Shown: piece by piece, positions 1-55,376 of the stretch | Layout of the letters: every line of letters begins with the position of its first letter | Position numbering within the stretch: position 1 is the stretch's first letter | Assembly: GCA_021158055.1 (NCBI GenBank) | Contig: JAGGVJ010000045.1 | Span: 1-55,376 of the forward strand | Direction of reading: 5' to 3' | Length of the DNA: 55,376 nucleotides | Source: Candidatus Iainarchaeum sp. | Lineage (GTDB): Archaea; Iainarchaeota; Iainarchaeia; JAGGVJ01 | Program-made: the position numbers and the translations under genes | Notes under the pieces: generated by a model | The model's input: the letters and a program-made list of their open reading frames with translations, nothing else | What the model was told of the DNA's origin: nothing | Database searches by the model: none

Positions 1-110
1 AAAGTAATTTTATGTGCCTATCAAAGTAATTTTATGTGCCTATCAAAGTAATTTTATGTGCCTATCAAAGTAATTTTATGTGCCTATCAAAGTAATTTTA
101 TGTGCCTATC
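1..110. repeat. Perfect 22-bp tandem repeat (AAAGTAATTTTATGTGCCTATC) x5, possibly cut by the window edge
   Basis: Units start at 1, 23, 45, 67 and 89. A degenerate sixth unit at 111 (AAAGTGATTCTATGCAAC) contains the rfcS ATG. No spacers. Confidence 0.95.
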
Positions 111-121
111 AAAGTGATTCT

Positions 122-1084
122 ATGCAACAGACATACCTTCCCTGGACAGAAAAATACAGACCGAAAAACCTTGACGAAATAATCGGGCAAAAAAATATAG
201 TTGACCGCCTCAAAAGCTTTGTTTCCTCAAGAAACATGCCAAACCTGCTTTTCGCAGGGCCTGCGGGAATCGGTAAAACAACTTGTGCGCTTGCCATGGC
301 GCAAGAACTTTACAAAGACGGGTATTCACAGAACTTTCTTGAACTCAACGCGTCAGACGAAAGAGGAATCGACGTAGTAAGAAACACAATAAAAGACTTT
401 GCAAGAACCCTTCCTTTCGGGGGAGTCGACTTCAAAATCGCGTTTCTGGACGAAAGCGACGCGCTCACATCCGATGCACAATCGGCGCTTCGGCGAACAA
501 TGGAAAAATACACAGGCACATGCAGGTTTATCCTGAGTTGCAATTACTCGTCAAAAATAATTGACCCCATTCAAAGCAGGTGCACAGTATTTCGGTTCAG
601 GCCGTTTTCCTCTCACGACATACAGGAAATGGTCAGCCGCATTTCAAAACAAGAAAAATTCAACGTGACAGAAGACGGCCTTCGCGCAATAAACTATGTA
701 TGCGACGGAGACATGAGGCGCGCGCAAAACATCCTTCAAAGCGCATTTGCTTCATCCAAAGAAATAAACGAAAAAGTAGTGTTTGCTGTTTCAAGCCGCG
801 CTCATCCCACAGAAATAAACAAGATGATTGAATGCGCGCTGACAGGCGACTTCATCGGCTCGAGGAAGCGACTTGACGAACTGCTCTTCAACTACGGCAT
901 GTCCGGCGAAGACGTCATAAAACAAATTTACAAGAACATTGTGGACAGTGAAAAAATTGACGTTGACAAAAAAATCTGGCTAGTCGACAAAATCGGCGAA
1001 TTTAACTTTCGGATGGTTGAAGGGGCAAACGAACGCATCCAACTTGAAGCAATGCTTGCGCAGTTCATGAAAAAACAGGGATGA
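122..1084 (+). CDS. rfcS: Replication factor C small subunit
   Basis: PWTEKYRP, Walker A GPAGIGKT, LELNASDERG, LDESD and SRC motifs. Start placed at ATG 122 because the track start at 80 lies in the repeat. Confidence 0.96.
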   Translation: MQQTYLPWTEKYRPKNLDEIIGQKNIVDRLKSFVSSRNMPNLLFAGPAGIGKTTCALAMAQELYKDGYSQNFLELNASDERGIDVVRNTIKDFARTLPFGGVDFKIAFLDESDALTSDAQSALRRTMEKYTGTCRFILSCNYSSKIIDPIQSRCTVFRFRPFSSHDIQEMVSRISKQEKFNVTEDGLRAINYVCDGDMRRAQNILQSAFASSKEINEKVVFAVSSRAHPTEINKMIECALTGDFIGSRKRLDELLFNYGMSGEDVIKQIYKNIVDSEKIDVDKKIWLVDKIGEFNFRMVEGANERIQLEAMLAQFMKKQG

Positions 1085-1185
1085 AACACGGTTTTTCAGG
1101 CCACTGCCAAAACAGGCGCTTTTTTTAGATTTAAACCAAAAAAAAATTTTTTAAATCCAAACCAATAAAGATAAAAAAGAAAAAG

Positions 1186-1208
1186 AAGGCAGCTTTTTCA
1201 GCTGCCTT
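1186..1208 (-). terminator. Stem-loop between convergent genes, probable terminator
   Basis: AAGGCAGCT-ttttc-AGCTGCCTT perfect 9-bp stem, followed by a U-rich tract on the minus strand. Confidence 0.6.
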
Positions 1209-1241
1209 TAAACCACTTTTCAATGCTTTTTTGATTGCCGG

Positions 1242-4200
1242 TCACTCTTTTGTTTTCCCTGATTTTCTTGCAAAAATCACCATTGAAGCCAAGAGCACAA
1301 ATATTGCCGCAAGCAACGGGTTTGACTCCGGGGTGTTTACTTTGACCGGTTCTTCAATCACAGTCACATAAACTATATCTGAATCAACATGAGTCGGGTC
1401 TGTTGTTCCCGCCGCGTCCACGACCACAAGCTCAAACACGTGGCTTCCGACACCCAATTCAACACCCGTGATAGTTTCCCCTGTGTAAATTTCGGATACT
1501 GAGCCGTCTTTTTCCAGTTTTGACCAGTTGTAAGACACTATCTCTTCCCCGTCAGGGTCAAAAGAACTGCTTCCGTCAAGAACTATTTCCACTTTCGCGC
1601 CACCGCTTAAAACATGTGCGTACTGATCAAACCCGGCATCTGCAACAGGAGGGAGGTTTATTGAAACATTAATCAAAGGAATAACCCCCGAACATTCAGG
1701 ATCATAAAACGGTGGTGGACCCTCACCCAAACAGCCGATCTGGCAACAAGGCGGTATGCTTATGCCGCAAGGAACACCTGCGTCCGGACCGCAGTCAGGG
1801 TCATGGCTTCCGCAGACATCAATACAAATGCCGCCTCCGGTGGTCCCCCCCTCGCAATTCGGGGTGCATATCGTTGTAAGATTACAGCTGTCAGCATCCG
1901 TCTCACCATTATCATCAACAACTTCCAGACAATATCTTGTCACCCTGCTCACACCCGACGAAGAGACAGCATAACTCAGCACTTCACCGATTCCAGACCC
2001 TGTTATTGGGAATTCATGCAAAACCGGCCCCGAACAGCCCTCATTGCCGTAAAGCCTGACAACTGCATCGCTGGTGTCAATATCAACATCATAATCAACG
2101 GCCAGTGAATCAGGGGCAAGCACCACAGAATCAGCGCTGTTGCAGGTTATCTCGGGGGGATAGTCGCCGCTGATATTTTCTGTAACCTCAATATCTGCGC
2201 ATGCAATAGCTTCGCCGTCAATATCTGTCACCTTGACACAAACACGGGCAGTGTAAGGAAATGATCCAGGGGGATCCCTTGAAGGCAGATAATCAACAAC
2301 TGCATTATTATACGGGTTGTCATACTCATCATAACCCTGCTCTGTTACAAAAATCTCGCCTGTACGGCCATTTGGATCAGAACCGTCCGGATTAAATATC
2401 GCAAAAGTGCCGTCATCCTGTCTAAATCCGTCTTCCGGGTCACTCGGATACCCTGAAGTTTCATCATACAAGACATATGTCAAGGTCCCGCCGTCCGGAT
2501 CCACGGCATCCAACAAGAAATCAGTCGGAGACTGTTTAAGCTCATCGATTGAAGGCCTTTCCGGAGCAAATGAATTTATTACCGGACCGCTGGTCGCCCT
2601 GACATGGAACACCCCGCAAGAGGCAGCCATATCCAGACTCACCTGCTTTTCAGGCGCAACACTTTCAACCGCCTTCAGATAATACGGGACATCTGTTCCG
2701 ATACTCTCTGAAACAACGTAACTTGAAGAACAGGAAGAATAAGCCGGTCCGCAGTCAACAGTTGAATAGGTCAGCACAGTGGAAGACCCGCCAAACGGAT
2801 TGCTCAAAAGGTCATCGGCGCTGAGTCCGCCGCAATCGGCAGTCGAACACACAAACACCCTCAAAGTGTTTCCATCAAGGTCGTTTACATTGCTGTTATC
2901 CAGAATGAAATCCAGATTTTGCGTCGGTGACACAGGGTCAGGGGAATCAACGTCTGAAGTGCAACTCACTGTCGGGGCATTGGGGCTTACCGGTTCAGGG
3001 CTAACGCCGCCTCCGCCGCCCCCGTCATCTCCCCCACAACTCAATGGAGTGTTTGAACTTAACAGGCACCAGTCAGCGTACCCCGGGCTATAATGGCTGG
3101 GGTCTGCAACATCTTCCGCTCTCAGGGAAGGGCTTGCGCAAGGCGCCGTGCCTGCATAACCGCCGCCGTAGTAAACATTTATTATATTCACTTCGTTTTC
3201 ATTGTCGCATTCCGGGAACGGAACGTCCGCGCTTCCAATAATCCAGTCCTCGGGATGGATCCCTGAACGGTGAAGATTGCCGGTCCACCTTTCTTCGGCT
3301 TTAACCACCAAACCGTTCCTTACCTGAACCAGATACCAGTAAGTATCTGTACTTCCGCCGGCTTTTCTTATCTGCACGGGACCCGTAACAAACTCATATT
3401 CCAATTCCTGCCTCTCACCCGGATCCAACAACGGCTGCGAATGGGTCGGTTCATCCCACCAGTTGGAAGCACCTCTGGATTCAACAGTAAACGGGTAAAT
3501 TGAGTAAATATCACTACTATCACCTGATTGAGGGCCGACAAGCAAGATAAGCCATTTGTCTTCCCCAACCCAGTTCGCCAGTTCAGTGTTTCGTTCATAA
3601 TTTGCAAATGTCCTGAAGTCAGTGTTTTTAAGAATCTTTGAACCGCTTGTGTTTGTTCCAAGACTCCACTCCGAAAGGGATGACGGGACGTTTTTAAGGA
3701 AATTTTCTGACGCCAGGAGAGTCATATTCACCTTGCAACCCTCTAAGGTGGCTGCATTCGGATCCCTGCAACTGGACGGGTTTGACTCACAAGGCGCTCC
3801 AGTTTCACAGCTTATTATAAAATTTGTCCCGTTCACAAACAGGAGAGTAATCTCATCACCGGCCGTGTAATTCCCTTTCTCTTCAACATCGTAGGAAAAA
3901 TTAAACTCATACTCGACCCCGTCAATTCCCGGGGCGTATACGACGTCCGGAGACCCGGATTCAGGCAGGGAAACAGTTAATTCCAGATTGCCCTGTCCTT
4001 TTACCACATCCACTTTAATCAGATATTCGTCATTGGCAACAACCGTGTAACTTATTGACTCGGTTGAAGTGTCTGCAGTTACACTGCTAGCCAACCCTGA
4101 ACCGTCGTCTTCAAGGAAATAAAGATCAACATCAAGATCTGAACTCAACTCGTCAGGAAGCAACATTGTTGAAATGTTCAATAACCCGCTTTCCACGGGT

Positions 4201-5246
4201 TTCACTTTAATGTAATCCACCTGGTCCCCGCAGAAATAATAATGTGACGGCAGGATTTTCGTCTGCCCTCCTGAAATGGAAATATTGGGTCCGCCAACTA
4301 CACCCTGCAAATCCTTTGGATCGGCCTGATTCACAGCAATGCCTGTGACACATTTGCCGAAAAAACATTTGCCGTCAGGACAATCAGTGGAAGTTCCAAA
4401 CTCTGCGCCCAAAATGTCGCCGAAACCCAGCGTGCAGGTAAATTCATCGTGCGTGTAAACTGTGACACTTGTGGCAAGACTGCCGGGAACATTTTGAATG
4501 ATATCATCGCAACCCGCACCTTCCTGAGAATACAATCCCGGGAACAAATGATTACAATCGGAAGGGAACGTCCTATAAATTGCTTTCAAATCAATATTCT
4601 TGCTGACAACACAGACAGCGTCTTTATTGACATCATCCACTACACAAGTGTGGTTTTCTGCACGCCCGCTTGACCCGCAATACCCACTTAAATCAAAACA
4701 ATCAACATAAGCTTTGATAGGGGAAACAAAATTGCTGAAAATATCCTTTTCTATATCACAGGTTTGTTTTACAGCCACTTCGTTATCTGCACAGTGGCTG
4801 TTTGGATCAGCCAATCCATTGAAATAATCTATGCAATCATTCACATCTGACGATTCAATCTCAATTACCGGGTTTCGTACTCCGTCATCAGATCCGTCAT
4901 TGCACTCAGGTATTGTATCACGGCAGTTCACCAACCCGCAATCCGTTACGGATTCACATCCAAGCGGAAGAGGGCCGATGGCAGTGCAAATCTGCCCGGC
5001 AGGTATTATATCTTCATTGCTGTAAGCACAACCATAGACAGCTGTTGTGGAGCCCGAACATCCTGAAATACAAACACATGCACCACCACCCCAGTAACAG
5101 GTATCATCATATTCATAATGCTCCGGACAACTATACAGACCGCTAGTTTCACCAGGCAAACAAGCGAAAGAGGTAACACCTGATAAAAAAAACGAGAAAA
5201 CCAAAAAAACAAACAAATAATTAATAAAACCAACTTTTCCAGACAT
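1242..5246 (-). CDS. Large secreted Cys-rich acidic surface protein with PPC-like and PKD domains and a C-terminal membrane anchor
   Basis: N-terminal signal peptide and many Cys clusters. PPC-like segment DLDVDLYFLEDDG..ESISYTV. PKD motif PPVADAG..LDGSSSFDPDG..SYNW. C-terminus TPESNP plus hydrophobic helix plus RK. Confidence 0.75.
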   Translation of the reverse strand: MSGKVGFINYLFVFLVFSFFLSGVTSFACLPGETSGLYSCPEHYEYDDTCYWGGGACVCISGCSGSTTAVYGCAYSNEDIIPAGQICTAIGPLPLGCESVTDCGLVNCRDTIPECNDGSDDGVRNPVIEIESSDVNDCIDYFNGLADPNSHCADNEVAVKQTCDIEKDIFSNFVSPIKAYVDCFDLSGYCGSSGRAENHTCVVDDVNKDAVCVVSKNIDLKAIYRTFPSDCNHLFPGLYSQEGAGCDDIIQNVPGSLATSVTVYTHDEFTCTLGFGDILGAEFGTSTDCPDGKCFFGKCVTGIAVNQADPKDLQGVVGGPNISISGGQTKILPSHYYFCGDQVDYIKVKPVESGLLNISTMLLPDELSSDLDVDLYFLEDDGSGLASSVTADTSTESISYTVVANDEYLIKVDVVKGQGNLELTVSLPESGSPDVVYAPGIDGVEYEFNFSYDVEEKGNYTAGDEITLLFVNGTNFIISCETGAPCESNPSSCRDPNAATLEGCKVNMTLLASENFLKNVPSSLSEWSLGTNTSGSKILKNTDFRTFANYERNTELANWVGEDKWLILLVGPQSGDSSDIYSIYPFTVESRGASNWWDEPTHSQPLLDPGERQELEYEFVTGPVQIRKAGGSTDTYWYLVQVRNGLVVKAEERWTGNLHRSGIHPEDWIIGSADVPFPECDNENEVNIINVYYGGGYAGTAPCASPSLRAEDVADPSHYSPGYADWCLLSSNTPLSCGGDDGGGGGGVSPEPVSPNAPTVSCTSDVDSPDPVSPTQNLDFILDNSNVNDLDGNTLRVFVCSTADCGGLSADDLLSNPFGGSSTVLTYSTVDCGPAYSSCSSSYVVSESIGTDVPYYLKAVESVAPEKQVSLDMAASCGVFHVRATSGPVINSFAPERPSIDELKQSPTDFLLDAVDPDGGTLTYVLYDETSGYPSDPEDGFRQDDGTFAIFNPDGSDPNGRTGEIFVTEQGYDEYDNPYNNAVVDYLPSRDPPGSFPYTARVCVKVTDIDGEAIACADIEVTENISGDYPPEITCNSADSVVLAPDSLAVDYDVDIDTSDAVVRLYGNEGCSGPVLHEFPITGSGIGEVLSYAVSSSGVSRVTRYCLEVVDDNGETDADSCNLTTICTPNCEGGTTGGGICIDVCGSHDPDCGPDAGVPCGISIPPCCQIGCLGEGPPPFYDPECSGVIPLINVSINLPPVADAGFDQYAHVLSGGAKVEIVLDGSSSFDPDGEEIVSYNWSKLEKDGSVSEIYTGETITGVELGVGSHVFELVVVDAAGTTDPTHVDSDIVYVTVIEEPVKVNTPESNPLLAAIFVLLASMVIFARKSGKTKE

Positions 5247-5459
5247 GCACTACCCCTCCACTATAATTAAAACAAACACATTAAATACATATTACATGAT
5301 ATATTACTCAAAAATTACTCAAATAAATATACACAACTCAAAAATGCCCAAATGAATACAAAAAGAATACTAATACTATTAATATAAACCTTTTGCAAAA
5401 AAAAGTTAAAAATACATCTACACTCTGCCAGTATCAATCTGTGCCACTTCAGGCACCTG

Positions 5460-6752
5460 TCACTTCAAATACTTGAAAAGCAGGTTTCTTGAGCCAAACA
5501 ATTTTACAAGCTCGCTTTCCTTTTTCCAGGTCTTGATCGGAATTTTAAGTTTGGCGGATGCAAATGAAAGCGCTTCTTCAATACTTGAAAACGCAACCGG
5601 CTTTGACTCAAGTGCTTTTCTCAATCCCTCACGTACCTGCCAGACCCCGAGAGGCGCCCAGTAACCGGAGTGAATCTCCCTCAATATAAGCGCGGCTGAC
5701 TGGTGTTTTTTCTCAAGCATCTTCTCGCAAACCGCAAGCCTGCCTGCAAAATATCCACCGGCCACGTTGAAAGGATAATTTTTCCTGCCCTTGTTCGGTT
5801 CAAAATCACCCATTATTACCGGTTCTTCTTTGGACTCTTCAACTAAACCGACTGCACCGGCGCCGGAACCGGAATCGCCCTGCCCGCCCCACGAAGAACC
5901 CGGAAGCCATGCCTCAAGCTGTTCAAAAGCCCACGGCATCGGAATAAAAATTACAACGTAATGGTTGTCCATCAGATCCCCACAGTAAACCTCAAACTCC
6001 CCTGCTTCAGAAAGGTCTTTTACTTTTGAGACAAGTTCTTTTGAAACATTCGAATCAACTGCTGTGATACTCCACCTTGTGGGCACAAGTTTTCTTTTCC
6101 TGCCCTCGCCAAGCAAGCCCGCAGTTAAAATCTTGTTTATCCTGTCAACTGAAACACCGCCCATATAAAGCTCCATGATTGCGTCAATTGACTTTGCGTT
6201 GGTGTCACCTGTCAGATAATCAACTTTTCTCGGAATCAAAGGGTTTTGCGCCAAAGAAAAATCCTTCAAAGGAGCAGAAGGGCCCATTGGCATGGTCTCA
6301 AACCCAAAATCAATTTTCAGAACCGGTTTTTTTTCAAGAGACACTTCAACATCAACCGGCTTTTCACTCATTGACAGCTCCTGGGTCAACGAAAGCCATT
6401 TTCCCGGGTCTCTTGCTTCAGTTACGTCGGCGTCAAAAGTGGATCGGAAAAGAGAACTTCTAAAATCAACAATCGAATCAACAGACAGATCCCTCCAGCG
6501 CGAAGGGTTGTCAAAAAGGTCAGGGTCAACCACAACTGAAGGAGTGGACAACGGCGAAACAGAAATTTTCGGGTAATTATGCCAGCCCGCAAAAAGAGAC
6601 GGTGGGGAATTCCCGGACAATTCCTTTTTCAGCAACTCTTTTGGAAAAGTACTTTTGAACTCAAGCTTTTTCAAAATGGGGCAAAATTTTCTGCCACACC
6701 AAAGCCGCCCCTTGCAGCGCATGCACTGCTCCCTCTCTTCAGCCGAAACCAT
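5460..6752 (-). CDS. nreA: Nre family archaeal DNA repair protein
   Basis: N-terminal CxxCKGRLWCG..CP, SPPSLF, RKLVPTRWSITAVD, GGYFAGRLAV, PLGVWQVRE. C-terminus resembles a degenerate PIP box (NLLFKYL). Confidence 0.88.
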   Translation of the reverse strand: MVSAEEREQCMRCKGRLWCGRKFCPILKKLEFKSTFPKELLKKELSGNSPPSLFAGWHNYPKISVSPLSTPSVVVDPDLFDNPSRWRDLSVDSIVDFRSSLFRSTFDADVTEARDPGKWLSLTQELSMSEKPVDVEVSLEKKPVLKIDFGFETMPMGPSAPLKDFSLAQNPLIPRKVDYLTGDTNAKSIDAIMELYMGGVSVDRINKILTAGLLGEGRKRKLVPTRWSITAVDSNVSKELVSKVKDLSEAGEFEVYCGDLMDNHYVVIFIPMPWAFEQLEAWLPGSSWGGQGDSGSGAGAVGLVEESKEEPVIMGDFEPNKGRKNYPFNVAGGYFAGRLAVCEKMLEKKHQSAALILREIHSGYWAPLGVWQVREGLRKALESKPVAFSSIEEALSFASAKLKIPIKTWKKESELVKLFGSRNLLFKYLK

Positions 6753-7058
6753 GATAAAAACGTATCGCTTGAAATATTAGAAGTTTTGCAACGATATAAC
6801 CAACTTTAATAGAACAACAAAATAATGATAATTATTTAAACAACAAACCCTTTATCCCATACGGTGAAAAAAATGATCGGGTGGTCTGAAACACAACTTA
6901 AAATCTAAACCCTGTTTTTATTCCTATTCAGTTAGCCGGTGCTTTGACTCCCAAAACAGACTTGGTTCAAATCCAGTGTCTTTCATCTCTTTTTTACGCT
7001 TAGTTTATTCAGAATCTTTTAAAAAACAAAAAACTATAAAACATGCTGAGGTGTACCT

Positions 7059-8978
7059 ATGAGTGAAATAATCGTAACTTTGCCTGACAAAAGCAAAAAA
7101 AAGTTCAAATCAAAAGTAAGCGTTCTTGACATTGCGTCATCCATCGGCGAAGGGCTTGCACGGGCGGCAATAGCCGGGGAGATAAACGGAAAACCCGTTG
7201 ACCTCGACACTCAAATAACCGCTGATTCAGACCTGAAAATACTTACTTTCAAAGACGAAAAAGGAAAACAGATTTTCTGGCACTCAACAGCCCACCTTCT
7301 GGCACAAGCGGTAAAAGAACTCTTTCCCGACGCAGTGCTCGCAATAGGGCCGGCGATAGAAAACGGTTTTTACTACGACTTCGACGTTAAAAAACCGTTC
7401 AGCCTGGAAGACTTTGAAAAAATAGAAGCAAAAATGAACGAACTTGCAAAACAAGACCTCAAAATCACCCGCGAAACCAAAAGCAAAAAAGAAGCAATTG
7501 ACCTGTTTGAAAAACAAGGCAACCGGTACAAAAAAGAAATCCTTGAACAAAACATAAAAGGCGACTCCGCAAGTTTTTACACCCAGGGAAACTTCAGCGA
7601 CATGTGCATCGGTCCCCACCTGCCAGGCACTGGAAAAATACAGGCAGTCAAGCTGCTCAAGGTTGCAGGGGCTTATTGGAAAGGAAACGAAAAAAACAAA
7701 ATGCTTCAGAGAATCTACGGAATCAGCTTCCCGGACAAAAAACAGTTAAAAGAATTCATTGGACTGCAGGAAGAAGCGCAAAAACGGGACCACAGGAAAA
7801 TCGGAAAAGCACTTGACCTTTTTAGCTTTCACCCTGCTTCAGCCGGGTGTGTTTACTGGCACCCGAAAGGATTCATCATATTCAACGAGCTTGAAAACTT
7901 CTGGCGGCAGGAGCACATCAAACGAGGATACACTGAAATACAGACCCCTCAAATATTCAACAAAAGCCTCTGGGAACAATCAGGCCACTGGGAACACTAT
8001 AAAGACGAAATGTTCACTTTCAAAGTCGACGACGAAGTGTACAGTTTAAAACCAATGGACTGCCCTGACTCCATCGTGGTATACCAAACCAAAAAAAGAA
8101 GCTACAGAGAACTTCCCCTGCGGTTCAATGAAATCGGAAGAATATTCCGGAACGAATTGTCAGGGACGCTCGGGGGGCTTTTTCGGGTAAGGCAAATCAC
8201 CCAGGACGACGCGCACATCTTTGCCATGCCCGACCAGATACAGAAAGAAATAAGCCGGATAATAGAGTTTGTAAAATCATTTTACGCAATATTTGACTTC
8301 AATCCGGAAATTTACCTGAGCACCAGGCCTGACAAGGCAATGGGAAGCAAGGAAATGTGGGACAAGGCAGAATCAGACCTAAAAAAAGCACTTGAAGCAA
8401 ACAACATGGAATACGGACTCAAAGAAAAAGACGGTGCCTTTTACGGGCCAAAAATCGACATACACATGAGGGACTGCTTAAACCGGGACTGGCAGCTTGC
8501 AACAATCCAGCTTGACTTTCAGCTCCCAAACCGGTTCAAGATCCGTTACGTGGGCTCGGACGGCAAAGAACACGAGCCGGTGATGATACACAGGGTGATA
8601 TTCGGGTCTTTTGAAAGATTCATAGGGATATTAATCGAAGAATTCGCGGGCGCATTCCCGTTATGGCTTGCCCCGGTCCAGACAACTGTCATTCCCATTG
8701 CAGACCGGCACAACAAATACGCTGAAAAAATTGCAGGCACCTTAAGAGAAAACGGGGTGCGTGTTGAAATCGATTCACGGCAGGAAAAAGTAGAATACAA
8801 AATACGCGAAGCACAACTGCAAAAAGTGCCTTACGTGCTTGTGCTTGGAGACCGGGAAGAACAAAACAACACAATTACTGTGCGCGACCGGTCCGGAAAA
8901 GTCGAGCAAAAAGTAAACGTGAACGAATTCCTGTCAAAAACCCTTAAAGAAATTGCTGAAAAAACAATAAAAAGCTAA
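7059..8978 (+). CDS. thrS: Threonine--tRNA ligase, bacterial-type architecture
   Basis: TGS domain, editing domain (HSTAHLLA, MCIGPH), RDHRKIG, LKPMDCP, QDDAH, GAFYGPKID, and anticodon-binding domain. SD GAGGTG upstream. Confidence 0.97.
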   Translation: MSEIIVTLPDKSKKKFKSKVSVLDIASSIGEGLARAAIAGEINGKPVDLDTQITADSDLKILTFKDEKGKQIFWHSTAHLLAQAVKELFPDAVLAIGPAIENGFYYDFDVKKPFSLEDFEKIEAKMNELAKQDLKITRETKSKKEAIDLFEKQGNRYKKEILEQNIKGDSASFYTQGNFSDMCIGPHLPGTGKIQAVKLLKVAGAYWKGNEKNKMLQRIYGISFPDKKQLKEFIGLQEEAQKRDHRKIGKALDLFSFHPASAGCVYWHPKGFIIFNELENFWRQEHIKRGYTEIQTPQIFNKSLWEQSGHWEHYKDEMFTFKVDDEVYSLKPMDCPDSIVVYQTKKRSYRELPLRFNEIGRIFRNELSGTLGGLFRVRQITQDDAHIFAMPDQIQKEISRIIEFVKSFYAIFDFNPEIYLSTRPDKAMGSKEMWDKAESDLKKALEANNMEYGLKEKDGAFYGPKIDIHMRDCLNRDWQLATIQLDFQLPNRFKIRYVGSDGKEHEPVMIHRVIFGSFERFIGILIEEFAGAFPLWLAPVQTTVIPIADRHNKYAEKIAGTLRENGVRVEIDSRQEKVEYKIREAQLQKVPYVLVLGDREEQNNTITVRDRSGKVEQKVNVNEFLSKTLKEIAEKTIKS

Positions 8979-9116
8979 AAAACCCACCTGCCAAGACTTA
9001 CAAACTAAGATACAGGATAAACATAAATACAATAACAAAACAATGGCAGAAACACATAACCCGGACACAAGCCACAAACAATAGGTATATATAAAATAAA
9101 CAAGTTAATTTTTTTA

Positions 9117-11018
9117 ATGGGTTATCTAGACGACATAATAAAAAAGACACGCGAATCAAAACTGGGCGCCGCGCAAAAACAGCCGGACTTTCAACAGGCA
9201 CAACCAGAATCTCCTGTTGAAAACACAGCTGATTCACCCAAACCGACTGACGCAAACGTTCCAGAGAATATTGAAAAAGTTTCCGATTCGCACTCACAAA
9301 ATACAATAAAAAAAATTGCCAGAGCAGTGCTTGGAACAAACAACACTTCAACCCAGGCAAAAAACGCAGCTCAAACCGACCAAGCCAAAACCCAACCTGG
9401 CTTGGTTGAAAGCCAAGATCAAGGCAGTCCAATCGGAATCCAAGCGCCCCCCGTTGCAAGCGCACCGCCGCAGGATCCAGGCGCAAATTCTCAAAACCCC
9501 CAAACACAAGAAGCAATGCCACCAGCTCAAAAACAACCTGCTGAAGAAGAACCCCGCGCCCCGGAAGTGGAAATAAGCGGAAAAAAAACTCTTTTGAACA
9601 GTTACAACAAAGTAAAAATATACAAAGTTGAAAACAAACACATGCTTTTATACGACGTGCCTGTTCCAAAACTCAAGGGCAACGAAGAAATAGTCCTGAA
9701 AACTTTGAAAGAAGCGGCCACAAGACTCATTACTATTGACCCGTCAAAAATACGCGACCCGAAAAGAAGAAGAAACCTGTATCTCCAAAAAGTCAGGGAA
9801 ATCATCAAATCATCCCCAGAGCTTGGGGTGCCAACATTCAAACAAGAGTTCTACGCAGACGCCGTGGTGCGTGAAATGATTGGTTACGGCGTGCTTGACA
9901 TGGTTGTTGAAGACGACAAACTCGAAGAACTCATGGTCATCGGGCCAAACAAACCGGTTCACGTCTACCACCGCGAGTACGGAATGATGCTCACAAACAT
10001 CATGTTCTACAAAGACAGCGAAATAGAAGACATCATCAACAGGATAGCCAGAATGGACGGCAAACGCGTTGACAGGATGAGTCCGTTGCTTGACGCAAAA
10101 CTCGCAGACGGCTCCAGAGTAAACGCAACCATAAAGCCCGCTTCAATTGACGGGGCAACAATAACCATCAGAAAATTCCGGGAAGACCCATTCACAATAA
10201 CAGACCTTATCAAATCACAGACAATAGACACTGACCTGGCCGCGTTTCTGTGGATGTGCGTTGACGGCCTCGGGGCAAAACCGGCAAACATCCTGATTGC
10301 AGGAGGAACCGGTTCAGGAAAAACCACCACCTTAAACGTGCTTTCAAGCTTCATCCCAATATTTGAAAGAGTGGTGTCAATTGAAGACACTGCCGAATTA
10401 CAGCTTCCGCTAAACCACTGGATACGGCTTGAATCAAGGCATGCGGGGGTTGAAGGAACCGGTGAAATAACAATGGACGGTCTTGTAAAAAACTCACTCA
10501 GAATGAGGCCGGACAGAATCATAGTGGGTGAAGTCAGGGGAAAAGAAGCATCAACACTTTTCACTGCAATGAACACAGGCCACGACGGGTGCTTTGGGAC
10601 AGTTCACGCAAACTCGGCAAAAGAAACAACCATCAGGCTGCAGTCATCACCGATGAACGTCCCGAGAATCATGCTTGGAGCACTGAACTTCATTATCATA
10701 CAACGCAGGATACACGACAGGAGAAAAGGAACCATCAGAAGAATAACAGAAATCGCCGAAATAAAAGGCGTGCTTGAAGGAAACCTTGAAGTCGACCCGC
10801 TTTACGTGTGGGATGCAGCGACCGACAAAATGAAATCAACCGGAATACCCTCAAAATACCTTGAAGAAATATCAAAATACACGGGTCTGAATCTAAACGA
10901 AATAGAAAAAGAAATACAGGCACGCAAAAAAATAATTGAAAAAATTGTGAAATCAAACATCAGGGAAATGGACAAAGTGTGTGAAATAACGCAAAACTAT
11001 ATATCCAACAAAAAATAA
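9117..11018 (+). CDS. Type IV pilus assembly ATPase (TadA/CpaF/VirB11 family) with long low-complexity N-terminus
   Basis: Walker A GGTGSGKTT, SIEDTAEL, LRMRPDRIIVGEVRG and TGH..GTVHA His box. Confidence 0.93.
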   Translation: MGYLDDIIKKTRESKLGAAQKQPDFQQAQPESPVENTADSPKPTDANVPENIEKVSDSHSQNTIKKIARAVLGTNNTSTQAKNAAQTDQAKTQPGLVESQDQGSPIGIQAPPVASAPPQDPGANSQNPQTQEAMPPAQKQPAEEEPRAPEVEISGKKTLLNSYNKVKIYKVENKHMLLYDVPVPKLKGNEEIVLKTLKEAATRLITIDPSKIRDPKRRRNLYLQKVREIIKSSPELGVPTFKQEFYADAVVREMIGYGVLDMVVEDDKLEELMVIGPNKPVHVYHREYGMMLTNIMFYKDSEIEDIINRIARMDGKRVDRMSPLLDAKLADGSRVNATIKPASIDGATITIRKFREDPFTITDLIKSQTIDTDLAAFLWMCVDGLGAKPANILIAGGTGSGKTTTLNVLSSFIPIFERVVSIEDTAELQLPLNHWIRLESRHAGVEGTGEITMDGLVKNSLRMRPDRIIVGEVRGKEASTLFTAMNTGHDGCFGTVHANSAKETTIRLQSSPMNVPRIMLGALNFIIIQRRIHDRRKGTIRRITEIAEIKGVLEGNLEVDPLYVWDAATDKMKSTGIPSKYLEEISKYTGLNLNEIEKEIQARKKIIEKIVKSNIREMDKVCEITQNYISNKK

Positions 11019-11083
11019 ACATTAAAAACTACATACTTATGAATAACAATGATACATAAACTTGAAATCCAAGGGGAACACCA

Positions 11084-12208
11084 ATGAGCAGCAAAGACGA
11101 AGAAGACAAAATAAAACGACTCAAGGAAATTGTCGAAGGAGACAGCGGTGAAAAAGAACTCATTGATTACTCCAAAGTGGAAAAAATTGTCTCAAGGCTA
11201 AAAAAAGACGAAGGAAAATACGGCGACGACGAAGAAGCCCTTGAAAAAATCGGGCTCAAAAAAGGGACAAAAACCGGGCAGTTAAGCGGGGAGCGAATCA
11301 GCGACCTTTCCGAAAACGAAAGCCCGCTTATCAGGGCAATCGGCTCCATTTACAGCAAACTCGGGGGACCGGCACAAGCCATTGACAACCTCCTGAAAAA
11401 AACACCTCTCGCAAAAGGACTGAAACATTACTTAATCGCGGCAAAAATGAGGTTTTCTGTCGCGCAATACCTTGCAATAACTGTCACCGTACTCCTTCTC
11501 TCCATAATCATCTCCACAATACTCCTCATTACACTTACTGCCGCGCTAAAACTTCCGCCGATGACAGTCCTGCTCGGAGTTCCGGCACTAAACCTGTTTG
11601 TCTTAATAATCCTCTTCACAATTCCGAAAAGCAAGGCAAAATCAAGAGCATCAGCTGTTGACAAGGAACTGCCGTTTGCGCTTCGGCACATGGCAACAGA
11701 AATAAAAGCAGGTCTTGGACTGCACAAGTCAATGGCTTCAATTTCAGACGCCAACTACGGCGTTCTGTCAGACGAATTCTCAACCACCCTGAAAGAAATA
11801 GAACAGGGAACCTCAACTGAAGGAGCACTTCGAAGAATGGCAGGGCGCTCTGAATCAGAAGGCCTGAAACGCGCGATAAACCACATAATACGCGCTTTGA
11901 AAACAGGCGGAAACCTTTCAGACCTGATAATCTCAATTGCAGACGACGTGTCATTTGAACTCAGGATGAAGCTTGCCGACTTCACGGAAAAACTGAATTT
12001 CTTTGGATTAATCTACATATTCATGGCAATAGTGACGCCGGTTTTCTTTTCAATAATAAACGCAATCATGAACATCCCAATAGAAGGGGGGGTAAAACTG
12101 TTCACGCCGCTGCCGTTGAACTTAGTTGCGGTAGTGTATTTTCTGGCATTCCCCATGCTTCTTGTTTTACTGGTGTTTTTGGTAAAATCAAGCCAACCGG
12201 AGATATAA
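11084..12208 (+). CDS. Type IV pilus platform membrane protein (TadB/TadC, T2SS F domain)
   Basis: ELPFALRHMATEIKAG, YGVLSDEF, multiple TM helices. Follows the ATPase. Confidence 0.88.
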   Translation: MSSKDEEDKIKRLKEIVEGDSGEKELIDYSKVEKIVSRLKKDEGKYGDDEEALEKIGLKKGTKTGQLSGERISDLSENESPLIRAIGSIYSKLGGPAQAIDNLLKKTPLAKGLKHYLIAAKMRFSVAQYLAITVTVLLLSIIISTILLITLTAALKLPPMTVLLGVPALNLFVLIILFTIPKSKAKSRASAVDKELPFALRHMATEIKAGLGLHKSMASISDANYGVLSDEFSTTLKEIEQGTSTEGALRRMAGRSESEGLKRAINHIIRALKTGGNLSDLIISIADDVSFELRMKLADFTEKLNFFGLIYIFMAIVTPVFFSIINAIMNIPIEGGVKLFTPLPLNLVAVVYFLAFPMLLVLLVFLVKSSQPEI

Positions 12209-12231
12209 TAAAATAAGGTACAGGTGCAAAA

Positions 12232-13143
12232 ATGAACGGAATTGAATTATCAGAACGGTTTGAGTTTCTTGCAAAGTACAAAAAGTATATGAACTCAGCA
12301 AAACTCGCAGCCCCTCCAGAAATCTGGATAGTCGGTTCAATCATAGCATCAGCAGTCCTTTCTTACCTGTCATTTATCCTGCTGAACGACTTTTTCGGAA
12401 GCATTATCTTATTATTGTTTTTGGGAACATTCAGCCTGGGATACCCATACATGCTGCACCAAAAACGCATTGAAGACATTGACAAAAACCTTCCCGGGGT
12501 GTTAAGGGAGATTGCGACCTCGCTCAAGTCCGGGGGAACCATGGAACACTCACTCAAAGAAGTCATTGAATCCGATCACGGGGCAATGACACACGAGATA
12601 AAAGTAGTGATTAAAGAGATGCGGGACGGGAAAACATTTTCCGACGCAATGAAATCCATGGCCAGACGAGCCGATTCACAGCTCCTTGAAAGGTCTGTGT
12701 TTATAATCGTGGACGCGGTAAAAGCAGGTGCAAGCATCGCTGATGTTCTGGAGGCGCTGGCTGAAGACATCAGAAAAATATACAGGCTGAAAAGAGACAG
12801 GGTCTCAAAAACAACCATGCAGTTTATGTTCATAATCTTCGCAGGGGGACTGATTGCACCAGTACTATTCGGGCTCTCGGTCCAGATACTCCACTTCATG
12901 ATCACAAGCGCCACTTCGGGAACAAGCGACATCGCATTAAAAGCACTTGACGCAGAAAAAACATTAACTGACTATATGACAATTTATTTAATCATAGAAG
13001 CGGCTTTCTCATCGCTCATGATCTCAATAATCCGCACAGGAAAATTCACAAAAGTAATCACGTACGGCCCGATGATGATTGCAATGGCTTACTTTTTCTT
13101 CAAAGTCGGCCAGGTGTTTGGAGGCATGCTTCTCGGGGCATAA
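12232..13143 (+). CDS. Second type IV pilus platform membrane protein (TadB/TadC)
   Basis: NLPGVLREIATSLKSG, G.TFSDAM, TM helices. Confidence 0.87.
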   Translation: MNGIELSERFEFLAKYKKYMNSAKLAAPPEIWIVGSIIASAVLSYLSFILLNDFFGSIILLLFLGTFSLGYPYMLHQKRIEDIDKNLPGVLREIATSLKSGGTMEHSLKEVIESDHGAMTHEIKVVIKEMRDGKTFSDAMKSMARRADSQLLERSVFIIVDAVKAGASIADVLEALAEDIRKIYRLKRDRVSKTTMQFMFIIFAGGLIAPVLFGLSVQILHFMITSATSGTSDIALKALDAEKTLTDYMTIYLIIEAAFSSLMISIIRTGKFTKVITYGPMMIAMAYFFFKVGQVFGGMLLGA

Positions 13144-13161
13144 TTAAAGCAAGGTGGTTTA

Positions 13162-13326
13162 ATGGATGAAAAAGGACAGGCATCAATCGCACAACTGCTC
13201 ATGATCGGAGCCGCCGTAGTTATTACTGTAATCGTCATAGGTGTTTACAAATCAACCCTGAGCGGAACTGTCGGAAGTTCTAAAACGCAACTTGAAGAAT
13301 TTGCGGAACAAGCAGGGGAAATTTAA
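13162..13326 (+). CDS. 54-aa class III signal peptide mini-pilin (not in ORF track)
   Basis: Manual translation MDEKG|QASIAQLLMIGAAVVITVIVIGVYKSTLSGTVGSSKTQLEEFAEQAGEI*. SD AGGTGG upstream. Confidence 0.85.
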   Translation: MDEKGQASIAQLLMIGAAVVITVIVIGVYKSTLSGTVGSSKTQLEEFAEQAGEI

Positions 13327-13354
13327 ACCAAACCAGAGCAAACGCCTGAAAAAC

Positions 13355-13390
13355 AAAACTTATTTAAAAACAAAAGCATTTAAAGGGTTA
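13355..13390 (+). promoter_or_regulatory. Putative archaeal BRE/TATA promoter for the pilin pair
   Basis: AAAAGCATTTAAA and TTATTTAAA in the intergenic gap before the 13444 ORF. Confidence 0.4.
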
Positions 13391-13443
13391 ATCAAAAACA
13401 AAAAAGTTAACTGGAAACAAAAACAACTTCGGAGATGGGTAAA

Positions 13444-13557
13444 ATGAAAATTACAACTGGAATAAAAGGACAGGGAGCAATCGAATACCTGCTCATGATA
13501 GCCGGGGCCGTTGCCTTGGCAATTGTAGCCATAACAGTTTTACAGGGAGTACTATAA
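13444..13557 (+). CDS. 37-aa pilin consisting of little more than the N-terminal helix (not in ORF track)
   Basis: MKITTGIKG|QGAIEYLLMIAGAVALAIVAITVLQGVL*. GGAG upstream. Alternative ATG at 13435. Confidence 0.7.
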   Translation: MKITTGIKGQGAIEYLLMIAGAVALAIVAITVLQGVL

Positions 13558-13586
13558 TCTAAATCAATCAATCTATATATGGAGGC

Positions 13587-14129
13587 GTGGAAATGGTTTT
13601 TACAAAAGACAAAATAGGGCAGGGAGCAATCGAATATCTTCTGATGATTGCAGGAGCAGTCGTTGTGGCTGTCGTGGTCATCGTGCTCATACAGGGAATG
13701 GCTCAAAGCGGAGAATCACAGGCGCTTGACGCACAATACAACGCGCAAGTAGAAACATCAAAAATCGGGGCAACAATATTAACAGGGGCAGGTACCAGCG
13801 TAGGAAGCGGCTTAAAATTATGCGGAGGATCAGTCATTGGAACAGGGGTAATCATACCTACCGGCACAACAATCCCTGCTAAAACATACTTCCCGTCAAA
13901 TATGGTAATTCCAGATACTAACGATTTTATGTACAATGGTGCAAATATGACTGGAGGCAGTCAACTTGCCGGCTCTGTAATAATAGATAATGACATAGTA
14001 CTCAATTCTGCGTACACCTTAGGTTTTGATATGTTAATACCGCAAGGCACACATGTACTTGTGGGCGCATCAGCTATGGAGCCTGGCGTGTACACAATAT
14101 GGCAAAAAGGAAAAATTAACGGGTGCTAA
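13587..14129 (+). CDS. Type IV pilin, candidate major pilin
   Basis: KIG|QGAIEYLLMIAGAVVVAVVVIVL class III signal followed by a Gly/Thr/Ile-rich domain. A terminator follows. Alternative start ATG 13593. Confidence 0.85.
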   Translation: MEMVFTKDKIGQGAIEYLLMIAGAVVVAVVVIVLIQGMAQSGESQALDAQYNAQVETSKIGATILTGAGTSVGSGLKLCGGSVIGTGVIIPTGTTIPAKTYFPSNMVIPDTNDFMYNGANMTGGSQLAGSVIIDNDIVLNSAYTLGFDMLIPQGTHVLVGASAMEPGVYTIWQKGKINGC

Positions 14130-14133
14130 ATGT

Positions 14134-14164
14134 GAAGGGCTTTTGCCCTTCCTTTTTTCTTTTT
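14134..14164 (+). terminator. Hairpin plus U-tract intrinsic terminator
   Basis: GAAGGGC-TTTT-GCCCTTC followed by CTTTTTTCTTTTT directly after the pilin stop. Confidence 0.75.
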
Positions 14165-14187
14165 AAAAAAATCAAACAAGTGTAAAA

Positions 14188-14391
14188 ATGGATGAAAAAG
14201 CACAGGTTTCAATCGAATACCTTTTCATGGTAACCGTCTCCCTAATTCTTATCTCGATTGTTTCCAGTGTGGTATTTGGATTCGGTCGATTCAGCAACGC
14301 AAACACTGACTTAATAGACAACACTTCAACAGCCGACCCGGACGACGGCCTGAAAAACGAAATGCTTAAAGGGTGGCTAAACACCACTTAA
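14188..14391 (+). CDS. Small class III signal peptide pilin (DUF361-like QxSxEY)
   Basis: MDEKA|QVSIEYLFMVTVSLILISIV. Confidence 0.85.
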   Translation: MDEKAQVSIEYLFMVTVSLILISIVSSVVFGFGRFSNANTDLIDNTSTADPDDGLKNEMLKGWLNTT

Positions 14392-14448
14392 AGAGCGGAT
14401 AAACACCGCCACTTCATAATAAAACAATAGTAATTGTGATATGATACT

Positions 14449-14613
14449 ATGGATGAAAAAGGACAAGCTGAAATCGAATACCTGCTCATGACCGTTCTTG
14501 GGATATCCATGATAAGTGTTGCAATAATAGTCGCATCACAATCAGAACTCATAGTAAACCAAACACGAACAGGAGTGCAGAGCATACGGGAAACACTTCT
14601 CATAAACAGCTAA
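14449..14613 (+). CDS. 54-aa mini-pilin (not in ORF track)
   Basis: MDEKG|QAEIEYLLMTVLGISMISVAIIVASQSELIVNQTRTGVQSIRETLLINS*. Confidence 0.85.
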   Translation: MDEKGQAEIEYLLMTVLGISMISVAIIVASQSELIVNQTRTGVQSIRETLLINS

Positions 14614-14630
14614 AAGGCAATAACATGAAC

Positions 14631-14795
14631 ATGGATGAAAAAGGACAAACATCAATAGAATACCTCCTGATTGTATCAGTCCTGCTTTTAATAGTTGCAT
14701 CTGCGTCCTCAATAGCCATACAAATAAGAAAAATCGGGGTTGCCATGGACTCCCGCGCACTTGAATACAAATCAGCAGTAATCTCAAAAATGTAA
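14631..14795 (+). CDS. 54-aa mini-pilin (not in ORF track)
   Basis: MDEKG|QTSIEYLLIVSVLLLIVASASSIAIQIRKIGVAMDSRALEYKSAVISKM*. Alternative ATG at 14625. Confidence 0.85.
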   Translation: MDEKGQTSIEYLLIVSVLLLIVASASSIAIQIRKIGVAMDSRALEYKSAVISKM

Positions 14796-14886
14796 CCTTG
14801 TTCAGACAGATCAAACAAGCAACCGGCAAACCGAACTATTCAGCAAAAAGTATTAATTTCAGCGCAACTCTTTCTTTACTGATCAA

Positions 14887-15984
14887 ATGTATGCATACCT
14901 CACGCTCTTTCTGACAACAATCTACCTTGCCGCAGCAAGCTATTCAGACATCAAAACCAGGTTTGTCAAAAACAAACTCACTTACTCAATGACTGCACTC
15001 GGATTCCTGATCCATGCAACCCAAAGCATTCTTGAATCAAACCCGCAACCCCTCATGTTCTCAATTGCCGCCGCAACCACAGCATACGTTTTTGTTTACT
15101 TTCTCTGGAGGCTCGGCGTGTTTGCAGGGGGAGACGCAAAACTCATAGTCGGCATCGCAGCAATGCTTCCGACCCACCCGTTTTCAGCTTACCCGTCACT
15201 CACGAACCCGCTGCTTGAAATCACCACTGCAACGGCATATCCCTTGTTCTGGGCGACCGTGACAGCAATGAGCTTTATCTCAATCGCCCCATTCATACTG
15301 ATCTACTGCGCATACCATTCAATTCGGCTCAAAAAAACAGGCCTTCATATGCTTTCAAAAAAACCGTTTCTTGACGCAATGCTTTTAACCGGGTGGACAA
15401 CAATCTCTTTTCTTTCAAACCTTCCCTGGTTTATTGTGATTCCTGGAATCTTCGCGGTTTTTGCAGCAAACTCAAAAATCAAAACCCCTGTTCTTCCCAT
15501 TGTGTTGATTTCAACAGGGTTGTTTTTGGCGCTTGAGCTGACAGTGCAGGTTTTAGCCCCGACAATTTTCCTGCTTTACACATTTGATCTCGGCAAAAAG
15601 TTTTACAAAACCACAAGCAAACACGTGCTGTCACAGGAAAAAAAAATAAGCGAACTTGAAGAAGGAGACATAATCAGTGAAGAAGTGTTTTTTGAAGACA
15701 ACCGGCTTGTCAAAAGAAAACACGATTTTTTTGAACCAATAAAACTTCTTCTTTCAAACAACAAGGAAAAACTGGCAAAACTCAACTCAAGGCAATGGAT
15801 TGCAAACCCAAAAAGGGCAGCCGGACTTACAGAAGAAGAGCTCGCAAAATTAAACGAGCTCTCAAAAAAAGGACTCATTAACTCACTCACCGTGAAAAAG
15901 TCAGTTCCCTTCACACCCGCAATATTTATAGGGTTCCTGTTATCTATGATAATTGGAGATTTCTTATGGCTTGTGATAAAATGA
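14887..15984 (+). CDS. A24 family prepilin peptidase, EppA-like
   Basis: Catalytic Asp pair SYSDIK and FAGGDAKL. Extra TM helices. C-terminal ISELEEGD..GLT..VPFTPAIFIG. Located inside the pilin operon. Confidence 0.88.
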   Translation: MYAYLTLFLTTIYLAAASYSDIKTRFVKNKLTYSMTALGFLIHATQSILESNPQPLMFSIAAATTAYVFVYFLWRLGVFAGGDAKLIVGIAAMLPTHPFSAYPSLTNPLLEITTATAYPLFWATVTAMSFISIAPFILIYCAYHSIRLKKTGLHMLSKKPFLDAMLLTGWTTISFLSNLPWFIVIPGIFAVFAANSKIKTPVLPIVLISTGLFLALELTVQVLAPTIFLLYTFDLGKKFYKTTSKHVLSQEKKISELEEGDIISEEVFFEDNRLVKRKHDFFEPIKLLLSNNKEKLAKLNSRQWIANPKRAAGLTEEELAKLNELSKKGLINSLTVKKSVPFTPAIFIGFLLSMIIGDFLWLVIK

Positions 15985-16427
15985 CAAAAACTCTTTGCGG
16001 GACAAAAAGAGGACAAATTGCAGTGGAATTCATTTTTTTAATGCTCATAATTTTCACTTTAATTGCAACCATTGTCGCACCCGCATCATCAGTTGCAGTT
16101 GACAGCGTGAAAGAAGTCGGAGGAACCGCGCAATGCAAACTGAACGCCAGGATGCTTGCAAACGCAATTGACTCAGTGAACATCGCGGGAGACGGTGCAA
16201 AACAAACACTTTACCTGCAACTGCCCCCAAACTGCTCGCTTGACACCACAGCGGGTTCAGAAGAAGTGAACTTTGAATTCACCCAGGCAGGCAACACAAA
16301 CCAAGGCACAGTCGGATTAAAAACTTCAACAAATGCAATTACCTGCAACAACCCGGATTCCGCAGCACCTGCAACAATAGAAGCAGAAATCACTGCGACA
16401 TCCGTAACCTGCACAACCACCCCGTAA
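15981..16427 (+). CDS. Minor pilin (class III signal peptide)
   Basis: KRG|QIAVEFIFLMLIIF. ATGA overlap with the peptidase stop supports start 15981. Confidence 0.85.
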   Translation: MTKTLCGTKRGQIAVEFIFLMLIIFTLIATIVAPASSVAVDSVKEVGGTAQCKLNARMLANAIDSVNIAGDGAKQTLYLQLPPNCSLDTTAGSEEVNFEFTQAGNTNQGTVGLKTSTNAITCNNPDSAAPATIEAEITATSVTCTTTP

Positions 16428-16449
16428 ACGCAACCAACAAGACGGTAAC

Positions 16450-16872
16450 ATGAAAAACCATTCCATGAAACGCGGGCAAACAGCAATTGAAGCGCTGCTT
16501 GCATTAAGCATTGTCCTAATACTTGCCACAGCAAGCTTTTCAGGCCTGAACGAAGAAACCCTATTAAACAACTCGGCAATCCTTTCAAGAGAATGCACCC
16601 TCCGCGCAATCAACGACACACACTACAACTCCGGAGCAGTGAACACAAACAACGTCATGAGAATAACCGGAATAACCCCTTCCAGCCCGCCCGGCCCGAC
16701 ATCATTCGACGCCGACAGTGCTGAAATGATTGTCTACAGCGAAGAAAGCGGACAGATAAATGCAGGATCTTCGCTGGAAACCAGCATCAATACTTACTGC
16801 AACGGAAACCCGACTCCGGACGACATCATATCCGGGTTTCTTGAAAACGTAAACGTTTCACTTCCCCCATGA
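16450..16872 (+). CDS. Minor pilin (class III signal peptide)
   Basis: MKRG|QTAIEALLALSIVLIL. Confidence 0.83.
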   Translation: MKNHSMKRGQTAIEALLALSIVLILATASFSGLNEETLLNNSAILSRECTLRAINDTHYNSGAVNTNNVMRITGITPSSPPGPTSFDADSAEMIVYSEESGQINAGSSLETSINTYCNGNPTPDDIISGFLENVNVSLPP

Positions 16873-16895
16873 TAATTTTTTAAAGGCGGGATTGC

Positions 16896-17525
16896 ATGAA
16901 TGAAAACAAACAAGAAAAAAAACATGACAAAACCGCAGGCAACACAAAAAGGAAAAAACACATCCTGCTTGCTCTTCAGATACTCATAATCGCGACAATT
17001 GTTGCAAACACTTTCGCAGTCATATTCCCTGACATTTGCATCACCGCCTTTTTAGTGACCCTGGCGTTTTTTGCAATCATTGCCTACATCATAAGAACAA
17101 AAATTTCGCAGATCTACCCGCAAGACAAACATGCATACTACGTGTTTTTTGCAGGAATAGCTTTTCTTGCAGTCCTGATGCCTCAAATACCAAAACTGCT
17201 TGTCAACGGCACAGTTAACCTGCGCTTTGTTTACTACAACTTTCTCTGGAGCACGTTTCTTTTAATCGGCGCAATTGTCCTGTTTTACATCGGCTTCTTT
17301 GTGTTCTTCGGCAGAAACTACACCTACGCAAAAGTAGTGTTGGCAGACAATGAAAAAGCAGCTGTTGAAACAACTTTCGATCTCCTGGCGCGCTCGCAGG
17401 AAGGAAGCTTTGTGGTTGAAAACAGCGCAAAAGCAAAAAAAGGCGACAAAGTAAAAGTGCGGGTCCGCGGAAGCCTGTTCGGCACAAGGAAACCGACAGA
17501 AACAATTGAGGTAACAAGTGAATGA
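16896..17525 (+). CDS. Membrane protein, DUF2101-like, pilus-operon associated
   Basis: Four TM helices then a beta-rich tail YTYAKVV..KKGDKVKVRV..P. Family assigned from memory. Confidence 0.6.
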   Translation: MNENKQEKKHDKTAGNTKRKKHILLALQILIIATIVANTFAVIFPDICITAFLVTLAFFAIIAYIIRTKISQIYPQDKHAYYVFFAGIAFLAVLMPQIPKLLVNGTVNLRFVYYNFLWSTFLLIGAIVLFYIGFFVFFGRNYTYAKVVLADNEKAAVETTFDLLARSQEGSFVVENSAKAKKGDKVKVRVRGSLFGTRKPTETIEVTSE

Positions 17526-17910
17526 CACGCAGCTAAACCAAATCGGACTCACTGCGTCAGTAATCGGCTTAGTCCTGCTTTTCGTGTTCTCAACGCAGAC
17601 CGTGCCTGAAAAAACCAAGCTTTCAGACCTGCAGGAAATGCCCTTGGGCTCAACAGTGCTTACAAAAGGATACATTAAATCAAGCTACGTAAGCCAAAAC
17701 AACAACCTTTTTCTGAAAATCGTCGAAGGAAGCGCCTCAATTGACGTCGTCATGTTTGAAAGAACATACTCAAAATACAAAACATTGAACGAAAACAACC
17801 CGGTTTCCCTTGCAAAAGGAAAACTTGCGGTCGTGTGCGGGAAACTCACTGAATACGAAGGAAAAAACGAGATAATAATCAACTCGCCTGACTGCCTGAA
17901 AATCATCTGA
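17518..17910 (+). CDS. Membrane-anchored OB-fold protein
   Basis: N-terminal TM helix. V.TKGYIK..LFLKI..IDVVMF..G..V.V.GKL.EYEGKNEII OB-fold pattern. Confidence 0.7.
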   Translation: MNDTQLNQIGLTASVIGLVLLFVFSTQTVPEKTKLSDLQEMPLGSTVLTKGYIKSSYVSQNNNLFLKIVEGSASIDVVMFERTYSKYKTLNENNPVSLAKGKLAVVCGKLTEYEGKNEIIINSPDCLKII

Positions 17911-17951
17911 AAACGGCCATAAATAATTAACTGCAAAAACCAATTAATTAC

Positions 17952-19145
17952 ATGGTCTTTGAAATCATAATCGCTGCTTTTCTCGGCGTTGCCTTTGGAG
18001 TGATTACCGGCCTCGTGCCGGGACTTCACGTGAACGCGGTCGCGCCAATCGCCGCTTCACTAAATGTTTTCTCGCCGATAGGACTTGCCGTCTTCATCGT
18101 CTGCGTTGCGATAACACACAGCTTCGTGGACTTTATTCCCTCAATCTTTCTCGGGGCGCCAAACGAGGACACTGCCCTGTCCATTCTCCCCGGACACGCG
18201 CTTTACCTTCAGGGCCGCGGGTTTGAGGCAGTGAAAATCACAGTAATCGGCGGGCTTTCAGCGCTTTTTGTAAGCATTCTCCTGGTGCCTGTGTTTTACC
18301 TTGCGCTTCAAAACTACTCGGCACTTGAAACAGCAATGCCCTTTATCCTTCTCGGAGTCGCGTTCTACCCGGTCCTGACTGAAAAAGGCAAAAACAAAAT
18401 AAACACTGCTTTAGTGATCGGGCTTGCGGGCGCGCTCGGAATAATCACACTCAAAACCAACCTAAACTCCGCACCGCTTATCTTTTGTGCGCTAAGCGGG
18501 TTTTTCGGGGTCAGCACCCTGCTCACAGCAGTGCAAAAACAAGCGGTTTCAAAACCGCAGACACTCAAATATGAAAAAATACCTGCGACTTCAGTTGCGC
18601 AACTCTCGTTCGCAGGAGTGGTAAGCGGAGCGCTCACCGCAGCCCTTCCCGGGGTCGGGGCGTCACAGGCAGCAGTCATCTCAAAAACCGCGCTTTCAAA
18701 AATAAGCCAAAAAGACTTTCTTTTCATGCTCGGCGCAATAAACACCTCAAACGCAATATTTTGCTTTGCAGCCCTGTGGTTCATGAACCGCGCGAGAAGC
18801 GGTGCCGCACTCCAGATAAAAAACATCCTTGAAACAAACTTTTCAAACCTGCTTATTGTCGGCTCTGCCGTGCTGTTCGCGTGCGGGACAGCTGCCCTGC
18901 TCACACTCGCAATCGCCAGAAAAGCGTCGCTTTCAAGAACCAGTAAAAACGACGTGAGAAAAATTTACATCGCAGTAGTCGGTTTCCTGACTGTTTCCTC
19001 TGTTGCGGTCGGGGGGCTGACAGGGCTCATCGTACTTTTCACGGCGACAGGAACAGGATTGTTCTGCCAGTCAACAGGAATCAAAAGAATGTATTGCATG
19101 AGTTACTTATTAATACCAACTGCACTTTACTTTCTAGGGATTTAG
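17952..19145 (+). CDS. Tripartite tricarboxylate transporter TctA-like permease (archaeal DUF112 type)
   Basis: GVITGLVPGLHVN, FIPSIFLGAP..TALSILPGH, and the repeated LPGVG motif. Polytopic. Confidence 0.85.
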   Translation: MVFEIIIAAFLGVAFGVITGLVPGLHVNAVAPIAASLNVFSPIGLAVFIVCVAITHSFVDFIPSIFLGAPNEDTALSILPGHALYLQGRGFEAVKITVIGGLSALFVSILLVPVFYLALQNYSALETAMPFILLGVAFYPVLTEKGKNKINTALVIGLAGALGIITLKTNLNSAPLIFCALSGFFGVSTLLTAVQKQAVSKPQTLKYEKIPATSVAQLSFAGVVSGALTAALPGVGASQAAVISKTALSKISQKDFLFMLGAINTSNAIFCFAALWFMNRARSGAALQIKNILETNFSNLLIVGSAVLFACGTAALLTLAIARKASLSRTSKNDVRKIYIAVVGFLTVSSVAVGGLTGLIVLFTATGTGLFCQSTGIKRMYCMSYLLIPTALYFLGI

Positions 19146-19178
19146 ACACAAGACACACCCACACATCCGGAGATTCAG

Positions 19179-19544
19179 ATGCACTACAAAATAAACAACG
19201 ACGCGCTTGAAGTGATACTCGAGGCATCAAGAAACGTTTACCCGAATGAATTCATCGGGCTGCTCGGGGGAAACAAAACAACCATAACAGAAATAATCCT
19301 GCTTCCCGCAAGCGTTTACGGAAACGGGTTCTCTTCCTTTTCACCTTTCATGGCGCCGCTTTCACTCAATCACATGGGGACGGTCCACTCTCATCCAAGC
19401 GGTTTTTCACCCTCAAGACAAGACCTGACAGTTTTTTCAAAACAAGGAAAAGTCCACATAATCGCAAAACCGCCATATGAATCAATCAACGACCTGAGGG
19501 CATTTGACTCAAACGGAAAACAAGTGGAAATTTCAGTGAAATAA
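19179..19544 (+). CDS. JAMM/MPN+ metalloprotease
   Basis: PNEFIGLL..GTVHSHPS..PSRQD JAMM motif. Confidence 0.9.
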   Translation: MHYKINNDALEVILEASRNVYPNEFIGLLGGNKTTITEIILLPASVYGNGFSSFSPFMAPLSLNHMGTVHSHPSGFSPSRQDLTVFSKQGKVHIIAKPPYESINDLRAFDSNGKQVEISVK

Positions 19545-19591
19545 ACCATTGAATTTAATAAACAAAAATAATTAATGCTAAGGGGAAAGCA

Positions 19592-21148
19592 ATGCACAAA
19601 AAAACAAAACAAGAACCGCGTCCGGTGGCACTCATAATCATGGACGGATGGGGCTACTCAAGAAACATAAAATCAAACGCGGTACGCATTGCAAAAACAC
19701 CCAACTTTGATCATTTCTGGAAAAACTACCCGCACACATTGCTTGACGCCTCCGGAACAGCAGTGGGGCTGCCAAAAAACCAGATAGGCGGATCTGAAGT
19801 AGGGCACATGCACATCGGCGCGGGAAGAAAAATAAAGCAGGAACTCTGCACAATAAATGATTCAATAAAAGACAAATCTTTTTTCAAAAACAAAGCACTT
19901 ATTTCAGCGATTGAAAACGCAAAAAAACACAACTCAAAACTTCACTTGATGGGGCTCCTGTCAGACGGGGGAGTGCACAGCGACATAACCCACTTGTATG
20001 CATTGCTTAAGCTTGCAAGACAGCACAACTTCAAAAACGTTTTTATCCATGCTTTCCTTGACGGGCGCGACACACTGCCGAAAAGCGCCCTGGGTTTTGT
20101 AAAAAAGACACAGGAAAAAATCAATCAGACCGGAATCGGGCAAATTGCAAGCGTCAGCGGCAGATATTATGCAATGGACCGTGACAAACGATGGGACAGG
20201 ACAAAAAAAGCCTTTGATGCATTGGTTCTCGGCTCGGGAAAAACAGCAAAAGACCCGGTTGAGGCAATGAAAAAAGCATACTTCCGGGGAGAGACAGACG
20301 AATTTGTGCTGCCGACAGTTGTAAGTGAAAACAAAAAACCGACAGGGCTCATAGAAACCAATGACTCGGTTGTATTTTTTAACTTCAGGGCAGACCGCGC
20401 AAGGCAACTGACCCGCGCGTTTACTGATTCTGATTTCAGTGAATTTGAAATCCCAAAAAACAAGCGGCCAAAAGTATTTTTCACGTGTTTTGAACAATAC
20501 TTTGATGAATTTTCCGGGCCTGTCGCGTTTGAAAAAACCCCCGTGCCAAACACGCTTGCGGAAACCCTGAGCAAAAACAATGTTAAACAATTCCACGTTG
20601 CTGAAACAGAAAAATACGCCCACGTGACATTTTTTTTCAACGGCGGCCGTGAACAGCCCTTTGAAGGCGAAGACAGGAAAATAGTGCACTCGCCAAAAGT
20701 CGCCACCTACGACCTGAAACCTGAAATGAGTGCAAAAGGTGTGACAGATGCATTTTTGAATGCTTTAAAAAGTGGAAAATACGGGTTCTTGATTGCCAAC
20801 TTTGCAAACCCAGACATGGTAGGGCACACCGGAATAATGAAAGCAACAGTGAAAGCAGTTGAAACAGTTGACTTTTGCGTGGGAAAAATAATAAAAGCAG
20901 TAACTGAATCCAAAGGAATTGTCATTCTTACTGCAGACCACGGAAACGCAGAAAAGATGCTTGACCAAAAAACAAACGCAGTACTGACCGCACACAGCAT
21001 GAACCCCGTGCCCTGCATCATAATCGGGGCAGGAAAAATAAAACTGAAAAAAGGAAAACACGGCCTTGAAAACATTGCGCCGACCATCCTTGAACTCATG
21101 AAAATTGACAAGCCAAAAGAAATGACTTCAAAAAGTCTTATCTCATAA
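19592..21148 (+). CDS. gpmI: 2,3-bisphosphoglycerate-independent phosphoglycerate mutase (bacterial-type)
   Basis: IMDGWG, GSEVGH, SDGGVHS, GRYYAMDRD.RW, NFRADR, AETEKYAHVTFF, DMVGHTG and TADHGN. Confidence 0.96.
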   Translation: MHKKTKQEPRPVALIIMDGWGYSRNIKSNAVRIAKTPNFDHFWKNYPHTLLDASGTAVGLPKNQIGGSEVGHMHIGAGRKIKQELCTINDSIKDKSFFKNKALISAIENAKKHNSKLHLMGLLSDGGVHSDITHLYALLKLARQHNFKNVFIHAFLDGRDTLPKSALGFVKKTQEKINQTGIGQIASVSGRYYAMDRDKRWDRTKKAFDALVLGSGKTAKDPVEAMKKAYFRGETDEFVLPTVVSENKKPTGLIETNDSVVFFNFRADRARQLTRAFTDSDFSEFEIPKNKRPKVFFTCFEQYFDEFSGPVAFEKTPVPNTLAETLSKNNVKQFHVAETEKYAHVTFFFNGGREQPFEGEDRKIVHSPKVATYDLKPEMSAKGVTDAFLNALKSGKYGFLIANFANPDMVGHTGIMKATVKAVETVDFCVGKIIKAVTESKGIVILTADHGNAEKMLDQKTNAVLTAHSMNPVPCIIIGAGKIKLKKGKHGLENIAPTILELMKIDKPKEMTSKSLIS

Positions 21149-21229
21149 CCGTTGCATTTCAAACAATTTACCTCAACCGCCACAAAATCTTCACAAAAGT
21201 ATTTATGTAATCAAACAGTAATTTTTGAT

Positions 21230-21835
21230 ATGAGCATTACGTTCAAAAAAGGATTTATTACATTTGATTTCATCCTGGCGTCGCTTGTGTGTCTTGCACT
21301 GCTTTCAAGCATGATCCAGTACGCAAAAGGGCTTGAAGACACCTCAGACATCCACTTGTTCCGGGCGACCACAAAAGCATACGCCGAACACACTGCCCAC
21401 CTGATAAACACTGCTGTTGCAGACCAGATAGGGCAAGTTGACACAGACACAACCCCTTTGACAAGGTGGTTTGTACTGGGCGACCGCCTTCCGTTTCCTG
21501 TTGCCGCAGACTATAACCTGCACTCCTGCTTTGTATGGATGGAAGACTCAGGGTCAGGTTCAAAAGACACCCTGGTTGTCAAAACAATGGTAAAACCCAA
21601 AGACGCTGTTTTAAACGAACATCCCGACCCATCCAACACTTTCAAATACCCTGACATGGCAGACAACATCAGTTCATATACCGTCACAGTAAAAACACCG
21701 GTCACTTCCCTTGCAACGCTTTACAACGCAAAAATTGAAGGCGGAGCTGAATGTGAAAGCTCAGAAAACCCTGCTGAAGAAAACAACTGGTGCTTTTGCA
21801 ACGCGCTGAAAATAAAGTCGGTGGCAACAGTATGA
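21230..21835 (+). CDS. Pilin-like protein (class III signal peptide)
   Basis: MSITFKKG|FITFDFILASLVCLALL. Start moved to ATG 21230. Confidence 0.75.
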   Translation: MSITFKKGFITFDFILASLVCLALLSSMIQYAKGLEDTSDIHLFRATTKAYAEHTAHLINTAVADQIGQVDTDTTPLTRWFVLGDRLPFPVAADYNLHSCFVWMEDSGSGSKDTLVVKTMVKPKDAVLNEHPDPSNTFKYPDMADNISSYTVTVKTPVTSLATLYNAKIEGGAECESSENPAEENNWCFCNALKIKSVATV

Positions 21836-22287
21836 AACGCGGACAACTGTTTTCAATCGATTTAGTCATTGCTTTTTTCATGATGATCGTCGGAATCTCA
21901 TTCATTCTGGTTTACTACGAAGACATCGCATACAGCATTGACCACGACCTTGAAATGCAAAAAATGCAGAGGATTGCAGACGACGCCGCTCATCTGCTGA
22001 TGAACCACCCCATGTTTTTGGATGACTTTGACGCAGGCGCAATGGGCGACAATGAAAAAATCGGCGGCATAAACTACAAAAATGATGCTATAATCAGCAC
22101 TTTCAAATCACAGGGCTCTGTTGATTTAAGCGCCGTTCCGGGAAACAAGCACAATCTCGGCGCGTATGGATATACACTTGATGTGAACCCCGGTGTTCCG
22201 CCTGGCCTGTGTGCCGGCAGCTCAAACATTGCAAAATCACAAAGGATTCAAAAAGACGGAACCCTTTTGGAGGTTTACGTATGCTGA
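21832..22287 (+). CDS. Pilin-like protein (class III signal peptide)
   Basis: MKRG|QLFSIDLVIAFFMMIVGI. ATGA overlap with the previous stop. Confidence 0.8.
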   Translation: MKRGQLFSIDLVIAFFMMIVGISFILVYYEDIAYSIDHDLEMQKMQRIADDAAHLLMNHPMFLDDFDAGAMGDNEKIGGINYKNDAIISTFKSQGSVDLSAVPGNKHNLGAYGYTLDVNPGVPPGLCAGSSNIAKSQRIQKDGTLLEVYVC

Positions 22288-22688
22288 AACAAAGAGGGAT
22301 TTTTTTCAGCACAGATGCGTTTTTCGGGTTGATCATTGTATTCATGGGAATCGCAATGATTACCTCTCTATATGTCCTGCCGCACGGAAACGATGATTTA
22401 GTTACAATGGAGCGGCTTGCAAGAGATTCCGCTATATCGCAGACAAACGTCGATTCAGACACTGTATTTAAAAGCGAAACAGCTGCAGACCCGCACACCA
22501 GCATAAAAGTTAACCGCTACACCTGTTTTGGAGAACTTGACTTTAGCGGATGCGCCGTTACCGGTTCACTTTGCGGCACTGCCGAATATTCAATGCCTAA
22601 AGTATGCCAGCTCAACAAAGAATATGACCCAAACGATTACTCCACCCTTGACACGCACGACTCAAACGTGGAGGTGCACTTGCCTTGA
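22281..22688 (+). CDS. Pilin-like protein (class III signal peptide)
   Basis: MLKQRG|IFFSTDAFFGLIIVFMGI. SD GGAGG upstream. Confidence 0.8.
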   Translation: MLKQRGIFFSTDAFFGLIIVFMGIAMITSLYVLPHGNDDLVTMERLARDSAISQTNVDSDTVFKSETAADPHTSIKVNRYTCFGELDFSGCAVTGSLCGTAEYSMPKVCQLNKEYDPNDYSTLDTHDSNVEVHLP

Positions 22689-23647
22689 TCAGCATCAACA
22701 GCAAAAAACGCGGGTTTGTAATGATTGCAATACTTTCCGTAATGGTTTTCGCGGTCTTTTTGCAGGTAATTCAGGTTTCAAAAAACGAGGCAAACTACCA
22801 GGCTTCAAACCAATCCACAATACTGATGGACAAAGTGCATTACGCAGCAGTGGATGCAATAGAAGGCAGCTGCTACAAAACGCTTGCCTGGAAAGAACTC
22901 CAAAGCCTCATAAACAAAAGCACAAATGATGATTCAAACACTGTCGACGTATTGATCAAAAGGTACAACCCGCCCGGAAGCGGGACATACATCCACAGCT
23001 GGCCGGGCGACGGATACGACTCCGTTTCTAATTCAACATCCGACGTCAGCATTCCGGCGCGATGCGGGAACAACGAATGCGACTACAACTGCAAGATAAA
23101 CGTCGTGTGGAAAGATGGCGCAAATGTTAAATTTACATGCGGAGAACTGCGAAGAAACAGCTGTGAAATCACCAACTGCACTGTTGCTGCCTGCACTGCC
23201 GCCATTGGCGGGTGCGGGGGTTACAGTGAGGAAAAGACAATAGTACGGGAATACCTTGAAAACGGAACCCTTGACAACACAGAAGACGCATACAACCCTT
23301 CTTTTTACTGCCCGGACGACTGCGAAGCAGCATGCTTGAAGACCTGCTGGGAAAACGATGACAACGGCGATGCAGCTGCATTGGGAATTATAGAATGCAG
23401 CACCATTGATAGTGATTATGCCACTCAAGATGCAGCATATCAATCTGACAAATGCGACTCGCCCATAGCAGGCACTGCAGCAGGAACATGGAAAGCAACC
23501 CCGGGGGGTGCAGAAATAATCTTGGAAGTGAGCGCGCACGCATACAAGCCACCAATACAATCATTAATCAACGAAGACTACAACAACATAATGCAAAGAG
23601 ACGAAATAATCTGCCCTCCGCCGCACATAAACGCGGACGCGTCCTGA
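22685..23647 (+). CDS. Cys-rich pilin-like protein, possible adhesin
   Basis: SKKRG|FVMIAILSVMVFAVFL, then an acidic Cys-rich extracellular region. TTGA overlap with the previous gene. Confidence 0.7.
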   Translation: MISINSKKRGFVMIAILSVMVFAVFLQVIQVSKNEANYQASNQSTILMDKVHYAAVDAIEGSCYKTLAWKELQSLINKSTNDDSNTVDVLIKRYNPPGSGTYIHSWPGDGYDSVSNSTSDVSIPARCGNNECDYNCKINVVWKDGANVKFTCGELRRNSCEITNCTVAACTAAIGGCGGYSEEKTIVREYLENGTLDNTEDAYNPSFYCPDDCEAACLKTCWENDDNGDAAALGIIECSTIDSDYATQDAAYQSDKCDSPIAGTAAGTWKATPGGAEIILEVSAHAYKPPIQSLINEDYNNIMQRDEIICPPPHINADAS

Positions 23648-23664
23648 GTTCAAATCAGATAAAT

Positions 23665-25077
23665 TCATCTGAAAAGAATTGACTTCAAAAACTCTTCAGT
23701 AAACCTGCTTCCGTGAGTCTCGCGCGAAAAACCGTTTTTTCTCGCAACCGCCCTGACCGCATCCTGCGAACCGGAACCGTACTGCATGGATTTCTTTGGC
23801 TTGACTGCAATTTCTTTCGGCACCCCAAGCTCAAGAGCCATCTTGCGTACAGGGTGCTTTCTCAGATTGTCATCAACCGACAGAATTTTTTCACAACAAG
23901 GAATCCCAAGGGCCGCGGGAACAAAATACCTATCAAGGAAAGGCAAACGCACGTCAAGTTCAAAATCGGAAAAAACACTGTAATCGCGGACCAGGTTTCT
24001 TGACTGCATGTCACCAAGCTTTTGAACCACCTTTCTTTCAACACCTTCAAAACCACTGCCTGAAAGCGTTTCAACAAAGGAATGGTAACTGCAGAAAAGC
24101 TCGTCAGAACCCTGCCCGGACAACACAACATTTAAACCGCTTTGTTTAATCTGGCTTGCCGCAACAAACTCTGTCACTGCGAGAGCTGCATGCATGGGGT
24201 GAGAGGTGCCAATCAAGGGAACAACTTTCCAAAGCACATCTTCAACCTCATCAAGGCCGACTTCAACCACAGTCAATGGTAATCCAAGGGCGTTTGCGGA
24301 TTTTTTTGCTTCCACAACATCTTTTGAACCTGAAAGCCCTGCAACAAAAAGAGAAACACCACAGTAATCTGAAGCAGATTTCGCAACAGTTGAAGAATCA
24401 ACCCCCCCGGAAAAAAGCACTGCTGCTTCCTTTACACCTTTGAGCCTTTTTTGCACCGCAATCTCAAAAATTTCTTTCAATTCAGTTACAGTCGGGTGAA
24501 ACAATTCCTTTTTTTCTTTTTTAATATCCAAAACATCAAAAGCATCGCAAAAAGAATTTTTACCTGAAGCGTGAACAAGCGACCGGCCGCGGCAAAGAAT
24601 CTGGGGATCTGCTGTTTGAAGGCCTGCTGTCTGAAGGCCTGCCGAACTGCCAAAAACAGTTTTCGGGGTTCCGACTTCGGTTCTAAGTTCAGTTCCGGCT
24701 TTGCTCTCAAGGTACCAGACAGGTCTTGAGCCAAGAAAATCGGAAAAACACACAATGGTTTCACCCAAACCCGCAACGCATGAAAACTCGCCGTCAATCA
24801 ACCTGCCTGCTTCAAAGACAGCCTTGTCAACAGAGCCAGATTTTTTAAGTTTCTTCAAAAGCAACTCAAGAACAGACAAAGCCTGCTTATCCTGAACTTC
24901 ACGGGGTTTGCTTTCAAGACTGCTTTTTAGTGAATAGATATTTCCGGAAATAACACACCAGTTGTCATCCGCATCAGAAAAAGAACTCACACCCCCTGCA
25001 TTGCCGTGCAAAAAGCCATGCTTTTGTTCTTCAAAAGAAATTTTCACAACAACACCCCCAAACCCTGCTTTTATCAC
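23665..25077 (-). CDS. Asparagine synthetase-like protein (AsnB family; N-terminal glutaminase Cys not evident)
   Basis: PP-loop LFSGGVDSS, LSGQGSDELF, VRLPFLD, K..MQYGSG. N-terminal DGEFS..D.LG.RP remnant. Confidence 0.8.
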   Translation of the reverse strand: MIKAGFGGVVVKISFEEQKHGFLHGNAGGVSSFSDADDNWCVISGNIYSLKSSLESKPREVQDKQALSVLELLLKKLKKSGSVDKAVFEAGRLIDGEFSCVAGLGETIVCFSDFLGSRPVWYLESKAGTELRTEVGTPKTVFGSSAGLQTAGLQTADPQILCRGRSLVHASGKNSFCDAFDVLDIKKEKKELFHPTVTELKEIFEIAVQKRLKGVKEAAVLFSGGVDSSTVAKSASDYCGVSLFVAGLSGSKDVVEAKKSANALGLPLTVVEVGLDEVEDVLWKVVPLIGTSHPMHAALAVTEFVAASQIKQSGLNVVLSGQGSDELFCSYHSFVETLSGSGFEGVERKVVQKLGDMQSRNLVRDYSVFSDFELDVRLPFLDRYFVPAALGIPCCEKILSVDDNLRKHPVRKMALELGVPKEIAVKPKKSMQYGSGSQDAVRAVARKNGFSRETHGSRFTEEFLKSILFR

Positions 25078-26831
25078 TTGTAGTAATACTCACCGGAACT
25101 CTTCTGGCCTGAATCAAGCTGGGAACCCGGCTTGTTTGCCCTCGGCCTTCCGGTTTGCTGGTCTCTTCTGAAAGTCACACTCATTTCCTTTAAAAAACTA
25201 TTCATTCCGGTCCGCATGTCAGTTATTTTCGAAGCAAACCCTTGTTTTGAGGATTCGCCTGAAAAATTCAGCAACCTGTCTGAAATAAAATCAATGACAA
25301 GAATATCGTGATCCACAACCAACGTGGTACTCCCGCGCTTTTCAGTTACGCGCCTTATGACTCCTGCAACTTCAAGCCTCTGGTCAATATCAAAAAACGC
25401 GGAGGGCTCGTCAAGCAGGTAAAGATCTGCCTTTTTTGCCATCGCAACAGAAACCGCAACCCTTTGAAGCTGGCCGCCGGAAAGGTCATTCATTTTCACA
25501 TCCATCAGCACATCAAGATTCATCTGGTTTTTAATCTCCGACTCAAACACATCCTTTTCAAAATCCCCCTGGCAGGCTATAAAATCACGGACCGTTCCGT
25601 CAAAATCACTTTTCAGGTACTGCGGCTTGTAAGAAATTTTAAGATCGCTTTTGAACTCTGTGTTGTCAGGGGCAATTTCCCCAGCAAGCATTTTAACAAA
25701 CGTTGACTTTCCGGTGGCGTTCGGCCCGAGAATCCCAACCACTTCACCGCGCCTTACAGAACCGGATTCAACTTTCAGCGAAAAACCACCGAGTTTTTTT
25801 TCAAGAGCAGGGTAATCAAGAAGATTTGCTCCCGCCCACTCTGAAGGCGGGGCACGGACCTCAAACTTTACCGCGCGCTCGCGAACCCTTGTGTTTTCGT
25901 CCCTGAGAAAACCCAAAAGGTACTCGTTTATTCCAAGACGCACTGACTTCTCTGCTGAAACCACTCCAAATGCGCCTTCTTTTCCAAAAAAAACCCGCAC
26001 AAAATCCGACAGGTAATCAAGGATCGCAAGGTCGTGTTCAATCAGCACAACCGACTTCCCGTTTTCGGTAAGCATTCGCAAAACCCTTGCGATTTTAAGC
26101 CTTTGGCTGACATCAAGGTAACTTGTGGGCTCGTCAAAAAAATAGATATCCGCTTCCTTCAAAGCAGCCGCAACAATTGCAACCCTCTGCAGTTCCCCCC
26201 CGCTGAGGTTTGAAAGATTCTTATCAAGCACGCCGGTTATTTCAAGCTCTCCCGCAAGCTTGCTTTCAACCGCTTTTCCGTCAACTTTTTCAAGAAGCTG
26301 CCTTGCTGTCCCGTCAAAAAACTTCGGGATCAACTCCACGTTCTGCGGCTTGAACGAAACAATCACTTTTTTGTCCCTTAGTTTTTCAAAATAACTCTGA
26401 AACTCAGTTCCGCGAAACGACTCTGTTACCTCGTCAAGTGTTTTTTCAGATTCAAAATCACCCATATTCGGAATCAGGTCGCCTGCAAGAATCCTCATTG
26501 CAGTGGTTTTTCCAATGCCGTTTGCCCCGATAAAACCAAGGACAGAGCCCTGCCTCGGAAAAGGCAAACCAAACAGCCTGAACGAATTCGCTCCGAACTG
26601 GTGAATGGGTTTTCCTGTTTCTTCAGGCAGGTTCACGATAGTTATCGCGCCAAAAGGACACTTGTTCACGCAAATCCCACACCCTGTGCACAAATCCTCT
26701 GAAATAAACGGGAAATTTCCCTTCTCGATGATTGTCTCCTCACCCATCCTGACTCCCGGGCAAAACTTTATGCACACAAAACCGCATTTTTTGGGCTTGC
26801 ATTTCTTCCTGTCCAAAACCGCAATTCTCAT
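25074..26831 (-). CDS. rli1: ABCE1/Rli1 ribosome recycling ATPase
   Basis: Two Fe-S motifs (CKPKKC..C..CP and CTGCGICVNKCP). Two ABC cassettes with LSGGELQR and LSGGQLQR. TFRRD..GRPR.NK. Confidence 0.96.
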   Translation of the reverse strand: MRIAVLDRKKCKPKKCGFVCIKFCPGVRMGEETIIEKGNFPFISEDLCTGCGICVNKCPFGAITIVNLPEETGKPIHQFGANSFRLFGLPFPRQGSVLGFIGANGIGKTTAMRILAGDLIPNMGDFESEKTLDEVTESFRGTEFQSYFEKLRDKKVIVSFKPQNVELIPKFFDGTARQLLEKVDGKAVESKLAGELEITGVLDKNLSNLSGGELQRVAIVAAALKEADIYFFDEPTSYLDVSQRLKIARVLRMLTENGKSVVLIEHDLAILDYLSDFVRVFFGKEGAFGVVSAEKSVRLGINEYLLGFLRDENTRVRERAVKFEVRAPPSEWAGANLLDYPALEKKLGGFSLKVESGSVRRGEVVGILGPNATGKSTFVKMLAGEIAPDNTEFKSDLKISYKPQYLKSDFDGTVRDFIACQGDFEKDVFESEIKNQMNLDVLMDVKMNDLSGGQLQRVAVSVAMAKKADLYLLDEPSAFFDIDQRLEVAGVIRRVTEKRGSTTLVVDHDILVIDFISDRLLNFSGESSKQGFASKITDMRTGMNSFLKEMSVTFRRDQQTGRPRANKPGSQLDSGQKSSGEYYYK

Positions 26832-26933
26832 AAAAAAACCTAAATTATCAAAAATTACAAAAAATCAACTGTAAAAAACCAGGCGTGTTTACCCGCACAT
26901 TTAAACAGTAATACATCATTACGTGAATGTGAA

Positions 26934-28178
26934 CTACCCCGCCCTTATGGATGGGGCTTCCTGATTCATAGAAAAAACTTGCTGTTTGCTTGTACAACAA
27001 ACAGTAGAGGTGTTGTCTCCAACAGGCTTGGATTCGGACAGTTCCTGCCCTAGTTTCAATATGTTTAGCGAAGCGTTAGTATCCCTGTCAAGCACTAACC
27101 CACAATTGCATTTGTGAGTTCGCACTGCTAATGATTTCTTGACTATTTCTCCGCAATTGCTGCATCGTTGTGATGTGTTTCTTGGATTGACTGATTCAGA
27201 AACCAAAGATTTCTGAATATTACAGAATCCCGCGGGATTCTGTAATTTTACAACCCTGCCACCGGCACTTTCAGCCACGTAACCAAGTTTTTCTAAAAAG
27301 TTTCCCCAGGACACATCGTTTATTGACTTTGCCAAGCAATGGTTTTTAACCATGTTTTTTATGTTCAAATCCTCAACACAGATAAAACCGTATCTTTTGA
27401 CTAAATCATTGCTTAGTTTCCACGCAAAGTCATCTCTGATATTTATTATTCTTTCATCAACCACAGCAATCTTGACTCTTTTTTTGTTCCGGTTTTTGCT
27501 TTGCTTCATTGTCTTGCTGAAGTTTCTGTTTAATCGTTTTCTTTTCTTTGCAAAGTATTTCAACGGTTTAGGGTGTTCAACAAACTCATTATCACTTGTT
27601 GCAATGAAATAATTCAACCCCAAATCCAAACCCACTTCTTTATCTGTAGTTGTCTTTTTGTTATCAGTTGGGTTTGCACAAACCACTGTTGCAAAATATT
27701 TTCCCGTCTTTGCTTTTTTTATTGTAAGTGTTTTAGCATTACCTGTTATTTCCCTGTGGTATTTAGTGTTTAGCCAGCCAACTTTAGGAAAAAATGTTTT
27801 CTTGCCTATATTTTCAGGGTTATTGACTTGAGGCATTGTAATGCTTCTGTTTGCCCCGAACTTTTTATATCTCGGAAAACCTTTCTTCCTTGCGTTTTCC
27901 TTTACTCTCCTGAAAAAGTTTCTGAAACCCTTGTCCACCCTGTCCGCAACGTTTTGCACTACCTGAGAATGGGTTTCTTTAGTGCCTTTCACTTCTGAAT
28001 ACAAGTGTTTTCTCCCTAAATTTGCATTGTATTGATTATGAGCAAGTTTTTTCAGGGCAAGCAGTTCATTGAATGTTTTTCTGCAAAACTCTATTTGTTT
28101 GTCTATTTCTGTGGCTTGTGCCTTTGAAGGATAAACCCTGTACCTGTACGCTTTCATTACACCCATAACAATACCCAT
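26934..28178 (-). CDS. tnpB: RNA-guided endonuclease TnpB
   Basis: KAYRYRVYP HTH start. RuvC residues GLDLG, VEDL and DRDTNA intact. Zn finger CSNCG..CNCG. Start may be 28157. Confidence 0.93.
   Translation of the reverse strand: MGIVMGVMKAYRYRVYPSKAQATEIDKQIEFCRKTFNELLALKKLAHNQYNANLGRKHLYSEVKGTKETHSQVVQNVADRVDKGFRNFFRRVKENARKKGFPRYKKFGANRSITMPQVNNPENIGKKTFFPKVGWLNTKYHREITGNAKTLTIKKAKTGKYFATVVCANPTDNKKTTTDKEVGLDLGLNYFIATSDNEFVEHPKPLKYFAKKRKRLNRNFSKTMKQSKNRNKKRVKIAVVDERIINIRDDFAWKLSNDLVKRYGFICVEDLNIKNMVKNHCLAKSINDVSWGNFLEKLGYVAESAGGRVVKLQNPAGFCNIQKSLVSESVNPRNTSQRCSNCGEIVKKSLAVRTHKCNCGLVLDRDTNASLNILKLGQELSESKPVGDNTSTVCCTSKQQVFSMNQEAPSIRAG
27192..27246. repeat. Two adjacent inverted repeats forming an in-frame insertion in tnpB
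   Basis: ATTCAGAAA-ccaaaga-TTTCTGAAT (27194-27218) and perfect 28-bp palindrome ATTACAGAATCCCGCGGGATTCTGTAAT (27219-27246). Confidence 0.9.
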
Positions 28179-28244
28179 GTCTTATGTGTCTTATATATCA
28201 TATATTCCTATCCCCTCCCTTTCAGAAGGGGACTTACGAAAAGG

Positions 28245-28751
28245 TTAAATATTTTTTGCAGCCAGAAACTTTTTGCACGCACTGCAGAGTTTTGCCGGCT
28301 TCAGATCAATGTCTTCAACAGAACTTGAAAAACGCATCGCGCAAGCATTTTTGCAATGCGTCAGCCCAAGACAGTGACCTATCTCGTGCAATGCCTCTTT
28401 GGCAATCCTGCCTGTGTTTCCTTCAAAACCACTGGATGAAACCACGCAACACACGCCGTTTACAATCGCCGCTCCAAACACAAAATCTGAATCACTGCAA
28501 CCCAGTTCATTTCCTGTAAAAACAGCGAGTATGTTTTTTTCCGTGCATTTTTGCAGGTAAGACAAAAGCAGGTCAGCGTCAATTTTTCCCCCGGAAAGTG
28601 AAAAAACTGACTTTGGCTCGGCAATGCTTTCACCTGCAACAACCGCCTTCAACGAAAGCTCTGCCTCAATCACTTTTTTTATCTCTGAAAAGGCTTCTTT
28701 TTCGCGAAACGATTCAAAGGGCAACAAAACTGCTTTTCTTTCATTTTTCAT
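28245..28751 (-). CDS. Archaemetzincin (peptidase M54)
   Basis: FVFG, KEALHEIGHCLGLTHC..CAMRFS..D.K...C..C. Confidence 0.9.
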   Translation of the reverse strand: MKNERKAVLLPFESFREKEAFSEIKKVIEAELSLKAVVAGESIAEPKSVFSLSGGKIDADLLLSYLQKCTEKNILAVFTGNELGCSDSDFVFGAAIVNGVCCVVSSSGFEGNTGRIAKEALHEIGHCLGLTHCKNACAMRFSSSVEDIDLKPAKLCSACKKFLAAKNI

Positions 28752-28839
28752 TCAGACAACTTCCAAAAAACGCATAAAAACTATCACAGTGAATTTATAA
28801 AAGCTGACGCCCATTTAATCTACAAAAAAGGACAAAAAC

Positions 28840-29895
28840 ATGAAAATCGAATACATTGACAGAAAAAACGGTTTTGCAAAATTTTGGGTTGAAACACTTG
28901 ACGACCTCTGGCACGTTGAAAACCTTGTCGAAAAAGGAGACCTGCTTTACGCAAGCGTTTTTCGCAGGATAAAAAACGAAAAAGACCCGGAGAAAAAATC
29001 AGAAAGAAAACCTGTGAAAATCACCCTTGAAGCAGAATCCGCGAAATTTGACAGGTACGCGGACAGGCTGCGGGTATCGGGAGTGATAAAAGAAGGGTTT
29101 CCTGAAAAATTTGTTTCAATCGGCGCCCACCAGACAATAGACATCGAAACAGGTTCAAAAATAAAAATGTGGAAGCCAAAATGGAAAAAATATCACATCT
29201 CAAGACTCAAGGAAGCTGAAATCGCAGTAAAACGGCCAAAAATGATTATCGTAAGCATGGACGAAAGCGAATCAGAAGCCGCAGTAATAAAAGAATACGG
29301 GCTTGAGTTTCTTGGAAGAATAGAGTCAAAAATACCCGGAAAGAGAATGGTCGTAAAAAAAGATACCTCAAAAAAAGAATTCTTTGAAGAAATCGAACAA
29401 CAACTTTCAGGCGTTCCGGTCGACGCCATAATACTTTCGGGGCCCGGGTTTACAAAAACAAACTTCAAAACATTTCTTGCTGAAAAAAAAAGTCCGCTCC
29501 TTGAAAAAACCACTGTGAAAAACACAGGGCAATCAGGCAAAACAGGCGTGTTTGAAATAATAAAAAGCGGGGGAGTGACTCAAGGACTTGAGGAAGCGCG
29601 CGTAATCAAAGAGACAAAAATGCTTGAAGAGATACTCAAAGAAATTGCCGTCGGCGGAAAAGCAACTTACGGGCTTGCCCAGGCTGAAAAAGCAGCAAGT
29701 GTGGGTGCTGTTGAAACGCTTGCGATTAACGACTCGCTTCTTCGCGAAAAACGAAACCAATGCGAAAAAATATTCACTGACACGGAATCTTCAAACGGAA
29801 AAGTGATGATTTTCAACTCTGAAAACGAAAGCGGAAAAATACTTTCAGGAATCGGAAACATCGCATGCCTTTTAAGATACCAATGGGAAGAATGA
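28840..29895 (+). CDS. pelA: Pelota mRNA surveillance/ribosome rescue factor
   Basis: ETLDDLWH, RLRVSGVI, GAHQTID, GPGFTK, ATYG, IACLLRY. Confidence 0.93.
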   Translation: MKIEYIDRKNGFAKFWVETLDDLWHVENLVEKGDLLYASVFRRIKNEKDPEKKSERKPVKITLEAESAKFDRYADRLRVSGVIKEGFPEKFVSIGAHQTIDIETGSKIKMWKPKWKKYHISRLKEAEIAVKRPKMIIVSMDESESEAAVIKEYGLEFLGRIESKIPGKRMVVKKDTSKKEFFEEIEQQLSGVPVDAIILSGPGFTKTNFKTFLAEKKSPLLEKTTVKNTGQSGKTGVFEIIKSGGVTQGLEEARVIKETKMLEEILKEIAVGGKATYGLAQAEKAASVGAVETLAINDSLLREKRNQCEKIFTDTESSNGKVMIFNSENESGKILSGIGNIACLLRYQWEE

Positions 29896-29961
29896 GCGAG
29901 CAATAGGAAGAATAACCAGAGCACTAGGAAAAATGACACGCCAGCGGGAAAAATGACATGC
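29881..29961. repeat. Degenerate ~20-bp tandem repeat x4 derived from the pelota 3' end
   Basis: CAATGGGAAGAATGAGCGAG / CAATAGGAAGAATAACCAGAG / CACTAGGAAAAATGACACGC / CAGCGGGAAAAATGACATGC. Confidence 0.7.
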
Positions 29962-30012
29962 TGATAAAAGAACAGGCAACAGACAAAAACAAATCAAAAC
30001 ACAGGTAATCAA

Positions 30013-30459
30013 ATGAAACACGGAAAAGACTTCATCGGAGTTGGAATCGGCGGTTTTATAATCAATGACAAAAACGAACTGCTCCTGCTGAAAAGAAAAA
30101 CACCGCCTGAAGCGGGATACTGGAACATTCCCGGCGGAAGGGTCAAGTTCGGGGAAACACTTGAAAAAGCCGTTGCAAGAGAAGTTAAAGAAGAAACCGA
30201 CTTAGACGTGGAAGTCTTGTCTGTTCTCGGTTTTGTAAACCACATAATAAAAGAAGAAAACGCCCACTGGGTCGCCATTCACTTCCTGTGCAGGATAATT
30301 GACGGGCAAGTGAAGATAACAGAGCCTGAAAAACACGAGTCAATAGAATGGTTTTCCTTTGACAACCTGCCTGAAAAACAGACAATAACACTGAAGCAGG
30401 CAATAAAAGAATACAAGACCATCAAACAACAGGCAGTTAATTATCACTCATTGAAATAA
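30013..30459 (+). CDS. NUDIX hydrolase
   Basis: Nudix box PGGRVKFGETLEKAVAREVKEETD. Confidence 0.92.
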   Translation: MKHGKDFIGVGIGGFIINDKNELLLLKRKTPPEAGYWNIPGGRVKFGETLEKAVAREVKEETDLDVEVLSVLGFVNHIIKEENAHWVAIHFLCRIIDGQVKITEPEKHESIEWFSFDNLPEKQTITLKQAIKEYKTIKQQAVNYHSLK

Positions 30460-30554
30460 ATGTTGCCGCTCATTTACAACCAAAACTACAAATGCCTGCT
30501 TACCTGTAACCAGAACAACAAATGCTTACCCATTCACAACATAACAAAAACTGC

Positions 30555-30968
30555 TCACTCGCCAACAATCTGCACAATCAATTTTCTGTGGCTTCTCGGC
30601 CCGTCAGTCTCAACAAAAAACACGTTCTGCCAGGTTCCGAGAACAAGCTCGCTGTCAATCACGGGAATTGTTTTATCTGTCCCTACAAAACAACTCAATA
30701 TGTGAGAACTCGCATTGTCGCGCCCGCAGTGGTGCCTGTAACTGCTCTTTTTTGGGGCAACAGACTCAATCGCATCAAATATGTCTGACTTTAAATCCCC
30801 CTCGTTTTCATTGAGCACAATCATCCCTGTTGCGTGAGGGGAAAAAACAGTGCACAAACCGTTTTTGACACCGCTTTTTTCAACCGCGTCCAAAACTTCC
30901 GCTGTAAGATCGACAAATTCGTTTTCCAGACAAGTGGAAAACGCAATCACTTTTGAAAAACACTTCAT
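30555..30968 (-). CDS. yjbQ: YjbQ/UPF0047 family protein
   Basis: PHATG...NENE, DNASSHI, LGTWQNVFFVETDGPR. Start at ATG 30968 with SD AGGTGA. Confidence 0.88.
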   Translation of the reverse strand: MKCFSKVIAFSTCLENEFVDLTAEVLDAVEKSGVKNGLCTVFSPHATGMIVLNENEGDLKSDIFDAIESVAPKKSSYRHHCGRDNASSHILSCFVGTDKTIPVIDSELVLGTWQNVFFVETDGPRSHRKLIVQIVGE

Positions 30969-31008
30969 AAAATCACCTGTAACCCGATTCGCCCACTGGA
31001 CAAAAAAA

Positions 31009-32202
31009 TCAACAAAACTCAAGGTCTTCAACTGCTGCGCAGACACCTTCTTTAACTGCCTGCTTTGAAGACAAATCAAAAACTGCCCTGTTGCAGTTTA
31101 TCACCAGAACCGCGGGATAATCAACATCCCTGTAAAGCGCAAGCAACCCCTGTTCTTTTGAAGGCGCGTCAATCAAATGAAAACTTTTCTTCAGGACAGA
31201 CGCTTCAAAAGGCACCTCAAGATCTCCTGAAAACTCAGCCGTGTTTTTTACGGCATCAACAGAAGCAAGGTTGTTTTCGCTGACAAGCAACAGCATCTCA
31301 AGAGAATCACTTCCGCAGTCCCTGTAAGGAAACTCAAAAAACCTGTCTTTTTCAACCGGCTTCAACGGCCTTTGGCCTGAAACAAACGATTTCACTGTTG
31401 CAAGGGAAGACGGAAAACCTTCAAACCCGAACTTTTCCGGATCAACTGCCAAAAAAAGGTTCCCGTCAATGAAAAACACTTCCCTGAAATCACTTAACAG
31501 CTCTTTTTTTGCTGCGGCTGCTTTTTTCAGGTAAAAAACAGCGTTGGAATGATTGTTTTGTGAAATTGCATTTCCAAGGTTTGAAACTTCATCAAGAAAC
31601 TTTTCTTTGCCTGCCTCGAAATCTTTTTTGACAACCACGTCTTTTGGAACACTCATTTTGCTAAAGGTTTCTGCCTCGCGTTCAAGGTGTAAAAAAGCAC
31701 TTCCCGCAGACAACATGCTTGCGGTGCCAAGCGAATAATCCACTTCAAGCATTGCTTCGTGCATGGATGTCAATATGTTCTCATCCCATTCAACACTTGC
31801 CTGCAAAGGCAAAGCTTTTGGATCTCCAAAATAAGGAATTAAATCGATCGGGATAAACGGCAGCAAAAAATAAACCAATGCGACTCCAAGCGTTGCCAAC
31901 AAAAGAACCATCAGCATATTGTCCAACGGGTTCATCGGGTTCACCTGCTTTGATGAAAACTTATTATCCCCCTGAATTTTTTGCCCGCCATCCTGAAGCG
32001 ACTGCTTCTCAAAATCAGCGTATCGAAAATCCTGTGAAGAACTCTCAAAAGAAGCCACAACTACGTCGTGGTCATAGCCAAGCTTCAAAAGCGATCTTAC
32101 AATCTCGCCTTTTTCAACGCCCTGCGATTCAAGTTTTTTTATGAATCCAATTACCTGCAGGTTCGGTTCTGCGCCTGATTCGTTTTCTTCAAATTCACTC
32201 AT
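31009..32202 (-). CDS. Hypothetical single-pass membrane protein
   Basis: Long ORF with one central TM helix (LMVLLLATLGVALVYFLLPFI). No recognised motif. Confidence 0.6.
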   Translation of the reverse strand: MSEFEENESGAEPNLQVIGFIKKLESQGVEKGEIVRSLLKLGYDHDVVVASFESSSQDFRYADFEKQSLQDGGQKIQGDNKFSSKQVNPMNPLDNMLMVLLLATLGVALVYFLLPFIPIDLIPYFGDPKALPLQASVEWDENILTSMHEAMLEVDYSLGTASMLSAGSAFLHLEREAETFSKMSVPKDVVVKKDFEAGKEKFLDEVSNLGNAISQNNHSNAVFYLKKAAAAKKELLSDFREVFFIDGNLFLAVDPEKFGFEGFPSSLATVKSFVSGQRPLKPVEKDRFFEFPYRDCGSDSLEMLLLVSENNLASVDAVKNTAEFSGDLEVPFEASVLKKSFHLIDAPSKEQGLLALYRDVDYPAVLVINCNRAVFDLSSKQAVKEGVCAAVEDLEFC

Positions 32203-32307
32203 AATGCATCAAATAAAAAATAAGTGCAATTTATTTAATCCTGCCGAAAAAACACCAGTTCAATGGCTACCCACAGCTATAATGCCCTAGTCATAACAAG
32301 CTTAAAA

Positions 32308-32419
32308 TGGTGGGGTTGCGAAGATTTGAACTCCGGTTACGAGCTTTTTCCACTCTCAAAATAATTGAAAATGAGAGTTCCCGAAGCTCGTGTGCTGGAC
32401 CAAGCTACACTACAACCCC
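32308..32419 (-). tRNA. tRNA-Pro(CGG) with 34-nt intron at 37/38 and encoded CCA
   Basis: Acceptor stem GGGGTTG/CAACCCC-ACCA. Anticodon arm CGAGC-TT-CGG-G[intron 32346-32379]A-GCTCG. T-loop TTCAAAT. Bulge-helix-bulge-like splice structure. Confidence 0.92.
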
Positions 32420-32594
32420 AAAACCGAAAAAAAATTTAAACAATGCAGAATATAATTATATCCTGTAAAGAATAATAACTATATCCTGTCTTGTGAAATA
32501 TGTCATTTTAAATATTTAAAGATATTAGAAGTCATAACTTTTCAAGGCAAAGCAACAAATTTTTAAAAAACAAAAAACAGACGGAAGTGAAAAA

Positions 32595-32948
32595 ATGACA
32601 AAAAAAACACTAATTGCAGTACTCAGCACAGGAAAAGGAACATGGGGACACGTCGGGAGGCTCATTGCAGACGGCGAATGGGCAAAAATAATCCTTATTT
32701 CAAACGATTGGGCAAAAGAAAACTTTTCATGCGAAAAAGACGTGGAATGGATATGTGTAAACAACCGCGCGCCACTTGAAGACATAATAGAGGAAATAAA
32801 CGAAAACCTCACTGCAAAAGAAAACATTTGCGTGAACATGATTTCAGGCTCCGGAAAAGAACACATGGCATTGCTTGCGGCACTCAACAGGAAAACAATC
32901 GACTACGAGCTGACAGTTCTTGCAGGAGACGGCATCAGTTACATGTAA
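32595..32948 (+). CDS. Small Rossmann-like hypothetical protein (possible CARF-like)
   Basis: LIAVLSTGKGTWGHV and ICVNMISGSGKEHMALLAAL beta-loop-helix motifs. Confidence 0.6.
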   Translation: MTKKTLIAVLSTGKGTWGHVGRLIADGEWAKIILISNDWAKENFSCEKDVEWICVNNRAPLEDIIEEINENLTAKENICVNMISGSGKEHMALLAALNRKTIDYELTVLAGDGISYM

Positions 32949-32963
32949 CACAACAAAAAGAGA

Positions 32964-33308
32964 TCAAAGGGAAAAACCTTCTTTTACCTTTTTCAGCCTT
33001 TCAAGAAGGTCTACTCCCTCGTTTGTTACAAAATACATAAAACCCTGGTCCAGCTCCAGCTTTCCAACAAGGTGCAGTTCAGTCAGGTGAATCAAAATCA
33101 ACTCAAGGCGCGTTTCAGAAATACCCGGAAAAGCAGCCCTGATCTGCGGGAAAAACTTCGCGTTTTCCTTCAATAACTCAAGAATGTTGACCTTTTCACC
33201 TGAAAAAACCACCCCTGAATAATTCGGGTGCTCTTCAAGATAAAGCACAAAATCCCTTGGCAAACTCTCCATACTTTTAATATCCATGCAAACCAACCAA
33301 TAAATCAA
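32964..33308 (-). CDS. Small winged-helix protein (putative)
   Basis: C-terminal L..L.E..LV........Y.VT.EG..LL wHTH-like pattern. Overlaps the gatE stop. Confidence 0.5.
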   Translation of the reverse strand: MIYWLVCMDIKSMESLPRDFVLYLEEHPNYSGVVFSGEKVNILELLKENAKFFPQIRAAFPGISETRLELILIHLTELHLVGKLELDQGFMYFVTNEGVDLLERLKKVKEGFSL

Positions 33309-35275
33309 CTTTCAGACAAAAGTCTTTCAATTTCAAGCTTAACAACCCTGCTTACCTTTTTCCCGTCCGCACCGCCGCCAAGCGCTTTCATGGACTCCCC
33401 CATCACAACGCTGATTGCGCGAAAACCTTTTTCCAAAACAACAGGCCTGTTTTTTGAAACAACTTCTTTCACAATCTTCTTTATCAACTCATCGCCTGCC
33501 GCACTCAAACCCAGTTTTTCAACGGCTTTCTCAAGGCTGAAACCGGGATTTGAAGCCATGAAAGACACCAGTTTCGGAATGCTCTTGTTTGAAATCTTTC
33601 CCGACGCGGCAAACCTGAACATCTCCAGCAAAACAACACTATCCAACTGCTCCAAGTCAACCCCTTCACGCGAAAGGCTCTTGAAATCCTCAGTCAGAAC
33701 AGTTGCAATAGTCAACGGGTTTGCCTGCGTATCTGAAACCATCTTTTCAAACAAAGGCCAATAAGTTGAACCCACCAAATTTCCCGCGACTTTCCTGTTC
33801 AAACCAAACTCCTTCAGATAACGCTTTTCCTTTTCTTCAAGGATTTCAGGAAGGCATTCTTTGATTTGCCTGACTTTTTCCTTTGTCACCTCAATCAAAC
33901 GCACATCTGTTTCAGGGTACATCCTCGCAGAACCTGCAAGAGGCCTCAGGTACTCTGTGTTTGCGTCAGCAAGAGCGTTTCGGGTTTCTTCAGGAACCCT
34001 GCCTGAAAGGGTTCCTGCGCGCTCAATAACTGCTTCAAGCGCTTTTTTAGCGCTGTTCTTTTGCGCGACAACCATCACAAACAAGTCGCCTTTGCCTGCT
34101 TTAAGGGCCTTTTTCACTTTGTCTGCCTGCGAATCAGTAACCGGGTACTTTGACAGATCCTCGTCGCTGTGAATAATCCCCCCGACACCTGCTTTTGCCT
34201 TTGCATAACCTGAAAGCTCCAGTCCAAGCGTTTTTGTCGGAGTGACTTTTTGCTTCAGCATCCCGGAAAACCCAGGCATGACTGCGCAAAGAACCACCGT
34301 GTCTTTTCCGGACGCTCCCTTTTTTATGAACGCGCACTTTGAATCTGTAAACAACTCAGACACGTCAACAATTGATGCACGGGCGGTTTCAAGCCACAAA
34401 GGACCAACAATCTTTTTTGCTTTCCCTGCAATTAAAATCAGCGACTTTTGCCTCTCGACCTCAAGCCCGACAATCTCAGGAATCAAACCAAGCTCTTGAG
34501 CTCCTTTTATTTCAGTCCTTGCGCCGCCGAAAATCGACACGTTTATGTCCTGCCTGATAGAACCGATCCCGCGCTTTACCCTACCTGTGGAACGGCAGAT
34601 CATGCCTATTTTTTTCGCGGTTTCTTTCGCGTGCTCAAAATCCATTATGTCAGGGTCTGTCACTATCTCAACCAAGGGGAGACCAAGCCTTTCAAGAGAA
34701 TACCTTACCAGACCGCTTTTGCGCTCCAGAATCCTTGAAGCGTCTTCCTCAAGCTGCACCTGCGTAATCCCCACTCTCCCCCTGCTTGTCTCGACAAAAC
34801 CCTCAGTTGCAAGCAAAAGCGTACGCTGGAAACCGCTTGTGTTGCTCCCGTCAACAACAGTTTTTCTCATTGTATGAAGCTCGTCAACAGGAGTGCAGTT
34901 CAAAAGCAGGGAAATCTCAAGAGCAATATCAAGCGCGTCAGCATTCATTTCCGGCATCGGAGGCTCCTCGTCAAGCTCCACAAGACAGCAGTTCTGAGAG
35001 AAAAAATCATAGGAAAAAGTTGACTTTTTTCCTGCCGCCTCCAAAGCCGCAACATCAACTTCCCCGAGTTCGCCGGCAGAAACCCTCAACCTGCGTTCTG
35101 TAACCACTTCAGGAACAGCGTTTGTCGGAAGAGGGTTTGTCGGACACCTGCAAAAAAGCTTCCCGCAGTCAAGCTGCTGGTGAATCTCAAGACCTGCTTT
35201 GAAACCAAGCTTTCTGCACTCCGGCACTTTTCCTTCCCGTGTTTTTTTCACTTTAAACAACTCCAAAAACCACAA
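33305..35275 (-). CDS. gatE: Glu-tRNA(Gln) amidotransferase subunit E
   Basis: GLEIHQQL..KLFC.CP, CLVELDEEPP, MRKTVVDGSNTSGFQRT, RGIGSIRQD, ARMYPETD. Exact start uncertain. Confidence 0.95.
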   Translation of the reverse strand: MWFLELFKVKKTREGKVPECRKLGFKAGLEIHQQLDCGKLFCRCPTNPLPTNAVPEVVTERRLRVSAGELGEVDVAALEAAGKKSTFSYDFFSQNCCLVELDEEPPMPEMNADALDIALEISLLLNCTPVDELHTMRKTVVDGSNTSGFQRTLLLATEGFVETSRGRVGITQVQLEEDASRILERKSGLVRYSLERLGLPLVEIVTDPDIMDFEHAKETAKKIGMICRSTGRVKRGIGSIRQDINVSIFGGARTEIKGAQELGLIPEIVGLEVERQKSLILIAGKAKKIVGPLWLETARASIVDVSELFTDSKCAFIKKGASGKDTVVLCAVMPGFSGMLKQKVTPTKTLGLELSGYAKAKAGVGGIIHSDEDLSKYPVTDSQADKVKKALKAGKGDLFVMVVAQKNSAKKALEAVIERAGTLSGRVPEETRNALADANTEYLRPLAGSARMYPETDVRLIEVTKEKVRQIKECLPEILEEKEKRYLKEFGLNRKVAGNLVGSTYWPLFEKMVSDTQANPLTIATVLTEDFKSLSREGVDLEQLDSVVLLEMFRFAASGKISNKSIPKLVSFMASNPGFSLEKAVEKLGLSAAGDELIKKIVKEVVSKNRPVVLEKGFRAISVVMGESMKALGGGADGKKVSRVVKLEIERLLSES

Positions 35276-35315
35276 AGCACAATTTTACTTTTTAATCCCC
35301 ATCATCAAAAACAAC

Positions 35316-36671
35316 TCACTTCAACCCTGGCATGCAGACAAAAGTCCGCGGGTCTGTCCTTTCAGTGATCTCGCCGGCAAGATTTTCAACCATCAACGCA
35401 CGCGCCCTGTCAGCAGTCCTTGAATTTGAAAGAGCCCACTTGAGCTTGACAAAAGCGGTTTCGCAAAGCATGTCCTCAAGGGAAACAACCCCACAATCCT
35501 GAATTTTTCTCCCGTCTTCATACACATCGTTTCTGACCCTGCCCCAAACAGTCTGGGTGCACATGCAGACAACAACCCCTGCTTTTTTCGCGGCAAGCGC
35601 GGCTTTGAAAAACCCCTCGCTTGTAATGTGGCCGAGACCCGTGCCCTCCAAAACAATCCCTTTCGTGCCCTTTTTTATCTGGTACAAAAAATCCTCAACA
35701 GGAAAACCATTGTAAAGCTTTATCAACGCGACTTTTTCCTCCAAACCAAAACCTGACGAAAGTTTTCTTTTTTTGTCGCGTTTTTTAAAATCAGTTCTTA
35801 CAAACTCGATTTTTCCCTCTGGCCAGACACGCGCAAAAGGAAGCGCGTTAATTGACTGGAAAGCGTCACGCCTTGAAGAATGTGTTTTCCGGACCTTTGT
35901 CCCGGGATGTACAAAACAATAACTGTCACTTGACTCACCATGCATGACAACGCTCACTTCAGCGACATCTGAAACAGCAGTGTGAACAGCGCAAACCAGA
36001 TTCATTGCAGAGTCCGCGGAAGCGCGGTCAGTGGAACGCTGGGCACCGGTCAAAACCACCGGCACCGGAAGGTCCTGAAGCATAAAAGACAACGCGGCAG
36101 CCGAATAACCCATGGTGTCGGTTCCGTGGAGAATCACAACGCCGTCAACCCCCAAATCAATGTGTTTCTTCACTGCCTTTGCAATCTGTTGCCAGTGCGA
36201 CTGGTCCATCCACTGCGACCAGACAGAACAGACCATTTCAGCATTTATGTTTGCAATTTCATCCAGCTCTGGGACCGCCTCAACCAAATCCTGCGCACTG
36301 AAAGAAGAAATCACCCCCCCGGTTGCGTAATCCAGGCGGGAGGCGATTGTTCCGCCGGTGCTGAGCACTGCAATGGTTGGTTTTTTTGGGTCATGCTTTT
36401 GGGGGGAAAATTTTTTTCCTGAATCTTTTTTTTGCATCTTCGCACCTCCAACCTTGGTTATCTCCCTTATATCGTCAAACTTTACGCCAACGTTGTAGCC
36501 GTTTTTCAGCTTGACTATCAAGTGGTCCTGCGCGTAAATTGCAGGCCTTGGAATCAGCCTGCCTGAATAGAAGACATCCTGCTTTTTGACCGTGACTTCG
36601 TCAAAATCACTGATTTCCTTTTTTTCAAGAACTTTTTTTATTTTCCCGGAATAAGAAACAGTCATTTTCAC
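35316..36671 (-). CDS. gatD: Glu-tRNA(Gln) amidotransferase subunit D
   Basis: VKLKNGYNVG, STGGTIASRLDY.TG, HGTDT, GAQRSTDR, HSSRRDAF. Adjacent to gatE. Confidence 0.95.
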   Translation of the reverse strand: MKMTVSYSGKIKKVLEKKEISDFDEVTVKKQDVFYSGRLIPRPAIYAQDHLIVKLKNGYNVGVKFDDIREITKVGGAKMQKKDSGKKFSPQKHDPKKPTIAVLSTGGTIASRLDYATGGVISSFSAQDLVEAVPELDEIANINAEMVCSVWSQWMDQSHWQQIAKAVKKHIDLGVDGVVILHGTDTMGYSAAALSFMLQDLPVPVVLTGAQRSTDRASADSAMNLVCAVHTAVSDVAEVSVVMHGESSDSYCFVHPGTKVRKTHSSRRDAFQSINALPFARVWPEGKIEFVRTDFKKRDKKRKLSSGFGLEEKVALIKLYNGFPVEDFLYQIKKGTKGIVLEGTGLGHITSEGFFKAALAAKKAGVVVCMCTQTVWGRVRNDVYEDGRKIQDCGVVSLEDMLCETAFVKLKWALSNSRTADRARALMVENLAGEITERTDPRTFVCMPGLK

Positions 36672-36958
36672 ACCTGCATTTCAACTACACAAATTACATA
36701 AAAAATTACTCAAAGCCGTTATTTAACACTGTCGGCAACATCCCATGCCAAAAAACACTTTTGACCAAAAGCATTTTTGACTGGTAAACATATTTATCTC
36801 TGCAAAACAAAAAAGTAATTGCAATACATATAACATGTTTGAATAACACAATTGAATTGATAACTGTAAAAATACATTTTGAATAACCTATGATGAAAAT
36901 TTAAACCCCCCGACAGCATGCAAATCACCGGAAAAATAACACGGAAACAAATGATAAC

Positions 36959-37753
36959 ATGGAAACAGAACTTGACTTAAGAAAAACCCTGCGGCAAAAC
37001 GCAAACCTGTACTACTCAAAATCCAAAAAAGCAAAGGCAAAGCTTGCCGGGGTCAAAACTGCCCTTGAAGAATCAAAAAAACAGCTTAAAGAAGTGCTTG
37101 AAAAAAAACAGGTTCTTGAAAACGAAAAAATAGAGCTGAAAAAGAAACGGCAGGCAAAATGGTTTGAAAAATTCCACTGGTTTTTCACGTCAAAAGACAC
37201 CCTTGTAATCGGCGGAAAAGACACCAAAAGCAACGAAACAATAGTCAAAAAACACATGGAGCCAACCGACGTATACTTTCACGCCGAAGTGTTCGGCGCG
37301 CCGCACGTGATTGCAAAAACAGAAGACAAGGAACTGGAGAGCAGTGAACTTGAGGAAATAGGGGTTTTTGCAGTTTCATACTCAAGGGCATGGAGGGAAA
37401 AAGTCGCAAGAGCAAACGTATTTTGGGTCGACCCCTCGCAGGTCACAAAAGAAGCGCCTTCAGGAGAATACCTCGGAACAGGTTCTTTCATGATCCGCGG
37501 CAAAAAAAACTTTATCAAAAAAGCAAACCTCAAGCTTGCGATAGGCCTGTCCGGCTCTGTCGTTGTATGCGGGCCAAAAAAAGCGATTGAAAAAACCACG
37601 AAAATCTTCAAAGAAATAACCCCTGGGGAAACGCGCCCAAGCGACATGGCAAAAAAACTAAAGGCATTTTTTGAAAAACAATCAAAAGAAACAGTTTCCC
37701 TTGACGAAATCATCAAAATGCTTCCCCCGGGAAACAGCGACTTTGCGAAATGA
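36959..37753 (+). CDS. NFACT RNA-binding domain protein (short Rqc2/FbpA-like)
   Basis: NANLYY..SKK coiled coil, WFEKFHWF, GGKD..NE, FHA...GAP, SGEYL..GSFMIRGKKN. Confidence 0.87.
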   Translation: METELDLRKTLRQNANLYYSKSKKAKAKLAGVKTALEESKKQLKEVLEKKQVLENEKIELKKKRQAKWFEKFHWFFTSKDTLVIGGKDTKSNETIVKKHMEPTDVYFHAEVFGAPHVIAKTEDKELESSELEEIGVFAVSYSRAWREKVARANVFWVDPSQVTKEAPSGEYLGTGSFMIRGKKNFIKKANLKLAIGLSGSVVVCGPKKAIEKTTKIFKEITPGETRPSDMAKKLKAFFEKQSKETVSLDEIIKMLPPGNSDFAK

Positions 37754-37782
37754 AATTGATATGCCGATTCCTTGACAGCGTA

Positions 37783-37852
37783 TTCAGGTATCTTCAACTG
37801 TTCAGGTATCTTCAACTGTTCAGGTATCTTCAACTGTTCAGGTATCTTCAAC
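37783..37852. repeat. Perfect 18-bp tandem repeat (TTCAGGTATCTTCAACTG) x3.9 overlapping the radB stop
   Basis: Units start at 37783, 37801, 37819 and 37837. The last unit encodes radB V-E-D-T-stop on the minus strand. Confidence 0.95.
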
Positions 37853-38551
37853 ACCGTTTTGAGTCAGCCTGAAAAACGCGGTTGTCCCTTCAGGAACCCA
37901 CTGGTGTTTCTTCACAATGGCCTTTCTTTTGCCAAGCGAATCAACCCTTTGAAGCTCCACAATTATATTGCTTGAATAACGCAAAATGTCCCCGCTCACC
38001 GGCTTGACCCCCCCGCTTGCAGAACCGATGTCCGCGTAAACCTGATTGCTTACAAGAACCGCGATATTGTTTTTTCTTGCTATCCCCATTAATTTTGAAA
38101 TCTGGCCCCCGAATTCGCGGTTCAGCTTTACCACATCATTTTCTTCACCAAGCTCCAGCCTGTAAAGGGAACTGATTGAATCAACCACTATGACCTGCGT
38201 CTCTTTTGTAACCGCTTTTTCAATGTTTTTCAGGGCAAGCTTTTGCTCGGAAAAAGTTGTCGGCTCAATCAAAGTTATTCTTGAAAGAGCCTCGCGCGGG
38301 TCTTTCAAAATCTGGCCTGCGCGCTCAAAAGAAAACCCGCTTTCAGTGTCCACAAAAATAACATTCACACCGTTGCTGGCCAGCAAAAGACTGCACTGCA
38401 TGCAAATATTTGTCTTTCCGACAGTTGAAGGACCGTAAAACTGAGTTATCAGCCTGCGCTTTATTCCGCCGCCAAGCAAAGAATCAATATTTTGACACCC
38501 TACAGAAATATAATCCTGTTTTTTGTCTGCCTGCCTTAATTCCATCAACAA
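37838..38551 (-). CDS. radB: DNA repair protein RadB
   Basis: LLGGG..ITQFYGPSTVGKTN, FVDTESGFS.ER, VVDSI, NQVY and C-terminal KH motif. Lacks the RadA N-terminal domain. Confidence 0.92.
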   Translation of the reverse strand: MLMELRQADKKQDYISVGCQNIDSLLGGGIKRRLITQFYGPSTVGKTNICMQCSLLLASNGVNVIFVDTESGFSFERAGQILKDPREALSRITLIEPTTFSEQKLALKNIEKAVTKETQVIVVDSISSLYRLELGEENDVVKLNREFGGQISKLMGIARKNNIAVLVSNQVYADIGSASGGVKPVSGDILRYSSNIIVELQRVDSLGKRKAIVKKHQWVPEGTTAFFRLTQNGVEDT

Positions 38552-38779
38552 CTATATTGTTTTCAAAAAATATTAATGTAATTGACAAAAACAAAAAATG
38601 CTGCGCAAAACAAGGGATGCAACTCAACAAACAAACCAATAAATACATAAAAAACACTATGTTGTAAGTTAATCATTCCCGGCACTCCGCCTGGTTCCAT
38701 AACAAAATAACCCGGTCCCGCAACAAAATAAACTGCGGGGTTCCTCTGTGAAATTATTTAAGCAACAAACGGTGAAAAA

Positions 38780-40993
38780 ATGGTCGTCAACAAAAAACCC
38801 AAAAAACCAGAAGTCACATTAAAAATTCAGGAAACATTCCAGGACTACGTCGGAAAAGGACTTGTCACAATCGACATTAAAACAAAAGAACACCTTAACT
38901 TAAGCAGCGGCGACATCGTGGAAGTTGAAGGAAAGAAAAAAACCGCGGGAGTAATCTGGCCGGCGCCATCCCAAGACGAGGGCTCGGACATAACAAGACT
39001 TGATCCGCTTGTAAGACAAAACGCCGACGTGACCATAGGTGAAAAAGTAATCATCAGAAAAGCCGATTTTGTGGACGCGCAAAAAATAGTCCTTGCTCCA
39101 AGCGAAGCAATCAGGTTTGTCGGGGAAGGATACGAACGCATGATAAAACGCCAGTTCATGGGAAGGCCTTTTATCAAAGGCGACAAAGTCATGGTTAAAA
39201 TCCTCGGAGGAGGAATCTCATTTTTAGTGGTGAACTCAAAACCAAGCAACTCAATAGTCAGGATAACCCCTGCAACCGAATTTGAAATAAAAGAAGAACC
39301 GGTAAAAGAAATAGAAACCGCCAGCCAGCTGACTTACGAAGACATAGGGGGAATCAAAGACGAAGTCCTGAAAGTCAGAGAAATGGTAGAGCTCCCGATG
39401 CGCCACCCGGAACTTTTTTCAAAACTCGGAATTGACCCACCAAAAGGCGTTTTGCTGCACGGTCCGCCCGGAACCGGAAAAACCCTTCTTGCAAAAGCAG
39501 TCGCCAACGAAACAAACGCACACTTCATTTTGCTCAACGGCCCGGAAATCATGAGCAAATTCGTGGGAGAAGCAGAAGAAAGGATAAGGGAAATATTTGC
39601 CGAAGCAGAAAAAAACATGCCTTCAATTATCTTCATTGACGAGCTCGACGCAATCGCACCGAAAAGAGACGAAACCTCAGGTGAAGTCGAACGCAGAGTA
39701 GTTGCACAAATGCTCACGCTAATGGACGGCCTGCAGGGAAGGGGACAAGTAATTACAATCGGCGCCACAAACAGGCCGAACTCCATTGACCCCGCGCTGA
39801 GAAGACCGGGAAGATTTGACCGCGAAATAGAACTTGGGATTCCGGACAAAAAAGCGCGCTTTGAAATACTTCAAATCCACACCCGCGGAATGCCACTCAA
39901 CAAAGACGTTGACTTAAACGCGTTTGCGTCAATCACACACGGTTTTGTCGGAGCCGACCTGTCAGCGCTTGTAAAAGAAAGCGCAATGAAAGCGCTTAGA
40001 AGAATACTTCCGAAAATAAACCTGGAAGAAGAGACCATTCCCATTGAAGTGCTTGAAAAACTTGAAGTCAACAAAAAAGACGTCACAGAAGCACTCAAAG
40101 AAATCCAGCCATCGGCACTGAGGGAGGTCTTAATAGAGGTCCCGAACGTTAAATGGGAAACAGTCGGAGGGCTCGAAAACGTGAAAAAGGCGCTGAAGGA
40201 AGCAGTTGAATGGCCTCTTTCAAACCCGAAAATGTTCAAGCGGCTTGGAATACGGCCCCCGAAAGGAATACTTTTATACGGTCCGCCCGGATGCGGAAAA
40301 ACCCTGATTGCAAAAGCAGCTGCAACAGAAAGTGAAGCAAACTTCATTTCCATCAAAGGACCGGAAGTCCTGTCAAAATGGGTAGGTGAAAGCGAAAAAG
40401 CAATCAGGGAAATTTTCAGAAAAGGAAGACAAGCATCCCCCGTCATAATATTTTTTGACGAGCTTGACTCAATCGCGCCGCACCGCGGAGAAGACACCGG
40501 ATCTCATGTAACAGAACGGCTCGTGAACCAACTTTTAACTGAAATGGATGGGATGGAAGACCTCAAAGACGTTGTTATCATAGGAGCAACAAACAGGCCT
40601 GACATAATCGACGCGGGACTCTTAAGGCCGGGAAGGTTTGACAAAATGATTCTTGTCCCGTCGCCGGACTATGACGCAAGACTTCAAATACTGAAAATCC
40701 ACGCTTCAAAAACACCGATTGCACAAGACGTCAGCCTGGAAGGAATTGCCAAAAAAACAGACCAGTACACCGGAGCAGACCTTGAAGCGCTTGTTCGCGA
40801 AGCGGCAATGAGTGCACTTCGCGAAGACATAAACGCAAAAACTGTTGAAAAAAAGCATTTTGACCAGGCACTTGAAACAATCAAGCCATCAATTGACTCT
40901 GCAGTTCGCGAGTTTTACCGCGAATTTGCAGAACGGCACAAAGAAAAAATAAAGAAAAAACCGGAAAAAGACAGAAACGCATACATCGGGTAA
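38780..40993 (+). CDS. cdc48: CDC48/VAT AAA+ ATPase
   Basis: N-domain plus two AAA modules (GPPGTGKT and GPPGCGKT; RRPGRFD and LRPGRFD). C-terminal HbYX-like YIG. SD GGTGA. Confidence 0.96.
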
Positions 40994-41040
40994 CACTTGT
41001 TGCCCCGTGTTTTTTTCTTTTTATTTCTTGATTAACAGTT

Positions 41041-41625
41041 TTATTTCGGAAAATAGAGCAAAAAAGCAGGGATTGCAAACACAATCGCCCAGACAGCCGG
41101 GTTCCACACAAACACTTTTCTGCCGTCAAGCGGACCAAAAGGAATCATGTTAAACAAGGCAAGAATTAAGTTTATTCTAAAACCCCAAAAAGCAACACCT
41201 TGAATCAAAGTATTGCCAGTCTGAATTTCAATCAAGGAAAAAATTGCGGCAAGAACAAGATTCATAACTGGGCCTGCAACTGAAATAATCCCGTTTTCCC
41301 TCGTGCTCAAATACTGCTTATAAATCCATACTGCCCCAGGCGCCGCAAACACAAACCTAAAGACAATGGAAAAAATCAAAGCCATTGCAAGACCTTCTTT
41401 CCAAAGCCTGTAGCCTGCAGTGCAGCCAAACCTTTGCGCAACAAACTTGTGCGCAAGCTCGTGCAAAATAAAACCAATGCCCACAGTGAAAAATGACAGC
41501 ACAACAAAAAACGGAAAACTTGCAACATCACGCGTCATGACAAAAGCAAACGCTACGCTCAAAGTGACTACAGAAATTGCTATGTGACTTGCTTCAGTTG
41601 AATCCACTTCAAACACCCATGACAA
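41041..41625 (-). CDS. Site-2 protease (M50 family)
   Basis: HELAH, AGPVMN, FNMIPFGPLDG. Confidence 0.92.
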   Translation of the reverse strand: MSWVFEVDSTEASHIAISVVTLSVAFAFVMTRDVASFPFFVVLSFFTVGIGFILHELAHKFVAQRFGCTAGYRLWKEGLAMALIFSIVFRFVFAAPGAVWIYKQYLSTRENGIISVAGPVMNLVLAAIFSLIEIQTGNTLIQGVAFWGFRINLILALFNMIPFGPLDGRKVFVWNPAVWAIVFAIPAFLLYFPK

Positions 41626-41731
41626 TTAACAAAAAACCAAAGTGCAAACAGGAGCTCTGCTGCCTGCCAAACATTACATCGCTATATATAAATAGTTTCA
41701 ATGCATTAATATTCTTTGCGGGGGTGGTAGA

Positions 41732-41896
41732 TTGGACCAAAAAGGACAGATCTCAGTGGAACTAATTATAGTGATGGCTGCAATTATAGCCATAGCGCTT
41801 GTCTTGATTACCCAGTTCCAGGCAACAGTCAAGGAAGGATCAAGCGCAATCGAAACAAAACGAAGCGAAATTTTCTCAAAAATAGGTGATATCTGA
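41732..41896 (+). CDS. 54-aa mini-pilin, TTG start (not in ORF track)
   Basis: MDQKG|QISVELIIVMAAIIAIALVLITQFQATVKEGSSAIETKRSEIFSKIGDI*. SD GGGGTGG. TGATG overlap with the next gene. Confidence 0.85.
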   Translation: MDQKGQISVELIIVMAAIIAIALVLITQFQATVKEGSSAIETKRSEIFSKIGDI

Positions 41897-42078
41897 TGAC
41901 TACACTGTCAGAAGACAAAAAAGCACAGATATCACTTGAAACAATGCTTGTAGCCTCGGCGCTTGTTGCCTGCGCGGTTGCAATAGTCGTCCTGATGAAA
42001 ACAAGCATGGGAAAAGGAGAAAATGAATTTTCAAAAGGAGTTTCAAGCGCTCTCAAAGAATCAAAAAAAATCAGGTGA
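41896..42078 (+). CDS. 60-aa mini-pilin
   Basis: EDKKA|QISLETMLVASALVACAVAIVVLM. Confidence 0.83.
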   Translation: MTTLSEDKKAQISLETMLVASALVACAVAIVVLMKTSMGKGENEFSKGVSSALKESKKIR

Positions 42079-42532
42079 GCTTTTCAGGCGAAACCCACAG
42101 TTGTTTTTCGGTCAGGCGTCGCTTGAATTCATAATCCTTTTAGCTGCAGGGCTAGCCGCGCTTGGAGTAATCATTGTTGAGATAAACACGGTTGTTGAAA
42201 CAAGCGACTTTGCCCTCGGGACAATCCAGTCGCGTCAGGCAGTGCAGCAAATAACCTCGGCAATAAACACGGTTTCTCTTCTTGGAAACGGGAACACCGT
42301 AAGAGCAGAAACACAGCTTTCAAAAGGAAAACTTACTCTTGAAATACAAAACCAATCAACCGAAGCCAAAAGAAAAGAGCTTTGCGCCACGTTTGACCTG
42401 CTTGGCCAAAAAAAGAAAACGTGTTCAAAAATAGTTGCCGAAATCGAATCAATCCCGAAAAAAGTTGAATCCGGCAGGACAAGCTTTACCGCTGAAAACA
42501 AAAACGGGAAAATAACAGTAAAAATTATATAA
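42023..42532 (+). CDS. Minor pilin (class III signal peptide), start uncertain
   Basis: G|QASLEFIILLAAGLAALGVII. AINTVSLLGNG resembles AIDSVNIAGDG in the 15981 pilin. Confidence 0.78.
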   Translation: MNFQKEFQALSKNQKKSGELFRRNPQLFFGQASLEFIILLAAGLAALGVIIVEINTVVETSDFALGTIQSRQAVQQITSAINTVSLLGNGNTVRAETQLSKGKLTLEIQNQSTEAKRKELCATFDLLGQKKKTCSKIVAEIESIPKKVESGRTSFTAENKNGKITVKII

Positions 42533-42615
42533 TCAATCGCAAATTATACAATTAATCGCACAACCACCCACCCAACCGCACAACCACCCAATCACCCGTA
42601 ACTTATCCGACCCAC

Positions 42616-42996
42616 TTACCTAAACCCGGCTTCCAAAACCACCTCCTTGAGCACCCCAGAAGAATCAGCAAGCAACCTTGATTCCACTGCACAAAATCCA
42701 CACGAACCATTTGAAACAACAACGCCGTCAAACTCAAAACAGTATACAAGTTCTGGATTAACCAAAAAGAAAACCTTGTCAAGATTTTCTTTTATCCTTT
42801 CCCTTCTTGAAAAAGCCAAATCCTCAAAAAGACCGTTTTCCTCAAGAGCAGTCAAAGCATCAGAAACCATAATCTGAAGGATCTCTTTATCATGCAGCAC
42901 ATTCTCCTGAAACGAAAAAGTTGACGCAACAACCAAAAAAGAAACCAATGCCAAAAGCAACAGCGATGATTCAATTGAATAAATTACACCTTTCAT
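42616..42996 (-). CDS. Pilin-like protein
   Basis: MKG|VIYSIESSLLLLALVSFLVV. Overlaps the upstream stop. Confidence 0.72.
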   Translation of the reverse strand: MKGVIYSIESSLLLLALVSFLVVASTFSFQENVLHDKEILQIMVSDALTALEENGLFEDLAFSRRERIKENLDKVFFLVNPELVYCFEFDGVVVSNGSCGFCAVESRLLADSSGVLKEVVLEAGFR

Positions 42997-43730
42997 TCAC
43001 ACACCCCCACCCTCAAAACCCCGACACCCACATCGCTTTCGGTTTTAACAGAAACAATCCTTGAAACAACCACACAATCACCACTCCAACCGGCTTCTTT
43101 TTCAGCAAATCCCTTGTTTTCAGCGCAGTACTCACGCGGAAAACACACCGAAACCAAATCAGACTCCACACTCACCGCAAGCTCTTTTCCAGTATCCAAC
43201 ACATCATTTAACATTGCTGAATCAAGCGACTCAAGAAAAACAACCCTTTTTTCAGGAAGAAAAACAACCGACTCTTTCACCTGACGCTTCAACGAATCAT
43301 AAAAAGCAAGACCAAACCTGTCAGGAAACCCAGTCCAGTCAACAGGGTGGCCAGGATCATTCAAAAACAGCTCGGAAACAGAAAACGCCACACGCTGCCT
43401 TTCAACTGTCTTTTGCCAAACCAAAGCCCACCCTTCAAAACCCGAAACAAACGCAACCGTGTAAAAAAGCATAAGCATCACCAACATCGAAAAAACAAGA
43501 GAATCCAAAAGCATTGCCTGGCCCCTTTTGAAACCTGCTTTGCTTCCGGTTCCGATCTTGATTTTGGGGTTTCGTTTGGTTCCAGCCATGGTTTTATAAT
43601 CAAAAAGCGTGAGAGCAAAAGGCGTGAAAATAAAAGTTAACAAAAACTGTAAGGGAAATAAAGTTTTTCCCTTTCTGAAAACTGAAGCAAACCCAGCAAC
43701 CAGCATCAAAAACGCCGAAATCTTTTGCAT
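42993..43730 (-). CDS. Pilin-like protein with long leader
   Basis: FKRG|QAMLLDSLVFSMLVMLMLF and PG.P.DW...GLA motif. Start 43730 is supported by a TGATG overlap and GAGGTG. Alternative ATG at 43589. Confidence 0.72.
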   Translation of the reverse strand: MQKISAFLMLVAGFASVFRKGKTLFPLQFLLTFIFTPFALTLFDYKTMAGTKRNPKIKIGTGSKAGFKRGQAMLLDSLVFSMLVMLMLFYTVAFVSGFEGWALVWQKTVERQRVAFSVSELFLNDPGHPVDWTGFPDRFGLAFYDSLKRQVKESVVFLPEKRVVFLESLDSAMLNDVLDTGKELAVSVESDLVSVCFPREYCAENKGFAEKEAGWSGDCVVVSRIVSVKTESDVGVGVLRVGVCE

Positions 43731-44107
43731 CAGCAAAACACCTCTGCTTCGTACGGGCAATACGTTTCTATGTTTTTTTGGTCAGAAGCAGCTAACGCCA
43801 CAGTAAACTTCACCGGTTTTCCTGTCTCGTCGCAAACCCTGTTTTTTTCACACACGCTCCAATCCAGGCTGATTTTCTGTGCATTGCTTTCATTGCCGTG
43901 CAGCTCAAGAAAACAACCCTTGCCGCACACCGCAATCGCATCCAGCCTGACTGCGGTTTCTTCAAATGCCAGGTAAAGTTCTTTTTCGCTTGCGTGTTGT
44001 TTTGCGTGGCTGAAGAACTGATTTTGGGACTCAAGCGCAAACCCTGTTGCAAGCAATACAATGACAATTGAAAAAAGGGCTTCAATTGTTATCTGGCCCT
44101 GCTTCAA
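43730..44107 (-). CDS. Pilin-like protein
   Basis: MKQG|QITIEALFSIVIVLL. Confidence 0.78.
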   Translation of the reverse strand: MKQGQITIEALFSIVIVLLATGFALESQNQFFSHAKQHASEKELYLAFEETAVRLDAIAVCGKGCFLELHGNESNAQKISLDWSVCEKNRVCDETGKPVKFTVALAASDQKNIETYCPYEAEVFC

Positions 44108-44811
44108 AGAACCAACTCCTCAATCAACTGCAGCGCGGTTTTTTTCACAACCAGGGTGTAGCCTGTTGGAAAAATCACGGTTTTTGTGAGAGTTGAATTG
44201 CCTGACTTTGCAGTGATTGTCGCTCCAAGAACAAGCCCCTTGTGCTCTGCCAAAACGAACTCTTGCGCAACAGGGTTTGAAATCTTTTTTTCTTCACCCA
44301 ATTCAAGGATTTTTAAAGCAAGCTCTTTGTTATCTACAAAAGCCAAAAGATAACTTTTCAGGGAATGGTTTCTTACAGCAATTATTTTCTCAATGTCACT
44401 TTTTTTAATCGGCTGTTTTTGAAGCGCAGTTGTGTTTTCGTAACTTTCAGGGTTTAATCCAGATGAAAAATAACCGGCACCCGTTTGTTTTTTCACCCAC
44501 AAATCGACTTCAACTGCCCCAGAATACTTTTTTTCAAGTTCTTGTTCCAGGCAAAGTATTTTTTCAGCCAGAGCAATTCGTTCCAAACCAGGCTCTGTTA
44601 AAAGCTGGTGTGAAAGAACGGAATAAACAAGAGATTCAAAGGAATGCAAGATGTCTTTTTTTACCTGTTTTGCTTTCATTTCCAAAAAAATAGCCTGATC
44701 TGCCTCAACAAGCCTTGAGTGCATGACTGCGTTTGACGCGATTAAAACAAGCAACCCTGCAACGATTACAGTCACTACAATAAAAGAAGTTATCCCTTTT
44801 CTCAAATCCAT
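44104..44811 (-). CDS. Pilin-like protein
   Basis: MDLRKG|ITSFIVVTVIVAGLLVLI. Start moved to ATG 44811. Confidence 0.68.
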   Translation of the reverse strand: MDLRKGITSFIVVTVIVAGLLVLIASNAVMHSRLVEADQAIFLEMKAKQVKKDILHSFESLVYSVLSHQLLTEPGLERIALAEKILCLEQELEKKYSGAVEVDLWVKKQTGAGYFSSGLNPESYENTTALQKQPIKKSDIEKIIAVRNHSLKSYLLAFVDNKELALKILELGEEKKISNPVAQEFVLAEHKGLVLGATITAKSGNSTLTKTVIFPTGYTLVVKKTALQLIEELVL

Positions 44812-45220
44812 CCCCGCAAATAACTCACGGTTAAAACAAGTAATATATTTTTCGATTGCGGCTGCAAAAAGCAAAGTGATTATTGGCGTGATTAGCGATT
44901 ATGGGTAGTGCTTAGTGTTTTTTGATGGTGCTTAACAGCAGGGAGTGCCTTTTCAATCGCTGTCAAAACATACAATCATAGAATATATCCTGTTTTGAAG
45001 CTGTTTTGCTGAATTTCAAAGGTTTTAACAAAAAATACTTTTATTTTCAGATAACTTTAATAAAGCCCTTTTTCATAAATTATAATTACTAAGATGCAAT
45101 CCAATCAAACCAATCAATTTGGTCAAACCTGAGTATCTTACATTTTTTTTAATTAACACACATCTTTTATGATTTTTTATTAATACTCTTATTTTTTAAT
45201 CCGCAGATTAACTGGTAGAT

Positions 45221-46123
45221 TTGATGACTGACAAACAAGAAGACAACACTGATTTATTAACCGATATCAAAGGCGAAAGAGACAAACTAAACGAAAAGGT
45301 AAAGTCTCTTGCTTCAAACAGAAAGGAAATTCGGGAAAAGTTCAACAAAATACTTGACATTGCACGCGAAGCAAAAATCGAAAGAGACCTTGAAAACACT
45401 CATGTAAGCAGTTTCAAGGCAGAGCGCGAGGAAATAAGAAAAAAACTTGACGCGTCACAGGCAATATTAAACGAGCTTGAAAAAACCCACCGCGAACTTG
45501 CAGGCGACTCACCGGTTTCTTACGCAAACCTGAAAAAACGCATGAACGCCATTGACTGGAAAATCCAGACCGAGCTTGTGGGTCGGGAAAAAGAACGCTC
45601 TCTTGTAGAAGAAGTCACGAGGATCCAAAAACAGCTTGACGAACTCAAAGACGTCAAAGACGTTGAAGAAAAACTTTTCAAGGCGAAAAACGAGTTCAGT
45701 ACAAATCTTAAAGAATTCAAGGTGAAAAAAGCCGCCGTGATGAAACACGCTGCAAGAAGCGAAAAATGCCACCAGAAAATGCTTGAAGCGTTTAAAAAAG
45801 CAGATGAGTTGCGCAAACAACTTGACGAGTCAGACCCGCAGTTTGAAGAACTCAAGCAAACCGCAAACGAAAAACACGAGGAGTTTGTAGGCAAACTCAA
45901 AAAAATAGAGGAAAAAGACAAAGCCGTCAAACAAGAGACACAAAAGAAAATCAGTGAAAAACGCGCAAAAGTAACAAAAGAAAAACAAGAACGTGCAGAA
46001 GACATTTTCGAGGCGTTGAAGTCAGGGCAAAAAATTGATTTGGAAGACATTCTTATCCTGCAGAAATTCGGGCTTGACAATCCAAAAGCTGATAAGAAAA
46101 AAGTTGTTGAAAGCAAAAAATAA
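45221..46123 (+). CDS. Archaeal coiled-coil protein (COG1340-like)
   Basis: Continuous heptad pattern with ERDKLNEKV, IDWKIQT..L...ER.LVE.V and C-terminal AEDIFE.LKSG.KI.LED. Confidence 0.7.
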   Translation: MMTDKQEDNTDLLTDIKGERDKLNEKVKSLASNRKEIREKFNKILDIAREAKIERDLENTHVSSFKAEREEIRKKLDASQAILNELEKTHRELAGDSPVSYANLKKRMNAIDWKIQTELVGREKERSLVEEVTRIQKQLDELKDVKDVEEKLFKAKNEFSTNLKEFKVKKAAVMKHAARSEKCHQKMLEAFKKADELRKQLDESDPQFEELKQTANEKHEEFVGKLKKIEEKDKAVKQETQKKISEKRAKVTKEKQERAEDIFEALKSGQKIDLEDILILQKFGLDNPKADKKKVVESKK

Positions 46124-46235
46124 GAGCATGGAACAAATCCTGAAAAGTTCAAAAGGGATCATTTGCCACCCCCTCTTAAACTTTGAAATTTGTCTGATGC
46201 GAAATTTTAAAAATTCTCCTTACTAACTTATACAC

Positions 46236-47138
46236 ATGAAACGAATTGACGTAAAAACAGGTTACACCTGCAACAACAATTGCCTTTTCTGTGCTGTTGC
46301 CGGTCACAAGCATGTAGAAGATCTTTCAACCCTCAAAATAAAAGAAAAGATAACGCATGCAAAAAACAGCAAAGCTGACATACTGCTACTGACCGGGGGA
46401 GAGCCGACCATCCGGCACGATATCTTTGAATTGATAGAATTTGCTTCGCTGGCGAAATTCAATGATATAGCCATAGAATCAAACGGCAGAATGTTCAGTT
46501 ACGACTGGTTTGCAGACAAAGCAATGTCCTGTGGAGCCTACACCTTTTTAATATCTTTTCATGCACCAAACCCCCTGTTAGGCGATTATCTTGCAAACGC
46601 AAAGGGGAGCTACAATCAAACACTTAACGGTCTGAAAAACCTGACTGACCTCGGAGTAAAAATATGCGTAAACTCCGTCATCGTAAAACCGAACTACAAA
46701 CTACTTGAGCAAACCGCTGAAATATTAATCAATTTAAACATAAGCAAAATTCATTTCCCTTTCGTCGACCCCACAGGAAATGCTTTTAAATACCGTGAAG
46801 AAATCGTCCCGCGGCTCTCGGAAATTGCCCCGTACCTGCACAAGGCGTTTGACTTATGCAAAGAACGCGGGGTAAAGGCAACCACTGAAAAAATTCCTTT
46901 TTGTTATCTTGCAGGTTATGAGGAATCTATTGGGGAACAAAACATGCCTGAAACTGAAATATGGGCTCCTGATTATACCACGCCTGATTTTAACCGGTCC
47001 AGAACCACAGAAGGAAAATCAAAGGGCCCGCAATGCACATCATGCGCCTTTTTTCATAAGTGCGAGGGAGTCATGAATAATTATTCAAACCTTGTCGGTT
47101 ACGGCGAACTAAAACCAGTCAATAAAAACAATCAATAA
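46236..47138 (+). CDS. Radical SAM protein, HxsC-like #1
   Basis: CNNNCLFC, TGGEPTI, SNGRMF, IPFC, and C-terminal CxxC-x5-CEG..Y...G..EL.P. Confidence 0.88.
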   Translation: MKRIDVKTGYTCNNNCLFCAVAGHKHVEDLSTLKIKEKITHAKNSKADILLLTGGEPTIRHDIFELIEFASLAKFNDIAIESNGRMFSYDWFADKAMSCGAYTFLISFHAPNPLLGDYLANAKGSYNQTLNGLKNLTDLGVKICVNSVIVKPNYKLLEQTAEILINLNISKIHFPFVDPTGNAFKYREEIVPRLSEIAPYLHKAFDLCKERGVKATTEKIPFCYLAGYEESIGEQNMPETEIWAPDYTTPDFNRSRTTEGKSKGPQCTSCAFFHKCEGVMNNYSNLVGYGELKPVNKNNQ

Positions 47139-47194
47139 ACTTTGCGGGAAAAATCTTATGCAAATCTCAGATACAACATTACAAAGATTACAAA

Positions 47195-48052
47195 CTACAA
47201 AGGGTTCAACTCTTCTGCCCCGACAAATTTTTTATAGCTTCTCCAGATTCCCGAGCAATCAGAAAAATATTTGCATTGATTGCATTCCTCTTTGAAAAAC
47301 AACCTTTTCCTTTCTGTAGTGACTCCTTCTGCGTATCCCCTGAACTTCTCTGAAAGCACGCATTTTGGAAAATGATACAAGATAAAATCCAGCTCATTTT
47401 CCTTTAATACCGAACACGCTTTCTCTAAAAAGGGAACAACTTCTGAATATCTTACAATCAACTGTTTTTTGTTCAATGCAGCCGATCCCACGATATTAAA
47501 ATAAAGAAAAACAACATTGGACACACTCGGCATGTTCAAGGAAATAAATTTCGCTATTCTGGGCAACGCCTCATAATTAAGATTATGCACAACTACCCTG
47601 ATCTCAACTTCCACCCCCAACCTTAACAGGTTTTGAATCCCTTCAATGGTCTGGATAAAACTCCCTTTCGCTTGAGTGATCTTTTCAAAAAGTTCCTCTT
47701 CCCCGGCATGTAAGGGCACTGCCACACTCTTTAAACCCAAATCTGTCATTTTTTTTGAAAAATCAGCGTAACAGAACATTCTTGCATTGGTGAGCAGTCT
47801 CTTCTTGGCTTTCGGAAACCTTTTTTCAAGGCAGCTCATTATATCAAATATGTCAGATCTTATTGTCGGTTCACCTCCCCCTGTGACGCTGATCTCTGAC
47901 ACGTTTTCATCAAGCGAGTTTATCATTTGTTTAATGTCCTCTGTTGAAGGCCCTTCTTTAATTTCACACTGCGTCTTTGAATAACCCAACCTCACAATCG
48001 GACACATGACACAATTATTATTACATGAAAAACAAATATTAAGATCAATCAT
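47195..48052 (-). CDS. hxsC: His-Xaa-Ser system radical SAM maturase HxsC-like (closest to canonical HxsC)
   Basis: CNNNCVMC, GGEPTI, LLTNARMF, VPLHA, GSF.QT..GI.NL...VEIRVVVH..NY..L, YHFPKC, CxxC-x5-CSG. Confidence 0.75.
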   Translation of the reverse strand: MIDLNICFSCNNNCVMCPIVRLGYSKTQCEIKEGPSTEDIKQMINSLDENVSEISVTGGGEPTIRSDIFDIMSCLEKRFPKAKKRLLTNARMFCYADFSKKMTDLGLKSVAVPLHAGEEELFEKITQAKGSFIQTIEGIQNLLRLGVEVEIRVVVHNLNYEALPRIAKFISLNMPSVSNVVFLYFNIVGSAALNKKQLIVRYSEVVPFLEKACSVLKENELDFILYHFPKCVLSEKFRGYAEGVTTERKRLFFKEECNQCKYFSDCSGIWRSYKKFVGAEELNPL

Positions 48053-48166
48053 TTTATCATCCGCAAAGCATATCTATCATCTTACAAATATAATCTTTGT
48101 TCATTTCACACATTTTATGTTTTATCCTCCTGATGTTATATTTTTAGTGCTGAAAACAGCAAAAAA

Positions 48167-49306
48167 TCAAGCAAAAAAATTAACAAGCAAATACGTCAAA
48201 AAATTTCCTTTGAAAAAATAAGTCAAAAGAACCCCCACAAAAAGCACCGGTGCAAAAGATATCGTTTCCTGAACTTTTATCCTGTCTGAATCAAGCAAAC
48301 CATTCTCCAGCCTGTAAAGCATCTCGCGAATATCCCATTCAGCTAAACCACCTGCTCTTCGCAAAAAAAGCACATTGTGATACCTTCGGAAGTCATCTGG
48401 AGATGAATCAAAAAGTATTTCCTTACCTTTTCCAGACATTGATTTTTCAAGAATCACTTTTTTGTAATGGTGGCGGCCTTTTTTGTTATCAATATCTTTT
48501 ATTCTCTCAAATGTTTCAACAGGCATCATTCCCGGCGCAAGATCAATTATTCTTTTTTCAATAGTAAAATTCCTTTTTGTAAGAGAAATAAGAATTAAAT
48601 AACCAAAAACGAACAATACAAATTTTTCAAAAAAACCTATCCAAAAAGAATAAGAAAGCATAACAGAACCTGCAAAAACAATTCTGATAATCACAAAAAT
48701 TGCCATCACAACATCTGTTTTCGAAGCAAACAATTTCTTTATTTTCGGAAAGATAATTATCATGACCGCCAGATTCAAAAAAGGATCAGATGGCATCCCA
48801 ATAAACAAAATAAACTGATTAAATACCCAGTAAAACCCCAGTAAATAAAGAACTTTTGAAACTATCCTTTCAAACGAAAAAATGTTTTTTACCTCCTGAG
48901 CCAATGTTTCCATCCTGAAAGAACGCACATTAAAAATTGTCAACGCGAAAAAAGCCAGCAAAAAACTGTTTATGAATATGGCAAACGAAGGAAAAAAAGA
49001 TATTAATTTGAAGTCATAAATACTGGTCGGAATAAGCAACGCATATGCTGTCATCAACTTGGCATCACCGGCAGGCCAAAAACCAACATACCACAATCCA
49101 AAGCCAAGAATAAACATGATCATTACATTTAGCAGGATATCAAATAAAAGCACGGGTTTTTGAAAAACCAAAAAAGAAGTAATAATTACGCCCGCTAAAA
49201 GAGCAATCATTATACATTTGTTGCTTACTTTTTTGTATTTTATATCATAAAAAGAAGTTACTAACCCAAAAATAAACACAAAGAAAAAATCAATCATAAC
49301 CAACAA
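48167..49306 (-). CDS. A24 family prepilin-type peptidase inside the radical SAM cluster
   Basis: SFYDIK and WPAGDAKL catalytic Asp pair. Many TM helices. C-terminal DLAPGM..GL..FAPVLFVG, similar to the 14887 paralog. Confidence 0.85.
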   Translation of the reverse strand: MLVMIDFFFVFIFGLVTSFYDIKYKKVSNKCIMIALLAGVIITSFLVFQKPVLLFDILLNVMIMFILGFGLWYVGFWPAGDAKLMTAYALLIPTSIYDFKLISFFPSFAIFINSFLLAFFALTIFNVRSFRMETLAQEVKNIFSFERIVSKVLYLLGFYWVFNQFILFIGMPSDPFLNLAVMIIIFPKIKKLFASKTDVVMAIFVIIRIVFAGSVMLSYSFWIGFFEKFVLFVFGYLILISLTKRNFTIEKRIIDLAPGMMPVETFERIKDIDNKKGRHHYKKVILEKSMSGKGKEILFDSSPDDFRRYHNVLFLRRAGGLAEWDIREMLYRLENGLLDSDRIKVQETISFAPVLFVGVLLTYFFKGNFLTYLLVNFFA

Positions 49307-49408
49307 TAGTTATTTTAAGTTTAAATCAATTTAGCTAAAATCAAACAAGTATTCATCCATAGCTGTATTTTGGAAAAGATGCTAATTTATCCCAAACAAA
49401 CTACTGCG

Positions 49409-49675
49409 CTACTCGCTTTCAGAATAAAGCCCTTCACACAACCTATTAATCTCCCTTACCTCTTCTTTAACTTCTTTTATATCCCTCTTCAATGAAGATA
49501 TGCCATCGTCCTGATTTTGATCAAGAACCAATACGCGAACAGCAGTCCTTTCTGAAATCTCAAGAGCCATTGAAGATTTATCCATAATTGAAGTCAGATA
49601 ATATATTGTCACAGCCTGTGCCAAAATAATTAAAACAAGAAGCACTGGGACCAATTTATTAGTATTACTGCTCAT
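49409..49675 (-). CDS. Small membrane-anchored coiled-coil protein
   Basis: One TM helix then a coiled coil. SD GGAGGGAGG before ATG 49675. Confidence 0.65.
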   Translation of the reverse strand: MSSNTNKLVPVLLVLIILAQAVTIYYLTSIMDKSSMALEISERTAVRVLVLDQNQDDGISSLKRDIKEVKEEVREINRLCEGLYSESE

Positions 49676-49851
49676 ATACCTCCCTCCCGAATACAATCAA
49701 AAATTATACTTGAATCTATTATTTACTAAAAATCTTTTATAAGTATATTAATATTACTTTATATTAATAGGTATGCTGTCAAAAAACATATCGTCAGCGG
49801 GTCGAAGTATCTCTGCACCTGCAATTGATAAAAAACAAAAGTGAATCCAGG

Positions 49852-50697
49852 ATGATAAAACGTTTCAACATCAATACCGGCACAATGTGCAACAATAACT
49901 GTCGTTTTTGTGTGATTGATCACAACGAAAAACCACGGAACACTTGTTTTGAAGATATAGAAAAAGAACTTGAAGTATTCAGAGAAAAAGGCATAAGAGA
50001 AATAGCCTTCGTTGGCGGCGAGGTTACAATTCGCAGAGATATCATTGAAATGATTTCGCTTGCGAAAAAACTTGGTTACGCTAAAATCCGGATTGTGAGC
50101 AATGGGAGGATGTATTGCTATCCTGATTTTTTGGAAAAAATCATCAAAGCAGGAGTGAACGGATTTACTGTCTCAATACACGCTCACAATGCGTCACTTG
50201 GGGATTACCTGTCAAGATCCAAAGGCAGTTTCACGCAGACAACAACAGGAATAAAAAACCTACGCAAAATGGGTTTCATTCCAAACATAAATATTGTGAT
50301 AAACAAATTAAACTATAAGCACCTTCCGGAAATCATCTCACTTTTAAATAGCTTTGACATAAACAACATACGCATGTCAATCATAAACCCTGAAGGGAAT
50401 GCAATGACTAATTTCAATGAAGTAGTGCCTACGCTGACTGAAATTACACCATATATAAAAAAATCAGCAAAAATCTGTGACAAAAACAACATCAGCCTAA
50501 CCATAAACTCCCTTCCTTTTTGCATACTGCCGGAGTGCAACAGATACAAAGACGAACCTTACAATATCTTAAACAAAATAAACATAAAACCCGAAAAATG
50601 CAATTCATGCATATATTTTGAGGTTTGTGACGGACTTCGGAAGGAATACGCTAAAAAATTCGGGTTTAAAGAAATAATGCCAATAAAAAATAACTAG
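49852..50697 (+). CDS. Radical SAM protein, HxsC-like #3
   Basis: CNNNCRFC, VGGEVTI, SNGRMY, LPFC, CNSCIYFEVCDG..Y...G. Alternative TTG start at 49825. Confidence 0.88.
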   Translation: MIKRFNINTGTMCNNNCRFCVIDHNEKPRNTCFEDIEKELEVFREKGIREIAFVGGEVTIRRDIIEMISLAKKLGYAKIRIVSNGRMYCYPDFLEKIIKAGVNGFTVSIHAHNASLGDYLSRSKGSFTQTTTGIKNLRKMGFIPNINIVINKLNYKHLPEIISLLNSFDINNIRMSIINPEGNAMTNFNEVVPTLTEITPYIKKSAKICDKNNISLTINSLPFCILPECNRYKDEPYNILNKINIKPEKCNSCIYFEVCDGLRKEYAKKFGFKEIMPIKNN

Positions 50698-50786
50698 TCA
50701 GTCTCAGCATGGATTGCAAAAAAATTAAAGCACGAATATTAAAAGGAAAAATTTCAATATTTTGTCATTTCAATCAATTTAATGCT

Positions 50787-51731
50787 TTATTGAATCGGCC
50801 TCAGTTCATCAGTGCCATATATATCCGCATAACTTTTCCAAACCCCCAGACAATGAGCATCCTCCACGCACAACTTACACGAAGGAGATTTTACTTTATT
50901 CCTCATCACACTAACAACAGAAGAATGAAGCGGACTTTTTGGATCAGAAGAAAGTATCTTATATTCATCACAATTTTTCAAATATTTATAAAAATAACAC
51001 AATGGCACACCGCAAAAAGGATTGGAAAAACCAATGCCTTTCTTTTCACATTTTTCTGCGGCTTGATCCAGATAACGTTCAACTTCTGATATCTTCGGGA
51101 CAATCCACTTGTTTTTTTGAGGACTGCCGTAAGGTTGTACAAAAGAAAATACAATCCTGCCAATTGAACCTGAAAATTCTTTGTCGATAAATTCCACAAA
51201 CTCGGGAAGAATCCTGTAATTAACAGAGTTTACAACAATATTCAAATCAACCGGAACACCCTCATGAATAAGGTTGTGAATTCCCGCAATAGTTTTTTTG
51301 AATGTGCCGGGGCTTCTTGTCAAAAAATCAGACATCTCCTCCAAATGCGAATGCAATGATATAAACGCACTTGCCAAGCCAGCTGAGACAAGGGCTTTCG
51401 TATAACTTTTATATGCAAATCTTATCGCGTTTGATTGAACGACAATCTTAACACCTTTTGAGTGGGCAAAAGAAATCAAATCAAATAAATCATCCCTTAT
51501 TGTCGGTTCGCCTCCTGTAAAGGTTATTTGGGTGCAACCTGTGCTAAGAAAACTTTTCAGCTCATTTAAAAGAAACTGCGGTTTCGGATTCTCAAATTGA
51601 GAATTACAAAATTCAACTGTTTTTTCTTGGCTAATCTGCATAATCTCTGATGTCTTATTTCCACCTTTGACATTGCAAAAAAAACAATTCTGGTTACAAG
51701 CCAACCCCGTCCTGAAAATATTATCCACCAT
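50787..51731 (-). CDS. Radical SAM protein, HxsC-like #4
   Basis: CNQNCFFC, TGGEPTI, QSNA, GVPLC, CKLCVEDAHCLGVW..Y...GTDELRP. Confidence 0.88.
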   Translation of the reverse strand: MVDNIFRTGLACNQNCFFCNVKGGNKTSEIMQISQEKTVEFCNSQFENPKPQFLLNELKSFLSTGCTQITFTGGEPTIRDDLFDLISFAHSKGVKIVVQSNAIRFAYKSYTKALVSAGLASAFISLHSHLEEMSDFLTRSPGTFKKTIAGIHNLIHEGVPVDLNIVVNSVNYRILPEFVEFIDKEFSGSIGRIVFSFVQPYGSPQKNKWIVPKISEVERYLDQAAEKCEKKGIGFSNPFCGVPLCYFYKYLKNCDEYKILSSDPKSPLHSSVVSVMRNKVKSPSCKLCVEDAHCLGVWKSYADIYGTDELRPIQ

Positions 51732-51732
51732 A

Positions 51733-52641
51733 TTACCCTATTGGCTGAAACTCTTCCCACCCTCTCTTTTGAGGATACTCACACCAAGGACCCTCACACT
51801 GACTGTCATAAATGCATTTGCTGCACAACGGTCCCTTTGATTTTCCCATATTTCTTCGCACTTCCGTAAAATTTCTGATATTGGAACTTACACTGCGTAT
51901 CTCTGTTTCAGGTATGAATCTCTCTGAGCAAAAAGATTCATAACCTTTCATAAAACAAAACGGGTATGCTTCAGCCATCACAGAAACACCCGCGTTTATA
52001 CCAATATCAAGAGCACGGTGAACAAACGGTTCTACTTTGCTTTTTAGCGGAACAATGCTATCAAAATATTTGAATGCATTTCCCTGAGGATGCACAAAAG
52101 CAAACTGAAACTGATCAACCCCAAGATTAACAAGCAACTTGGCTATATCAGGCAAAAATTCATAGTTTGGTTTTGTGATTACAGTATTTGAAGCGACATA
52201 CAACCCCAAAGATTTTGCGTTCACAATCCCTTGAGAGGTCTGCTTAAAGCTGCCTGGTGAACGGGTCAGGTAATCATGAAGTTGGGAATTGTGCCCATGA
52301 AGAGCAGGGGATATTTCGGTTGCCCCGCAATCCACAAGTTTCCTTACAAATGATTTATAATAAAGCATTCTTCCGTTTGTCTGAATCTGAATTATTTCAT
52401 AATCAAGAGCCCTTGCAAAAGAGACTATTTCAAATACATCAGGGCGAATAGTGACCTCGCCCCCTGTAAAAACCACTTCTCCAGCACCGTTTTCTTTTCC
52501 TACTGCAAGGTCTTTTTTTATCTCTTCAGTTGTTTTATCAAGGCTTTTTCCCGAATTTCGGTTTTCTGCGATAACGCAAAAACGACAGTTATTGTTACAT
52601 TTAAATCCAACTTTTAAGTCAAGCCGGTCCTTTTTTTTCAT
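51733..52641 (-). CDS. Radical SAM protein, HxsC-like #5
   Basis: RLDLKVGFKCNNNCRFC, TGGEVTI, QTNGRM, YPFC, CSKCIYDSQCEG. Start moved to ATG 52641. Confidence 0.88.
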   Translation of the reverse strand: MKKKDRLDLKVGFKCNNNCRFCVIAENRNSGKSLDKTTEEIKKDLAVGKENGAGEVVFTGGEVTIRPDVFEIVSFARALDYEIIQIQTNGRMLYYKSFVRKLVDCGATEISPALHGHNSQLHDYLTRSPGSFKQTSQGIVNAKSLGLYVASNTVITKPNYEFLPDIAKLLVNLGVDQFQFAFVHPQGNAFKYFDSIVPLKSKVEPFVHRALDIGINAGVSVMAEAYPFCFMKGYESFCSERFIPETEIRSVSSNIRNFTEVRRNMGKSKGPLCSKCIYDSQCEGPWCEYPQKRGWEEFQPIG

Positions 52642-52771
52642 AAAGTTATTTAAACATTCAAAACATATTAACTTTGTGTAAAATAACGATGTCAAGTTGT
52701 TATTTTTAAATTTTGAGATTGCCGCCGTCATTATATATTTAAAAATAAGAACCTTAAAAACAGATGATCTT

Positions 52772-53113
52772 ATGCCTGAAGAAAGTACTTTTCAAATGCT
52801 TGATAATGTAAAGATTGACAGCAAAAAAATGAACGCACACATAACTGTAAATCCGAAAATACACCCACCATCAACAATATACTCTTCATGTTACACCCTC
52901 TTTGATAAAAATTATGTTTTCATAACTGAATCTGACGATAAATTCAAAATAGAAATAACCCCAAAAAAAGATACTTCAATAAAAGATTTCGGACTCACCT
53001 GCGGCAATTTCAACAACCTGCTCATTACACAAACAAGCAACCTGTTTTTCATATCCAAAAACAAGAAACTAAATAACATCATCCTAAAAGGGGTTGAAAA
53101 AGCACATATTTAA
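52772..53113 (+). CDS. hxsD: HxsD-like protein
   Basis: ITVNPKIH...IYSSCY.L.D..YV......I.I.PK......GNFNNLL resembles the HxsD pattern as recalled. Context supports the call. Start at ATG 52772. Confidence 0.65.
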   Translation: MPEESTFQMLDNVKIDSKKMNAHITVNPKIHPPSTIYSSCYTLFDKNYVFITESDDKFKIEITPKKDTSIKDFGLTCGNFNNLLITQTSNLFFISKNKKLNNIILKGVEKAHI

Positions 53114-53181
53114 CCAACTAATACACTAAATCATATTCATCTCTTGGATGAATATTACCCATCAACAGGAAAAGGGATTAA

Positions 53182-53448
53182 ATGAAAGAAATTGAAATTG
53201 ATGAAAACAATAAAAAAGCAACAATCTCGTTCACAAAAAAAATATATTTCATTGAAGCAGTTATAAAAACAATTAACAATTTTCGAGAATTCTGCGACGT
53301 AACACTTGCAGAAACAGATGATTCAATCCAGATAACAATTGAACCAAAATCCAACACCCTGCCCCTAACTGAAATCGCAAATGAATTTTGCAACCACGTT
53401 TTAAATGAATCAAAGAATACATATGATGACAGTCAAAAGGTGATTTAA
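53182..53448 (+). CDS. Second HxsD-like protein
   Basis: ISFTKKIY..EAV......F......I.I.PK......EFCNHVL, paralogous to the previous ORF. Confidence 0.65.
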   Translation: MKEIEIDENNKKATISFTKKIYFIEAVIKTINNFREFCDVTLAETDDSIQITIEPKSNTLPLTEIANEFCNHVLNESKNTYDDSQKVI

Positions 53449-54894
53449 CTGACTTTTAGTTTTTTTGACACTCCAATCAACCTTAAATATATCATCAACG
53501 ATTACACGGCAAAAAAAATAGGTGACAACCAATATTTCGTGTCAGTAAAACACGGCCCGTGGGCAATACTTGATTCAGAAGATTTTGATCTTTTGAAAAC
53601 CGGCCGGTTAAACGAAAAAAAAGAACTCCTTGATTTTTTACACGAAAAACACATTGTCTTAAGTGAAAACAACATCAATAAAGCAGCACATATCCTGAGT
53701 GAAAGATGCAGTCATATTACTAACGGCGTAACTCTTCACATTGTTGTCCCGACACTGAGATGCACCAACAAATGCGTCTACTGCCATGCCAAATCAAAAG
53801 ACGAGAACGCAAAGGGATATGATATGGATGAGGACACTGCAAAACAAACTGTTGACTTTATATTTGACACTCCTTCAAACAATCTCACTATTGAATTCCA
53901 GGGAGGAGAACCGCTTCTGAACTTTGATATTGTGAGATATATCGTGGACTACGCAAAACTGCTTGGAAAGGAAAAAAACAAAGAAATCCAGTTTGCTCTT
54001 GTCTCAAACTTTGCAAAAATGGACAAAGACATAGCTGACTTTATCATCTCAAACAGAATCGGACTTAACACATCTCTTGACGGCCCGAAAGAAGTCCATG
54101 ACAAAAACAGAAAATATAAGGGCAGGGGCACATATGAAACAGTGGTTTATTGGATTGATTACCTGCTCAAGGAACGAAACTACAAGTCCCTTTCAGCTTT
54201 ACCGACGCCTTCAAGACATTCGCTTGATTATCCAAAAGAAATAGTTGATGAATACATAGAAAGAGGCTTCGACAGGATTTTCATACGCTACCTGAACCGC
54301 GCCGGATTTGCCGAACAGGACTGGGATAAAATTGGATACACTGCCGATGAATTTTTGGATTTTTGGCTAAAGACATTGGATTATATAATTGAATTAAACA
54401 AGCAAAAAGTCGAAATCAGAGAAAGGTGGACTGAAACAATACTTTCAAAACTGATAAATCCAATACACGGCGGATACACCTGCTTGGGATCCCCTTGTGG
54501 AGCGACACTCATCCAGTTAGCTTACGAATCAAACGGAGACATTTACTCTTGCGACGAATCAAGATCTGTTGAATTATTCAAGATAGGGAACGTAAAAGAA
54601 CAAAGATACAGTGATGTAATCACATCAGAACAGGTAAAAACAATCATTTCGCTTTCTTCAGGACTAATGAACAGTTGCGATTCGTGTGTTTGGCATCCTT
54701 ACTGCGGAGCGTGCCTTGTCAGTTTATACAATTCAACCGGAAGCTTCAATTCCAACCCGCGGCAGGACGTGGGGTGCTTAATTAAAAGCGGCTCTATCGA
54801 ACAGATAATAAAAAAACTTGCACAAAAAGATGAAGACACCGACATATTACTTGGGTGGCTGGAAAAGAAAAGATTAATATACAAAATAAAGTAA
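53449..54894 (+). CDS. hxsB: His-Xaa-Ser system radical SAM/SPASM maturase HxsB
   Basis: LHIVVPTLRCTNKCVYC, IEFQGGEPL, TSLDGP..HD.NR, SPCGA...LAY...GDIYSCDE.R, CDSCVWHPYCG. Frame is open back to CTG 53449, preceded by SD AGGTGAT. Track start is GTG 53539. Confidence 0.88.
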   Translation: MTFSFFDTPINLKYIINDYTAKKIGDNQYFVSVKHGPWAILDSEDFDLLKTGRLNEKKELLDFLHEKHIVLSENNINKAAHILSERCSHITNGVTLHIVVPTLRCTNKCVYCHAKSKDENAKGYDMDEDTAKQTVDFIFDTPSNNLTIEFQGGEPLLNFDIVRYIVDYAKLLGKEKNKEIQFALVSNFAKMDKDIADFIISNRIGLNTSLDGPKEVHDKNRKYKGRGTYETVVYWIDYLLKERNYKSLSALPTPSRHSLDYPKEIVDEYIERGFDRIFIRYLNRAGFAEQDWDKIGYTADEFLDFWLKTLDYIIELNKQKVEIRERWTETILSKLINPIHGGYTCLGSPCGATLIQLAYESNGDIYSCDESRSVELFKIGNVKEQRYSDVITSEQVKTIISLSSGLMNSCDSCVWHPYCGACLVSLYNSTGSFNSNPRQDVGCLIKSGSIEQIIKKLAQKDEDTDILLGWLEKKRLIYKIK

Positions 54895-54926
54895 ATGTGT
54901 TTACAACTGATAAAAGATAGATATTC

Positions 54927-55376
54927 ATGAAAAAACTGCAACTCCCAAAAATAAAAAAAACAATTGAATCATTCCTGTGTGAAGAAACTGCAAAACTCTC
55001 AAAAGAACAAGTGGTTACAACAGGACTCAAACTGTCAATAATAGCTGGAGCTGCAACACTTATTACTTCAGACAGCCACGCATGCAACTGTGATTGCGTA
55101 AGTGTATGTCACTGCAAACACGCGAGTCATGACAATTATGACGGCCCGCATGAACCTGACGCAGTAAGTGGTGAAGGCATGGAAATGGATTACAACTCGG
55201 CTTGTGCCTCAAAACTGTCTGCATTCCACACCCATTACGATCCAGAAAATTATAGCTGTTCTTGCAAAAACGATTGCGGTTGCAACTCATATCACAATTC
55301 CCACGGAAGCCACTCAAGCCACGGAAGCCACGGAAGCCACGGAAGCCACGGAAGCCACTCAAGCCACAGCAACAGT
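54927..55376 (+). CDS. hxsA: His-Xaa-Ser repeat precursor peptide (HxsA-like), truncated by window end, not in ORF track
   Basis: 150 open codons: MKKLQLPKIKKTIESFLCEETAKLSKEQVVTTGLKLSIIAGAATLITSDSHACNCDCVSVCHCKHASHDN...SCSCKNDCGCNSYHNSHGSHSSHGSHGSHGSHGSHSSHSNS. Lies directly downstream of hxsB. Confidence 0.88.
   Translation, partial: MKKLQLPKIKKTIESFLCEETAKLSKEQVVTTGLKLSIIAGAATLITSDSHACNCDCVSVCHCKHASHDNYDGPHEPDAVSGEGMEMDYNSACASKLSAFHTHYDPENYSCSCKNDCGCNSYHNSHGSHSSHGSHGSHGSHGSHSSHSNS
55293..55373 (+). repeat. 9-bp coding tandem repeat (CACGGAAGC consensus) encoding His-Xaa-Ser
   Basis: HNS HGS HSS HGS HGS HGS HGS HSS followed by HSN. Confidence 0.95.

What the first reader, a model, noticed from the sequence alone, without database searches (positions are those of the whole stretch)
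46236..55376. Expanded archaeal His-Xaa-Ser RiPP-like cluster: six radical SAM enzymes, two HxsD-like proteins, a dedicated prepilin peptidase and a precursor
Seen: five ~300-aa radical SAM paralogs (CNxNCxxC plus PxC and a CxxC-x5-CxG tail), one SPASM-type radical SAM, two paralogous small proteins, an A24 peptidase, a small membrane protein and an HxS-repeat ORF, all contiguous. Established: the TIGRFAM His-Xaa-Ser system is HxsA precursor plus HxsB, HxsC and HxsD, normally with two radical SAM enzymes. Inference: this is a much more elaborate version in a probably reduced-genome archaeon. It may install several modifications on an exported Cys/His-rich peptide that could bind metal or be displayed on the surface. 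I cannot state the chemistry, and the cluster continues past the window.
Basis: partly seen in the sequence, partly recalled or inferred. Interest (0 to 1): 0.92.

Follow-up and report, generated by a model that had tools for sequence, protein, structure and literature searches.

The report
Expanded archaeal His-Xaa-Ser maturation cluster
A small-genome archaeon carries at least six, probably nine, radical SAM enzymes and its own membrane protease for modifying and exporting a histidine-serine repeat protein, a relative of a bacterial system recently shown to block phage DNA entry.

Summary
Window 46236-55376 holds HxsB (over NCBIfam's cut-off), five paralogous HxsC/HxsC4-like radical SAM genes (all under cut-off), two HxsD-like genes, an A24 aspartyl peptidase gene and a His-Xaa-Ser repeat precursor.

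Three results change the picture.
- The layout is not a one-off. An A24-like gene, two HxsD-like genes, HxsB and a precursor with the leader motif FLxxEEGKISK recur in DPANN archaea, CPR bacteria and Elusimicrobia, with 0-6 HxsC-like genes nearby. The A24-like gene lies within 10 kb of HxsB in 30 of 39 archaeal-labelled loci.
- The A24 gene belongs to an Hxs-linked subfamily. It is distinct from the housekeeping prepilin peptidase that sits in a pilus locus of the same contig.
- The contig very probably runs on into contig C5. That completes the precursor at 150 aa and adds three more radical SAM genes.

Canonical HXS is a published anti-phage system (PMC13128918). I found no paper on this archaeal variant.

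I read it as a new variant of a known kind. The chemistry and the biological role are inferred, not shown.

The parts
46236..47138 (+). rSAM-A, a 300-aa HxsC4-like radical SAM protein
   Evidence: NCBIfam gives HxsC4 122.2 bits and HxsC 106.1 bits, both under cut-off. Pfam Radical_SAM 73.1 bits. CNNNCLFC at residue 12 and a CxxCx5CxG tail. It has no well-supported clade in the tree.
47195..48052 (-). rSAM-B, 285 aa, the paralog closest to canonical HxsC
   Evidence: TIGR03977 HxsC 194.1 bits (cut-off 267.9), matching model positions 34-291 of 292. BLAST to canonical HxsC proteins gives 104-133 bits, against 36-86 for the other four paralogs. It sits in a 14-row clade with SH-aLRT 99, together with Elusimicrobia-, Omnitrophota- and Woesearchaeota-labelled rows.
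48167..49306 (-). Hxs-linked A24-family aspartyl intramembrane peptidase, 379 aa
   Evidence: PF01478 33 bits (cut-off 26.5). D21 and D81 (in AGDAKL) are invariant in 26 Hxs-linked homologs. A model built without it scores it 122.9 bits over the full length, against 30.6 for the housekeeping paralog. Homologs lie beside HxsB in 30 of 39 archaeal-labelled loci. The AlphaFold2 model has pLDDT 83.9 and is helical with a small beta-containing domain at about residues 248-346.
49409..49696 (-). 95-aa ORF with an N-terminal hydrophobic segment; membership uncertain
   Evidence: No Pfam or NCBIfam family at E<=0.01; only E~0.04-0.05 hits at a loose threshold. No homolog in the 80 related loci or elsewhere in the genome.
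49825..50697 (+). rSAM-C, a 290-aa HxsC4-like radical SAM protein
   Evidence: HxsC4 148.9 bits and HxsC 112 bits, both under cut-off. It is 77% identical to a second copy on contig C29 (19490-20455), and the pair has SH-aLRT 100.
50787..51731 (-). rSAM-D, a 314-aa HxsC-like radical SAM protein
   Evidence: HxsC4 108.8 bits and HxsC 90 bits. It sits in a 14-row clade with SH-aLRT 98, together with the genome's own C5 and C29 copies and Elusimicrobia-labelled rows.
51733..52731 (-). rSAM-E, an HxsC4-like radical SAM protein (ORF of 332 aa; the likely start is 30 codons in)
   Evidence: HxsC4 181.8 bits, full length 9-335 of 335, under the cut-off of 500. Orthologs of 48-57% identity lie beside HxsB in four related genomes. 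It sits in a 19-row clade with SH-aLRT 99.
52772..53113 (+). HxsD-long-like protein (113 aa from the second ATG; the ORF opens at 52697)
   Evidence: TIGR03976 HxsD 29 bits (cut-off 50). It aligns at 23-29% identity with the 'long' HxsD-like proteins that precede HxsB elsewhere, but lacks their acidic DPxGIxxPW tail.
53182..53448 (+). HxsD-short protein (HxsD_rel), 88 aa
   Evidence: NF038315 56.4 bits, over the cut-off of 41. It aligns with the short HxsD-like proteins that lie directly upstream of HxsB in 32 of 39 archaeal-labelled and 30 of 41 bacterial-labelled loci. The AlphaFold2 model has pLDDT 89.7 and a beta-beta-alpha-beta-beta-alpha fold.
53539..54894 (+). HxsB, a 451-aa radical SAM/SPASM maturase
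   Evidence: TIGR03978 426.5 bits, over the cut-off of 370. Pfam Radical_SAM and SPASM. It is the only match over the cut-off in the genome.
54927..55376 (+). HxsA3/A4-like precursor: a conserved leader, a hydrophobic segment, a Cys/His-rich middle and an HxS repeat tail
   Evidence: HxsA4 38.2 bits and HxsA3 31.8 bits, both under cut-off. It is 30-45% identical to 16 of 17 precursors that lie beside HxsB elsewhere (23% to the last), and shares their leader. The frame is open at the contig end. Contig C5 shares the last 11 bases and then gives two stop codons in frame.
55301..55367 (+). 9-base tandem repeat that encodes the (H-G/S-S) units
   Evidence: Tandem Repeats Finder: period 9, 7.4 copies, 89% matches. 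Summed contig depth over 55277-55376 is 39.8 against 17.3 in run X1 and 22.5 against 12.6 in X2, so the copy number may be collapsed in the assembly.

Best explanation
This is a genuine but non-canonical His-Xaa-Ser (Hxs) maturation system in a small-genome, DPANN-type archaeon.

Shown:
- The gene identities.
- The conserved neighbourhood across phyla.
- The separate Hxs-linked subfamily of A24 peptidase.
- The shared precursor leader.
- The probable continuation of the cluster into contig C5.

Inferred mechanism:
1. The 150-aa precursor is made in the cytoplasm. Its conserved N-terminal leader (about 35 residues, motif FLxxEE.K.SK) serves as the handle for the maturation machinery. The two HxsD-like proteins act as adaptors or chaperones. 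In E. coli, HxsD forms a complex with HxsC (PMC13128918).
2. HxsB (SPASM type), the HxsC-like enzyme rSAM-B and four further HxsC4-like paralogs act on the precursor. So probably do the three radical SAM proteins on C5. Each uses a CxxxCxxC cluster plus a C-terminal four-Cys auxiliary site to put radical-based modifications on the Cys/His-rich middle and the HxS repeats.
3. The hydrophobic segment behind the leader enters the membrane. The dedicated A24-type intramembrane aspartyl protease then removes the leader at the cytoplasmic face, as prepilin peptidases do with class III signal peptides. This supplies the N-terminal processing step for which no protease is known in the canonical system.
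4. The modified His/Ser-repeat tail ends up outside the cell, either anchored or released.

Biological role (most speculative): an envelope-level barrier against incoming viral DNA, by analogy with E. coli HXS.

My odds:
- Hxs-type maturation system: about 0.9.
- The A24 enzyme processes the precursor: about 0.5.
- Antiviral role: about 0.3.
The confidence figure of 0.6 is for the identity of the system plus the biogenesis scheme as a whole.
For: Gene identities:
- HxsB is over its cut-off and HxsD_rel is over its cut-off. All five paralogs score best to HxsC or HxsC4.
- The precursor matches the HxsA3 and HxsA4 models and shares the leader with precursors beside HxsB in other genomes.

Linkage in related genomes:
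- In four related genomes of another family of the same class, an A24-like gene (24-30% identity over the full length) and 2-4 HxsC-like genes flank HxsB.
- Among the 80 best of 573 HxsB loci, an A24-like gene lies within the fetched 10-kb flanks in 30 of 39 archaeal-labelled and 11 of 41 bacterial-labelled loci.
- In 22 of those 30 archaeal loci it lies 512-919 bases upstream of HxsB, a gap filled by the two HxsD-like genes.

The A24 subfamily:
- Both catalytic Asp are invariant in 26 Hxs-linked A24-like proteins. Of the 26, 23 match PF01478 and 19 match Arc_PepC.
- In a leave-one-out test the cluster's A24 scores 122.9 bits. The pilus-locus paralog scores 30.6, and the two other paralogs are not found.
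- In 41 genomes of the class, scores of 341-391 bits to the A24-like model occur in exactly the five genomes whose HxsB passes the cut-off. All other genomes score 111 bits or less.

A24 and leader type:
- A24-like genes accompany only leader-type precursors. 17 of 30 loci that match the leader pattern have one.
- Three of 22 loci in the 'other' class also have one, but by inspection these three are two leader variants and one fragment.
- None of the 15 loci that, on my reading of the printed sequences, have an ordinary signal-peptide precursor has one.

The HxsC-like paralogs:
- They fall into old, cross-phylum clades with SH-aLRT 98-100 for rB, rD, rE and rC. They are specialised enzymes, not recent copies.

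Published biology:
- Canonical HxsB, HxsC and HxsD are needed for N-terminal processing, a +8 Da modification in an HxS repeat and export of HxsA, which blocks phage DNA entry (PMC13128918, sections 8, 9 and 11 read).
Against: - None of the five paralogs reaches the HxsC cut-off (best 194.1 of 267.9) or the HxsC4 cut-off (best 181.8 of 500). The precursor is under both HxsA cut-offs.
- All five paralogs lack the 95-117-residue N-terminal extension of canonical HxsC.
- The leader has no canonical class III motif (K/R, then G/A/S, then a hydrophobic stretch). Many precursors carry an AxA-like site after the hydrophobic segment, which a signal peptidase could cut instead (my reading).
- 13 of 30 leader-type loci show no A24-like gene within 10 kb.
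- The closest relatives, labelled Iainarchaeum, have no detectable HxsD-like genes.
- The precursor has no peptidoglycan-binding domain (no Pfam family) and archaea have no murein. The E. coli mode of action therefore cannot be copied directly.
- The A5 model contains the five high-scoring proteins themselves, so the size of that gap is partly by construction.
- The 80 loci were chosen for likeness to this HxsB, so the frequencies describe this branch only.
- There are no expression or protein data.
Confidence: 0.6

Rival explanations
1. The biosynthesis is the same, but the product is a metal-binding surface or secreted peptide (a Ni, Zn, Cu or Fe chelator, or a redox-active peptide) and not an antiviral barrier. 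The visible part of the precursor has 13 Cys and many His.
For: The precursor's middle is unusually rich in Cys and His (CNCDC, CHCKH, CSCKNDCGCN) and is followed by His-Ser repeats. The window encodes no known defence gene beside the cluster (padloc gave only generic viperin-like radical SAM matches).
Against: The only tested member of the system family acts against phage, and its HxS repeats bind DNA (PMC13128918). Most related precursors lack the Cys-rich middle. No metal transporter or metalloregulator was seen among the conserved neighbours.
Confidence: 0.25
2. The A24 peptidase has nothing to do with the Hxs precursor. It serves pilins, for instance the pilin-like genes at 42616-44874, and lies in the cluster by accident.
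For: Pilin-like ORFs with a class III type N-terminus lie 3-5 kb upstream (43730-44107). The precursor lacks a canonical class III cleavage motif. The genome has four A24 genes.
Against: Its orthologs lie beside HxsB in 30 of 39 archaeal-labelled loci and in 6 of 23 loci of the viral collection. The upstream pilin-like genes have no homolog in any of the 80 loci. A separate A24 gene (14887-15984) sits inside a full type IV pilus locus on the same contig. The high-scoring subfamily occurs only in the five genomes with HxsB.
Confidence: 0.1
3. The many HxsC-like enzymes do not all act on this one precursor. Some serve other substrates (other Cys-rich proteins, further precursors on unassembled DNA) or act on non-peptide substrates, so the cluster is several pathways side by side.
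For: The genome has eight single-domain and two fused HxsC-like genes on three contigs. Only one HxS precursor was found. On C29 an HxsC-like gene lies beside an HxsD-long gene and a 359-aa Cys-rich protein, without HxsB. 16 of 39 archaeal-labelled HxsB loci show no HxsC-like gene of 100 bits or more within 10 kb. The next-best families include MoaA and NirJ-like cofactor enzymes.
Against: The paralog clades recur together beside HxsB and precursors in distant phyla, for instance in the Elusimicrobia-labelled loci L101, L103 and L104. Many loci are short contigs, so a count of zero is a lower bound.
Confidence: 0.2
4. The precursor is a pilin-like or fibre-forming subunit. After cleavage by the A24 enzyme, its hydrophobic N-terminus lets it assemble into a filament or a trimeric fibre whose shaft is the period-3 His/Ser repeat.
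For: It has a charged leader followed by a hydrophobic segment, and an A24 enzyme is linked to it. Many repeats are Gly-Ser-His, with Gly at every third residue. One related precursor (L076) ends in a Peptidase_S74 intramolecular chaperone domain, which is typical of trimeric phage fibres (46.8 bits).
Against: No pilus assembly ATPase or platform gene is conserved in the loci. Many repeats are Ser-His-Ser without Gly. The hydrophobic segment is rich in Gly, Ala and Ser and is often followed by an AxA-like site, more like a secretion signal (my reading).
Confidence: 0.1
5. The cluster does not belong to this archaeon. It is a chimeric join or a mis-binned piece of another organism.
For: G+C is 0.369 against 0.421 for the genome, among the lowest 9-kb windows (mean 0.424, sd 0.018). 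Loci labelled Sulfurovum, Cytophagia or Aminicenantes carry archaeal-type versions, which shows that binning of such loci is unreliable.
Against: The cluster is contiguous with GatD/GatE, a RadA-like gene and CDC48 on one 55-kb contig. Public contigs of two runs cover 52000-55345 without a difference, and the onward piece has the same depth (17.3 and 16.9). Relatives of the same class carry the same system. Contamination is estimated at 0.05%. Low G+C fits acquisition by transfer rather than an artefact.
Confidence: 0.04

Closest known systems
Canonical His-Xaa-Ser / HXS system (HxsD-HxsB-HxsC-HxsA), defined by TIGR03976-TIGR03978 and shown to be an anti-phage system in E. coli (PMC13128918)
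   Same: HxsB is an equivalog by score. There is an HxsC-like enzyme with the same two-cluster Cys pattern, an HxsD-related small protein, and a precursor with tandem HxS units encoded next to HxsB. The precursor needs N-terminal processing and export.
   Different: - It has five (probably eight) HxsC-like enzymes instead of one. All lack canonical HxsC's N-terminal extension and fall under the cut-off.
- It has two HxsD-like proteins.
- It has a dedicated A24 intramembrane protease.
- The precursor has a long conserved leader plus a hydrophobic segment, not a plain signal peptide plus a peptidoglycan-binding domain.
- The host is archaeal, and the gene order differs.
- The paper reports 99.7% of its systems in Pseudomonadota and more than 99.8% with four genes, and has no occurrence of the word 'archaea'.
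NCBIfam variant models HxsA3 (NF038309), HxsA4 (NF038313), HxsC4 (NF038332) and HxsD_rel (NF038315)
   Same: These models show that curators already know of non-canonical Hxs components. The window's proteins score best to them, and D2 passes HxsD_rel. A bacterial locus with the order A24-like, HxsC-like, HxsB has a precursor that passes HxsA3 at 90.5 bits against 65.
   Different: - The window's precursor and all five paralogs are under the cut-offs.
- None of nine HxsC-like proteins tested from other loci passes either.
- No NCBIfam model matches any of seven Hxs-linked A24-like proteins tested.
- I could not read the models' own descriptions.
Archaeal prepilin / preflagellin peptidases of family A24 (FlaK, PibD, EppA; names recalled)
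   Same: It matches Pfam Peptidase_A24. Both catalytic Asp motifs are kept. Most homologs have the archaeal C-terminal domain Arc_PepC. It is a polytopic helical membrane protein.
   Different: - It forms a separate subfamily linked to HxsB, not to pilus genes.
- The likely substrate lacks the class III motif.
- A profile search found no solved structure.
Radical SAM/SPASM peptide maturases of RiPP pathways (SCIFF, PapB, CcpM; leader-dependent)
   Same: After HxsB itself, HxsB and the 667-aa C5 protein score next best to these families. There is a leader-plus-core logic, and several tailoring enzymes sit in one cluster.
   Different: - No RRE-type domain was identified.
- The small partner proteins have a beta-beta-alpha-beta-beta-alpha fold with only weak likeness to ACT-like domains and type III secretion chaperones.
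- The product is a 150-aa exported protein rather than a short peptide.
Intramembrane leader removal in RiPP pathways: the M50 metalloprotease EpeP of the epipeptide pathway (PMC10885120, one passage seen)
   Same: A membrane-embedded protease encoded in the cluster is thought to cleave and help export a radical-SAM-modified peptide.
   Different: It is a different protease class (aspartyl A24 against metallo M50). The 2023 review of RiPP leader proteases has no occurrence of 'prepilin', 'A24', 'aspartic' or 'aspartyl'.

Membership tests
His-Xaa-Ser system (NCBIfam/TIGRFAM definition) | HxsB: a radical SAM/SPASM protein over the TIGR03978 cut-off | tested here: met
   426.5 bits against a cut-off of 370; 435.4 bits in the six-frame search, the only match over the cut-off in the genome.
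His-Xaa-Ser system (NCBIfam/TIGRFAM definition) | HxsC: a radical SAM protein over the TIGR03977 cut-off | tested here: not met
   The best of the five is rSAM-B at 194.1 bits against 267.9; the others score 90-112. Of 13 matches in the genome, none is over the cut-off. Positive control: a canonical HxsC (L116) scores 393.4.
His-Xaa-Ser system (NCBIfam/TIGRFAM definition) | HxsD: a small protein over the TIGR03976 cut-off, or over the HxsD_rel cut-off | tested here: inconclusive
   TIGR03976 gives 29 and 26.8 bits against a cut-off of 50, so this is not met. NF038315 HxsD_rel gives 56.4 bits against 41 for 53182-53448, so this is met.
His-Xaa-Ser system (NCBIfam/TIGRFAM definition) | HxsA: a precursor with tandem His-Xaa-Ser units encoded in the cluster | tested here: inconclusive
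   Eight contiguous HxS units and a 9-base repeat of 7.4 copies lie directly after HxsB. However, HxsA4 at 38.2 of 55 and HxsA3 at 31.8 of 65 are both under cut-off.
HXS anti-phage system (PMC13128918) | [quoted passage not shown] | tested here: not met
   The order here is D-long, D-short, HxsB, HxsA, with the HxsC-like genes upstream on both strands. The precursor has no Pfam domain. It carries a leader plus a hydrophobic segment instead.
HXS anti-phage system (PMC13128918) | Protection against virus infection by blocking DNA entry | not testable with these tools
   This needs an experiment. The organism is known only from metagenomes.
Peptidase family A24 (prepilin peptidases) | A match to PF01478 over the gathering score | tested here: met
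   33 bits against 26.5. 23 of 26 Hxs-linked homologs also match.
Peptidase family A24 (prepilin peptidases) | Two catalytic aspartates, the second in a GxGD-like motif (feature recalled) | tested here: met
   D21 and D81 (in AGDAKL) are invariant in the alignment of 26 proteins.
Peptidase family A24 (prepilin peptidases) | A substrate with a class III signal peptide: a short charged leader, G/A/S at -1, then a hydrophobic helix (feature recalled) | tested here: inconclusive
   The presumed substrate has a charged leader of about 35 residues and a hydrophobic segment, but no canonical cleavage motif. The best-kept leader residues are F16 and E20. Cleavage itself was not tested.
RiPP pathway with leader-dependent radical SAM maturases | A conserved leader, a variable core, tailoring enzymes and a protease in one cluster | tested here: met
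   The leader is conserved across 18 precursors while the middle and the repeat number vary. The enzymes and a protease are clustered. Whether the 150-aa product counts as a RiPP or as a modified protein is a matter of definition.

The most novel reading that the evidence does not exclude
An A24-family intramembrane aspartyl protease has been recruited as the leader peptidase of a protein matured by radical SAM enzymes. I found this protease class in no account of RiPP or protein maturation.

Together with two HxsD-like chaperones, HxsB and a changing set of HxsC-like enzymes, it would define a second, mainly DPANN/CPR/Elusimicrobia type of Hxs system. The heavily cross-linked, period-3 His/Ser repeat product would sit on the cell surface, possibly as a fibre, and stop viral genomes from entering cells that have no murein wall.
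Probability: 0.3. Interest if true: 0.85.

Novelty: new variant of a known kind. Interest (0 to 1): 0.72.

Why it matters
- **Resource commitment.** DPANN archaea have about 1-Mb genomes and little biosynthesis. This one nonetheless spends ten HxsC-like genes, HxsB, a further SPASM enzyme and a private membrane protease on one kind of repeat protein. That argues for a function under strong selection at the cell surface, where these symbionts meet hosts and viruses.
- **The missing protease.** The canonical system was linked to blocking phage DNA entry only in 2026, and the protease for its N-terminal processing is unknown (PMC13128918). The variant described here names a candidate protease, so that step can be tested.
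- **Material for the chemistry.** Five to eight diverged HxsC-like enzymes sit beside one substrate. That is a natural set for working out the still unsolved chemistry of HxS modification.
- **Annotation gap.** The current family models miss the HxsC-like and A24-like components of a system found in many candidate phyla.

Tried and rejected
- **Foldseek of the A24-like model against the PDB:** 0 matches at E<=0.001. The best hits were unrelated transporters with TM-scores of about 0.1.
- **Profile of 26 A24-like proteins against PDB sequences:** one chance hit at E 0.25. Membership in A24 therefore rests on Pfam and the motifs.
- **Foldseek of the HxsD-short model:** 0 matches at E<=0.001. The best hits were RNA polymerase I chains 4c2m_Z and 4c2m_K (E 4e-3 to 6e-3), ACT-like domains and the secretion chaperones ExsC and InvB (E 0.02-0.08). 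These are leads only.
- **Complex prediction (HxsD-long, HxsD-short, precursor residues 1-60):** the verdict was 'no answer', with a score of 0.07 against a mark of 0.32. It says nothing either way.
- **Promoter and terminator scan of 45000-55376:** 30 promoter-like sites against 28.3 expected, and 7 terminator-like sites against 8.5. It is uninformative, and the consensus is bacterial.
- **padloc:** only generic viperin-like radical SAM matches. The library dates from 2023.
- **Expression:** no RNA holder is listed for the stretch.
- **Contig tail:** a first search for the tail in other contigs with 14-base words found nothing. The 11-base overlap with C5 was seen later.
- **95-aa ORF:** no homolog, so I do not count it as part of the system.
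- **Upstream genes:** the pilin-like genes and the DUF7121 gene have no homolog in the 80 loci and were rejected as parts.
- **Haft and Basu 2011 (PMC3133131):** not held. What I say of it is recalled, or taken from citations in PMC9062424 and PMC13128918.
- **Supplements:** closed. The supplementary tables of PMC13128918 (10,369 HxsA proteins and gene structures) may list rare variants that I could not see.
- **Literature searches behind 'not in print':**, and term look-ups in two papers. Only Creative Commons PMC papers and bioRxiv were searched.
- **Not done:** The search for homologous proteins, the search of protein representatives and the protein-atlas search were not used. The class-level name of the organism (probably Iainarchaeia) is an inference from the labels of the closest loci, not a test.

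Full report
**What is there**

The window is the whole of contig C28 of a 1.15-Mb, 45-contig genome, estimated 94.9% complete and 0.05% contaminated. The contig also carries GatD/GatE, a RadA-like recombinase, CDC48 and a type IV pilus locus with class III signal peptides, so the host is an archaeon. Genomes of the same class held in the collection are 0.4-1.3 Mb. The closest Hxs proteins come from MAGs labelled Candidatus Iainarchaeum and other DPANN groups.

From 46236 to the contig end the open frames are as follows:

| Coordinates (strand) | Gene | Size |
|---|---|---|
| 46236-47138 (+) | rSAM-A | 300 aa |
| 47195-48052 (-) | rSAM-B | 285 aa |
| 48167-49306 (-) | A24 peptidase | 379 aa |
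| 49409-49696 (-) | membrane ORF | 95 aa |
| 49825-50697 (+) | rSAM-C | 290 aa |
| 50787-51731 (-) | rSAM-D | 314 aa |
| 51733-52731 (-) | rSAM-E | 332 aa |
| 52697/52772-53113 (+) | small protein | 138/113 aa |
| 53182-53448 (+) | small protein | 88 aa |
| 53539-54894 (+) | SPASM enzyme | 451 aa |
| 54927-55376 (+) | HxS-repeat ORF, open at the contig end | 150 aa so far |

**Family scores**

- The SPASM enzyme is HxsB: TIGR03978 at 426.5 bits against a cut-off of 370.
- All five ~300-aa proteins score best to HxsC or HxsC4. rSAM-B gives 194.1 bits to HxsC. rSAM-E gives 181.8, rSAM-C 148.9, rSAM-A 122.2 and rSAM-D 108.8 bits to HxsC4.
- The next families (NirJ, MoaA, AhbD) score 63-86 bits. 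None of the five reaches a curated cut-off of 267.9 or 500.
- As a control, a canonical HxsC from a proviral contig scores 393.4 bits.
They lack the 95-117-residue N-terminal extension of canonical HxsC.
- rSAM-B is the closest to canonical HxsC: 104-133 BLAST bits against 36-86 for the others.
- The 88-aa protein passes HxsD_rel at 56.4 bits against 41. The other small protein gives 29 bits to HxsD against a cut-off of 50.
- The peptidase passes Pfam Peptidase_A24 at 33 bits against 26.5.
- The precursor matches HxsA4 (38.2 of 55) and HxsA3 (31.8 of 65). Its tail is a 9-base repeat of 7.4 copies.

**The layout recurs**

HxsB passes the cut-off in 5 of 41 genomes of the class, this one included. 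The other four belong to a different family of the class (4 of 4 genomes of that family). In all four, an A24-like gene with 24-30% identity over the full length, an rSAM-E ortholog (48-57% identity) and one to three more HxsC-like genes flank HxsB.

The 80 best were fetched with up to 10 kb on each side. By record title, 39 are archaeal: Aenigmatarchaeota, Woesearchaeota, Nanoarchaeota, Iainarchaeum, Micrarchaeia, Nanohaloarchaea and Altiarchaeales, plus some labelled Methanosarcinales. The other 41 are bacterial: Myxococcota, Elusimicrobia, CPR groups, Omnitrophota and others.

I built profile HMMs from the window's proteins and those of the four relatives. I scored all ORFs of 40 aa or more that my own routine called.

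| Feature | Archaeal-labelled loci (39) | Bacterial-labelled loci (41) |
|---|---|---|
| A24-like gene present | 30 (27 at >=100 bits) | 11 (3 at >=100 bits) |
| Two or more HxsC-like genes at >=100 bits | 14 | 19 |
| Three or more HxsC-like genes | 9 | 11 |
| Both HxsD-like genes present | 32 | 28 |

- The largest number of HxsC-like genes in one locus is 6.
- In 22 of the 30 archaeal loci the A24-like gene ends 512-919 bases before HxsB, and in 3 it abuts HxsB.
- That gap holds a 'long' HxsD-like gene (about 110-220 aa, often ending in an acidic DPxGIxxPW tail) and a 'short' one (about 60-95 aa).
- Many loci are short contigs, so these counts are lower bounds.
- The loci were chosen for likeness to this HxsB, so the counts describe this branch of the family only.

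The usual archaeal core order is therefore A24-like, HxsD-long, HxsD-short, HxsB, precursor. The window has the last four in that order. Its A24 gene lies 4.2 kb upstream, among the HxsC-like genes.

**The peptidase is a separate, Hxs-linked subfamily**

The genome has four A24 genes. One of them (14887-15984) lies inside a complete type IV pilus locus on the same contig. That locus has an ATPase at 9117-11018, two TadC-like genes and three pilins with class III N-termini.

- A model built from the four relatives' proteins alone scores the cluster's protein at 122.9 bits over the full length. It scores the pilus-locus paralog at 30.6 and misses the other two paralogs at E<=10.
- In an alignment of 26 Hxs-linked proteins, D21, N29, W77, D81, K83 and L84 are invariant. 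Both catalytic aspartates are therefore kept.
- Of the 26, 23 match PF01478 and 19 match the archaeal C-terminal domain PF06819.
- Searched in the 41 genomes of the class, this alignment scores 341-391 bits in exactly the five genomes whose HxsB passes the cut-off. It scores 111 bits or less in every other genome. The five proteins are rows of the alignment, so the size of the gap is partly by construction.
- In the viral and proviral collection, 23 loci encode HxsB relatives. Six of them have the order A24-like, HxsC-like, HxsB. Most of the others are canonical: HxsB, a 380-aa HxsC, then a short HxsA.

**The precursor family**

Precursors next to these HxsB genes share four parts:
- an N-terminal leader (consensus lPKiKKxIxsFLxxEEGKISK);
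- a Gly/Ala/Ser-rich hydrophobic segment of about 20 residues;
- a variable middle;
- tandem HxS units, often ending in an aromatic residue.

The window's precursor is 30-45% identical to 16 of the 17 aligned and 23% to the last. F16 is invariant and E20 nearly so. Its Cys-rich middle is unusual for the family.

A24-like genes go with this leader type:
- 17 of 30 loci that match my leader pattern have one.
- Of 22 loci with only other HxS ORFs, 3 have one. By inspection these three are a fragment and two leader variants.
- None of the 15 loci that, on my reading of the printed sequences, have a plain signal-peptide precursor has one.
- One bacterial leader-type precursor passes HxsA3 at 90.5 bits against 65.

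The reverse does not hold. 13 leader-type loci show no A24-like gene within 10 kb.

**The paralogs are old**

I built a tree of 98 complete HxsC-like proteins of 260-400 aa that score at least 100 bits. Fused, longer and cut ORFs were left out. The model was LG+G4 and the support measure was SH-aLRT.

- rSAM-B falls in a 14-row clade (support 99).
- rSAM-D falls in a 14-row clade (support 98), together with two further copies from this genome.
- rSAM-E falls in a 19-row clade (support 99).
- rSAM-C pairs with a 77%-identical copy on C29 (support 100).
- rSAM-A has no supported clade.
- The three multi-row clades (rB, rD, rE) mix archaeal- and bacterial-labelled rows, and several occur together in single loci of Elusimicrobia.

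The set therefore looks like a toolbox of distinct enzymes. None of nine such proteins from other loci passes the HxsC or HxsC4 cut-offs.

**The cluster goes on**

- The last 11 bases of C28 equal the first 11 bases of contig C5. This is the only 11-base end overlap among all contig-end pairs. The other overlaps are 127, 92-118 and 16-17 bases. About 0.002 such pairs are expected by chance (my estimate).
- Read on in the precursor's frame, C5 gives two stop codons at once. The precursor is then complete at 150 aa.
- In run X1 a public contig of 5,730 bases starts at window base 55329 and runs beyond the end. Its depth is 16.9, against 17.3 for the contig that covers 52000-55345.
- Depth over the repeat is about doubled, so repeat copies may be collapsed.
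- C5 has a G+C of 0.365 and encodes a 667-aa SPASM maturase (best match PapB-like, 109.6 bits), a 337-aa HxsC-like protein, a 764-aa protein with an N-terminal HxsC-like domain, and the start of a STAND/AAA-type ATPase.
- Homologs of the 667-aa and 764-aa proteins lie in other Hxs loci.
- The locus then holds nine radical SAM genes. The genome has ten HxsC-like genes in all.
- The cluster's G+C is 0.369 against 0.421 for the genome, about three standard deviations below the mean of 9-kb windows. This is compatible with acquisition by transfer.

**What is known**

The canonical four-gene system was defined in silico by Haft and Basu in 2011 (recalled; that paper is not held). In 2026 it was shown to protect E. 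coli by blocking phage DNA entry (PMC13128918). I read its abstract and sections 8-11. The paper reports that:
- HxsB, HxsC and HxsD are all needed for a non-canonical N-terminal cleavage of HxsA;
- they are also needed for a +8 Da change in one HxS unit and for periplasmic accumulation;
- HxsC binds HxsD;
- the protease is not identified;
- 99.7% of the systems counted lie in Pseudomonadota and more than 99.8% have four genes.

The words archaea, paralog, prepilin and peptidase do not occur in the main text. Four full-text searches found no paper on an archaeal or A24-linked variant. A 2023 review of RiPP leader proteases has no occurrence of the terms prepilin, A24, aspartic or aspartyl.

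**Reading**

The identity of the system and the conserved linkage are shown. The steps I give under the best explanation are inferred from the gene set, from the E. coli work and from what A24 enzymes do. Those steps are leader-guided modification by many radical SAM enzymes, help from two HxsD-like proteins, membrane insertion, leader removal by the A24 enzyme, and display of the repeat tail.

The weak points are:
- the missing class III motif;
- the AxA-like sites that a signal peptidase could use;
- the loci without an A24 gene;
- the absence of any expression or protein data.

The role is open. An antiviral barrier is favoured by analogy only. Metal binding remains a fair rival for this Cys- and His-rich member.

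Noticed in passing
window 9117-16872: A complete type IV pilus locus. It has a secretion ATPase (9117-11018), two TadC-like membrane proteins (11084-12208, 12232-13143), pilins with class III N-termini (13587-14129, 15966-16427, 16450-16872) and its own A24 prepilin peptidase (14887-15984).
   Followed up: partly
window 42616-44874, minus strand: Four ORFs without family, at least one (43730-44107) with a class III type N-terminus (MKQGQ then a hydrophobic stretch). They have no homolog in the 80 Hxs loci, so they are probably a separate pilin-like set that happens to lie next to the cluster.
   Followed up: partly
contig C5 of the same genome (L134:1-5923): It shares its first 11 bases with the last 11 of the window and very probably continues the cluster. 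It encodes a SPASM maturase (77-2080), an HxsC-like protein (2231-3244), a fused HxsC-like protein of 764 aa (3208-5502) and a STAND/AAA ATPase start (5483-5923).
   Followed up: yes
contig C29 of the same genome (L135; C29:11745-23787): A second, HxsB-less module. It has an HxsC-like gene (11745-12755), a canonical-looking HxsD-long gene with the acidic tail (17643-18086) and a 359-aa Cys-rich protein without family (18187-19266). It also has an HxsC-like gene 77% identical to rSAM-C (19490-20455), an 831-aa protein distantly like the fused HxsC-like proteins (20549-23044), and an ORF without a Pfam match (23041-23787) that looked ATPase-like by eye.
   Followed up: partly
L076:6850-7422 (MAG labelled Woesearchaeota): This HxS precursor carries a Peptidase_S74 intramolecular chaperone domain (46.8 bits) behind the repeats. 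That domain is typical of trimeric phage tail fibres. Many HxS units are Gly-Ser-His, with Gly at every third residue, which hints at a fibrous, period-3 structure.
   Followed up: no
window 52000-55376 in coded run X3 (cold seep metagenome): Short contigs 90-95% identical to HxsD-short, HxsB and the precursor. Most differences are transitions. There are two insertions of three bases each in the precursor (near 55104-55106 and 55165-55167), which keep the frame.
   Followed up: no
whole genome, contig ends: Many contig ends overlap by exactly 127 bases, others by 92-118 or 16-17. The start of C28 overlaps C30 by 110 bases. The assembly could therefore be scaffolded further from these overlaps.
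   Followed up: partly
contig C20 near base 4660, plus strand: A short HDSHDSHDS run in one frame is the only other HxS-like run in the genome. It was not examined and may be chance.
   Followed up: no
L111-L133 (IMG/VR contigs): 23 viral or proviral contigs carry HxsB relatives (26-37% identity). Most are canonical bacterial HxsB-HxsC-HxsA sets, which fits a mobile defence system. Six have an A24-like gene in front.
   Followed up: partly
L032, L033, L034 (labelled Sulfurovum, Aminicenantes, Cytophagia): These 'bacterial' loci carry archaeal-type A24-like genes (206-228 bits), and L033 and L034 also the archaeal core order. They may be mis-binned DPANN contigs or recent transfers.
   Followed up: no

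Follow-up and report, generated by a model that had tools for sequence, protein, structure and literature searches.

An archaeal locus encoding a likely HxsA-type precursor with two cysteine modules, multiple radical SAM genes and a linked A24-family peptidase

The stretch of DNA analysed here, henceforth referred to as the window, is 55,376 nucleotides long and comprises an entire contig (C28) of a 1.15-Mb archaeal assembly. The last 9 kb contain a cluster of radical SAM (rSAM) and associated genes that ends in a small His/Cys-rich open reading frame. The features of this cluster are as follows.
46236..47138, + strand: HxsC-like rSAM paralog (profile matches)
47195..48052, - strand: HxsC-like rSAM paralog, closest to the HxsC model (TIGR03977, 194.1 bits; cutoff 267.9)
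48167..49306, - strand: Hxs-linked A24 (GxGD aspartyl) membrane peptidase (PF01478, 33 bits versus 26.5)
49825..50697, + strand: HxsC-like rSAM paralog (profile matches)
50787..51731, - strand: HxsC-like rSAM paralog (profile matches)
51733..52731, - strand: HxsC-like rSAM paralog, HxsC4-like (NF038332, 181.8 bits; cutoff 500)
52772..53113, + strand: second HxsD-like protein, D1 (TIGR03976, 29 bits; cutoff 50); start uncertain, the frame opening at 52697
53182..53448, + strand: HxsD-like small protein, D2 (NF038315, 56.4 bits; cutoff 41; TIGR03976, 26.8 bits)
53539..54894, + strand: HxsB, rSAM/SPASM maturase (TIGR03978, 426.5 bits; cutoff 370), with Radical_SAM and SPASM domains
54927..55376, + strand: HxsA-like precursor, ATG start, 150 codons; predicted TGA TAA on contig C5 (L034 positions 12-17)
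54927..55025, + strand: leader motif, residues 1-33 (LPKIKKxIxxFLxEExGxISK...G; alignment A1, 14 sequences)
55026..55082, + strand: hydrophobic stretch, residues 34-52, closing with small-x-small (SHA); candidate signal or anchor segment with a putative cleavage site
55083..55130, + strand: Cys module 1 (CxCxCxxxCxC then HxSH), residues 53-68, from the translation
55257..55304, + strand: Cys module 2 (CxCxxxCxC then HxSH), residues 111-126, from the translation
55293..55364, + strand: eight consecutive HxS triplets, residues 123-146, encoded by a 9-nt tandem repeat

The precursor gene is the last in a co-directional HxsD-HxsD-HxsB-HxsA row, and its start codon lies in an operon-like position 32 nt past the end of HxsB. 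Translation showed that the frame is open to the last base of the window without an in-window stop. The initial annotation had attributed the absence of this frame from the track of open reading frames to the missing stop; the observation is correct, but its cause is that the window ends where the contig ends. The first 11 nt of contig C5 from the same assembly, detected by scanning contig edges with k = 9-12, are identical to the last 11 nt of the window and are followed by in-frame TGA TAA. This match is the sole terminus-to-terminus overlap of at least 11 nt among the other contig ends, and a repeat and k-mer search returned no other contig carrying an HxS run or sharing a 15-mer or longer with the window tail. 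The gene order on C5 would run from the precursor to a large rSAM gene and then to an HxsC-like gene, an arrangement also found in related loci with Cys-tailed precursors (f10). The join of C28 to C5, resting on the 11 nt and this gene order, is probable, so the 3' end is probably recovered and the protein probably ends at residue 150. A read-derived contig of 5,730 nt also extends beyond the window end. Two further continuations were considered and rejected. Contig C31 opens with a stop-terminated run of nine codons rich in His, Cys and Ser and has an internal 11-mer in common with the repeat; its overlap is not terminus-to-terminus, and its next gene looks unrelated, with no blastp match to the cluster proteins. 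The other was contig C44, which has a His-rich start.

The sequence is present in hydrothermal-vent and cold-seep metagenomes. A contig from another metagenome (X3) is ~91% identical and carries two 3-nt in-frame insertions relative to the ORF. Among 12 listed substitutions that fall inside the ORF, 8 affect the third codon position, and Cys codons 53 and 57 are among those altered synonymously; the 977-nt stretch as a whole holds another 28 differences beyond those listed. In-frame indels and mostly third-position changes support coding, and the ORF is a real gene for a 150-residue precursor that is probably complete. A further metagenomic contig (X4) aligns to positions 54919-54959 and diverges beyond. 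Scanning metagenome contigs with residues 1-125 gave 140 pattern matches and 0 relatives. In the homolog search with the whole ORF, the best of 46 matches reached 54 bits and 0 carried two CxCxxxCxC motifs. No Pfam family, metallothionein and the peptidoglycan-binding domain included, matched the 150-aa ORF at E ≤ 0.01.

The only NCBIfam families that matched the ORF at E ≤ 0.01 were two variants of the His-Xaa-Ser (Hxs) precursor. HxsA4 (NF038313) aligned with the HxS part (residues 106-147; 38.2 bits, E 1.9e-9) without reaching its cutoff of 55, and HxsA3 (NF038309) aligned with the leader part (residues 6-70; 31.8 bits, E 9.1e-8) without reaching its cutoff of 65. The HxsA equivalog TIGR03979 (cutoff 121.65 bits) gave no match at that threshold, nor did any SCIFF-type or other Cys-rich precursor family in NCBIfam. 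None of 13 archaeal relatives (0/13) reached any curated HxsA cutoff, those of HxsA3 and HxsA4 included; two Omnitrophota proteins retrieved in the ORF search, P0007 (95.5) and P0026 (74.2), pass HxsA4, and one match from the ORF search carries the NCBI name HxsA4. The hallmark of the Hxs system, tandem His-Xaa-Ser repeats, is present in the precursor as eight triplets, and HxsB in the same locus scores above the TIGR03978 cutoff. The small HxsD protein was recognised through the HxsD_rel model NF038315, not through TIGR03976, and no HxsC above TIGR03977 (267.9) is paired with HxsB. PADLOC (2023) returned generic viperin-type rSAM matches only for the locus, and none of the literature searched mentions HxsA3, HxsA4 or HxsC4. 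These results make it very likely that the ORF encodes the one HxsA-type precursor in a His-Xaa-Ser rSAM system of archaeal type (Aenigmatarchaeota-like, DPANN), for which a maturation route is proposed below.

The HxsB model is the best match of the window HxsB by a wide margin, the next-best models being PapB and SCIFF. Cyclophane-synthase models all scored below cutoff: GrrM/OscB 70.2 (310), YhhB 68.3 (445), XyeB 58.7 (450) and AmcB 53.6 (425). In D1, an NPK motif and Y41 are invariant in 13 sequences. Its structural model (pLDDT 82.5) had no PDB match at E ≤ 0.001 by Foldseek, the best rows being Rpb11-like chains (TM ~0.48) and weak type III secretion chaperones, and a predicted complex of HxsD1 and HxsD2 with the leader scored 0.15 (mark 0.32). 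The five HxsC-like paralogs in the window share 28-40% mutual identity and all contain CX3CX2C and a C-terminal CxxCx5C; none passes HxsC (best 194.1 versus 267.9) or HxsC4 (best 181.8 versus 500). Contig C5 adds two HxsC-like genes and, directly downstream of the precursor, a 667-aa SPASM maturase, bringing the rSAM genes around the precursor to nine, seven of them HxsC-like. The cluster occupies more than 1% of the 1.15-Mb genome and is adjoined on C5 by a STAND-like ATPase fragment.

The 667-aa enzyme matched PapB at 109.6 bits (cutoff 340), SCIFF at 87 (cutoff 425) and CcpM at 58, all far below the cutoffs, so that thioether chemistry is a family-level guess. Its orthologs flank the precursor in 6/6 f10 loci, whose precursors are Cys-tailed, versus 0/4 f18 loci, whose precursors contain at most one Cys. 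The proposal in the initial annotation that the Cys motifs are targets of the additional rSAM enzymes gains support from this second rSAM/SPASM maturase, which lies directly downstream and tracks Cys-tailed precursors.

The Cys residues themselves were located in the translation at positions 18, 53, 55, 57, 61, 63, 93, 111, 113, 117 and 119, one in the leader and ten in the core as initially counted. The strings CDCVSVCHCKHASH and CSCKNDCGCNSYHNSH, reported as two copies of CxCxxxCxC followed by HxSH, are both present, and eight consecutive HxS triplets do follow the second, beginning at H123 (HNS HGS HSS HGS HGS HGS HGS HSS, then HSNS). The underlying DNA is a 9-nt unit repeated 7.4 times at 55301-55367; the number of HxS triplets is not certain, because the assembly graph branches within the repeat (34-35-nt unitigs). 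When the core was shuffled with its composition preserved, 2 of 100,000 shuffles gave two CxCxxxCxC motifs. In all six frames of the 1.15-Mb assembly, no other open frame of at least 50 aa carried two such motifs or an HxS run. An internal duplication, as had been suggested, was not borne out: outside the Cys pattern the two halves scored 43 against each other versus 35.5 ± 6.9 for shuffles, 301 of 2,000 of which scored as high, and no DNA similarity was detected between the halves. The Cys spacing is not strict, since the X3 relative has an extra codon between Cys57 and Cys61.

The N-terminus, described initially as the bipartite leader of a ribosomal precursor, consists by its sequence of two parts, a conserved recognition-type motif and then a hydrophobic signal-like stretch, and this organisation is kept in 14 archaeal sequences. 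The basic string MKKLQLPKIKKTIESFLCEETA is found in the translation, as is the hydrophobic stretch ending in SDSHA, whose best 12-mer, LSIIAGAATLIT, has a Kyte-Doolittle mean of 1.99. In the leader alignment E20 and G33 are invariant, and P7, G22 and K26 occur in at least 90% of the 14 sequences; the window precursor has A at leader position 22. The leader is kept in 13 archaeal relatives, each adjoining an HxsB-like or other rSAM gene, with homologs in 9 of 60 other class genomes. Searching with the leader alone, the step first proposed for collecting homologous precursors, gave 722 representative clusters at E ≤ 0.001, nearly all matches being N-terminal in small proteins; the leader is conserved while the cores behind it are highly variable across clusters. 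A comparable hydrophobic stretch was present in 176 of 178 family members with the anchor motif. Only one leader-bearing ORF was found in the source genome, which is 95% complete.

The Hxs-linked A24 gene is a second, divergent A24 copy in this genome, the canonical A24 peptidase lying with pilus genes at 14887-15984. Residues D21, N29, D81 and K83 are invariant in 13/13 sequences, D21 and D81 being the catalytic Asp residues. This A24 type was found in 26 of 29 HxsB-positive class genomes versus 2 of 186 HxsB-negative ones, counts that stem from about four related families and are not independent, and in 24 genomes it lies within ~2 kb of HxsB. The Hxs-linked peptidase tracks HxsB, not the pilus genes. 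To our knowledge, neither peptide natural products nor HXS has previously been connected with the GxGD (A24) protease class. In class III signal peptides Lys or Arg is typical just before the cleavage Gly; since the residue before the invariant Gly33 is neither in the window precursor, A24 cleavage at Gly33 is speculative.

The following maturation route is proposed. Before modification, the peptide would be held in the cytoplasm by its motif in residues 1-33, which HxsB, the HxsD-like proteins or both would use as a handle. The HxS run would, as the E. coli precedent suggests, be modified by HxsB together with the HxsC-like enzymes, and the 667-aa PapB/SCIFF-like SPASM enzyme may cross-link the two Cys modules, with thioether bonds as the likeliest linkage. 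The hydrophobic stretch would take the product to or across the membrane, and the leader would be removed either by the GxGD peptidase at the boundary between Gly33 and the hydrophobic stretch or by a signal peptidase after SHA. The mature product would be a cross-linked, acidic, His/Cys-rich envelope or extracellular peptide.

As to function, a conflict or defence effector acting in virus exclusion or in antagonism of other cells is our tentative assignment, put forward with less than even confidence. A secreted or envelope metal-binding peptide (metallophore, metallochaperone or metal buffer) is a credible but rather unlikely alternative, under which metals in a metal-rich vent setting would be bound by His, Cys thiolates and Asp/Glu, with the rSAM enzymes only rigidifying the peptide. 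Some other role takes up the remaining probability. The motif CxCxxxCxC occurs in metallothioneins. The 98-residue core contains 15 His, 10 Cys and 11 Asp+Glu, with a pI of 5.9 and a net charge of -7 at pH 7, and the vent and cold-seep occurrences fit a metal-rich setting. Two f10 relatives also match ZrgA (zinc uptake), weakly, below cutoff and probably through composition (E 3.4e-4 and 0.0099). These points are weighed against the lack of any Pfam match at E ≤ 0.01, metallothionein included, and against the adjoining SPASM enzyme, as Cys residues converted to thioethers would no longer be thiolate ligands. The system is also patchy (29 of 215 class genomes are HxsB-positive) and its cores are hypervariable, a pattern seen more typically in conflict systems than in those for metal homeostasis. 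In addition, the sole experimentally studied Hxs system is antiviral (PMC13128918).

Work published in 2026 established the E. coli HXS system (HxsA/B/C/D) as an antiphage system (Li et al., Nat Commun 2026, PMC13128918), and a direct archaeal counterpart, an envelope HxS protein that blocks viral DNA entry, would share homologous core machinery with it, namely HxsB above cutoff and HxsD-like and HxsC-like proteins. In E. coli HxsA, a +8 Da change on an SHRSS motif, described as a '+C/-4H-type alteration', depends on HxsB, HxsC and HxsD alike, and defence requires every HxS repeat as well as the rSAM clusters and processing of the N-terminus (PMC13128918). The patchy, lineage-specific distribution and the neighbouring STAND-like ATPase fragment on C5 are consistent with such a counterpart. 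On the other side, the ORF scores below the HxsA cutoffs, the protein ends at residue 150 without a peptidoglycan-binding domain (if the C5 join is right), and PADLOC gave nothing beyond generic viperin-type matches. In the E. coli model basic repeats bind DNA (PMC13128918), whereas the HxS run here lacks Lys and Arg and the core is acidic; with the peptidoglycan-binding domain also missing, that model is not directly transferable. The same source places 99.7% of the HXS system in Pseudomonadota, and archaea are not mentioned in it (PMC13128918). A counterpart of the E. coli effector is considered unlikely.

It is highly improbable that the ORF encodes a type IV pilin-like protein, that is, a class III signal-peptide substrate of the A24 enzyme forming a surface fibre, with the rSAM genes as unrelated neighbours. 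The A24-family peptidase in the cluster, the invariant Gly immediately before the hydrophobic stretch and the pilus genes elsewhere in the window speak for it. However, the ORF, unlike the true pilin at 15966-16427, has no Class_IIIsignal (PF04021) match; the conserved segment ahead of the Gly is about 33 residues long, and class III signal peptides are far shorter; the leader matches HxsA3; and it is the canonical A24 that sits with the pilus locus, the linked copy following HxsB. A chance open frame over the 9-nt tandem repeat at the contig end, with no gene, was refuted by conservation and has negligible probability: the frame is cut by the contig edge and is in part a simple repeat, but the leader homologs in class genomes and clusters, the in-frame indels and mostly third-position changes of X3, the shuffle statistics and the position after HxsB are all contrary to it.

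For the effector reading that is tentatively preferred, a bolder and doubtful form can be stated. An expanded, undescribed HXS branch would exist in DPANN archaea and, judging from the leader they share, probably also in Omnitrophota and Patescibacteria. In this branch up to nine rSAM enzymes would act on one short, leader-tagged, His/Cys-rich precursor and a dedicated GxGD peptidase would release it at the membrane, the product being a thioether-stapled, HxS-modified envelope peptide that forms the first archaeal barrier to viral genome entry. If so, the 722-cluster leader family would be a large unexplored class of envelope effectors with hypervariable cores.

In the literature searched, the 2026 E. 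coli work is the sole functional Hxs study (PMC13128918), and a recognisable relative in a much larger form exists in genome-reduced archaea. Nine rSAM genes, two HxsD-like genes, a second SPASM maturase and an HxsB-tracking peptidase are gathered around one 150-residue precursor. The locus offers handles on questions left open in E. coli, namely the rSAM chemistry, the removal of the N-terminus and the role of HxsD, and the family defined by the leader, with at least 722 clusters and hypervariable cores, is a source in which new peptide chemistry can be sought. An antiviral product would mean that entry-blocking defence reaches into archaea, and a metal-binding one that this machinery can be put to another use.

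Among known peptides, the precursor resembles metallothioneins and His-rich metal binders in its clustered CxC motifs and His-rich run; unlike them, it has no family match and combines a leader, a putative export signal and rSAM neighbours, features not known to us from metallothioneins. Like SCIFF, ranthipeptide and CcpM systems, it has a Cys-rich core adjoining an rSAM/SPASM maturase whose best families are PapB, SCIFF and CcpM, but all scores fall far short of the family cutoffs, the precursor differs in its Cys pattern, leader and HxS run, and the evidence here is from sequence. His triceptides are made by rSAM/SPASM enzymes (the cyclophane synthases HaaB and HtkB) that act on short His-x-x motifs (PMC11499958), and by analogy cyclophane-type chemistry is one possible kind for the HxS run. 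Set against this, the best match of the window HxsB is HxsB itself, with cyclophane models far below cutoff, and the change in E. coli HxsA is +8 Da, not the -2 Da of a simple cross-link (PMC13128918).

The HxsA3/HxsA4 variants, which occur with HxsC4 (NF038332) and HxsD_rel (NF038315), share the leader type and HxS tail, and the HxsD_rel cutoff was passed; they differ in that the ORF and all 13 archaeal relatives fall below both precursor cutoffs and in that ~70 residues with the Cys modules lie here between leader and HxS run. A later paper dates the prediction of the Hxs system to 2011 (PMC9062424). With E. coli HXS the locus shares an HxS-repeat precursor with a putative export-type sequence at its N-terminus, the HxsB rSAM/SPASM enzyme, HxsC-type rSAM enzymes whose C-terminus bears a Cys cluster, a small HxsD-type protein and, as proposed here, maturation that includes N-terminal precursor processing. 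In contrast to E. coli, the host is an archaeon, and the 150-aa precursor lacks the peptidoglycan-binding domain of E. coli-type HxsA, carries a long conserved leader motif before the hydrophobic stretch and two Cys modules, and has an acidic core in place of basic-enriched repeats. There are seven HxsC-like genes versus one and two HxsD-like genes versus one, an extra PapB/SCIFF-like SPASM maturase and a dedicated A24-family peptidase are present, and the gene order is D-D-B-A versus D-B-C-A. The Hxs system itself is already named; the archaeal form, with its extra Cys modules, extra enzymes and own membrane peptidase, is an undescribed one.

The ORF at the 3' end of the window extends from the ATG at 54927 to the last base through 150 codons without a stop, and its translation is identical to that quoted in the initial annotation, whose account of the sequence motifs was borne out. 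Ten Cys residues are located in the core (positions 53, 55, 57, 61, 63, 93, 111, 113, 117 and 119) and one more, Cys18, in the leader. Each of the two CxCxxxCxC motifs is followed by HxSH, and eight HxS triplets in a row begin at His123, the DNA of this run being a 9-nt unit repeated 7.4 times (55301-55367). When the core was shuffled 100,000 times, two CxCxxxCxC motifs appeared together just twice, and among open frames of at least 50 aa in the whole 1.15-Mb assembly no second one carried two such motifs or an HxS run. The internal duplication proposed as their origin was not sustained: the two halves score 43 compared to 35.5 ± 6.9 in shuffles (301 of 2,000 equally high), and no similarity between them was detected at the DNA level. 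What is repeated in the ORF is the motif, without a detectable duplicated segment.

Matches to NCBIfam models place the neighbourhood as a predicted His-Xaa-Ser (Hxs) system, composed of an HxsA precursor, the radical SAM (rSAM) enzymes HxsB and HxsC, and the small protein HxsD. The relevant features are as follows.

46236-52731: five rSAM genes; best HxsC score 194.1 (cutoff 267.9), best HxsC4 score 181.8 (cutoff 500)
52697-53113: HxsD-like; TIGR03976, 29.0 bits (cutoff 50)
53182-53448: HxsD_rel; NF038315, 56.4 bits (cutoff 41)
53539-54894: HxsB; TIGR03978, 426.5 bits (cutoff 370)
54927-55376 (+): candidate precursor ORF; HxS part, HxsA4 NF038313, 38.2 bits (cutoff 55, E 1.9e-9); leader part, HxsA3 NF038309, 31.8 bits (cutoff 65, E 9.1e-8)

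The matches of this putative precursor to HxsA4 and HxsA3 are thus significant yet sub-cutoff. Curated cutoffs were reached at the locus for HxsB and an HxsD-like protein, with an HxS run also present, and for none of HxsA, HxsA3, HxsA4, HxsC and HxsC4. The five HxsC-like paralogs share 28-40% mutual identity, indicating old copies, and each retains CX3CX2C and a C-terminal CxxCx5C. A fold search with HxsD gave no clear match. The closest HxsB relatives (41-51% identity) come from MAGs bearing the title Candidatus Aenigmatarchaeota or 'uncultured archaeon', and the genes in the remainder of the window are clearly archaeal (Nre, RFC, GatD/E, eRF1, CDC48 and class III signal-peptide pilins). Elsewhere in the window, an IS605 OrfB/TnpB-type gene (26934-28178, minus strand) contains OrfB_IS605, Cas12f1-like TNB and HTH domains.

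The missing stop, which the initial annotation had pointed out, is explained by the window being the whole of contig C28, one of 45 in a 95% complete assembly. Another contig, C5 (5,923 nt), opens with the exact last 11 nt of the window, the sole terminus-to-terminus overlap of that length in a short-word scan of contig edges, and its next two codons in the ORF frame are TGA TAA. C5 continues with genes for a 667-aa rSAM/SPASM protein, a 337-aa HxsC-like protein and a 764-aa double HxsC-like protein, an order matching that beside precursors in related genomes. We infer the C28-C5 join from the 11-nt overlap; it fits this gene order and the length of a read-derived contig (1,517 or 5,730 nt) that begins at 55329 and extends beyond 55376. 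Such a contig is present in each of two hydrothermal-vent runs, from which the window DNA may originate. Given the overlap, the stop codons and the gene order, the ORF protein is most likely complete at 150 residues. Its HxS repeat number is uncertain because the assembly graph forks within the repeat, yielding unitigs of 34-35 nt. After the cluster, C5 carries the contig-end-cut start of a P-loop ATPase (5483-5923, plus strand) with weak STAND/NB-ARC-type Pfam matches, possibly a defence-type neighbour.

A 413-nt contig from a cold-seep run is ~91% identical across 54926-55331 and contains two 3-nt insertions, both in frame. Among the differences listed, 12 are substitutions in the ORF, eight of them at codon position 3, including two synonymous ones in Cys codons; 28 further differences lie across the stretch. 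One insertion adds a codon between Cys57 and Cys61, which shows that the distance between the Cys residues can vary. A 2,135-nt contig from a second cold-seep run fits 54919-54959 only, that is, the ribosome-binding region and first 11 ORF codons, and diverges from there on; it could derive from a relative that continues differently, or be a chimera. Contig C31 of the present assembly starts (positions 1-29) with nine codons rich in His, Cys and Ser that end in a stop, and has an 11-mer in common with the HGS repeat unit. This start may represent the 3' terminus of a further HxS-type gene or a repeat fragment binned wrongly; none of the cluster proteins was matched in blastp by the ORFs downstream.

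Only the first ~45 ORF residues were matched, weakly, in 9 of 60 other genomes of the class. The leader common to these ORFs and to three from loci with the closest HxsB has the consensus LP-x-IKK-x-I-x-x-FL-x-EE-x-G-x-ISK, with Gly next and a hydrophobic stretch after; the alignment of 14 sequences shows no variation at E20 or G33. The cores behind it vary widely.

Family f10: long HxS runs, each followed by a short tail that contains Cys
Family f18: very short HxS, 0-1 Cys
Locus L017: Cys-rich, one HxS
Locus L018: H/S/C repeats
Locus L014, 4104-5738 (+): 545-aa protein in an Aenigmatarchaeota MAG, directly 3' of HxsB; leader, (STT)n run, then at the C-terminus a large domain with no NCBIfam match

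A profile search with the leader alone, the part with which the initial annotation had recommended collecting homologs, returned 722 representative clusters at E<=0.001 (81 at E<=1e-10), the matches being nearly all N-terminal and in small proteins. Among the 150 clusters listed, a row of three or more HxS occurs in 32, four or more Cys in 55 and both features in six; a CxC-x(2-4)-CxC motif is present in four. With the entire ORF as query, a word-based search yielded 46 matches, none above 54 bits. One is a protein named HxsA4 from an Omnitrophota MAG, and two are hypothetical proteins, of which one comes from an Omnitrophica MAG and the other from a Patescibacteria MAG. HxsA3 or HxsA4 was matched at E<=0.01 by 12 of 13 archaeal precursors and its cutoff reached by none, whereas both Omnitrophota proteins tested passed the HxsA4 cutoff. 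The ORF is therefore placed in a group sister to the curated HxsA3/A4 families. Its distinguishing feature is a segment of ~70 residues, bearing two Cys modules, that separates leader and HxS run. In the representative library, 11 separate stretches of one 2,131-aa protein (P0109) match the 53-position leader profile, which is unusual for a motif elsewhere single, N-terminal and in small proteins. Three other leader-bearing proteins (P0072, P0079 and P0132; 258-367 aa) contain what by eye resembles a Hint/intein-type domain behind an HxS/His-rich stretch, with a Cys near its start and a His-Asn pair near its end.

Mapping of the window proteins onto 18 related loci showed a recurring set of an A24-like peptidase, two HxsD-like proteins, HxsB, the precursor and several HxsC-like proteins, ordered A24-D-D-B-A-C-C-C-C at locus L025. 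Two A24 peptidases are present in this genome.

14887-15984: canonical A24 peptidase with archaeal C-terminal domain (Arc_PepC), among pilus-assembly genes
48167-49306: Hxs-linked A24-like peptidase, the second copy

Both catalytic Asp residues of the Hxs-linked type are invariant (13/13 aligned). Across 215 genomes of the class, HxsB (E<=1e-60) was called in 29, chiefly in families f10 (11/13) and f18 (15/23), and the Hxs-linked peptidase (E<=1e-12) in 28: 26 of the 29 HxsB-positive genomes versus 2 of 186 HxsB-negative. The three exceptions comprise a split gene (L033), a 72% complete genome and a weak HxsB. In 24 genomes the pair sits on a single contig, no more than ~2 kb apart; the linkage is clear, the counts overstating independence since the genomes are kin from about four families. 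Adjoining the A24-like gene inside the cluster is a 95-aa ORF (49409-49696, minus strand) with one predicted hydrophobic helix, a charged coiled tail and no family match. The canonical copy and the class III signal-peptide protein adjoining it (together in 14887-17525), with the upstream T2SSE ATPase and two T2SSF genes (9117-13143), constitute a type IV pilus-like locus. Of the small to mid-sized ORFs without Pfam matches that line up at 41732-44874, flanked by an M50-type peptidase gene and a DUF7121 gene, several are pilin-like by eye, with a short charged N-terminus and then a hydrophobic helix.

The 667-aa enzyme directly downstream of the precursor is, by its family matches, a predicted rSAM/SPASM peptide maturase. 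These matches are far below cutoff (PapB, 109.6 against 340; a nif11-type maturase; SCIFF, 87 against 425), CcpM being lower still at 58 bits against 500. Full-length orthologs (27-29% identity, E 1e-43 to 1e-84) adjoin the precursor in 6/6 f10 loci, where precursors have 2-4 Cys, and in 0/4 f18 loci, where they have 0-1 Cys. The proposal that the Cys motifs are enzyme substrates finds its best available support here, the enzyme lying beside Cys-bearing precursors in 7/7 loci (window included) versus 0/4, a count that stems from three lineages only. Thioether chemistry would follow from family resemblance only.

Experimental work on Hxs was found in one study, Li et al. 2026 (PMC13128918), the available text of which reports that E. 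coli HxsB, HxsC and HxsD are needed for a +8 Da change (SHRSS motif), that HxsC binds HxsD, that mature HxsA is periplasmic, and that every one of its five HxS repeats is required to block phage DNA entry. All steps of the following scheme are drawn from this analogy and from the anatomy of the present locus. The conserved leader would tether the peptide to HxsB, to the HxsD proteins or to both; HxsB together with the HxsC-like enzymes would modify the HxS run, and the 667-aa enzyme would cross-link the Cys modules. The hydrophobic stretch would then bring the product to the membrane, and the leader would be cut off either at the Gly33 boundary by the dedicated GxGD peptidase or after SHA by signal peptidase. 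Only one leader-bearing ORF was found in the genome, so all nine enzymes plausibly serve one peptide. As to the role of the product, patchy distribution and hypervariable cores are consistent with conflict, and the His/Cys/Asp/Glu composition with metal binding, which the initial annotation had also considered. A direct copy of the E. coli HxsA mechanism is disfavoured by the acidic core (net -7, pI 5.9), an HxS run devoid of Lys and Arg, and a Pfam search that found no peptidoglycan-binding domain in the ORF.

A literature search returned no paper with the words HxsA3, HxsA4 or HxsC4 and, for archaea, RiPP, radical SAM and DPANN, none on an archaeal Hxs variant by title or abstract. Archaea are never mentioned in the E. 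coli HXS paper (PMC13128918), and an earlier paper, in the part available, presents HxsB and HxsC as predicted enzymes only (PMC9062424). The precursor adds a new member to a leader family that databases have named in part, and the archaeal Hxs architecture appears to be undescribed. Judged by its genes, the locus would work like an Hxs system. It differs from that of E. coli in host domain, precursor architecture and enzyme number, and adds a SPASM maturase and a linked peptidase.
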